From assembly GCA_030167865.1 (NCBI GenBank), contig JALAGF010002830.1, forward strand, positions 1-35,514: a stretch of 35,514 bases of DNA. Direction: 5' to 3'. The stretch comes from Craspedostauros australis (Eukaryota). The notes under the pieces were generated by a model that did not search any database, was not told where the DNA came from, and saw only the letters and a list, made by a program, of their open reading frames with translations. Every line of letters starts with the position of its first letter. The stretch's first letter is position 1. The position numbers and the translations under genes were made by a program. Of this stretch, positions 1 through 35,514 are shown piece after piece.

Positions 1-253
1 ACGCGACTAGAATGAACATATAGATCGATCCATAAAACTTAAAACAGGATATACATCAAAAATCGATCGGTTAATTATTTGTAAAAAGATTATAAGGATT
101 ACGAATATGTGCTTGGTTTGGATATCGAAGATGAAAAGTTAGAATGCCCGTTTCAAACGAGTGGTCGACTCACTCGGGGGGCTCGTAGTTGTCCCATGGC
201 TTGCGCAAGATGGCCACGCATGGTCCAACGAGGAAAGATCCATCCGACGCATG

Positions 254-472
254 CTACGTCCGGACTCCTGTCTTGTCCAATACCGCCTTCACGATCATGC
301 GCCACGGGTCCATGCCTTCCATCGCCGGCTCGATGATTTGCGTGAAGTTGCGCAGGAACTGCTCGCCATCTAGCAGCATGGCGAAGGTCGTCATCGTGAA
401 GACCGAGACGGCTCCAGTGACCAGCCGCTTCGAGAGTGATTTGGAGGCCCAGAACTGGTGTCGTTCTTGCTG
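254..472 (-). CDS. Possible terminal exon or gene fragment (QQERHQFWASK...AVLDKTGVRT*), unknown product
   Basis: Open frame of 72 codons plus a TAG stop at 254-256, not listed in the ORF track. It has GC3-rich codon usage like the real exons here and is preceded by TAG/CAG acceptor-like sites. No upstream exon identified. Confidence 0.25.
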   Translation of the reverse strand, partial: QQERHQFWASKSLSKRLVTGAVSVFTMTTFAMLLDGEQFLRNFTQIIEPAMEGMDPWRMIVKAVLDKTGVRT

Positions 473-1195
473 CTAATGTTTCTGCAGCAGAAGTCGTCAT
501 CGTCGTTGTCTTCTCCTCTCTTCCTGACCCTTCACGTCTCTCGTGCTCCCTCTCTCTCTCTCTCTTCGCTCCTGTGGCCTGTAAGCATGAGCTACTACAC
601 AAGTATTGCAGACTATGTGTGGCTTGATGACCGCCTTCCCTCTTCAAACCGGACACACTGCTACTGCTACTGTTGGTAATGGCAAGAGAGGTGTTGATTG
701 CGTCGTCCAGCAATGAAGATGGTACCGCTTGATGGGATACGATCGTGCAGCACTGCGGAATGGATGGAGAAAGGAATTCAACAACACGAACGAAATGCAA
801 CGCAACACGAAAGTCGCGTCGCGGATGCTTCTGTATCTGCAGGTGAGTTGCGTTGCGAGCACCATACACAAAGATGCTGCTGCGATTCGATTTGGTTTCT
901 CTAACCTCGATGTTATTTTTGTATGTGTATCTTGTTTCTGTTTCTGCTTTCGCATTGCTCTTAATGTCTGTGGTTTGTATCTCTGTCCTCGTTGTTTCTC
1001 ATCCGCCCGCTACTGACGAGTGTCATGATGCGGATGGGAGCGGCAAGCGCCGTGGCTGCGGCGTCTCCGCAGTCCACGTTCCGCATGCTGACATCTGTCT
1101 CTGATGGCGATGTGATACATTGCGGCATCCAAACTGATGCTCTCTCCTGCGTATCCTCTCTCCAGAGAAAAGCATAATATGTTGCAATTTCTGCC

Positions 1196-1960
1196 TTAGA
1201 TCTTGCTCAGAATCACGCGGTGGCCCTGATCCTCCAAGCGCTGCTTGATCGGGATGGCGTCATCGCCGTTGAATGGCTTGACGTTGTCCATCGGGTAGGC
1301 CATCTCCAACGCTTCGTACTTTTCGCGGCCGAGCTCGTGGTATGGAATGAGCTCGATGGCGTACGCCTCGACTTCCTTCGCAAAGTCAGAAAGGGCGTTG
1401 AGCTCGGCATCGCTGTCGGTCATGCCCTTCATCAGGACCCAACGCAGGGTGATGTTGGTGCTGGGGTACTTCTCGTGGATGTAACGTGCGAACTCCTTCG
1501 ACTTCTCCATCTCGTGCACTGGCACCTGCGCGATCTTGCTGGCCAGCTCGTTGTCCATGGCCTTCAGGCAGAGGAGGACGTTGTTGGTGACGGGGAGCAC
1601 CTTGTCCCAGCGTGCTTGGTTGCCGTAGCTGGCCGTGTCAAGGCAGGTTGTGAGGCCGAGTTTCTGGACTCGCTGGAAGACATCACGGACGAATTCGGTC
1701 TGGATCATGGCCTCGCCTCCAGAAAGCGTGATTCCGCCTCCGTTGGGCTGCAGCCATTCCTTGTACTTGCCAACCAACGAGGCGACCTCGGCGGAGGACA
1801 TGGCGTACTCTGGATGTTGGCGAGGATCGGCCATCTTCTGGGTTTCTGGGTTGCAGCAGAAGAGGCACTTCTTGGTGCATCCCTGCAGGAAGACGGTGGA
1901 GCGGATTCCTGGACCATCGGTGGTGGAGAAGCTCTCCATGGAGTACACGCTGCCCAGGAC
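1196..1960 (-). other. pflA: PFL-activating enzyme (radical SAM) domain of the fusion protein
   Basis: Aligns by eye, against my recollection of E. coli PflA, from start to end: [59 protein letters not shown], through to GHRVIL. Confidence 0.93.
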
Positions 1961-4870
1961 GGCACCTTGCTTCATCCCCTCGAGCTTGTCGACATCGGTC
2001 TCCTTCGCAATCTCCGCTTCGTCGTCCACGTCCTTGCGCGCCATCGTGACGACGCTGGCGGAATGCATGGTCCTGGCCATCACCTCTTCGCGCTGCTCTG
2101 GCGTGAGACGATTGAATCGGACGGCGTATCCGCTGACACGGATGGTCAGGTTGGGATACTTCTCTGGATGGCGGTGGGCATCCTGCAGGACCTCTCGGTT
2201 CAGTACGTTGATGTTGAGATGGTGTCCGTTGTGGTTGAAGTATCCATCCAACACGGTGACCAGGTTCGAAGAGCGCTGGCTCATGTGTCCCAGGGCACTC
2301 GGGAGGAGGCAGAAGGTGTTGGAAATGCCATCCATACACTTGCTGTACGGCACCTTGGCGACAGAGGAGAGCGATGCGAGGGCGCCGTTCTTGTCGCGTC
2401 CATGCATTGGGTTGCATCCGGGAGCGAATGGTTCACCCTGGAGACGACCGTCGGGGCTGGCTCCGGTTGCCTTGCCGTAGACCACGTTCGATGTGATGGT
2501 CAGGATGGACAAGGTCGCGGCGGCATCGCGGTACAGCGGCTGCTTGTTGAGCTCCTCGTAGAAGCGAGACACGACCTGGATGGCCAACGAGTCGACGCGA
2601 TCGTCGTCGTTTCCGAACTGAGGGATCTCCCGGCTCGCGTGGCCTCTCTTGAAGCCGATGGTCAATCCATCGTCGTTGCGGATTGGGAACACTTCGTCGT
2701 GCTTGATGGCGGACAAGGAATCGGCCACGACCGAAAGGCCGGCGGCTCCGAAGGCCATGAGGCGGTTGACGTTGCTGTTGTGCAAGGCCATCTGGACGTT
2801 CTCGTAGCACGCGCGATCGTGGGAGTAGTGGATGGTGTTCATCGTCTCGGCGTAGAGCTTGGCCATCCATGGGATGGCGATGTCGAAGTACATGTGCTCC
2901 AGCGAGCTGTAGTTGATGGGTTTCTTCTCGTCGCCCTTGCCGATGCCGAGTCGCTGGCATTCTGCCGCGAGCTCCGGGCAGACGTCGTCGCCGTGCATCT
3001 CATCGCGACCTCCGTTGAGGCACATGAGCAGCAGCTTGACCATGTTGGTACGGGCTCCGAAGAACTGCATGTCAACGCCCACGCGCATTCCCGAGACGCA
3101 GCATGCGATGGCGTAGTCGCTGCCGAAGATGGATCGCATCATGTCGTCGTTCTCGTACTGGATGGACGAGGTGGCGATGGACTGCTTGGCACAGTAGTCC
3201 TTGAAGGGAGCTGGAAAGTTCTGCGACCAGAGCACGGTGAGGTTTGGCTCTGGTGCTGGTCCCAAGTTGGTGAGGGTGTGGAGGAAACGGAAGGTGGTCT
3301 TGGTGACCATGCTCTTTCCATTCTCGAAGCAACCACCCAGGGCGAGGGTGAGCCAGGTGGGATCACCGGAGAAGAGGGCGTTGTACGCCGGTGGACGCAG
3401 GTGGCGGACGATGCGCATCTTGATGACGAGATCGTCAATGACCTCCTGGACCTGCTGTTCGTCGACCTTTCCATCCGCCAAGTCGCGCTCGGCGTAGATG
3501 TCGAGGAACGCGTCCCAACGTCCGACGGACATGGCGGCACCGTCCTGCTCCTTCAGCGCCGCGGTATGTCCCAGCCACATGAACTGGGCGGCGTCCTTGA
3601 AGCTGGTGGCGGGAAGCCTCATGTCGACGCCGTAGCTGTCGCCCATGACGAGGAGCTCCTTCAAGCCCTTGACCTGCTTCGTGATTTCGGAGCGGAGCTG
3701 CAGAGTCTCCGCGGATGCGCCCTTCACGGCGTCGTAGTCCAACTTCTTGCGGCGGATCAGCTCGTCGACACCGTACAGGGCGATGCGACGGTAGTCGCCG
3801 ATGATGCGGCCACGACCGTAGGCATCTGGAAGGCCCGTGAGGAGATGGGTATGGCGGGCCTTGCGCATCTCCTTGGAGTACATGGAGAAGACGAGGTCGT
3901 TGTGGGTTTGGACATCCTGTTGGCATATTTGTGAATTGGCGAAGTGTGCATTGCGTGGGTTGTGCGTTGCGCAGGTTGATTGATCATCATTTGTTATTGG
4001 ATTCGGTCCAAGTTCGATCAGTGTGGAGCAAAGCGAGACGAAGTGGCGCAAGATCAAGAGGGAATGGAACGGAACAGAATGGAACAGCGTGAGAACACTC
4101 GCATGGAACATACACGGAGATGAGATGAGAACGCGATGCACAAAATGTGGAGGCGTCGATGTTCGGAATCACATTTCTCGCGAAGCCTGCACATTCTGGG
4201 AATCGTGTGGTATTCCCGCGCGCCGATGGATTGCACGTTGCGCTTCGGGTGCTTGTGTGCGACGTACCTGGGTGTACTCCCTGGCCATGTCCTCGTCAGG
4301 CTCGTAGCCGTAGCTCTTGAGGGCGCTGCCCACGACCTTGAAACCTCCCTTTGGCTTGCAGGAGCGCTTGAGAGGCTCGTCGGTTTGGACACCGACGATG
4401 AGATCTTCCTCCTTGGAGAGGACGTATCCTGGCCCGTGGCTGGTGATGGTGGACGCTGTCTTGGTGTCGACGTCCAGGATGCCGCGCTGGCGTTCGAGCT
4501 CCATGAGCTCCTCGCAGCGTGCCCACGACTTGTTGGTGCGCTCGGTGGGACCGGCGAGGAAGGACGAATCGCCATGGTATGGCGTGACGTGCTCCGACAC
4601 GTACTGCTTGACGTTGCAGTCGCCTGGGAGCCCGGCTGGGTTGGCGACCTTGGGGAGCTCGGTGCCATCGTGCATCATGGGCTCCTGCTTGGCGGGGCCG
4701 GAGCCAACGACAGTCTTCGCCAAGTCGAAGAGGAGGTTGTTGGCGTTGCGGAAGGATGGGAAGGACCCATGGTTTCCGCGGACCGCCGGCTTGGACGGGC
4801 TGGTTGGGCTGTTGAGGTTGTTGCCATCAGAGTACTGAAGGCGAACGCGGTGGGAATGGATGTTCGACAT
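1196..4870 (-). CDS. pflB-pflA: Pyruvate formate-lyase (formate acetyltransferase) fused C-terminally to PFL-activating enzyme (radical SAM); exons 4870..4268 and 3916..1196, about 1107 aa
   Basis: Exon 1 carries the PFL N-terminal motif [15 protein letters not shown]. Splicing gives [14 protein letters not shown]...[23 protein letters not shown]. The catalytic Cys-Cys (AIACCVS, about 3098-3103) and the glycyl-radical loop [10 protein letters not shown] (Gly codon 2129-2131) are present. With no stop, the frame continues through a 34-aa linker into a PflA domain ([14 protein letters not shown] = CxxxCxx[23 protein letters not shown]). The ATG at 4870 is the first in-frame Met; the true start is unverified. 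Confidence 0.95.
3917..4267 (-). other. Spliceosomal intron (351 nt, phase 0) in the PFL gene
   Basis: Minus-strand donor CAG|GTACGT at 4267 and acceptor CAACAG|GAT at 3917. Removal joins two PFL-homologous ORFs in frame where bacterial PFL reads roughly FTEYRKTHNQGVF. Confidence 0.9.
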
Positions 4871-6946
4871 GGTCTTGACGTGGAACGAATGCACTGGCGG
4901 TGCAAAGTAGGCGAGGATGAATATGAAGTAATGCAATGGGGAGAGTCGGCAAGAAAACGTGATGGTGTCTTTGCCTGGGTGGTGGTGCTGCTGTAGCTGT
5001 TGCTTTTGTTGTTGCTTTGTTGCTGTGATGGTGGTGATGTGGTGGTTGATGTCTTTGGTTGGGATTTGCGTTTTGTGAGCAGAAAAGGAAAGGGAAGGGA
5101 AACAGTGACGGCAACGGCACCTCACTGCGGGGCATCAATGGAGAGATGACGGCGAAGAGAACCAACGAAGAAGGTGTGGAGAAAGCAAAGAAGAAGAAGG
5201 GCGTTGGCTCGCTTTGGCTTGGTGGAAGGAGGAATGCACCATACCAACGTACGTCTGGTTGGAGGTTTCACAACCCGAACCGTCAATCGTTTGGCGCGAT
5301 CGCGAACCCCACGAAATCGCGAAAACTGCGGCGATGCAGGAACGGTGTTCTCGTCTGCATCACGTTCGCGGCCACAAACGGCGATGGCCAAGAGCAACCA
5401 AGGGAGGAGGATTCTGGACAACATCCGAGAGTTTGGAGGAACTCTGCAACGGTCCTGCGAGAGAAGGAGTCTACTCGTGCTATTACACTTCCATGATTAG
5501 GAACAGAACCAATCGAGAATGCGGAGGGTTAGTTGGCGACGTGGGTGATGGAAGAGATTCGAAGACCGACTCCTCTTTCGCCAATCCCGCCAATACTTCG
5601 CACTGAGCTGATCGTATGGTGTGTATAATAGGTAATGGAGCAGCGTCGTCTCCTCCATTGCTTATCTACGATCTACCATACGCTCCTACCCTTCTCGGGC
5701 TTCTGGATTGGGGCTTCTCTCTTTGCTTCTCTGTGATCTCTGGAAGCAATCCGGCATAATCCGATGCGTCGACCAAGGGAGGAATCGGCTGTCGGCGCAG
5801 TTGTTGTCGGTGCTGAATCTGAAGAAATAGTGTACTGCTCTATTCCATGGCATACTAGTATATGTCCATGAGATTACGAACGTTATGGAATGAATATAGG
5901 TAGTGTATTCTCTCTCTCTCCCTTGAAGAGAAAGAGAGAGACTATGTACCTACACACAGTCAACAGCACCATCTTGATAGAATCCTCGGAAATGATCTGG
6001 TCCTGTTTCGTAGTTGTCGCCATGGTACTCAAATAGACCCTCATATGATTGATGTTCGCATTTGATTTCTGTTCAAGTTTGGGTTCTCGTTTCAAACACG
6101 CACATTGGCATGTGCCGAAGAAGGAACTCCAAGGAAAACGCGTGTTTTGTGGGCTCCTGTTGGAGTTCGTATTGGCGGCATGATGCTGATTGCGTCAGGA
6201 GGCGCCATTTGGTTGGAGGAGAGGAGCACACAGACGAGGAGGGAATCAAGACACGGCAAACAGCGAGGAACAGGATGCCGTCAACATCAAAGACATCATC
6301 AACATCTGCGACAGGTGGAGGCACCGACAGAGTGAAGAGCACGAGAGTGCACGAGAGTGTGCAGAGGGCGACCCCGAAGAACACAGTAAGAGCGGAGCGC
6401 AAAGCCGAGAAGGTCGTTGCTGCCATCGTCATCGTCATCGCCGGTGGTGTTCGTGTTGAAGTCACACATCATTGCATTCTCAATTGGAAGCAGAACCGCA
6501 TAACCATCCAACCGCACAACCACACCATCAACGAGGAGAGGACCATCTCTCGCAGGCGCCACATCACGCCCACCAGCTCCCCTTTCTGCTCTCTTGACAC
6601 GCAGAACATCTTCTCTGTATCCGTGCTTCGACATCACCACAACTGCCACTGCTGACATCAGCTCATACATTGACCACAGACACCGTGCTATACTCTGCCG
6701 TTCCCCATCATTCAGTCTGCAATAGAGTAGTTGTTGCTGTTGCCACAACTTATCAAGGCATCCGATTCGTATAATTGGTCGTAACCAAGAAGTCAAGGCG
6801 GCAAGCAACCAAATACTTCCACGCTGTTCCACCATACAAAGAAAGCAATTCATCACAACTCCACTCCCACCACAACCGCCGCCTCCATCCCCAACACAAC
6901 TAGAGTGCCAGCAACTGCCGCAACAATACAGACGTGTAGAGCAATC

Positions 6947-8422
6947 ATGGACAGCCCAGCGGAAACCACGGCACCGACCGTCGACACCAACGCCGAAAGC
7001 GTGAACGGATCTACCAGCAACACGAGCAATAGCAACAGCAGCGACCGCAACAGAATTCTTGCGACGGAAAATGGAACTGCGCCACCGGTGGTCCATGCAC
7101 CGCCAAACGCAATGCCCGATCCTGCCACTCCCGGTGCGCCATTCCACACACAAGCATCCTGGGACGAAGAGGCTGGAATGCGCTTGAGGAAGAACGCAGG
7201 AGTGGCATCCAACGCGGCTGCGACAAAGGACGCAGCGGGTGCACCCATGAAGCGTTCCCATCACACCGCCAATGATGGTCCAAATTCCAGCTTCTCCGCG
7301 CAAAAGCAGGGTGGACTTGTGGATCATCAACGTCAGGATCAGCCCATCGCGATCAAGTACACTGCCACCAAGACTCCCAAGAGCACCCTGAATGCGGTGT
7401 ACGAGGTGGGCAAGTACAAGGCAGGGCTGCCGCTCGATCTGCTCTGCATCCAGTCGATCATGGCGGGCATTTACATCGGCATGGCCGGTCATCTGTACCT
7501 CGCACTCGGTGGTGGCGTGCTGGGCTCCGTCTTCTTCCCAACAGGTTTGATCGCCGTCACCCTCACGAGCGCAGAGCTGTACACGGGCGATGCTCTCGTG
7601 TTCGTCGCATCAGTGCTGGGCAAGAAGGTCACCGTCGCCAAGCTCCTTCGCAACTGGACCGTCTCCTGGACGATGAATTTCGTCGGTGGCTTGTTCTGGG
7701 CCTACGTGCTGGCGTACGGTTCGGACGCGCTGGACGATGCTGGAGCTCGCGAGCTTGCCATCAAGATCGCCATCAAGAAGGCCGACCAACCCTTCTACCA
7801 AATCTTTCTCAAGGGCATCGGCGCCAACTTCATGGTCTGTCTGGGTGTCTGGCAGGCAACTTGCGCCGAGCAGGTGGCGGGCAAGATCCTGGCGCTGTGG
7901 TTCCCCATCTCCGGTTTCGTCATCATGGGCTTCGATCACTCCATCGCCAACCAGTTCTTCATCCCGCTCGGCATGATGCTGGGCACCGGCGACGAGCACG
8001 AGATCTCCTTCGGCGATCTGTTCTACGCCCTCGCCGCAGCCACAATTGGCAACGCTGTCGGTGGCGGATTGATGGTCGGCGCCGTGTATTGGTACGTCTA
8101 CGACTCCATGGCACGCAACACGCGGGTGCTGGGACAGCTGCGACGGCGATTCAACAACACCAACCAAGACGATGTGCCGCCGCCGCCGCCGCCAGGATCC
8201 GACGATCCAATGACCTCGGACCGCTTCATCACGCTCCAAGTCAGCGCCGACGGTCGGTCGATCCGATCGATGGGCATCGCGGACGGCAACCAATACCCGA
8301 CTGCAGCAGACAACGATGACAATGACATGCACGGCCATAACGAGTTCATCCCGGTGCAAATGAAGTCAACGAGCATCCATCGTGGCAGGCTGGAGAATGA
8401 CGGTGGTCTCCGTCTCTCATAG
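6947..8422 (+). CDS. Formate/nitrite transporter (FNT; FocA/NirC/NAR1 family), 491 aa with long hydrophilic N- and C-terminal extensions
   Basis: FNT motifs AGIYIGMAG, FPTGL...AELYTG, NFVG, KGIGANFMVCLGVW, KILALWFPI..F..GFDHSIANQF (conserved channel His) and TIGNAVGG, with several hydrophobic helices. First ATG is at 6947. Confidence 0.93.
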   Translation: MDSPAETTAPTVDTNAESVNGSTSNTSNSNSSDRNRILATENGTAPPVVHAPPNAMPDPATPGAPFHTQASWDEEAGMRLRKNAGVASNAAATKDAAGAPMKRSHHTANDGPNSSFSAQKQGGLVDHQRQDQPIAIKYTATKTPKSTLNAVYEVGKYKAGLPLDLLCIQSIMAGIYIGMAGHLYLALGGGVLGSVFFPTGLIAVTLTSAELYTGDALVFVASVLGKKVTVAKLLRNWTVSWTMNFVGGLFWAYVLAYGSDALDDAGARELAIKIAIKKADQPFYQIFLKGIGANFMVCLGVWQATCAEQVAGKILALWFPISGFVIMGFDHSIANQFFIPLGMMLGTGDEHEISFGDLFYALAAATIGNAVGGGLMVGAVYWYVYDSMARNTRVLGQLRRRFNNTNQDDVPPPPPPGSDDPMTSDRFITLQVSADGRSIRSMGIADGNQYPTAADNDDNDMHGHNEFIPVQMKSTSIHRGRLENDGGLRLS

Positions 8423-9099
8423 AGTAGGAAAGCGCGAAGTGCATCCTGAATTTACGTGGCGAGGTCGCGGAGTGTTGCCAATCGAATCAGCAGAAACAGC
8501 TGCGATGGCAGCTACAGCAATATAGTAGCCACGGCGGCCTGGACGAGATCAGTGGAGTGCACACAAGTAGTGTCAATAGATGAACATCTGATTTGTACGT
8601 ACGTATCATTGCCCGTATCATAGGCTGTGCCATGGCTGTATCATGCCTCCTCGTACTTGTCATCAACTGAAAGAACAGACAACCGGTTTGTTCCGACTTT
8701 TGTCAATTTCTCCCGTTGTGGTCGCGTGCAATTCCACAACTATTTTTTGTTTTCGTAGACTTCCAGAGCAGACGTGGAAGAATTGCAAAGACAGCCAAAT
8801 CGTGTTTCGGTAGTCGATCTAGTCGTGAGTCGTATCACAGCGAATAGATACTGAAATAACGTCTATAACGTCAAACAGCACGACTCAGACACGAATGGTC
8901 ATTTTGAGACCCGCTTCTTGCATGCCACGAAACAGCACGGCGAAACAAAGCACGACACGTCGCAGGATCGCGCCGTCGCTGTCGCTGCGATGAGTTGGGA
9001 ATGATGTTTGGCGCGAACGAAACAAGGGAAGACCGTTGTTGTTGTTCACAAAAACCGCAGAGGGGCAGAGAGTAAGAGCGAACATACTCTGGAGACACC

Positions 9100-10890
9100 A
9101 TGGCATCGACCTTGCGACAAAGACGCAACGCCAACGGGGCTGCAGATGATGGCACGAAGGGCGGAACTGCGTTCGCAGCATCCATCTCTCAACCATCTCA
9201 GGAGCACACCTCCGAGAGAGCCTCGGGACTTCGGAAGAGCGAGACGCTGGTCCCGATGGACGGTGGATCGGCCGCAGTGGACGAGACGGCCATCCCCACG
9301 GCTGACGAGCCGACGGAGGCACCGAAGCATGTCTCCGCCATTCAGGATGCCAACCATCCGACTGCGCGACCCCAGGCTTTCCCGCATTCCTCATCATCTG
9401 TCGACACGGAGCAGCTCCGCGATGGTGGATCCAAACAGGGTGCAGCACGGGGAGAAGCACAGCTGCAAGCGGAGGCGGAGGCAGAGGCGAGTGCGGGGGA
9501 AACAACTCGGGGACCGATGACTGGGAAGCAGGTCGCCAAGGATGAAGCCAGGATCAAGAAGGTCATCACGCGCTGGGTCAGCGGCCTCGTCATGATCAGC
9601 TGCTTCATCGGCTGTCTCGCCATGGGGCACGTCTACGTCGGTCTCATGGTGGTGCTGGCGCAGGTCGCCCTGTTCCGAGAGCTGGTCAAGGTGCGCTACC
9701 ATGCGCACTACGCCACTATCTCGGGCGGGACGATTCCGCTGTTCCGCACGTTGCAATGGATGTGGTTCTGCGTCGCCATCGCCTACACGTACGGCGACTT
9801 TGTTGCCGAGATCATCCAGCACAATCCGCAGCTGCACGGATACCTCAACATGGCGCACTACGCAACCATCCTGTCCTTCGCCCTGTACTCAGGAACGTTC
9901 GTGCTGACCATCGCCACCATGCAGGTGGGGCACATCAAGTTTCAGCTCAATCAGCTGTGCTGGACGATCGTCGTGCTGTGCCTGACGGTGGGTCAGCTCA
10001 AGTACATCATGCACAACATCTTCAACGGCCTCTACTGGTTCGCATTGCCCATCATGCTGGTGGTTACGAACGACTGCATGGCGTACATCTGCGGTCGCAC
10101 GTGCGGTCGCAAGTTCATCCACCGCCCCTTCATCGCCTTCTCCCCCAACAAGACGTGGGAGGGCTTCATCGGCAGCGGGATCTTCACCATCATGTTCTCG
10201 TGGTACCTGAGCCGCCACCTCGCGCAGTACAAGCTGATGACCTGCCCCTGCAACGAATTCAGGCTGATTCCGCGTCCCATGGAATGCGAGCCGCATCACG
10301 TGTTCCAACCAAGCCAGTCCATCCTGCCGCAGCAAATCTTCGAGGTCTTCCCACCATCGTTGGTGAAGCTGATCCCGGGCATCGTCGAATTCTGCAGCGT
10401 CAAGGCCGGCCAATCCCAGTTCCCGCTCGGCAGCAAGCTGGAACTCGAGATCACGCGCTGCATCTCGGGCGAAGAATCGCACTCATTCCACCACTTCGAG
10501 CTGGTGCTGAAGAATGTGTACCCCGTCCAGATCCACGCTCTGTGGCTGGCCCTGTTCGCCTCGCTCGTGGCGCCCTTCGGCGGATTCCTCGCCAGCGCCA
10601 TCAAGCGCGCCTACGGCATCAAGGACTTCGACTCCATCATCCCGGGTCACGGCGGTCTCATGGATCGCGTCGACTGCCAATTCCTCATGGCCCTCTGCAC
10701 GTGGGTGCATTACAACACCTTCGTCAAGCTGGCCACCGTCAGCGTCCCCAAGCTCATCTACATGTACTCGCTGCTGTCGCAGCCTGAGCAATCGCAATTC
10801 CTCGTGGATCTCGTGAAGGCGGAAGGCGACGTGCTCAACGCGACGCAGATCCAGCAGTTGCTGAACGTATTGAAGAAGCAGCTGCATTAG
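9100..10890 (+). CDS. CDS1: Phosphatidate cytidylyltransferase (CDP-diacylglycerol synthase), eukaryotic CDS1/2 type, 596 aa
   Basis: Signature motifs SPNKTWEGFIG and APFGGFLASAIKRAYGIKDFDSIIPGHGGLMDRVDCQ; multiple transmembrane segments; uninterrupted ORF. Confidence 0.95.
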   Translation: MASTLRQRRNANGAADDGTKGGTAFAASISQPSQEHTSERASGLRKSETLVPMDGGSAAVDETAIPTADEPTEAPKHVSAIQDANHPTARPQAFPHSSSSVDTEQLRDGGSKQGAARGEAQLQAEAEAEASAGETTRGPMTGKQVAKDEARIKKVITRWVSGLVMISCFIGCLAMGHVYVGLMVVLAQVALFRELVKVRYHAHYATISGGTIPLFRTLQWMWFCVAIAYTYGDFVAEIIQHNPQLHGYLNMAHYATILSFALYSGTFVLTIATMQVGHIKFQLNQLCWTIVVLCLTVGQLKYIMHNIFNGLYWFALPIMLVVTNDCMAYICGRTCGRKFIHRPFIAFSPNKTWEGFIGSGIFTIMFSWYLSRHLAQYKLMTCPCNEFRLIPRPMECEPHHVFQPSQSILPQQIFEVFPPSLVKLIPGIVEFCSVKAGQSQFPLGSKLELEITRCISGEESHSFHHFELVLKNVYPVQIHALWLALFASLVAPFGGFLASAIKRAYGIKDFDSIIPGHGGLMDRVDCQFLMALCTWVHYNTFVKLATVSVPKLIYMYSLLSQPEQSQFLVDLVKAEGDVLNATQIQQLLNVLKKQLH

Positions 10891-11965
10891 AGAAGTAGCG
10901 TGTGGTGCGAGTTCTTGTGTAATTGATTCGTAGCATTATAGTAGGATGGGTTATGGCATAATATAGTAGTACGGTATGGTATGGCATTGCACGCAGTATG
11001 GCAACGCGTTAGCAGGCGCAGATCGGAATGGGGCGCAATGCCTGGTCTGCCAGGAGAGTTGCGGAATGTTCTGTGGATGTGGGGATCCCCATGGATCGTG
11101 GCGGAGTGGAGCTGGGTTGGGTTGGGTTGGAGGGAGGGAGGAAGGAAGATGAAGTGAGAGAACGTGTGGAATGTGAGAGATGGGATTGGAAGCATTGTAC
11201 GCATGGTCTAATAGATCGTAGGTATGATACGGGCTACTCTACTCTGCCGTTAGGTGCAGCGGCACCGATGAACTTCATGTTGTTGGTGGCGGAACATTGG
11301 GCCGTTCGCTGTGACTGTGGAAGTACTCTGCTCTTGTCATGATAGCGGCTGCAGAAGCCGTTTCCACCAAGTCCCGTCTCCGTTTTCTGTCGTTTTCTAC
11401 TTGCAGTGCACCACCATGCAAATGACCCGAATTCATTCGCCCCCTTTCTCAGGGAACACAAGCTCTGGGGGTAGCGAACGAAGATGCGAGCTATTTCGTC
11501 ATTTCTCTGATTGTGAAGCAATGACTTTCTGGCCCCCTTGACAGCTCCTTCTGCCATCAGTGCTGTCTCGTTGGGAGTGATTCATCCCGGCCGGTCTCCG
11601 TTCTTCGTCGACCAATCCTCCCACGAAGCTGTGCACAAGAGTGAGAGAGTCATCCAAACGCGAAGCAAGAAAAGCAACAACGACACAATAGACCCAAGAC
11701 GGACATCTGCCCAAAGCACGAGAGGAAGTGACCTCACCACCCCATCAGGACGGACACATCCGCGCGCGAGTGTTCCCACAGCGACAGCTGCGCTCGCAAT
11801 CAGATTCGCAATCAGATTCACATTCAGATTCATATTCACACAGAGAGGGCTCACACTCACATTCACCTTCACATTCACACAAACAAGTGCAGAACGAAAG
11901 CAAACGCAAGAGCAAGAGCAACAAGAGCACCACCACCACCACCAACAACAACAGCAACAGCCACA

Positions 11966-13111
11966 ATGTCACTCGCACCTCTATCACCCGTGCAACAGAA
12001 GCTCGTGAAATCCAAGACCATGGATCAGTATCTGGATCCCGACGCCGCCGCCAGCCACCCCTTCAAGTCCACGAAGATCAAGCTGGCCTGGCCGCACGTT
12101 TCCGATGGAAACGACGCGTCCACCGGCAGCAACGACGACGAGGCGCCCAATGATCAAAGGCGTCAGACGTCTCATGGACCGACGGAGGATGAGATGGAAG
12201 CGGCCGCCTTGTTCGGTTACGAAGATGCCGCGCCCTCCGTCGCCGTCTCGCACAATCGTTCGGCGCAGCCACGACGGTCTTCCTTGAGCAATGGTCGCAA
12301 TCGTCGGGCGTCCATTGGTTGTAAGTGCATTTACTATTGCGTATCTGCGTTGCAATCGGTATTCCATAGAATCATATGGCGTGGAATGGCGTGGTCCGCA
12401 AGTGTTGTACTGATGAATTGAACGAATTAGGGATGAATAGTTGGCCACCTTGCAAGTTACGCATTGTTTCGATGTTCTGCTGTGCCATCATCGCTTGATG
12501 TTCTCATTGCCAGCTCTCACATAATGCCTGTCTCTCACTTTCTCTCACCTTCTCTCAATCCTCCACGAATGTTCAACCGCACATTCACAAACTCTCAATG
12601 CTGATACACCATCCGAACAGATTCCGGCGAGGTGACCTTGCGACTGCCATCCAAGGAGACAGTCAAGAGGCGTACTTCTATCACCTTCGATGACACCAAG
12701 AACGAAATTCACGAAGTCGAGGGCATGTCGTCGCTCACCGACCATCCCGAGCGGCTCTGGTTCCAGGACAACGAATACGCCCACATCCAGGACAAGATCT
12801 ACGCAATCATCAACAAGCTCGAAAAGGACAAGGACAATGCCCAAGCCAGGCCCATGTTCTGCACCCGAGGCCTCGAACCCCTCATGCGCGATCACAGACT
12901 GGAACGCAGGGATGCCTACGATTCCGTCTTTGATGAGCAGGCCAGCCAGCGCAAGCAGGGCCGCTTCGATGATACTTCCTTGTCGCAGATGTACGTCTTC
13001 CACACCATCGACAGCAAGGTATCGGCTGCCCAACGCGGAGAGGAAGATGAGGCCGCGATTGCCAATTACACGAAATCGACACGCCGCATGATGCGCCGGT
13101 TGAGTTGTTAG
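11966..13111 (+). CDS. Uncharacterised protein with RGLE motif (diatom-type expanded family); exons 11966..12320 and 12621..13111, 281 aa
   Basis: Donor T|GTAAGT at 12321 and acceptor AACAG| at 12620 join as RRASIG-Y-SGEVTLRLP in frame. The pattern ITF..V..LWF..EY..CTRGLE..V.DEQ..QR..Y..A..RG..D resembles a family I recall from diatom proteomes (not searched). Confidence 0.8.
12321..12620 (+). other. Spliceosomal intron (300 nt, phase 1)
   Basis: GTAAGT...pyrimidine-rich tract...CAG; removal restores the reading frame. Confidence 0.85.
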
Positions 13112-15730
13112 GCGAGCATGTGTACGTGCGTAAAGGCCAATATTCAAGATTGCGGGATCCGAATGGGATTGGGAGGTTGTGTCATCCTGGCATCGGACAG
13201 GATCGTCGAACAGCCTTGGCTAAGGGGCGGTGCACAACGCGGAACAGAATGGCGCCATGCAATGATGCTATGCGGTTATTGGTGGCAGTCCAGCTGACAG
13301 TCCAGTTGACTTGGCAGAACGGCGACAGTCAGAATGCAATCATCACATCACGGCGCAGCACAACCCAATTCAACACATCAACACGGACAAGCAATTCAAC
13401 GGGAGGGGATGGCGGGGTCCGAACACAACAGCAAAAGTTGCAAGAGAGATACAACCACGAGGCTTCGATTCATGACCAGTAGAGGACCGTCGCCACGGAC
13501 GAATATTTACAATGCAAGGCAATGCAGTACATACTTACAAGCATACGTACATACTCTACCATACAAGTCGATGCACGGCTTGTGTCATCAATCGTGCTCG
13601 AACTACTCTCGTGCGCATGTGCAATCCAAAATTGAACCGCATATGCATTTTCTCACGATGGCGCCTCTTTCGTGGGCATCCGTTGTTGTTATGGAACCTG
13701 TGCTGCTACATGTATTGTACGCCGGAGTCGATGCATTTTATATCTGCACGTTCGTAGGCTGAAAGAGCTGTGGCTTGCAACTCTTCACACCTCATCAGTT
13801 GCGGCTCCGCTGTCGCACGTTGTGATTTGGTTTGATTATGCCCAGGGCCACAATCGGACGGGAAGGAACGGACCCGAAGTGGTGAAAGGGAGAAAGATGG
13901 TGGCGTGAATCTTGACCTTTGGGAGCTAATCGAGTAGATGCAGTCCATCCCAGTAGCAACTTAAAGTAGAGTAGGTCGTACTCCACTCCGGCATGATCGT
14001 GTATGCGGATGGCTACGGGCTACAGCGACAAGAATTCATAGACTAGAACGTACGACATGCACACCAAATATAGTTCAAATAGTTCTTCGTGGATGAACGT
14101 GATACACATTATAATTACCGCACCTCACATAAACGAGTCGAACACACGACAACATAATCGGACACTTATTTACGTTAGCGAACAGTATCATTCACATAAT
14201 TCCTTATACTTTGGTAAATGCACTATTTCACTTAGATCCAACTAGAATATCGTGCCAAAGATAGAAGAGCTCCAGTGCTGGAAGCATCACGCCTGGAATG
14301 ACCTCGGCCGTTGCAGTGAATCCCAACAGATTTTCAACGATTGGTGGGGGAAGGCAAAACTTCGCATCCCATTCCTCAGTACCCAAACGGAGCGAAAAAA
14401 GAACAAGCAGACAAAACAAGAAGGTCATCGCGACCGGCAGCTTTGTGAAGGCTTTGTGTTTGATTACGTCGGATTGCAACGAAGTGTGTTGACGTTTGTG
14501 GGCGGTACCGTTCACACAGCAACGGCAACGGAACTTCTGGTCGAACGGCGTCATCGTCCATCACGTTCACGTTCACGTTCGTGTGGTCCGCGGCGATGTC
14601 CCATGTGGATGTCCACACACGCTGATGACTCGCTCTCGTCCTCTTTGTTCCATTTCTCGATGGGGAGTCTATGCCTGCTTGATTCGCATTTGGAACTTCT
14701 CTGTTCGTCTAAGGAACTTTGCTTCTTCATTTTGTCAACGTTATGTGTCCAACAGTGACGTGTCCGACATCATCGATTCACGGATGCGGATTCTCGGTAC
14801 TGGTCACATTCTAGCGTTCGTACAATTCTGCTACTACATAGCCATTTGTTTTCTCATGCAGAACTTGAATGCCGTATTATTCTGTAACAATTAGCCTCTT
14901 CATGTGATTTGCTATCACGAATATGGCATTGGTCACCAGTGAGACACAAGTGACTTTTCCCAATTCACTCGCAACTTCCACAAATAGCCGTAACAGAAAT
15001 GATACGTGTGGAATCACATGCAACATGGAAATAGACCTCCACTCGCCAAGGTACAACCTGCATCAGACATTCAGCAATGGGCCCTTTAAATGTCAGACAT
15101 TGGATTTTCTTTGTACGCACACGCTCATGGCTTTTTGCGCGCGCGACCGTTCTTCGTTATCCTTTGATGTAACCTTGCACCTCGCACTCGTTCTCAAGAC
15201 GAACCTGTCTCCTCTGTTACACGAGTACCTTCAACAAGTGTCTGGACGTTTCGCAGCACCACCACTCGCTGGCTATCTTCCTTGCGCGTTGGCTGAGCGG
15301 AGGTACTCGTGAGGAATGTAGTTTACATGGGACAACGCACATCACATTTCTGTCTCTGTCACCTCATTGGTTGTGGTAGTTTGTGGGGAGGGCTCATCTT
15401 TGTTTTGGCAGCCATCAGACAACGAACCGGACATCAGCGCCTTGGATCATCAAACAGAAAGAGACAGAGAGAAAGATGGTATGTGAGGCTTATCCAGAAC
15501 TAAGGAGTTGTCCTTGGCATCACAACTTTCATCATCCCCCGCGAATCGCAGTTCGAGTGAGGAGTCGACGCTGTACCATACTGTACACTTGTCCGACCTG
15601 ATCTTGACCCCATTGGTGCGACAGCCATCGACAGCGTCATCACAAAGTTGGCAGAACCTATCCAGTCGGCCACACCACACCACACCACACTCGCCCATAC
15701 TTACTAATCCCCATACTCACGGTTTGCCCC

Positions 15731-17590
15731 ATGGCATCGAAACGTTCTCTCTCAACGACCCGCCACGCCAAGATCCAGAATACTGGAGGCAGAGCATCAG
15801 CGGAAGGAGCACGAAGAAAGATGAGACTGGCCAATTCTGGTTCGAAGGTGGACAACGCGGTTGCCCATGGCCGTACCACATCCAATGGCGGCCAGTCCAT
15901 CTGTGCGGCTGATCTCGAAAGCAGCAAGCCGTCTCCCAATCGTGCCAGTGCCCGCGGACAGCCAGGATCGGCAAAGCCAAAGCGGCCAACCCAGCTCAAG
16001 AACAAAAACGACAACGACCCGACGACGCTGTTCCCATACGTGCTGCATCAGCTCCTTGACGATGTCGCGAAAAGCGGCAAGGACAGCATCGTATCATGGA
16101 ACGGCATGGACACTTTCCGAGTGCACGATCGTGAAAGGTTCATGATCGAGATCCTGCCCAAGTACTACCGGCAGACCAAATACAAATCCTTCCTGCGGCA
16201 GCTGAATCTCTGGGGCTTTCGTTGCATAGATTCCGGCCCCAAGCGTGGTTCCTGTAAGTATCTGCGCTTGCATATGACACTCTCTTGTGCCATGTATGCA
16301 CATGGTACTCGGTTCAGAATGCGGCACATACTCTAGCCAACAGTGCCTGCTCATCAGTTTGGCCATGTCCCCATCAATTCACTGCATGAAGTGACCTTCA
16401 TGGAACGGGCAACACTTGTGGGCAACACTTGTGGGCAGCACTTGTGGGCAGCACTTGTGGGCAACATGTCTGAGTGTACCTTACTCGTATTAGTATGCAC
16501 GACACTACCCGACGATGGCGCCATACTCACATCCTGTCCTTCCTCTGAACTCGATCATGCCAATACTCATATACCGCCAGATCAACATGCTTGCTTTGTT
16601 CGCGGCAATGAGGATTTGTGCGCCAACATGAAGAGAGTCAAGATCAAGGGAGCCAAGAGTCGAAAGCTGCTGCAGAAGAAGAAGAAGCAAAGTTCCAGCG
16701 TTCCAAACCAAGGCCGTTCACTCAAGAAGAATGGAAGCAAGCTGGCTGCATCGAAACAGAGCAAGCGTACCAGTCCTCCTACCGAGGGGATCGCTTCTCA
16801 GCTCGACACCAGCGACGATGCTGATTCTCAATCGAATGATCCAGGTAGCGACCCGACAGCTCCGACAGACTTTGATTGTCTCCCAATCGTATCGCCGACC
16901 GATCCTCAAGAAATATCTCCGTTGGTGGCGGCATCCTTGTCAACCAACACGGCAGCATCACCAACAACACCAAACAGACCACGCCCAACAGAAACGATGG
17001 TCTCACCATCCGGGCTGAGTCCTCAGAAGACGGCTGATGGATCGATCCATGCTGGACCAGTTCCTCCCACCGACGATCCGATGACACCGTGCTCTATCGG
17101 TACACCACATGGCGAAAAGTGCGACCGTCTAGACTTCTTCCGGCGTGATTTTTCTCCATACAATCTCCCAAGGCTGCATTTGCAACAACTGGAACAACAG
17201 CAGTTGCAGCAGAAGTTGCAGGAGCAAGCTCGCGCCAATGCGATCGCGCGAGTCCAAGTCCAAGTCCAAGCATCACAACTGCAGCAGCAGCAGTTACAGC
17301 TGCGACAGGGATTTGGATTGGCGCAACAGCAGCAGCAACGGAGAGAGGAGCAACGAGATTGGCTCCAGAGCATCGAGGAAGCCTTCACGTGCCAGGATGC
17401 TGTGAGCGCAAACAATTCATTGCAATTTTCTACCACACCAAGGATGATTTCCTCACCATTCTCCATGAATCATTCTAATTGCTCTCAACGATGGTCGAAT
17501 GGAACGATCAGCGATTTTGGATCATCACAAATCATGGATTCTTCTACCATGCTCATGAAGTGCCTCGAACCAAGGCCCTTCCGCGCATGA
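15731..17590 (+). CDS. Heat shock transcription factor (HSF-type DNA-binding domain); exons 15731..16253 and 16581..17590, 510 aa
   Basis: HSF DBD: FPYVLHQLL..IVSW..FRVHD..F..EILPKYYRQTKYKSFLRQLNLWGF, completed after splicing by Y-QHACFVRG..LCANMKR. It is followed by a basic NLS-like KKKK, a S/P/T-rich region and a Q-rich segment. Confidence 0.9.
16254..16580 (+). other. Spliceosomal intron (327 nt, phase 1) inside the HSF DNA-binding domain
   Basis: T|GTAAGT donor at 16254 and CCGCCAG| acceptor at 16580; the join yields the conserved Y-x-H-x-x-F-x-R-G. Confidence 0.88.
16407..16466. repeat. 13-bp minisatellite GGGCA(A/G)CACTTGT, about 4.6 copies, intronic
   Basis: Read directly: two copies with A, two with G, then a partial copy. 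Confidence 0.9.
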
Positions 17591-18168
17591 TGCATCGCCT
17601 ACAAAGCACCGTCGGCCCAGGGTGAGGCAAATCAGAAGTATTCTGAAAGGAGATGAGTCTGCTGCGCATCGATGCTTTGATACTCTCCGAGCCACCATAC
17701 CAGGCCACCAGACTCAAGTTTTTACCGCTCTACCCAAACAGTTTTCTTCTCATTTTGGGATAGCCCTGGCGAAGTACAATAGGACAGCATTGCGTCGCAA
17801 CACACTTCTGGACGCCACCGCAGATCCAGAGAGAGACAGAGACTTTCTTACCCCACCACATGGGAAAACAAGTTAAGATCACCGTCACCACGCATTCAAT
17901 TTTTAAATTAGCATTCAGACACCACCTTACGTCTTATGACTCGTAAACCCCAACAAGTGTCGTCTCTTGGCACTTCCATCATGATGCCGAACCCAAAGAG
18001 TTTCCACGAGCCATGATCTCGCATTTTGTGCTGATCTCCTGGCAGTTTCGCATCCGCATGCCCAGCAATGTAGCATTTTGGATTCCCGTTACCGCATCCC
18101 CCGTTTGCTTGCGCAAGTCGGTTGTGCACCAGAGTACGAGTATGGTAGTGTCTGATCCACTCCGCGCG

Positions 18169-21100
18169 TTATCTCCATGGCCGCCGAGGTGTTCGTGCAG
18201 CGGTCACTCCTCCTGGCGTCGTCATCGTGATCGCCATCGTTGGTGTCGGCGTTGATGTTGCCGCTTCTGCTCCTGCATGCGGACCTCCTGGTCGCCCTGT
18301 TGATGGCGCCATTGGCCGTGTCTGATGGTGGCGGGGGCTGGTCAGCTCAGTTTCCAGGGAACGGATTCGAGCCTTCAATGATGCCACTTCGATCTCCTTT
18401 TCCTCCTCTAGCTGATAGACGTGAGATCTGAGCTGCGAGGCCTCGTCCTGGCTCTCCTGCAACGAATTTTTCGCTGACATCGCCAAGCAGGCAGCGATCT
18501 CCTCGGCACGGATCTTCATGGCACTAGTGTGCAAATCATCCGTGATTCTGGTGACATATAGTTCCGGCGCCGCAAACTTCACTTGGCTGTTTTGAACAGG
18601 GATGGTTTGGTGGACACCAGAGCTGCGGCTGCCGATATTGACGTTGGTGGGATGGTTGTTCATCGCGTAATCCTCCTCCTCTATCCACGCAGAAGCGGAA
18701 GACTGCGTGCCAGGCGAAACCACGTCGGGGATCTGTCTAAAGATGTCCTCGAAACCACGAAAGTCGTTGCTCTTCGATGCAAGCCGCGACAATCGCTCCC
18801 TGCCTATATGCAAACTCTCAAGGCAAAGGTCACGCTCTCGTCGGACACGGTCGTTCGAAGATTCCAAGAGTGCCACCCGCTCCAACAAGTCGCGGCGTTC
18901 TCGCGAGAAACGCTGCGTGTCATCAGACGAGGAACGTTCGCGTTCCAATATACGGCGTTTCGTCTCGGTCTGGAAGCTTTCCAATGCGATCTTCATGTCT
19001 GTAATGCGATCTTCCGAGCGTCTGTAATCATCCCTGACTGCCAACAGCTCGTGTTCCAAGCGCTCGATGGTCGTAGACTTGATGCGAAGCTCCGACTTGA
19101 GTTGGTCTTGGTCCAGCGAGTTGGAGGTGAACAGCCGATTTTGCGAATCGAATTGTTCTTGCAGCTGCAGATTCTTGCGTTGCGACTCCTTGAGCTCCAG
19201 CTGGAGGGATGAGAGAGTCGTTTCCATCGACACGATCTTGGACTCGTAAATTCGTTTCTGCGAGATGATTTCTTCATGAAACTGCTGCACTTCGATGGTC
19301 AAACGCCTGTTCTCGGTTCGGAGATGATTCGCATCTTCCCCGGCCCGCGACATGCCTGCCTCCGACTGCTGCAACCGATGCAATGCGCTGTCGAGATCCA
19401 TTTGCAGGCTGCTGTTCTCCTTCCGGAGTTCTGACAGCTGCCTCTCCAGGTCCTCGATACGAGCTTGCAGCTCCAGGATCGTGCGATCGGACAGCTCCGC
19501 GCTCTTTCGTTCACTCTCGCGCAGAGCCGCCAGTTCGGCCGACGACCTCTCCAACTGCATGCGCAGCTTGCCTGCCTCTTCCTCCTTCGCGCTGACGTCG
19601 TGGAAGTACTCAGATTTGCGCGTAGTCAACGCAGATTCCAATCCAACATTCTCCTGTCGCAGCTGTGCCAGCTCGGCGTGGAGACGATCGATATCACTAT
19701 CCTTCCCAAGACCCTTGCGGATATCCTCCTGCAACCGCTCGATCATCGCCATGTCCTTGAGGCGGCTTGCTGTCAGCTCGTCATGCTCCATCCTCAATTT
19801 ATTGCCCTTCTTCAATTCCTCCCGAAGCTGCTCCTGCAGCTGCTCGGCGAGGTCCGACTTCGTCTTTAGCTTCCGCTCGAGGTGCATCTTGTCCTGCTCC
19901 GTATTGTCGGCCGTGACCTTGAGTCGGTACAATTCAGCGTTGAGCTTGTCGCTCTCGCTCAGCCTTGTTTGGTACGATGATGCTTGCTGTTTCTCCAGCG
20001 AACCAATCGTGGCCTTCAGCGTCTCGACTTCGTGATCCAGCTTGTGAATCGTGATCTGCGCTTCCTTCTCTGCGGCCTGTAGGTCGATATTGTGCTTCAG
20101 CAACGTCTCCTTCCCACCCTCTAGTTCGGCCACCTCGCGGTTCTTGTCGTCAATAGCATGCGAGCTCGCGTCGAGGCGGACGGCGAGATCCTGCTTCTCA
20201 ATTTCTACGGCATTCTTCATGCGCTGCAGCTCTAAGATCTGCCGTTGCATCTTATCCTTCTCGCTTTCCGTCGCGCTTTTGGCCTGCCGCAGCTCGTTCA
20301 TTTGCAGACCGAGGCTGCGATTCTGTCCTTCCAATTCGGCTTTGGTCTTTTGGAGATCCCCGATGCGCTTGGTCAATTCTTGATTACCACCCTTCATCTG
20401 TTGCTGATGTTGCGTCGCCTCGTCAAGCTGGGATTTCAAGGTCTCGTTCTCGGCCTGCATCGAAGCATTCGCCTGTTGCAGCTCTGTTCCATTCTGGAAC
20501 AACCGGCTGATCTCGCCATCCTTCGCCTTGCCTTCCTCCTCCAGAACAATCTTCTCTCGGGTCAGCACATCCTGCTCGCCTTCAAGCTTAAGGATCTGCG
20601 AGTGCAGCTGCTGCACGGCCTCCGACTTTTCGTTGCTGCTTTGCATGAACTGCTCGGCCGTGCTCTCCAGCTTCTTGGCCTTGCTTTGGCTCACGCGGAC
20701 CTCGATGTTGAGCTCCTGGATCGTTTGTCGGAGGGATTCGATTTCCTTCTGCTGCGTTGCTTTCGTCTCTTCTGCTTCCTGCCGCATCTTCTGATGGTCT
20801 GCGCTCGTTTGTTGTTGGTTCTTGAAGTCCTTGGAGATGGCCTGCAGCTTGTTGCCGAGCTCGTTCAGCTGATCCTTCATCCCTGCCTTCTCCTGCTGCA
20901 TTTCCTGCGCTTGGATATCTTTCATTTCCATTGATTTTTGAGCATCGGCGAAGCTCTTCTGGATCACACTCATCTGCTGTTCCAGGTCGCTTTGAGCTGC
21001 GGTCACCTCCTCGGCGACCTTCTCCACCTCCCTGCGTTCGTGGATGGACGTTTCCAGCCGTTCCCTCAGGCTGGCAATCTCATCGTCGCGCCTTTGCATC

Positions 21101-24100
21101 TCGTCGCGGCTGTTCGCGACAACCGTATTGAAGTCATCTCGTGCCACGTCCAGCAGCGACTTGAAGTCATCCCTCTCGCCGACGATCGTCTCCAGCATGT
21201 ACTGCTGCGAAATGCTGGATTCCTTGAGGCGTTGTACTGCCAGTGCGATCTGTTGCCACAGCGTGGAATCGATGGTCCGGATGCGATTGATGGAGGATTC
21301 CAGCGATTCGATGTCCTTGAAGAATCCGTCATTGTTGACGACAAATGTTGTCGATGCGGGAGATCTCACCTTCATCTCGGAGAACAGAGGCGTTGTGGAA
21401 TCGCTGGATGCGTTTGCTGACAGCGCGTTGGACTTCTGTGGGGTCTGATTGGCGCTGATGTCCAGCGGGTTGTTGTGGGAGTTCGATCCGAAGAGATCTC
21501 GATCCTGCACTCCAGCGTTGTCATAAGCACCATCACGATCAGCGGCAACATCATTGTCGCCGTCATCATCGTGGTCGTCGTTCTCATCATTCCATTCGGA
21601 CCATTTCGACATATCAAGCGACTGATCTGGTTTGTTCGGAGGCATGCTGACGTTCGGCAGGCTGGCGGTGTCCACGCTCTGTTCGGTAGCGTCGGGTTGC
21701 GGGCCGAGACTCAAGGACTGCTGCTCCGATATGGTGTCATCGAGGATGTTGGTCGGCTCGATGCCGGATGTGTGGTCGATGTATCGCTTCAACGGCGACT
21801 CGCCGACGGTTGGGGTGATTGCGATTGGTTTCGCGTACCTCGCATTGTCGCCATCGTCATTGGCACCATCGTTCGTATGATCCATGTTACCTCCTTCGTT
21901 GCTCTGTTGATCATCAAAGTAGGACGGGTGCCTCGAATGGTGCGCGCGGATGGATGGTTCCTTCTGATCTTCAGTTGGATTCGTGGACCACCGTGCCGTC
22001 TCATGAACGTGGTGATTCGTCGTCGTCGTCGTTCGGTGCTCTTCGACGCTTTGGAACAACACCGTCTTGACGTTGGATGCTGATTGAGGCAAATCCGGAT
22101 TGTGCGTGCGCGGTGCGGACTTTGGATATGTTTTGGGACTTGGCGGTTGCCGATTCCCACTTTGTGGTGCAGGAGCGCTGTAGCGAGGTATCCTGGATTG
22201 CAACGGATTTCTAACGGCGGGGGCAGGTGTCGGTGCAGGCTCAGTGTTATTGACCGGCACGGTGACAGGCGCCGAAGATGGCGGCGGCGCCCATTCCTCC
22301 GGCATATCGTTGCCACTGGGAACACCGCTATCGTTAGCCGGGATGGGTTGAGACCTTGCTGCTGGACTTTTTGGTGGAGGGGCATTTCTGGGACCTTTGA
22401 TGTAGGCCTTGACGTCGAACTGCTGAAAGTCGGTCATGTAGTTGGATGGTCGGTAGGAATGCGAATTGTACTCCTTGCGCGTGGGTGTCCGTTGGACCTT
22501 GATGGAGGGTGATGCAGGCGTCGCCGCCTTCGGTTTTGGCGATTTGAAGATCTTGGCCAACCGTTGACGTGGATCGCTCAACACTTGCTCCAGAAGGTGG
22601 TCGCTCTTCGCCAGCTCCTTCAATGCTGGCGATGACGGGACTGCATCGTTGCTGTTGGTGGCGGTGTCTGAGTTTGAGGGAGTCGGCACAAGCAACGATT
22701 TGTGAACATCGCCCTCCATTCTGCTGGACGCCTTGAATGGACTCGATGCAGTTTTGCCAGGTCGCACCAACAACCTCTGACAGAAGCTGAGCACGCCCAC
22801 GGTGGCATCGTACTCATCAGCATATGGCGAGATGCTCCCGATGACGACGACCTTGCTGCTGTGCTGCTCGAGCGGCCTTTGCAGAAGTTTCGTGAGCAGC
22901 GATTCTCGGTACGACACGGCCAGGGACGGTTCCAAGGTGGTCTGCTTGACGGCCTGCGGCGTGCCTGTCGCGGTGGAACGCCTCATGCCCGGCGAGAAGG
23001 ACATGATGGAAGCACCCAGCGCATGTTCCTGGATGAGCATCGCGCGCAGGAGATTCCCCAAAGTGACTGTGGACTTTTTCTGCAGCATGCTCTTGGTGCC
23101 GCTGTGGCCGGCGGCCGTGGAGGAAGCGAAGGAATCGTTGATGGACGCGGACGATACCGAGGCCGAGGATGCTGGCGATGTGAAGTGCGGCAGCGCCAAT
23201 TCTACGAAAGTGAGGACCGAGGTGGGTGGTTTTGAGGATTCGTAGTGGGTCGCGGTGTCCCATATGTTGATGGTGGTGAGAAAGAAGCTGACGCCGGGTG
23301 ATGCGGAAGAGGCTCTGGAAGGTGACATCCTGGCGGTGTGCTTGCGCCGGCGCTTCCTCCGCTTGCGTCCCGACAGCGCCTGCGTCAAGGACGGCGTCGC
23401 GTCGATGGGCTGCTCGATCAGGCCGACGAGCTGCGCGCCCTTGGTGTCGGTGTGGCGGATCGTGATGTTGGACGGCGGCATCTTCGGCGGGACCAGCATG
23501 TCGAGGAGCTCCTCATCGTCATCGGCCTCGAGGACGGAGATCATCGCCACGGCCTTGTCGGGCAGCGTGGATTGTAGCTGGTGCAAGACGCGCAGGATGA
23601 GTCCCTCCGATCCCAGACAGTTGGTTTTGTGGCCGATGGAGACGACGCAGGTGGACTGTTGGTGGATGACGGCGTCCTGGGCAACGGCCTTGGCCAGGAA
23701 GGGCATGGTGGAGGTGTTGTGGTGCTCCTTGCCGTTGGTCTCGCTGGTGGTGCTCTGGATGGTGTTGGGCGAATGACCGTTGGATGATGCGGCCTTGGCG
23801 GATGGCACGTAGGACCACATGACGTGGTTGAATTCGTAGAGCCTCGCCCAGTCTTCGGAGCTGATGTGTGCCACCTGCGCCACCAGCTTGGCGGTCTCCA
23901 TGGTGACATGCGAGGGTATGTACCTGCCAAAGGCCGACGGTTTGACGACCACCAGATCTCGCTCCGTGCTCTTGGATGCGTTGATGGCATTGTCCTTGGC
24001 GTCGCTGGAGGTCGATTGTTCACCAGCCTCGGGCATCAGCTGCTGCGGAAAGATGCACTGCTGCCGCTCGCCCGGCTCCTTCTCTTCGCACACACGCACG

Positions 24101-24768
24101 ATGACGCTGACCTTGCGACATGGCTGCAAGGACACCTTGCTGGACAGCTCGTCCCGATCCTGGCGCTTCTTGAGCAACGGCGAGAACGGCGACAGGAATC
24201 CCTGATTGGCCGCCGCGTGTCTCGGCGTGCCGTACACCGGTGGTGCCGTGGCTGGTGCTGCAGTGCTGGAACCCTGCGGCCGATGCGGCGTCTGATAAGA
24301 AGAGTTGGTTTGGATGCTGGTCTGAATGCGAGTGTGAACGCCCGTTGTCTGCGTCTGCGTCTGTCTCTGTGATTGTCTCTGTGATTGTGATTGTGATTGT
24401 GTGGATGCCCGTGGACTTGACGCATCGAGATTGTTCCGACGCCGCGTGACGGAGGGGGACTTGGCGTCGTCCTTGCCTTCCGCATTGGCTGAAGCACCAC
24501 TTCTGCCTCCACCTCCGCCGATCGTCTTGGGAATCGGAGAGACGAAGAGGCTGCTCCCACTTCCTCCTGCTCCTGCTGCTGCTGCTCCTCCGTTGCCTCC
24601 AGCCTTGCCCACCAGGAAGGGAGACGCCACGAAGTCCTCCGACACTGTGGATGCATCCAGCTTGATGCTCTCCGCGGAGATGTCCGTCTGCTCCACATCC
24701 CGCAGGTATTCGGCGAAGGATCGATCAGGAGCATGCGCCTGTGCAGAAGCTTGCGCAGGTGCTGACAT
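18169..24768 (-). CDS. Kinesin-like protein with degenerate motor domain, disordered middle region and long coiled coil, 2199 aa
   Basis: Single 6.6-kb ORF. Kinesin-fold remnants occur in the right order: KVSVIVRV, YEFNHV, ISVLE..E.LLDML, LVGLIE, LTFVELA, KSTVTLGNLL, SYRESLLTKLLQ, VVVIGSISP..YDATVGVLSFCQR. The C-terminal half is E/Q/K/L-rich and heptad-like. Confidence 0.8.
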   Translation of the reverse strand: MSAPAQASAQAHAPDRSFAEYLRDVEQTDISAESIKLDASTVSEDFVASPFLVGKAGGNGGAAAAGAGGSGSSLFVSPIPKTIGGGGGRSGASANAEGKDDAKSPSVTRRRNNLDASSPRASTQSQSQSQRQSQRQTQTQTTGVHTRIQTSIQTNSSYQTPHRPQGSSTAAPATAPPVYGTPRHAAANQGFLSPFSPLLKKRQDRDELSSKVSLQPCRKVSVIVRVCEEKEPGERQQCIFPQQLMPEAGEQSTSSDAKDNAINASKSTERDLVVVKPSAFGRYIPSHVTMETAKLVAQVAHISSEDWARLYEFNHVMWSYVPSAKAASSNGHSPNTIQSTTSETNGKEHHNTSTMPFLAKAVAQDAVIHQQSTCVVSIGHKTNCLGSEGLILRVLHQLQSTLPDKAVAMISVLEADDDEELLDMLVPPKMPPSNITIRHTDTKGAQLVGLIEQPIDATPSLTQALSGRKRRKRRRKHTARMSPSRASSASPGVSFFLTTINIWDTATHYESSKPPTSVLTFVELALPHFTSPASSASVSSASINDSFASSTAAGHSGTKSMLQKKSTVTLGNLLRAMLIQEHALGASIMSFSPGMRRSTATGTPQAVKQTTLEPSLAVSYRESLLTKLLQRPLEQHSSKVVVIGSISPYADEYDATVGVLSFCQRLLVRPGKTASSPFKASSRMEGDVHKSLLVPTPSNSDTATNSNDAVPSSPALKELAKSDHLLEQVLSDPRQRLAKIFKSPKPKAATPASPSIKVQRTPTRKEYNSHSYRPSNYMTDFQQFDVKAYIKGPRNAPPPKSPAARSQPIPANDSGVPSGNDMPEEWAPPPSSAPVTVPVNNTEPAPTPAPAVRNPLQSRIPRYSAPAPQSGNRQPPSPKTYPKSAPRTHNPDLPQSASNVKTVLFQSVEEHRTTTTTNHHVHETARWSTNPTEDQKEPSIRAHHSRHPSYFDDQQSNEGGNMDHTNDGANDDGDNARYAKPIAITPTVGESPLKRYIDHTSGIEPTNILDDTISEQQSLSLGPQPDATEQSVDTASLPNVSMPPNKPDQSLDMSKWSEWNDENDDHDDDGDNDVAADRDGAYDNAGVQDRDLFGSNSHNNPLDISANQTPQKSNALSANASSDSTTPLFSEMKVRSPASTTFVVNNDGFFKDIESLESSINRIRTIDSTLWQQIALAVQRLKESSISQQYMLETIVGERDDFKSLLDVARDDFNTVVANSRDEMQRRDDEIASLRERLETSIHERREVEKVAEEVTAAQSDLEQQMSVIQKSFADAQKSMEMKDIQAQEMQQEKAGMKDQLNELGNKLQAISKDFKNQQQTSADHQKMRQEAEETKATQQKEIESLRQTIQELNIEVRVSQSKAKKLESTAEQFMQSSNEKSEAVQQLHSQILKLEGEQDVLTREKIVLEEEGKAKDGEISRLFQNGTELQQANASMQAENETLKSQLDEATQHQQQMKGGNQELTKRIGDLQKTKAELEGQNRSLGLQMNELRQAKSATESEKDKMQRQILELQRMKNAVEIEKQDLAVRLDASSHAIDDKNREVAELEGGKETLLKHNIDLQAAEKEAQITIHKLDHEVETLKATIGSLEKQQASSYQTRLSESDKLNAELYRLKVTADNTEQDKMHLERKLKTKSDLAEQLQEQLREELKKGNKLRMEHDELTASRLKDMAMIERLQEDIRKGLGKDSDIDRLHAELAQLRQENVGLESALTTRKSEYFHDVSAKEEEAGKLRMQLERSSAELAALRESERKSAELSDRTILELQARIEDLERQLSELRKENSSLQMDLDSALHRLQQSEAGMSRAGEDANHLRTENRRLTIEVQQFHEEIISQKRIYESKIVSMETTLSSLQLELKESQRKNLQLQEQFDSQNRLFTSNSLDQDQLKSELRIKSTTIERLEHELLAVRDDYRRSEDRITDMKIALESFQTETKRRILERERSSSDDTQRFSRERRDLLERVALLESSNDRVRRERDLCLESLHIGRERLSRLASKSNDFRGFEDIFRQIPDVVSPGTQSSASAWIEEEDYAMNNHPTNVNIGSRSSGVHQTIPVQNSQVKFAAPELYVTRITDDLHTSAMKIRAEEIAACLAMSAKNSLQESQDEASQLRSHVYQLEEEKEIEVASLKARIRSLETELTSPRHHQTRPMAPSTGRPGGPHAGAEAATSTPTPTMAITMTTPGGVTAARTPRRPWR

Positions 24769-25299
24769 GATCCAAACCCAACCCTTCTCTTCTCATGTGA
24801 TCAATGCAGCGTGTGCTTCTAACGTGTGTTTGTAGCGTGTGCCTGTAGAGCAAATGGATTCTCACAGTACCTCGTCACAGGCAATGGCGCAAAGGTGGAC
24901 TCCGAAGGCCTTGATGTCCACCACTATACCCGCTATACCCAACCTCTTGCGAATAGTTGCTTCCACTCCGGCCTTGGAGTTCAAACAACACATGCGCAAC
25001 TCTGCGTTCGCCACAAAAGAAAGCCAGCCGAAGCAGAAGCAGAGGTAGGGCTGATCAATGTGATGGATGTCCTTGTCGCCAGATCTTCCGATGCATTTCG
25101 ACAACGGTTCCCGCCAACCTCCAAAATTTAGGATCATTTTGAATCGGCTGTAGTACACACACCTAATTGAGATAAATGACTCGTGTCCTCACAGTCGTGT
25201 CAATACACACGACTCATTCAAACGTTGTTCGCGGTTCTTGGCGCCAAAACTGAAGTGGTCAACTGCCCTTGTTGTGGCAGTACGGGTACTCTGCACATC

Positions 25300-25408
25300 T
25301 TTGGGCATGTGCTGTTTGGGCATGTGCTGTTTGGGCATGTGCTGTTTGGGCATGTGCTGTTTGGGCATGAGCTGTTTGGGCATGAGCCGTTTGGGCATGT
25401 GCTGTTTG
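25300..25408. repeat. 15-bp minisatellite TTTGGGCATGTGCTG, 7 copies plus a partial copy
   Basis: Read directly; copies 5 and 6 carry substitutions (GAGCTG, GAGCCG). There are no spacers between units. Confidence 0.95.
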
Positions 25409-25587
25409 TATATTACCACGCTCCGCCAAGTGATATGCACTCAAGTTGACACACACATACCAGCCTTCATTCAATAGTGAGTGGAAAGGATTCGAGTGCT
25501 CTGAGTATCATGTTTTCAGTATTACTATATCATGTTCTAACCATTCTGTTGTGTTCCCCTTGTGGTGCCATACAAAGCGATACAGAT

Positions 25588-27651
25588 TCATGCACTGCCC
25601 TCGACGCTGGACGACCGAAAGTGCATCTGCAGGAAATGTTGCTCTTGTTGCTGGTCGTCAGGGCGGCTGCTGCTTCCGCCGTACAGACCATGGCACATGG
25701 CTCCGCAGTTCAGCAGCCGCATCATGCCTTCCTCGAAGTGGAACCCGCGCGAACCTGGCGCGGCATAGCTCGATGACGCACGATTGTCATTCCCTTCTCC
25801 CGCACGCACCGACCCGTACAGTGACGGCGGTGTCAAGCGTGCGGTGTAGAGCTGTTCCTTCATCTTGTGGCCCTGCGACGACATTTCGTTCAGCATATCT
25901 CGGATGCTCTTGTATGGCTTGTCGTTTCGACCGTAATTCCTCTTGCTGTTGCCGTTGATGTTGCTGTTCATGCTGGTGTTGATGTTAGGTTTCATGCTTG
26001 TGCCACCAGTGCCAAAAGTATGGTCGAGAATGCTGTTGTTGTTGCCGTTGCAGTTGCCGTTGATCTTGCTGTGGTTGCTGAAGCTCTGTTCGTTGTCGTT
26101 GGCGATCGGGCCTGCGTGGCCGTTGCTGTTGATGTTGCTTTGGTCCGAAGTTGCACGACCAACATCCCCGACACCAATGTTGAAGTGATTACCGTGATGG
26201 CTGCTCGTGTTGGCGGTGTGGAGGGGGTCCGAATGATCCATCGAAACCTGCATCAGACCCTTGAGGTAGGCGTATGGAGTGTCGTGCTCTGACTTCGACA
26301 TGGGCCGCGCTTCTTTCGGTGTCATGCCTTCGTATGGATGCCTGCGAATCTCCAGCGGCCGTCTTCGTGATTGCTCACTTGAACTGCGTCTGCTGGGCAT
26401 CCTGCCGCCCTTGCCGTGATGGTTGTTTGCGTCCCTGCTGTCAAGATGCTGCGCGCACAACTCCTCATCAAGGAACACGATCACTCTGGGCTGGATCGTT
26501 GAGGAACGCAGTTTCTTCACTTGCCTGACTCTGCGTGTGCCCTGGTCGAATGGACCCCCCAGGCTGGATACTGTGGATGCCGTTTCGCTTGTGCTGACAG
26601 TGTCGTCACAAGCAGGCGCGGAGATGGGCTTGAGGGGCGACTCTTGAAGCGTGCTCTTCGTGCTGTTCGTGCCTTTGCTGTCTCTCTGATTGTGCTGCCT
26701 CGCTTTCCTCTCGCTGCTCATGGTCCTGCTCTTGCTGAGCATGTTGGGTGATGGGAATGATTCCGCGGTGCTCCTCGTCGGGAGGGTTTGCGGCGTCGTT
26801 GGTGATGAAGATGACATCGATGATGAGCTTTTGCAGGGTGTGACTTGTGCCTGTTTGGAAGGCGTCTCGTTGTTGACTACAGCGTTCTCAGGTTGCCCCG
26901 TCAGTTCGTTCATCGTGCCAATGTCATTGTTGCCGTGTCTCCAAATCTCCAACCTCGCTTGGCCTGCGCCAGCTGCGCTGTTGCGCTGCAAGCCATTCCC
27001 TCCCACCATCACGAAAGAGCCATGGCCAGATGTGATGGACTGCTTCACATTCTTGACGAACTCCTCCTGCGGATTCCAATCCCATGAGCTGTAGTTGATT
27101 GTCATCGTGTACAACGGCTTCATCTGTATCTGCGGTCTTGGCTTTACTGGTGCAGGTGTCGGTGCAGGCGCCGGCGCAGGAGGGACAGCAGAGTCCAATA
27201 GCATCGACAGTGACGATGATGAGGAGGATTTCATTGAGAAGATGGAAGATCCCATCGACGATTCATCGCCATTGCGCCTCTTGGATGCGCCCGTATTCGT
27301 CCTTCGTCTCCGGGTCTTCGCCTTTCGCTTTGACGTGGGCGTTGCGGATTGGGCAGTAGGCGAAATCGGTGATGCCGCAGTTAGCATCGGCGCGGATGTT
27401 GATGTTGGTGTTGATGCGGATGTTGGCATCGAGATGACGTACCAATCGTTGGGGTGATCGTGAAGGTTGTGCTGGCGACAGATGCGCCACGCTGCTTCGG
27501 CTGCCTGGTCTTCCGTTGCAAAGCTTGTCTTGAAGTGGCTCTGTCTCCCATCAACGTTGGTGGCCTCAAGGGTGTACGACATTGTGGGGGAAGTTGATGT
27601 TGATGCTGATGCGCTGGATCCCTGCGACGACGACTGGTTCTGTGGCTCCAT
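25588..27651 (-). CDS. Hypothetical S/T/N-rich low-complexity protein, about 687 aa
   Basis: Open frame over 2 kb with first ATG at 27651 (MEPQNQ). Short ordered-looking patches (YTLEATNVDG..AAWRIC..WYVI; LYTMTINY..W.P.EEF..LEIWR; RVIVFLDEE) but no family recognised. Confidence 0.65.
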   Translation of the reverse strand: MEPQNQSSSQGSSASASTSTSPTMSYTLEATNVDGRQSHFKTSFATEDQAAEAAWRICRQHNLHDHPNDWYVISMPTSASTPTSTSAPMLTAASPISPTAQSATPTSKRKAKTRRRRTNTGASKRRNGDESSMGSSIFSMKSSSSSSLSMLLDSAVPPAPAPAPTPAPVKPRPQIQMKPLYTMTINYSSWDWNPQEEFVKNVKQSITSGHGSFVMVGGNGLQRNSAAGAGQARLEIWRHGNNDIGTMNELTGQPENAVVNNETPSKQAQVTPCKSSSSMSSSSPTTPQTLPTRSTAESFPSPNMLSKSRTMSSERKARQHNQRDSKGTNSTKSTLQESPLKPISAPACDDTVSTSETASTVSSLGGPFDQGTRRVRQVKKLRSSTIQPRVIVFLDEELCAQHLDSRDANNHHGKGGRMPSRRSSSEQSRRRPLEIRRHPYEGMTPKEARPMSKSEHDTPYAYLKGLMQVSMDHSDPLHTANTSSHHGNHFNIGVGDVGRATSDQSNINSNGHAGPIANDNEQSFSNHSKINGNCNGNNNSILDHTFGTGGTSMKPNINTSMNSNINGNSKRNYGRNDKPYKSIRDMLNEMSSQGHKMKEQLYTARLTPPSLYGSVRAGEGNDNRASSSYAAPGSRGFHFEEGMMRLLNCGAMCHGLYGGSSSRPDDQQQEQHFLQMHFRSSSVEGSA

Positions 27652-30109
27652 TGGACGAGTGTTGTGTTGCGACGTTTGAATGTTGTTATTTGCAATGGTC
27701 GTATTCGAACGGTTCGTGTCGAGCAGAGCAGGTAGTCTTCGAGCAGATTTGAGAAGAGCAGCAAGGTGTAGTTTGGTATTGTGTGGTCTGGTGTGGTATG
27801 ATCTCACTTTGAGAATGTTGTGATGATGGGGATGGCAGTAGCGATTGTGACTTCTCTATCATCGACTGGCGAATGATTTGTGTGTGGGAAACAGAAGAGT
27901 ATTGTGTGGTCCGCTATGTATTCGTATGGCTTTGGAAGTTCGAATTGTTGGGGATGTGTTCAGTCGAGCAATGGCTGATGGATGACCCGATCGATAATGG
28001 GGGCGCAGAAGAAAGCTCTGCTCGTAACAATCGCGTGGTATGGTACGAATCTCCTTTCGTGATCTGATCTGATCTGATGTGTGATGCTGCATACCAGTCT
28101 TGATCGGCGGCAGAAGCAGGCGGGATGTTCGCGAAGATGGGTTTGTGGGTTGGTTGGATGGGCGGGCCCTGCTCTTTTCTCTGGATTCAAATGGAGGAGG
28201 AGCGACGATGTGTTCATGTGCTTCAGTTTGTGCTCCGCATCGACCAAGTGACAAACATCACGATCGAGACAATGTGGGTGTATGACATGAGACGGCAAAG
28301 TAGCAAGCAATGGAAGGACGAGCTACGACGCGCCGACAACGACGCACCCTCCCCGTTCTGCTTCGTCGAAAGATGACCATGTCGCTTGCTTACTACTCAA
28401 CGTACTTGCGCCATCTATTCCGCCCACCACGGACTTCGCGCATCTTCGTGTCCATCATCTTCGCGGACATGGCCATTCGCTTTGAACTTCGTCGCATCGC
28501 CAATGCTTCCACGCACTCACAAACACGTGCGTACTTATGTATGGGCCCTCCAATTCCTTCCAAGATTACTCGTTTGCGGATTAGATGCGTGTTGGCTGAT
28601 TAACGCTCGGCCTCCGAGAGGGTGGCATTTTCTCTTTTTTGAAACGCCATTTTCACGACTGGCCTGGTTGTTTTGGCGCCTTTTCTCTTGTGTGAGGGAC
28701 TTTTTCATCTCCTTTTCTGTGACTGGCTGGCGCGCATTTGAGATTGAAAGGTAGCCTCTTTTTCGAAGCAAGGGTCTTTTCTGTGTGAAGTCTACAAAAT
28801 AGCCTTTCTCTCTCTGGAGAGAGTGCTGGACCTGACCATCCTCTTCCATATCCTTGGGATCTTCACAGTATCGAGTCTGGACCGAAGCTTTCTTCTCCCT
28901 GCTGTGCCGAGCCTTGCCCGATACCTTGCCTGATACTTTGTTGTCCTGCTCGGTGTCCTCCCTGTCCTCCACTTCCATCCGCTCCTCTCTCATCATGTTC
29001 ATTCTCACGCTGTTCGTTTCTCCCCTTCCTCCCAATTCGAAGGTTGCATGGAGGTGTTCCAATGCCATCTCCTTCGAGGATGGACTTGGTTGCTTCACCT
29101 TTCATTACATCTCATTGCGAAACCCCTCCGCTTTCCAGTTGCCCATCGGGCACCTCTGATGCTTGAGCGGCCAGCAGAAGCAATGCGCATATCATGGCAG
29201 ACAGAGTGAACTTCATGATGGGGTGTGATTCAATTCAATTCAATTCGATTCGACACGATTCATTTCGGTTGTTGGTTGGATTGTGGGAGAAAAGGCATCA
29301 TTTGGAACAGCTGATCAGCGATACAGCACGCAGCACACACCACCGCTGAGCACACAGCACATAGAATGGAAAGAGGAGAGGAGATAGCACAACGATAGTA
29401 CACATACGTACACCACCTGTGGCGGACTGGTGCATGGTGAGACGAGATGAAGCAAACAGAGAAGAAGTGGAACGTATTACACTCGCGAACGTCTGTTTGA
29501 GCATCGAACTCTGTGATGTCGAAATCGTGGCGATTCCTCGCAACAAACATGATGCTTTGAGTCATGTGTACTTTGACAAGTCCCGAGTTGTTTCCCCAAG
29601 CTACATTTCTCGCATCGTCCGACCAAGTCGTGTCACACACTCCAACCGCAAGCCAATGTCCATCGCGATAACGTGACGTGACGTGACATGATGTGACATT
29701 GTGAGAGTGTGAACGCCCACAACACAGAGGACATCACGAAGGACGCAAGAGAGGCTGTGTGTCCCAGAGCGCATCACAGCACCAACAACAACATCCATCA
29801 TTGACTGGCCTCATTTGCGATGTCCAACACGATACCCCAAACTCTTTCAACACGTGTCACAACACCATCGTCCATTGCATGCCATAGTGCATTCCGTGGC
29901 ATTGCCAACAACCTGCACCGACCCTTGCTGAATACCACCTTGGAAGACTACTGTATCAAGAGGTCCATGCCATCTCAGCATACTCCCTCATCGAACTGGC
30001 ACGACACGCACAGCCTCACATGGAACGCCACTCCAGCATCACAGCCTTGACGTACTTGGGATCAGTGCGTGCCATCCCATCGTATCATGTCATGGGACCG
30101 GCCAAGGCC

Positions 30110-30385
30110 TGTTGGAACAGCTGGCGCTCGTGGCTGGCAGGAGTCCGCTCAACGGCCAGGCGATGACCAAAATGACCGAGATGGGGCGAAGAGACAGGAT
30201 GGGAGAACAAACCACGGCCACACACGTGAGAGCCAACCAACAGCAAACAACAAAACCAAACCATAAAATCAAACAAACAGTATCTGATCAAACACAACCA
30301 AAGTAGCATCACACAGCACTCGTCCTGGCTCCACTCTTCAGCGTGAAGCTGGGTAAGGACCCGACGCGAGACTGTTGTCTCAACA
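30110..30385 (+). repeat. Candidate 5' LTR (276 bp)
   Basis: Begins TGTTG (30110) and ends CAACA (30385), a 5-bp terminal inverted repeat, 32 nt before the gag ATG. No second copy is available to confirm it. Confidence 0.6.
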
Positions 30386-30417
30386 TACTGTTTGTTTGAT
30401 TCTTGCTCTATCCGACA

Positions 30418-30474
30418 ATGAGCACAGATAAGAAGCCAGCCGTGCCGACGAAGCCAAAGGCAGAAGGCGGCACC

Positions 30475-30539
<65 letters not shown>

Positions 30540-33500
30540 AAGCCGTAACAAACCATGCGCGCCATTCAACAAGCCCGCCAAGTTCGAAGGTGCGTGCCCT
30601 GACCTCAAGGGACACGTCTTTGACTGCGTTGCCATCCGAGCCAAGCAAGTGGACGAATACACGAAGACACTGGAGGCCATCACCACCTATGTGGGCACAC
30701 AGTACGGGCCAGTGGTCAGCATGGCAGTGGAGAACCTCACGGAGCCCACCATCGACGAACCGGACGACTACCCAGACGACGCAACGGACATCATGAAGGA
30801 GAAGTGGAAGCGAAAGTATGCGCTGTATACCAGCCGACTCATCAACGCAGAGACAGACTACCAGAAGGTGTACTCGCTCATCTGGGGCCAATGCTCCAAC
30901 GTCATGCGCACCCGAATCCAGGAAGCCGATGACTACTCTACAACATCCAGCAGCCGCGACACCACAGCCCTCATCCAAACCATCAAGAACGTGGTGTTCA
31001 ACTACCAAACCCACGAGCAGGGAACGGTCGCCGCGTGTCTAATCATGCAAGAGCTCATGGGGCTGCGCCAGAAGCGGCGACAAACGGTCCAGGAGTACTA
31101 CGAGTCCTTCGTCAACCTGGCTGAGGTCAACGACTCCGTTGACACGTCCATCACACAAGTGGGATGCATCATCGCAGCCATCACCAAGAAACGGGACATC
31201 ACTACGCCCACCACGGCACAAAAGAAGGTCATCCAAGCTGACGCAAAACAACAATTCCTTGCCGTGCAGTTCATCCTTGGGGCGGACCGACACCGCTTCG
31301 GATCCCTCCTGGAGGAACTGCGCAACGACCAAATCAAAGGGTCGGACCGGTACCCCACGACCATGGTTGCAGCACTCACCATGCTCAACCATTGGTCAAA
31401 GGATCCGCGCAACGTGCCAGGCATCCACACACCCAAGGACACAGGCATGGCGTTTGTCAACGCCGACAACAACAAGGAAGCATGTACTCGGTGTGGGCGA
31501 ACCAACCACTCCATCGAACAGTGCCATGCCAAGTACCACAGCAACGGAACCATCCTCGTGCACACAACGGAGGACGTCACCGATAACGACTTCGTCTTCC
31601 TCCACACTCACCTACCTGGTTACACCGCACATGCATACAACCAAAACACCAGCATCATTCCGCGCACATGGATTCTGCTGGACAACCAATCAACGGTGGA
31701 TGTCTTCAGCAACCATCATCTGCTGAAAGACATCCACACCACAGAGAACGGATTGACCATCCACTGCAATGCAGGCACTGCCACCACCAACCAACGTGGC
31801 ACTCTTCCTGGATACGGCGATGTATGGTACCACCCCACCGGTGTCGCCAACATCCTGTCACTCAGCAAGGTGAAGGGTCGCTTCCGCGTTACATACGACA
31901 GCACAGGCACCAACAGCTTCACCGTACACAAGGATGACGGGTCAACGCAATCCTTCCGCGAATCCGACGGCGGACTGTTCTACCTCGACACCGGCGAGCA
32001 CACTGGAGTGGCCATGATCAACACCGTAGCTGATAACCGAAATAGCTTCTCATCATTTGACTATTCTCAGGCCAAACTGGCCCGGTCTATCCAACAGCGT
32101 ATAGGGCGTCCTACCTCGCGCAACTTCATCAAATATGTGCGAAACGGAATGATCCCCAACTGTCCCATCACTACAAAGGACATTCGCACAGCTGACCTCA
32201 TCTTTGGCCCAGACGTGGCATCCCTGAAAGGGAAGACAGTCAGACAGGTGTTCCCTGCTGTCCGTGCACAGATCGCGCAACTCCCAGCGAACATCATGCA
32301 ACAGTACCGAGACGTGCAGCTGTCTGTCGACATCATGTTTGTCAACGGCATCAAGTTTCTGGTGTCAATCGCCAAGCACATCAAATTCGGAACTGTCACC
32401 AAACTCGATTCCATGAGCAACAAACACCTCGCCACACAATTCACCAAAATCATCCAACTCTACACACAACGAGGGTTCCGAGTCAGCATCGTGATGGTTG
32501 ACAACCAGTTCGAATCCCTTCGTGGCGACCTGGCAGACCATGGAGTTGGTGTCAACGTCACATCACGTGATGAACATGTGCCAGAGGTCGAGCGGTACAT
32601 CCGCACCATCAAAGAAAGGACCAGATCCACCTACCATTCCCTGCCATTCAAGCGCTATCCACCAATGCTCATCATTGAGATGGTGAACCATGCAGTGTTT
32701 TGGCTCAACATGTTCCCTCACTCAAACGGAGTGAGCAAGCGCATGAGCCCATCGGAGATCGTGGTTGGGCGCAAGCTCAGCTACAACGCACACTGTCGCA
32801 TTGAGTTTGGCAGCTACGTGCATACTCATGAACAGCACGACAACACCATGCAACCAAGGACCGTCGGAGCCCTTGCGCTCAGGCCATCTGGCAATGACCA
32901 AGGGGGACACGTTTTCTTCAGTCTTGAAACCGGAATGCGCATTCATCGGCGTTCGTGGACTGAGATACCCATGACACAAGCTGTGATTGACCGCGTCCAC
33001 AACATGGCCAAGACAGCCAAAGCAAACAAAAAGCTGCATTTCTCCACCCAACACGGACTCGAACTGTATCCGGTGGTCGATGCAAAAGGAGATGAGGATG
33101 ACCAACACGACACCAACGGCAATGATGGTGACGACAGTGACGACAGTGACGACGACGCGTCCAGCAGCGAAGACGACGAAAGTGACGATGAATCAGAAGA
33201 CACCGATGAAGCGGCATCAGATGACGAATCTGACGACAGCGATGACGATGGAAGCAATGACGATGACAACGATGACGATGACAGCGATGACGACGACAGC
33301 GATGACGACGACAGCGACGGCGAAGGTGATGACGACGATGCCAGCGACGAGGATGTGGATGATGACCCAATCGACGCGGCAATGGCCATACCACCACCCA
33401 TCGCACCCGTTGATGAACACACTGGAGCAGACATCGTACCGGAGGATGGTAACAATGAGCAACCCGCCATTGAGCCTGTCCCTGTCAGCACCTCCACTCA

Positions 33501-35176
33501 TCGGATGACAACACGACGTGGCCCACGCATTGACTATAGTCAGCTCCATCGCACAGGACGGGGCGACACACACGCAACGGTCACCATTCTCTCAGAAGAC
33601 CCAAACAAGGAGACCGACAGCGGACACGATGCATGCACATTCCTCACGGAACAGATGAACTGGAAACAGGGAATCAAACTGTTTAACCAACGGGGAGAGG
33701 ACGCGATCAGCAAAGAGTTGGAGCAGGTGCACGAGATGGAAGGTTTCGAACCAAAACATTGGCACGAGCTGACCCAGCAGGAGCGGTCCAGGTCCCTACG
33801 TTACCTCATGTACCTGAAGGAAAAACGGAACGGGATCATCAAGGGGCGGGGGTGTGCCGACGGACGGAAGCAACGGCTATACCTCACAAAGGAGGAGACC
33901 AGCTCCCCCACAGTGTCCCTGCTTGGACTGATGCTCACATGTGTGATCGACGCACACGAAGGGCGGGATGTCGCAACCGTTGACGTTCCTGGTGCTTTCC
34001 TACAAACCAAATTCGATGACGGCGATATTGTGCACGTGCTCATCGAGGGCCGTATGGCAGAACTGCTTGCAAAAGTGGCACCGGACGTATACGCCGATTA
34101 CGTACACAAGAAGCGTGGACAATCCGCCATCTACGTGAAGCTAACAAAGGCGCTGTATGGCACGCTGAAGGCAGCATTGCAGTGGTGGAAAGACTTGACA
34201 GCCACACTCGTCGCAGACGGGTTCGTTGTCAACCCCTACGACTGATGTGTGGCCAACAAGACGGTGGATGGCAGCCAGTGCACAGTTGTCTGGCACGTCG
34301 ATGACTTGAAGATATCCCACACCAAACCATCGGTGGTAACAGGAGTAATCGACATGCTCAACAAGGCCTACGGCAGCCGCACACCACTCACCGTGCACAG
34401 AGGACAACAACATGACTATCTTGGAATGACCCTCGACTACACACAACCAGGAGAAGTGCGAATCAACATGAAGGAGTACATCGATGGCATTCTTGCAGGA
34501 GTGCCTGCCAACATGTCCGGGCAGGCAGTGACGCCCGCCGCCAACCACTTGTTCGAAGTGAACGACATCAATCCAACACTTCTCGATGACGACACGCGAG
34601 AGATGTTTCACCACATTGTGGCGAAACTACTCTTCTTGTGTAAACGAGCACGCCCGGACATTCAGACGGCTGTCTCCTTCCTCTGCACCAGGGTGCAAAG
34701 TCCCGATGAGGATGACTACAAGAAACTAGCACGTACGATCAAGTACTTGCGCGGAACGCGTGACATCATGCTCACTCTGGGTGGATCCAGCCTCTGCGAC
34801 GTCCAGTGGTGGGTTGACGGCGCCTTCGGTGTGCACAACGACATGCAGAGCCATACAGGGGCACACATGTCAACAGGAGCCGGGGCCATTTATGCAACCT
34901 CATCCAAGCAAAAGCTAAACACGAAAAGCTCCACTGAGGCAGAACTGGTCGCCGTTGATGACGTAATGCCACAAGTTCTGTGGGCACGTTATTTCCTGCA
35001 AGAACAAGGAATCACAACCAAGCCGTCCGTGATCCATCAGGACAATCAAAGTGCAATGCTCCTTGAGAACAACGGACGCAGATCAAGCGGCAAACGAACC
35101 CGCCATATCAACATCCGATACTTCTTCGTACATGACAGGATCAGCAACAACGAAGTTGCTGTCGCATACCTTCCAC
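30418..35176 (+). pseudogene. Copia gag-pol polyprotein with in-frame TGA at 34243..34245 and truncated RNase H
   Basis: Zn knuckle CTRCGRTNHSIEQC; protease WILLDNQST; integrase D (SVDIMF), D (MVDNQF), E (PEVERYIRTIKER); RT KGRGCADG, DVPGAFL, KALYG, NPYD*CV, WHVDDL; RNase H VDGAF, SSTEAELV, QDNQSA, RHINIRYFF. The two ORFs 30403..34245 and 34249..35241 share one frame. Confidence 0.9.
30475..30537 (+). repeat. (AAC)21 microsatellite encoding poly-Asn at the Gag N-terminus
   Basis: Read directly; perfect repeat, in frame. Confidence 0.95.
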
Positions 35177-35514
35177 CTCACTCACTCGGCAAACCGATAG
35201 CACTAGTTGTAGAGTTTTTGCTGTTTTTCTGGCCAGAATGACTCGTGTTTGGATGATCCCGGGAGTATCGGCAATGCTCCCAACACTACAGTTTCTAAAA
35301 CCAACGAGTGGCCAGTGGCGTGACTGGTCGCAACTCACAAAACTGAGCAACAGAGGTTTGCGTTGTTGTCGAACACCCATCATCATCTAATGGTATCACA
35401 CCTGTCCCCTCTCCACCTCTATATCCTTGATGCTAATACTTTTTCTAATTCTACTAATAGGCTTCGTTTCCTTCTCCTCGTAGGCGTTGCTGCTGTGGGT
35501 CTGTGTGTTGCCCA

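Follow-up and report, generated by a model that had tools for sequence, protein, structure and literature searches.

The minus strand of the window (the whole 35,514-nucleotide stretch of Craspedostauros australis DNA that was analysed) carries a gene in which pyruvate formate-lyase (PFL) is joined to a PflA-type activase through a short tether in one polypeptide. The fusion is real but not unique, and belongs to an algal clade that is widespread. Taken as a whole, we think it probable that the protein is a nuclear PFL–tether–PflA fusion of that clade, that it arose by read-through of a bacterial operon, and that its activase could act on its own or a partner chain. PFL, a fermentation enzyme sensitive to oxygen, converts pyruvate and CoA to formate and acetyl-CoA by way of a glycyl radical, which the activase installs. 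How an activase gains access to the buried glycine of glycyl-radical enzymes is an open structural question, which a conserved natural single-chain PFL–activase of aerobic algae offers a route to study.

Gene model and domain content

Two minus-strand open reading frames, at 1196..4141 (981 aa) and 4169..5125, contain the coding region. In Pfam searches the first matched PFL-like (PF02901; 1.3e-148), Gly_radical (PF01228; 2e-34), Radical_SAM (PF04055; 2e-13) and Fer4_12 (PF13353; 2.3e-11), the last two in its activase half, and the second carries a PFL-like N-terminus (PF02901; E = 1e-16, profile positions 8–122, on exon 1). At E-values of this order, chance can be dismissed as a source of the domain matches. 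The predicted product of the two-exon gene is 1107 aa, encoded by 1107 codons without a stop, and has an estimated mass of ∼122 kDa (Table 1); the predicted exon junction falls without a gap in the alignment to full-length homologues. We placed the start at the ATG at 4870, the first ATG downstream of 4945, which is the upstream limit of contig cover. An alternative start at Met65/66 was rejected because ATG 4870 is the first in the covered 5' region and because a motif in the N-terminal extension is kept in homologues.

Table 1. Features of the fused PFL–activase gene (positions in the window; A1, the alignment of fused homologues described in the text).
Feature	Position	Strand	Remarks
Exon 1	4268..4870	-	201 aa; N-terminal extension and start of PFL-like domain; last codons ...EYTQ
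N-terminal extension, aa 1–66	4673..4870	-	Upstream of first Pfam PFL-like match
Intron	3917..4267	-	351 nt, GT..AG, phase 0, in-frame stop inside, GC 0.51
Exon 2	1196..3916	-	906 aa and stop: remaining PFL, Gly_radical, linker, PflA, in a single frame
Cys-Cys pair (putative catalytic), aa 473–474	3098..3103	-	Aligns with CC of IACCVS, E. coli PflB
RVSGY glycyl-radical loop, aa 794–798	2126..2140	-	Gly797 aligns with E. coli PflB Gly734
Linker, 34 aa	1961..2062	-	9 acidic and 5 basic residues; no alignment to PflB or PflA
PflA-type radical-SAM activase domain, 254 aa	1199..1960	-	Pfam Radical_SAM and Fer4_12, TIGR02493, 3c8f
DGPGIR loop, aa 868–873	1901..1918	-	Same letters in aligned E. coli stretch; D, G, P, R invariant in A1
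CxxxCxxC [4Fe-4S]/SAM motif CTKKCLFC, C881/C885/C888	1856..1879	-	Three Cys invariant in A1
GGE motif, aa 934–936	1712..1720	-	Aligns with SGGEA of E. coli PflA
Stop codon	1196..1198	-	Coding part of exon 2 is 3916–1199

The order required of PFL, a PFL-like barrel followed by a C-terminal Gly_radical domain, is present according to Pfam, and exon-2 residues 3–617 align to chain residues 142–755 of 759 in E. coli PflB (1h16). Exon 2 alone, without exon 1, scored 824.5 bits against TIGR01255 (model positions 132–742 of 744; cut-off 994.2), by far its best NCBIfam family, the runner-up being TIGR01774 with 220 bits. In E. coli PflB, C418/C419 are catalytic and G734 is the radical glycine, as stated in passages of PMC12338860. 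The Cys-Cys pair and the RVSGY loop that the earlier note had picked out in the PFL part lie where it placed them; both the pair and the loop glycine match 1h16 column for column, and they are invariant in alignment A1, which comprises 27 fused homologues of 53–89% identity. We conclude that the gene encodes a complete pyruvate formate-lyase, which would presumably be catalytically active.

A DGxGxR N-terminal loop is a signature of glycyl-radical activases. The activase half matched PDB 3c8f at 2.1e-46, exon-2 residues 653–902 aligning with chain residues 2–244 of 245, and its CTKKCLFC and GGE stretches align with the matching 3c8f motifs; in A1 both glycines of GGE are invariant and the glutamate nearly so. 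The Pfam matches, the position of CTKKCLFC and this near end-to-end alignment bear out the claim that a complete PflA with CxxxCxxC is present. The score against TIGR02493 (PFLA) was 196.1 bits, below the curated cut-off of 231.75, although no activase family scored higher: NF008356 reached 188 bits and TIGR02494, a generic family, 157 bits. We therefore use the label PflA-type, based on the best family match and the fused partner, and do not treat the domain as a certified equivalog. The activase half is only 36–42% identical to any stand-alone PflA found, and for this reason its specificity is one that we infer. A close stand-alone activase was not found in the search for stand-alone activases, which is weak evidence of absence; the matches in that search above ∼49% identity were apparent fragments of fused proteins on short contigs, many with Gly_radical.

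Between the PFL and PflA domains there are 0 stops and 0 frameshifts. A 1621-nt contig from a public run, whose status as RNA is only a guess, corresponds to 936–2556 with 0 differences and joins the 3' flank to activase, linker and glycine loop in one piece. The earlier note had read PFL and PflA as one unbroken frame, to be checked for a stop or frameshift in the linker; the Pfam matches, the motif positions and the alignments to E. coli PflB and PflA uphold this reading, and the bridging contig agrees. Contig cover of the gene is patchy, with 3747–4587 (the intron and exon flanks) and 4946–5400 lying outside it, and this might be taken to favour misassembly, gene decay or bacterial DNA as the source of the fusion. 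Such an artefact is scarcely credible and effectively refuted, given that a separate contig crosses the junction without a difference, that all catalytic motifs are present in a frame free of stops, and that the nearest relative, 87% identical, has the same architecture. Against bacterial DNA in particular stand the intron, the eukaryotic neighbours and the fact that 79 of 79 bacterial PFL frames stop soon after the glycine motif (see below).

GC3 stands at 0.827 for the PFL half and at 0.823 for the activase half, as compared with 0.52–0.82 in five neighbouring ORFs, and the spacer, like the intron, has a GC of 0.51. The neighbours include an HSF-domain gene, a CDP-diglyceride synthase and a copia-like ORF. 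Because of the intron, a GC3 like that of the neighbours, and the HSF and copia-like genes nearby, we regard this as a eukaryotic nuclear gene. The earlier view that it is nuclear and not bacterial contamination thus holds, and contamination was rejected on the grounds of intron, neighbours and codon use.

Spread and origin of the fusion

All four domains (PFL-like, Gly_radical, Radical_SAM and Fer4_12) were found on one protein in 71 of the 120 best database relatives, and 8 further relatives among these 120 cross the linker, enter the activase N-terminus and then break at an apparent intron. At least 79 of the best 120 relatives therefore have the same architecture, in diatoms, Chromera, a dinoflagellate and euglenids. 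The novelty that the earlier note attached to the fusion was consequently overstated; its caveat that diatom fusions may exist was correct, Fistulifera solaris being an example. The Fistulifera protein (GAX28273.1; 1107 aa) is 74% identical, and fused proteins are also found in Chromera velia (A0A0G4FZB3; 1101 aa), Euglena gracilis (EG_transcript_549; 1077 aa), Epithemia, Cyclostephanos, Seminavis, Thalassiosira profunda, Cyclotella atomus, Polarella glacialis and E. longa. Several of the fused relatives are transcript-assembly frames that cross both halves and whose source names label them complete.

In a 58-row tree of the PFL domain, all 27 non-euglenid fused rows, this sequence and two rows of unclear status formed a 30-row clade with an SH-aLRT of 100; the tree comes from a quick search, in which stand-alone eukaryotic PFLs are thinly sampled. 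Our sequence is sister to P0001, with Fistulifera next. P0075 and P0083 lie inside the fused clade and stop just past PFL, perhaps as fragments or through secondary fission. The euglenid fused pair joins at the unresolved base of the tree, on a branch of length 0.0014, and a single origin of all fusions is for that reason not established. We conclude that diatoms, chromerids and dinoflagellates share a conserved fusion clade, to which the euglenids probably also belong.

The PFL–activase fusion seems little studied. No description of a natural one was found in the full-text literature searched, several key papers being outside that search. A fusion in Thalassiosira pseudonana may already have been noted in earlier literature. 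The main text of a 2026 preprint on the T. pseudonana anoxia proteome contains neither the word 'fusion' nor the word 'activating', and uses 'fused' once, of silica emitters in its methods. In databases the fused proteins are named only 'formate C-acetyltransferase', that is, for the PFL half, so that a survey of diatoms, chromerids, dinoflagellates or euglenids that expects the activase as a gene of its own may falsely score it as absent.

The likely state before fusion was seen in a bacterial set of 80 pflB-pflA loci taken from metagenome contigs as the highest-scoring tblastn matches (44–59% identity). None of these 80 loci is diatom-like, and all are bacterial-type pflB-pflA operons. No fused PFL occurs among the 79 PFL ORFs recovered from them; each of the 79 stops 28–58 residues further on, counted from the first residue of its glycine motif. 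In 76 of the 80 loci pflA follows within 500 nt of PFL, and in 64 of these 76 it is in the same frame as pflB, 38 of the 64 having one stop codon between the two, although the same-frame excess is probably inflated because the top tblastn matches of the locus finder favour same-frame pairs. The single same-frame stop in 38 loci suggests that the fusion came about by read-through after operon transfer: a bacterial-type pflB-pflA operon would have been transferred into a eukaryote, and loss of the stop codon between the adjacent genes would then have fused them. Stairs et al. 2011 reportedly proposed that eukaryotes acquired PFL and its activase by lateral transfer.

The tether and possible routes of activation

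The 34-aa charged linker described in the earlier note proved to be exactly the stretch between the PflB and PflA alignments, with 14 charged residues. In an AlphaFold2 model of exon 2 only, built on the 27-row alignment (mean pLDDT 72.3, pTM 0.56), residues 615–649 had a pLDDT <50 and no secondary structure, and we take the linker as predicted to be disordered; the model contains no confident placement of the PFL domain relative to the activase domain. Homologous linkers, parsed in 75 of 83 relatives, are 21–75 aa long (median 33) and are not conserved in composition, being acidic in the subclade of this gene and basic or Ser-rich in other subclades. At the other end of the protein, the extension is Ser/Asn/Pro-rich and net positive, and is without a hydrophobic core; its motif is conserved among diatom homologues. 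The N-termini of fused homologues are signal-peptide-like in some cases, and others have no extension. The proposal that fusion secures co-targeting is thus reasonable in view of the signal-peptide-like homologues, but this copy has no such N-terminus.

The gene model, the completeness of the domains, the fusion's conservation and the bacterial pre-fusion state provide the established ground for the following scheme, whose catalysis, direction of activation and order of events we infer. In anoxia, a donor of flavodoxin or ferredoxin type would reduce the activase domain, which would cleave SAM and take a hydrogen from Gly797 on the mobile C-terminal radical domain, either of its own chain or of the partner chain in the PFL homodimer. 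The radical loop would then return to the barrel, beside Cys473/Cys474. Fusion would set enzyme and activase at 1:1, and would place both activities under one gene, promoter and targeting signal. Elsewhere, in bacteria and in Chlamydomonas, the activase is far less abundant than PFL, according to passages of PMC6732389; because it is so scarce there, a 1:1 fusion offers no obvious advantage, and each enzyme requires an Fe-S cluster to be spent on it.

The low, catalytic abundance of the activase elsewhere (passages of PMC6732389) would fit a polyprotein, fused only for co-expression and co-targeting, with the linker cut once the protein has been imported or has folded and the separate PFL and PflA working in trans, as they do in bacteria. 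A disordered linker of unconserved sequence and length should be accessible to proteases, and the signal-peptide-like N-termini of some homologues fit a gain in targeting from one precursor. We nevertheless consider a polyprotein improbable, as no conserved cleavage motif is visible across the 75 linkers, and recurrent re-splitting would be expected, yet the fused state persists across very distant hosts in the relatives counted above.

The glycine loop of PFL is buried and has to be exposed before the activase can reach it, and the full PFL–activase complex has no solved structure, as far as sections of PMC9326890 and PMC4034769 report. The large rearrangements needed to expose the loop and the lack of a complex structure (PMC9326890, in part), together with the absence of interdomain geometry from the AlphaFold2 exon-2 model, leave room for an intact polypeptide whose activase is unable to reach its own dimer and activates others, with no kinetic benefit from the fusion. 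We hold this to be unlikely: the tether begins ∼25 residues past Gly797, on the domain that must swing out, and by geometric reasoning a 34-aa linker is long relative to that distance, while linkers down to 21 aa are tolerated. That the enzyme activates itself, either in cis or inside its dimer, is plausible. That the tethered activase does act on the chain that carries it or on the partner of that chain in the dimer, making this a self-priming glycyl-radical enzyme, we put forward only tentatively, as a possible outcome.

Oxygen cleaves radical-bearing PFL at the glycine, as passages of PMC12338860 describe, and a self-priming fusion would therefore be cut at Gly797. By our estimates, this would free an activase fragment of ∼34 kDa from ∼88 kDa of dead PFL. 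A self-priming fusion would then be a fuse blown by oxygen, and the freed activase might serve new PFL. If self-priming is true, the tether could also hold the activation complex that has never been seen, giving a ready sample for cryo-EM or crystallography. For this gene alone the result is modest, since it adds one further member to a widespread clade. The wider questions are why O2-producing and often iron-short diatoms should keep an Fe-S activase for every PFL, in which part of the cell the fused enzyme works, and what becomes of it once oxygen returns.

Comparison with separate-protein and other fused systems

The textbook two-protein system is that of E. coli, in which focA-pflB and pflA code for PflB and PflA. 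Both proteins align nearly end to end with this protein (685 bits for PflB, 161.6 bits for PflA), which keeps the Cys-Cys, RVSGY, DGPGIR, CxxxCxxC and GGE motifs and whose PFL-then-activase order is colinear with the bacterial operon. The differences are that two polypeptides there are one here, that an N-terminal extension of ∼66 aa and an intron are present here, and that the third cluster Cys is followed by Cys in this protein and by His in that of E. coli. Among stand-alone eukaryotic relatives, the nearest ones found are green-algal, a Scenedesmus activase (42% identity) and a Monoraphidium PFL (59% identity). In Chlamydomonas reinhardtii, PFL1 and a separate PFL-AE operate in dark anoxia (PMC3660698, PMC8003979 and PMC6732389, in the passages concerned); its PFL is likewise eukaryotic and nuclear-encoded but, unlike here, enzyme and activase are the products of two genes.

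The fused algal proteins have the same domain order and catalytic motifs as this one, with 52% to 74% identity over the 906-aa exon-2 product, and those of diatoms share the motif of the N-terminal extension. They differ in linker sequence and length and in their N-termini, and several have an apparent intron within the CxxxCxxC region, where this gene has none. Activase modules are also found in other arrangements: P0318 (1095 aa) and P0372 (1113 aa) carry the activase N-terminal to the glycyl-radical enzyme, the reverse order, P0356 and P0398 are flavodoxin–activase fusions, and in P0321 the activase is joined to a Crp regulator. In a search of representatives these five were ∼31–34% identical. 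The tether in such proteins links the activase to the enzyme that is its substrate or to its source of electrons, or else to a different partner. As judged from the sequences, the comparison shows that the radical-SAM activase module has been fused to partners repeatedly.

Gene structure and genomic setting

Two long minus-strand ORFs occupy differing frames within 1196-5125. ORF 1196..4141 (981 aa) matches the Pfam domains PFL-like (1.3e-148, the bulk of the domain), Gly_radical (2e-34), Radical_SAM (2e-13) and Fer4_12 (2.3e-11), and ORF 4169..5125 matches the first ~120 positions of the PFL-like profile (1e-16). Inspection of the DNA and scripted splicing gave a gene model with a single intron, the spliced product of which has 1107 residues; its features and those of the neighbouring genes are collected in the table. 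The residues flanking the splice sites align without gaps to full-length homologues (Fistulifera, Epithemia, Cyclostephanos and others), and the exon-2 boundary is the exact start of the ORF in the nearest relative. In many relatives of ~900 aa the ORF opens with the first Met past this boundary, as expected if an intron interrupts their genes there or close by.

Features of the fusion gene and of neighbouring genes in the window
Feature	Position	Strand	Remarks
Start codon (ATG)	4870	minus	DNA reading
N-terminal extension, aa 1-66	4673-4870	minus	sequence inspection
Exon 1	4870-4268	minus	spliced model
Intron	4267-3917	minus	351 nt, GT..AG, phase 0, in-frame stop inside
Exon 2	3916-1199	minus	stop codon 1198-1196
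Linker	1961-2062	minus	34 residues, 9 acidic and 5 basic; unaligned to either enzyme
Formate/nitrite transporter family (FNT) gene	6905-8422	plus	Pfam Form_Nir_trans, 6.3e-67
CDP-diglyceride synthase ORF	9100-10887	plus	CTP_transf_1, 2.3e-55
HSF-type DNA-binding domain ORF	15731-16333	plus	7.1e-14
Very long ORF, 2199 aa	18169-24768	minus	GC3 0.70
Very long ORF, 739 aa	25588-27807	minus	GC3 0.66
Long ORF, 1280 aa	30403-34242	plus	weak gag zinc-knuckle and RVT_2 reverse-transcriptase matches, under Pfam cut-offs

We conclude that the fusion is a eukaryotic nuclear gene, as the earlier note had held, from its intron, its GC3, its neighbours and its diatom relatives. GC3 is equal in the PFL and activase halves (0.827 and 0.823), in the upper range of five compared neighbouring ORFs (0.52-0.82), and GC is ~0.51 in the intron and flanking spacers. 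The HSF-type ORF and the CDP-diglyceride synthase provide a eukaryotic context, and the 1280-aa ORF is probably a copia-type retroelement; the two very long minus-strand ORFs gave no Pfam match at E <= 0.001. Among the matches listed, the closest relative is 87% identical, the closest named relatives of the exon-2 protein are all diatom proteins, and the best named one, from Fistulifera solaris, is 74% identical.

In one public sequencing run, 74% of the fusion's sampled words were present, and a 1621-nt contig of that run matched window positions 936-2556 with 0 differences, spanning the 3' flank, the entire activase, the linker and the glycine loop. As the run is only presumed to be RNA, this contig counts as independent evidence of continuity, not of transcription. 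Both halves also lie in one frame in transcript assemblies of relatives (MMETSP, Euglena longa and Euglena gracilis), and the MMETSP and Euglena longa transcript names mark the fused frame as complete.

The FNT gene lies head-to-head with the fusion, ~2 kb from its ATG, a placement that recalls the bacterial focA-pflB-pflA neighbourhood. Among solved structures it is closest to the Chlamydomonas LCIA channel (9v2a, 1.8e-38), with FocA (3kly, 1.4e-25) behind; it scores under the NCBIfam FocA and fnt cut-offs, and formate, nitrite and bicarbonate are candidate substrates.

A hydrophobic core of the kind seen in signal peptides is absent from the N-terminal extension, aa 1-66 (highest 12-residue Kyte-Doolittle mean 1.26). 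The extension carries two short blocks, VRLxYS(D/E)-like and NHGSFP(S/T)FR-like, that are kept in pennate and centric diatom homologues, which suggests a function beyond that of a fast-evolving transit peptide. Judged by eye, some fused homologues (P0046, P0054 and P0029) open with hydrophobic residues like those of a signal peptide and then a motif containing Phe, resembling diatom plastid presequences, and an N-terminal extension is absent altogether from the Chromera, dinoflagellate-like and Euglena homologues. Given these differing N-termini, the compartment of the fusion may vary between lineages.

Both enzymes in one chain

The earlier note had described a complete PFL joined to a complete PflA-type activase, with the linker at 1961-2062, and both points stand: alignments to solved structures run nearly end to end, all motifs are kept, and the linker equals the stretch left unaligned between the two parts. 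Exon-2 residues 3-617 (of its 906-aa product) align to residues 142-755 of the 759 in E. coli PflB (685 bits), and residues 653-902 to residues 2-244 of the 245 in E. coli PflA (158-162 bits). In the numbering of the spliced protein, the adjacent cysteines 473/474 and the RVSGY glycine loop, including Gly797, match PflB column for column, as do the DGPGIR loop, the CxxxCxxC motif (C881, C885, C888) and GGE in PflA. The catalytic motifs of both halves are invariant or nearly so across 27 aligned fused proteins, whose identity to the window's protein is 53-89%.

The best NCBIfam family for the first half is formate C-acetyltransferase, TIGR01255 (824.5 bits from exon 2 alone). For the second it is PFLA, TIGR02493, at 196.1 bits, below the curated cut-off of 231.75; we therefore call this half PflA-type, by best match and context, rather than a certified equivalog. 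An AlphaFold2 model of exon 2, built with the alignment of 27 fused proteins, had a mean pLDDT of 72.3 and a pTM of 0.56; the linker region (615-649) fell below pLDDT 50 and was predicted to lack secondary structure.

Distribution and probable origin of the fusion

We searched the exon-2 protein against 5.8 billion proteins. All four Pfam domains occur together in 71 of the 120 matches listed. Eight more, labelled PFL-only (P0059, P0061, P0062, P0064, P0066, P0074, P0076 and P0079), pass through the linker, enter the N-terminus of the activase and lose similarity at, or immediately ahead of, the first cluster cysteines. The pattern resembles what a prokaryotic gene caller produces on reading into an intron, and suggests that these eight genes have an intron within or just before the region coding for CxxxCxxC, where the window's gene has none. 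Three eukaryote-like matches (P0075, P0077 and P0083) stop at or soon past the PFL end. P0081 and a further 37 (P0084-P0120) are stand-alone PFLs of ~740 aa with 59-60% identity, including one that belongs to the green alga Monoraphidium.

The PFL-activase fusion is thus common and not unique to the window. The caution that diatoms might already have fused forms proved apt, with Fistulifera, Epithemia, Cyclostephanos, Seminavis, Thalassiosira profunda and Cyclotella atomus all carrying it; beyond diatoms it occurs in Chromera velia, the dinoflagellate Polarella glacialis and two Euglena species. Among the 83 best matches, 75 had a linker that could be parsed, 21-75 aa long (median 33). No sequence was shared by these 75 linkers; those of the window's subclade are acidic, and elsewhere they are basic or rich in Ser.

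The Gly_radical-linker-activase segment, scanned without a profile against 1.84 billion cluster representatives, retrieved three close-clade representatives that span the junction. More distant proteins have Gly_radical followed by Radical_SAM (P0270, P0309 and P0324) or the reverse order, with the activase N-terminal to the glycyl-radical enzyme (P0318, 1095 aa; P0372, 1113 aa). Other matches fuse the activase to flavodoxin (P0356 and P0398, 440 and 448 aa) or to a cNMP-binding Crp-type regulator (P0321, 486 aa).

In a maximum-likelihood tree made by a quick search on 58 rows of the PFL domain, the window's protein grouped, at SH-aLRT 100, with every one of the 27 fused rows from outside the euglenids and with P0075 and P0083, both of them short. 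Within this limited sample there is thus good support for the non-euglenid fusions having arisen once. The Euglena pair joins the unresolved base of the tree (branch length 0.0014).

The best 80 metagenome-contig loci were bacterial-type pflB-pflA operons, with the PFL ORF recovered in 79. None of these 79 was fused to the activase, and in every one the stop fell 28-30 residues past the first glycine-motif residue (58 in one case). Of the 80 loci, 76 had an activase gene next, at most 500 nt further on. It lay in the pflB frame in 64 of these 76, an excess probably inflated by a ranking that favours same-frame pairs, and in 38 of the 64 the PFL stop was the sole stop between the two genes. Loss of one stop codon would turn this common arrangement into the architecture of the fusion, with a linker of similar length. 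Such a route fits the view, reportedly advanced by Stairs et al. in 2011, that eukaryotes acquired PFL and its activase together from a bacterium.

Predicted activation and known systems

PFL is described as a homodimer that is inactive until its activase, using a reduced [4Fe-4S] cluster and SAM, abstracts a hydrogen from the conserved glycine; this glycine is buried, so that the C-terminal radical domain must open to admit the activase, and oxygen cuts the radical-bearing chain at the glycine (PMC12338860, PMC9326890, PMC8003979). In the fusion, the tether starts ~25 residues past Gly797, on the very domain that must swing out, and would therefore keep the activase permanently beside its substrate loop. 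Activation of its own chain or of the dimer partner should be geometrically easy and is expected to be concentration-independent. Alternatively, the fusion might be cut proteolytically at the linker to yield separate enzymes, or its activase might act in trans only.

In the fusion, one promoter and one N-terminal signal would serve both activities, and the PFL:activase ratio would be set at 1:1, in contrast to bacteria and Chlamydomonas, where the activase is described as far scarcer than PFL (PMC6732389). Oxygenolytic cleavage at Gly797 would separate the activase from the dead enzyme, as pieces that we estimate at ~34 and ~88 kDa, and should be allowed for in reading immunoblots of the fusion.

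The algal fusion clade is visible in public databases, annotated merely as formate C-acetyltransferase, and the Thalassiosira pseudonana fusion is said to have been remarked on already. We found no description of a natural PFL-activase fusion in the portions of the full-text literature covered, among them two algal reviews and a 2026 Thalassiosira pseudonana anoxic-proteome preprint. What deserves attention is the clade, a model for glycyl-radical activation that has yet to be exploited, rather than the window's own copy. We predict that the fusion works like the PflB/PflA pair of bacteria and the PFL1/PFL-AE pair of Chlamydomonas, but with both enzymes in one chain.

Follow-up and report, generated by a model that had tools for sequence, protein, structure and literature searches.

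A PFL-activase fusion gene and an FNT-family channel gene head to head in Craspedostauros australis: an ordinary diatom locus, plausibly for making and releasing formate

In the diatom Craspedostauros australis, a gene encoding pyruvate formate-lyase (PFL) fused to a radical-SAM activase (minus strand, ATG 4870) lies head to head with a gene encoding a channel of the formate/nitrite transporter (FNT) family (plus strand, ATG 6947). The pair occupies part of the window, by which is meant the whole stretch of DNA analysed, 35,514 nucleotides of contig JALAGF010002830.1 (assembly GCA_030167865.1). The explanation that best suits the evidence, to which we assign a probability of roughly 0.5, is that of an ordinary diatom nuclear locus in which old eukaryotic genes of separate descent, one for a formate-making enzyme and one for a likely formate channel, now stand head to head and are no operon remnant. 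The positions and identities of both genes, as proposed in a first-pass annotation made from the DNA letters, were borne out by open reading frames (ORFs) and Pfam matches, as was the divergent layout it described across about 2.1 kb, the distance between the two start codons measuring 2076 bp (Table 1).

Table 1. Coordinates of the features of the divergent gene pair within the window.
Feature	Position	Strand	Description
FNT-family channel gene	6947..8422	plus	one exon, 491 codons and stop; hydrophilic extensions of about 145 residues (N-terminal) and about 100 residues (C-terminal)
FNT membrane core	7385..8095	plus	residues about 147-383, Pfam envelope; Thr213 at 7583-7585, central His331 at 7937-7939
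Interval between start codons	4871..6946		2076 bp; presumed common 5' region of the divergent pair
PFL-activase gene, exon 1	4268..4870	minus	201 codons; N-terminal extension of about 83 residues, then start of the PFL domain; first in-frame ATG at 4870
PFL-activase gene, intron	3917..4267	minus	GT-AG, 351 nt; CAG/GTACGT ... ACAG/GAT; homologues align contiguously over the junction
PFL-activase gene, exon 2	1196..3916	minus	906 codons and stop; PFL body, glycyl-radical domain, 34-residue linker, activase domain
Catalytic Cys-Cys pair	3098..3103	minus	residues 272-273 of the exon-2 translation (P0001), in AIACCVSG; motif as in E. coli PflB
Radical glycine codon	2129..2131	minus	P0001 G596 in RVSGYAVRF (starts at residue 593); identical in E. 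coli PflB
PFL-activase linker	1964..2065	minus	P0001 residues 618-651; PflB alignment ends at 617, PflA alignment begins at 652
Radical-SAM motif CX3CX2C	1856..1879	minus	P0001 residues 680-687, CTKKCLFC; counterpart CLMRCLYC in E. coli PflA

The interval between the start codons is set apart by its composition, with a GC content of 0.50-0.52 against 0.58-0.60 in the coding DNA on either side. Neither of the two ORFs tested within it gave a Pfam match, and scans of the interval for Rfam families, tRNAs and direct repeats returned nothing notable. Given the divergent orientation of the two genes, a common transcript is impossible. Other genes of the window, namely those for a CDP-diacylglycerol synthase and an HSF-type factor together with a copia-like element, are functionally unrelated.

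The PFL-activase gene runs in two exons from its ATG to a stop at 1196 and encodes a protein of about 1107 residues that combines PFL with a radical-SAM activase. Its parts were recognized in two minus-strand ORFs, one (4169-5125) holding the PFL N-terminus and the other (1196-4141) carrying PFL-like, Gly_radical, Radical_SAM and Fer4_12 domains. The intervening GT-AG intron appears, on the strength of homology, to be of the spliceosomal type: homologue P0025 passes from residue 201 at position 4268 to residue 202 at position 3916 with zero residues lost, and P0022 is likewise contiguous. Within exon 1, residues 84-199 match positions 13-127 of TIGR01255 and show 43% identity to residues 23-140 of E. 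coli PflB, while for exon 2 the identity is 53% to PflB and 36% to PflA. The two exons, scored apart against TIGR01255, reach 106.7 and 824.5 bits, respectively, the cut-off of 994.2 being one for the whole protein. Pfam scores for exon 2 stand well clear of their cut-offs, both for the enzyme (PF02901, PFL-like, 497 bits against 24.3; PF01228, Gly_radical, 118.8 against 22.2) and for the activase domain (PF04055, Radical_SAM, 51.3 against 29.5; PF13353, Fer4_12, 44.6 against 22). Judged by these models, by the glycine of RVSGYAV and by the Cys-Cys pair, the protein is a member of the PFL family. The activase domain is likewise classed at the family level as a PFL-activating enzyme, its TIGR02493 score of 196.1 lying below the equivalog cut-off of 231.75.

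The first-pass annotation had singled out the locus as the best candidate in the window for an undescribed system, a description that falls away since the fusion is widespread and monophyletic in eukaryotes. Specifically, Pfam detects the fused architecture in 71 of the 83 best database matches (P0004-P0086), with carriers among the diatoms, Chromera, Polarella and a euglenid-labelled sequence, EG_transcript_549. In the PFL tree, all 70 of the fused database rows fall together with the window gene in one clade of 82 rows (SH-aLRT 99), outside of which lie a chlorophyte PFL and bacterial PFLs. Taken together, the database matches and the tree mark the PFL-activase fusion as a widespread eukaryotic gene of single origin that is already held in public databases. 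In the open literature searched, no paper was found that describes a PFL-activase fusion, or linkage of PFL and FNT, in a eukaryote. The diatom fusion is reportedly mentioned, perhaps, by Stairs et al. 2011 (Mol Biol Evol 28:2087) or Atteia et al. 2013.

The channel gene lies within a plus-strand ORF (6905-8422) that scores 225.9 bits with Pfam Form_Nir_trans (PF01226), whose cut-off is 34.6. This match, the central His and the Omega-loop Thr identify the product as a member of the FNT family. H331 and T213 of the window protein align with H209 and T91 of E. coli FocA, and all 11 of the FocA pore residues checked, including T91, K156 and H209, are identical between the two; these residues are conserved throughout the FNT family and hence do not identify a substrate. 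Scores against narrower models fall short throughout: TIGR00790 gives 179.7 (cut-off 232.3), the FocA equivalog models TIGR04060 and NF008069 give 144.7 (290.1) and 93.2 (440), and the NirC equivalog model NF008595 gives 91.4 (293).

An exhaustive search with the FNT gave representatives, 20 of them named; two word-indexed protein searches, with 170 and 177 matches, returned diatom-type sequences only. In the FNT tree, where no sequence is identified as a NAR1, the window protein falls in a diatom-type clade of 24 rows (SH-aLRT 97; 99 on a rerun), which joins sequences of Vitrella, Platyproteum and Neospora at SH-aLRT 87, and a branch with SH-aLRT 97 parts it from the side that holds E. coli FocA and NirC. 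By family score and by tree, therefore, the window FNT is not FocA-like. Of the earlier suggestion that three functions are packed here into two genes, the encoding of PFL, an activase and a formate/nitrite-family channel stands, and the likeness of that channel to FocA does not. Of the separate phylogenies that had been proposed as a way of recognizing a common bacterial donor, that of PFL places bacterial PFLs outside the fusion clade and that of FNT nests the window FNT among eukaryotic FNTs.

For delivery to the plastid, diatom proteins need a signal peptide with a transit peptide behind it. In a crude scan, and with an upstream exon possible, the N-terminal extension of the window FNT reaches a 15-residue hydropathy maximum of 0.46, and those of ten diatom homologues do not exceed 1.24; of these 11 diatom-type N-termini, not one showed a hydrophobic leader. 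The apparent lack of a signal peptide suggests that the window FNT is probably placed in a non-plastid membrane, as far as N-terminal composition indicates.

Both genes were compared with an independent sequencing run, X1, a contig set whose kind was guessed to be RNA and which contains 0.48 of the sampled words. Contigs of X1 cover parts of the PFL and FNT genes without one difference to the window, and the contig matching 936-2556 spans the junction of PFL, linker and activase, again with no differences. Another contig reaches 5027, which carries the PFL transcript, or the contig, no less than 157 nt beyond the ATG on its 5' side. Among the X1 contigs there was no splice joint across 3917-4267. 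No contigs were seen in the intron, at 5201-6800 or at 8801-10000, a gap that carries no evidential weight. Five loose contig ends (126, 2767, 3606, 5027 and 7042) match nowhere else in the window and do not fall at GT/AG; they are probably assembly breaks.

The chief rival to the reading favored here is that the two genes are neighbors by chance in a compact genome with many divergent pairs, the FNT serving some small anion such as nitrite, bicarbonate or lactate with no special tie to PFL, and we give it odds somewhat short of even. Other genomes lend it support. Synteny in relatives, which the first-pass annotation had named as a check on the cluster, was assessed by equal contig size only, an indirect proxy covering three named diatom genomes and the large contigs on record. 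Sizes of the PFL and FNT contigs differ in Epithemia (902,971 for PFL; 1,752,787 and 1,444,160 for FNT), in Thalassiosira profunda (586,774 and 1,072,853) and in Seminavis (51,977 and 140,254), and among contigs of at least 20 kb no size is common to the 13 that hold a PFL fusion and the 13 that hold an FNT. One pair of equal size, 5214 bp (PFL fusion P0011 and FNT P0243), was not counted, about one such coincidence being expected by chance. As far as contig records allow, then, the linkage of PFL and FNT is not conserved in relatives, an outcome that the first-pass annotation had listed as refuting the cluster. Chance adjacency is favored, too, by the several FNT paralogues that diatoms carry, three of them listed in Epithemia, and by the functionally unrelated character of the synthase, the HSF-type factor and the copia-like element nearby.

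The same explanation draws on what is said of the family in algae. The best match of the window FNT among solved structures is Chlamydomonas LCIA (PDB 9v2a; 135.9 bits over residues 138-393, against 93.4 for FocA), and diatom FNTs are labelled NAR1 and drawn as plastid nitrite transporters in passages of Phaeodactylum papers (PMC8811913, PMC5948301). LCIA is, however, also the best solved match of four other eukaryotic FNT representatives, which outscore the window protein against it at 142-175 bits and are themselves not the LCIA cluster, so that the window FNT does not appear specifically LCIA-like. Against the chance reading stand, moreover, the apparent lack in the clade, over the 11 N-termini scanned, of a signal peptide for plastid import and the absence of nitrate-assimilation genes among the genes and domains identified in the window. 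Published transport data for a diatom FNT were not found in the literature searched. A further point against mere chance is that an FNT would stand beside a given gene in only about 5 of 10,000 cases, a rough estimate that was not computed and that assumes a few FNT paralogues among 10-20 thousand genes. For one genome, such an adjacency is therefore improbable, though it was chosen after the fact.

A more ambitious interpretation would make of the locus a dark-anoxia module, in which a PFL that activates itself and an FNT that conducts formate, governed by a common bidirectional control region, make and export formate; the logic of the enterobacterial focA-pfl cluster would then have been reinvented in this diatom lineage with genes of different ancestry. 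This we consider rather doubtful. We infer the substrate of the channel, any co-regulation from the common interval and a selective reason for the adjacency; a species-specific, possibly co-regulated pair for making and releasing formate is plausible, and convergent clustering, the second route named in the first-pass annotation, may apply in this one lineage.

Highly improbable is the uptake of a whole focA-pflB-pflA operon from a bacterium, with later fusion of pflB and pflA and inversion of focA, although that is the gene order of E. coli and co-transfer from a bacterium had been entertained in the first-pass annotation. A metagenome scan with the fusion protein gave 80 pfl loci, made up of 79 non-diatom loci and a sole diatom-like one (L001), a 3.4 kb contig with the fusion gene only. 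Among the 79, of which 49 have at least 2 kb of upstream sequence and 60 a pflA-like ORF, an FNT lies nearby at one, L056, where it is found directly upstream of pflB-pflA. The FNT of L056 offers the idea some support, falling on the side of the tree with the eukaryotic FNTs and not on that of E. coli FocA, but it lies in a separate 6-row clade and has no sister relationship to the diatom one. The window FNT, for its part, is nested among eukaryotic FNTs and remains below the FocA equivalog cut-offs. Furthermore, the fusion is common to alveolates and a euglenid-labelled sequence, while PFL-FNT linkage is on record in no other diatom. The GT-AG intron in the PFL gene, together with a coding GC of the pair close to that of the adjacent genes, points to long residence in a eukaryote. 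Judged by these relationships, the pair does not descend from the bacterial operon, and the idea of co-transfer is left without support. Least probable of all is an origin of the adjacency in misassembly or contamination, for which no positive support was found, the join across 5201-6800 being spanned by no X1 contig that would confirm it independently. Against such an origin stand the diatom affinity of the nearest relatives of both genes, the continuous composition along the window, the absence of repeats at the edges of the interval and the zero differences between both genes and the X1 contigs.

Under the preferred explanation, that of separately descended eukaryotic genes now head to head, the first gene would supply PFL and its own activase as one polypeptide, the activase beginning 34 residues past the PFL C-terminus. 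From established PFL chemistry, the activase domain would, under anoxia, use S-adenosylmethionine and a [4Fe-4S] cluster to place a radical on Gly596, a residue just about 55 positions ahead of that domain. The radical may be set in the same polypeptide or in the second subunit of the PFL dimer, and fusion would ensure a 1:1 supply and a common location of enzyme and activase. Solved members of the FNT family are pentameric. The product of the second gene would be an FNT channel with a FocA-like pore, for which the exit of formate or formic acid from a compartment or the cell is the most likely role, and other small weak-acid anions may pass as well. Locations assigned to the fusion and the channel are guesses from N-terminal composition.

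Benthic and ice diatoms outlive long dark, anoxic spells, and little is known of how they dispose of fermentation acids. Should formate from PFL indeed leave through this FNT, the locus would provide a pair of promoters and two candidate genes with which to study dark fermentation in diatoms. As a new system the pair is ordinary; the firmer result is the single-origin PFL-activase fusion across diatoms, chromerids, dinoflagellates and a euglenid-labelled transcript, whose history may mark the movement of genes among algae with complex plastids.

Comparison with known systems places each gene more exactly. The E. coli focA-pflB-pflA cluster (b0904-b0902) brings the same functions together, but does so with three genes on one strand that encode separate proteins, focA and pflB being co-transcribed, whereas here two genes diverge and enzyme and activase are fused. 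The N-terminal domain of FocA contacts PflB. No equivalent of that domain is seen in the N-terminal extension of the window FNT, whose 145 residues are not conserved. The window FNT is only 34% identical to FocA, and the main split of the tree separates the two. The best solved match, LCIA/NAR1.2 of Chlamydomonas reinhardtii, is like the window protein a eukaryotic algal FNT. Chlamydomonas NAR1.1 and LCIA are described, in passages of PMC5948301, as chloroplast proteins for nitrite or bicarbonate; in contrast, no leader was detected in the window FNT by N-terminal composition. The nearest named clade, one of apicomplexan and chromerid FNTs, which includes Neospora caninum XP_003883256.1 and Vitrella brassicaformis CEL95363.1, is 40-43% identical to the window FNT, and the join is moderately supported. 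PfFNT and the Toxoplasma FNTs work in the plasma membrane as lactate/formate:H+ transporters, through which fermentation acids leave the cell. Plasmodium PfFNT (PDB 6vqq) matches the window FNT with just 69.1 bits.

Much closer is the likeness of the fusion to its relatives, of which the nearest named is that of Fistulifera solaris, labelled in databases just 'formate C-acetyltransferase' (GAX28273.1, GAX16364.1). Like the fusions of Fistulifera, Chromera velia and Polarella glacialis, the window protein is built in the order N-terminal extension, PFL, glycyl-radical domain, linker and radical-SAM activase, and these relatives, at 1100-1170 aa, are near it in size, with 74% identity for the Fistulifera cluster and 60% for Chromera. 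An N-terminal motif beginning RLxYS (12 protein letters not shown) is common to the window fusion and its pennate relatives, while the N-terminus of the Thalassiosirales fusions differs and is more hydrophobic. On domain order and identity, the window PFL-activase gene is an orthologue of the diatom, Chromera and Polarella fusions, with no essential difference from them.

Every detail of the divergent pair described in the first-pass annotation, namely a pyruvate formate-lyase (PFL) gene fused to its radical-SAM activase and a gene encoding a formate/nitrite transporter (FNT) family channel, is borne out by open reading frames (ORFs), start codons and domain matches. Exon 1 (201 codons, P0003) and exon 2 (906 codons, P0001) of the PFL gene are in phase, and alignments of full-length relatives run through the junction with no loss of residues; thus, the gene product comprises approximately 1107 residues. 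The intron itself is predicted on the basis of homology. The start codons of the two genes are separated by 2076 bp, an interval in which no Pfam-matching ORF, Rfam family, tRNA or direct repeat was found. The G+C content of the window is 49-61%, with coding stretches being higher.

Features of the window, with coordinates, strand and supporting matches
Feature	Position	Strand	Evidence or remark
ORF with PFL exon 2	1196-4141	minus	Pfam PFL-like 497 bits, Gly_radical 118.8, Radical_SAM 51.3, Fer4_12 44.6
ORF with PFL exon 1	4169-5125	minus	PFL-like, first 120 model positions
PFL fusion start codon	4870	minus	first in-frame ATG
PFL N-terminal extension	4621-4870	minus	first ~83 codons of exon 1
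Intron donor	after 4268	minus	CAG/GTACGT, read from the strand
Intron acceptor	before 3916	minus	ACAG/GAT, read from the strand
FNT gene	6947-8422	plus	ATG-to-stop ORF, 491 aa (P0002), Form_Nir_trans 225.9 bits
CDP-diacylglycerol synthase family ORF	9100-10890	plus	596 codons; CTP_transf_1, 188.7 bits
HSF-type ORF	15731-16336	plus	HSF-type DNA-binding domain, 52.6 bits
Adjoining ORF	16343-17590		possibly one gene with the HSF-type ORF
Long ORF	18169-24768	minus	2199 codons; no Pfam match at E ≤ 0.001
Long ORF	25588-27807	minus	739 codons; no Pfam match at E ≤ 0.001
ORF, probably Ty1/copia-like retroelement	30403-34245	plus	1280 codons; weak gag zinc finger and copia-type reverse transcriptase matches (RVT_2 23.9 bits, under its cut-off)

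A public sequencing run (X1; 13 million letters, its kind guessed as RNA) contains 0.48 of the sampled window words. Specifically, X1 contigs without any difference to the window cover 936-2556, spanning the PFL-activase junction, as well as 2528-3004, 3026-3593, 4588-4945, 7438-7654, 7790-8552 and 10311-10986; both genes are therefore unchanged in another data set, a finding that says nothing on co-regulation. The last of these contigs overlaps the CDP-diacylglycerol synthase ORF, the downstream neighbour of the FNT gene, which has no relation to fermentation. X1 contigs also run into unrelated sequence at window positions 126, 2767, 3606, 5027 and 7042; the loose letters have no second occurrence in the window and the break positions are not splice sites. 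Low-complexity runs at which the assembly broke, or a second allele, may account for them. Over 18-28 kb, the AT skew is strongly negative.

Comparison with the E. coli enzymes gave identities of 43% for exon 1 over PflB residues 23-140, 53% for exon 2 over PflB residues 143-756, and 36% for the C-terminal part of exon 2 over PflA residues 2-246. The catalytic Cys-Cys pair, the radical-glycine motif RVSGYAVRF and the activase cluster motif CX3CX2C are all present. In P0001, homology to PflB extends to residue 617 and that to PflA starts at 652; the two parts are therefore joined by a 34-residue linker, and the radical glycine lies approximately 55 residues ahead of the activase domain. The N-terminal extension has no hydrophobic leader and is basic, acidic residues being scarce among its first 50 positions; its motif, RLxYS(D/E) ... 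LRxNHGSFP(S/T)(F/L)R, is kept in pennate diatom relatives and seems more conserved than a simple transit peptide would be. The extensions of Thalassiosirales differ, being more hydrophobic, and start with a hydrophobic stretch followed by FAFV that resembles a plastid-type leader.

All four Pfam domains occur in one protein in 71 of the 83 best database matches (P0004-P0086), including those of the diatoms Fistulifera solaris, Epithemia clementina, Cyclostephanos tholiformis, Seminavis robusta, Thalassiosira profunda, Cyclotella atomus and Thalassiosira sp. AJA248-18 and, beyond diatoms, Chromera velia, Polarella glacialis and a euglenid-labelled transcript (EG_transcript_549). The nearest relatives of the window PFL are a JGI sequence (P0004, 87%) and a Fistulifera cluster (74%). 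In a tree of 94 PFL domains (quick IQ-TREE search, SH-aLRT support only), from which 27 of 36 near-identical ~742-aa bacterial matches (P0087-P0122) and one row without the glycine motif were left out, the window and all 70 fused database rows fall within a single 82-row clade (SH-aLRT 99), outside of which lie Monoraphidium, bacterial PFLs and E. coli. Eleven rows of this clade are non-fused, eight of which carry tails of 82-129 residues past the glycine motif, as compared with 24 in bacteria, and look like truncated fusions. Judged from these sequences, the fusion appears to be of single origin and common to diatoms, Chromera, Polarella and the euglenid-labelled transcript. Given this common architecture and the placement of all fused rows in one clade, the window PFL is one more ordinary orthologue of this eukaryotic fusion of single origin.

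Public records label the fusion only as "formate C-acetyltransferase," and full-text searches of the open literature retrieved no description of the fusion of PFL with its activase, or of paired PFL and FNT genes, in a eukaryote. The diatom fusion may be mentioned by Stairs et al. in 2011, in a key paper on eukaryotic PFL origins, or by Atteia et al. in 2013. In excerpts of algal fermentation reviews and Fe-S inventories, PFL and PFLA are separate entries (PMC3660698, PMC6856725, PMC8003979, PMC12924338, PMC6732389), and one such excerpt places PFLA in Thalassiosira pseudonana but not in Phaeodactylum (PMC8003979).

The FNT core spans residues ~147-383 of P0002, flanked by hydrophilic extensions of ~145 (N-terminal) and ~100 (C-terminal) residues. 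P0002 scores under every NCBIfam equivalog cut-off, including those of FocA (TIGR04060, 144.7 against 290.1 bits; NF008069, 93.2 against 440) and NirC (NF008595, 91.4 against 293). Among solved structures, Chlamydomonas LCIA/NAR1.2 is the best match (135.9 bits), followed by Vibrio FocA (93.4), clostridial HSC (86), E. coli FocA (84), NirC (73) and PfFNT (69). LCIA is likewise the best solved match of four further eukaryotic FNT representatives, which score higher against it (142-175 bits); hence, this match only places P0002 within the large portion of the family that is rich in eukaryotes. Eleven pore residues of FocA (F75, L79, L89, T91, K156, N172, V175, F202, H209, N213, N262) were compared in an alignment to E. 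coli FocA and are all identical in P0002, and since they are conserved across the whole family they give no substrate information.

An exhaustive HMMER search with the window FNT returned 4398 relatives at E ≤ 0.001, and a tree (quick search, SH-aLRT support) was built from 113 of 155 candidates, those covering at least 215 of 256 core residues, together with the window, FocA and NirC. The window FNT groups with Nitzschia, Cylindrotheca, Epithemia, Seminavis and Thalassiosira sequences; this clade of 24 rows (support 97) joins two further sequences first (support 96) and then a 12-row clade including Vitrella brassicaformis, Platyproteum vivax and Neospora caninum (support 87). Named members from Filamoeba, Syssomonas, Gonapodya, Chlorarachnion and Aureobasidium share this eukaryote-rich, though not exclusively eukaryotic, side of the main split, as do short, bacterial-looking proteins, while E. 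coli FocA and NirC lie across it (support 97).

Two papers (PMC8811913, PMC5948301) depict diatom FNTs as NAR1, the nitrite transporter of the plastid. In the window FNT and ten diatom homologues, the N-terminal extensions are hydrophilic and in many cases acidic; they are mutually unrelated, and all reach a conserved stretch, …TK-PK-TL-AVY-G-YKAGLP, right ahead of the first membrane helix; no hydrophobic leader was found among these eleven. Diatom plastid proteins require a signal peptide, and a role in plastid nitrite import is therefore less likely for the diatom-type clade, as judged from gene models that may miss an upstream exon.

As a proxy for linkage, the sizes of contigs recorded for PFL-fusion and FNT matches were compared, using the longest contig per cluster and, on the FNT side, the best 120 of 170-177 matches; any neighbour that lacks a gene model would go unseen. 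Among the matches listed, none of 13 PFL-fusion contigs equals in size any of 13 FNT contigs, all of these being at least 20 kb long and the two Fistulifera contigs included. The PFL-fusion contig measures 902,971 bp in E. clementina (FNT, 1,752,787 bp and, with two genes, 1,444,160 bp), 586,774 bp in T. profunda (FNT, 1,072,853 bp) and 51,977 bp in S. robusta (FNT, 140,254 bp). The single short pair of equal size among these matches (5214 bp; PFL fusion P0011 and FNT P0243) is within chance expectation. Conserved linkage in relatives, the absence of which the first-pass annotation had itself named as refuting its cluster, was thus not seen by contig comparison, within the limits of that approach.

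A metagenome scan for pfl loci (L001-L080) returned a single diatom-like contig. Of the 79 non-diatom metagenome pfl loci most like the window PFL (60 with a pflA-like ORF, 49 with at least 2 kb upstream), only L056 has an FNT gene anywhere in the 0.99 Mb of DNA fetched; the linkage of focA with pflB known from textbooks is therefore by no means general beyond enterobacteria. This FNT (8402-9346 of L056) is directly upstream of pflB and, when added to the tree, falls in its own six-row clade with short FNTs. Joint inheritance of the pair from a bacterium is unsupported, as the PFL gene is interrupted by an intron and matches its neighbours in composition, FNT is present at one locus in 79, and the L056 FNT does not group as sister of the diatom clade. 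The diatom-alveolate affinity in both trees would fit old residence in these eukaryotes and is uninformative on linkage.

Taken together, these data indicate that the pair is real and was rightly described, its members coming from two gene families that are well known; with the fusion widespread among database relatives, the proposal of an undescribed system does not hold. What remains is a plausible pairing at the species level, open to testing, between an enzyme that makes formate and a channel that may let it out. Following established PFL and FNT biochemistry, the fused activase would generate the glycyl radical under anoxia, and activated PFL would then produce acetyl-CoA and formate, for the release of which, as formate or formic acid, an FNT channel would be the obvious kind of protein. 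The probability that the window FNT serves PFL-derived formate is put at about 0.5; the stronger claim, that the PFL fusion and the FNT form a co-regulated module, is doubtful. The nearest named FNT clade contains apicomplexan proteins, and the FNTs of Plasmodium and Toxoplasma export lactate and formate with protons.
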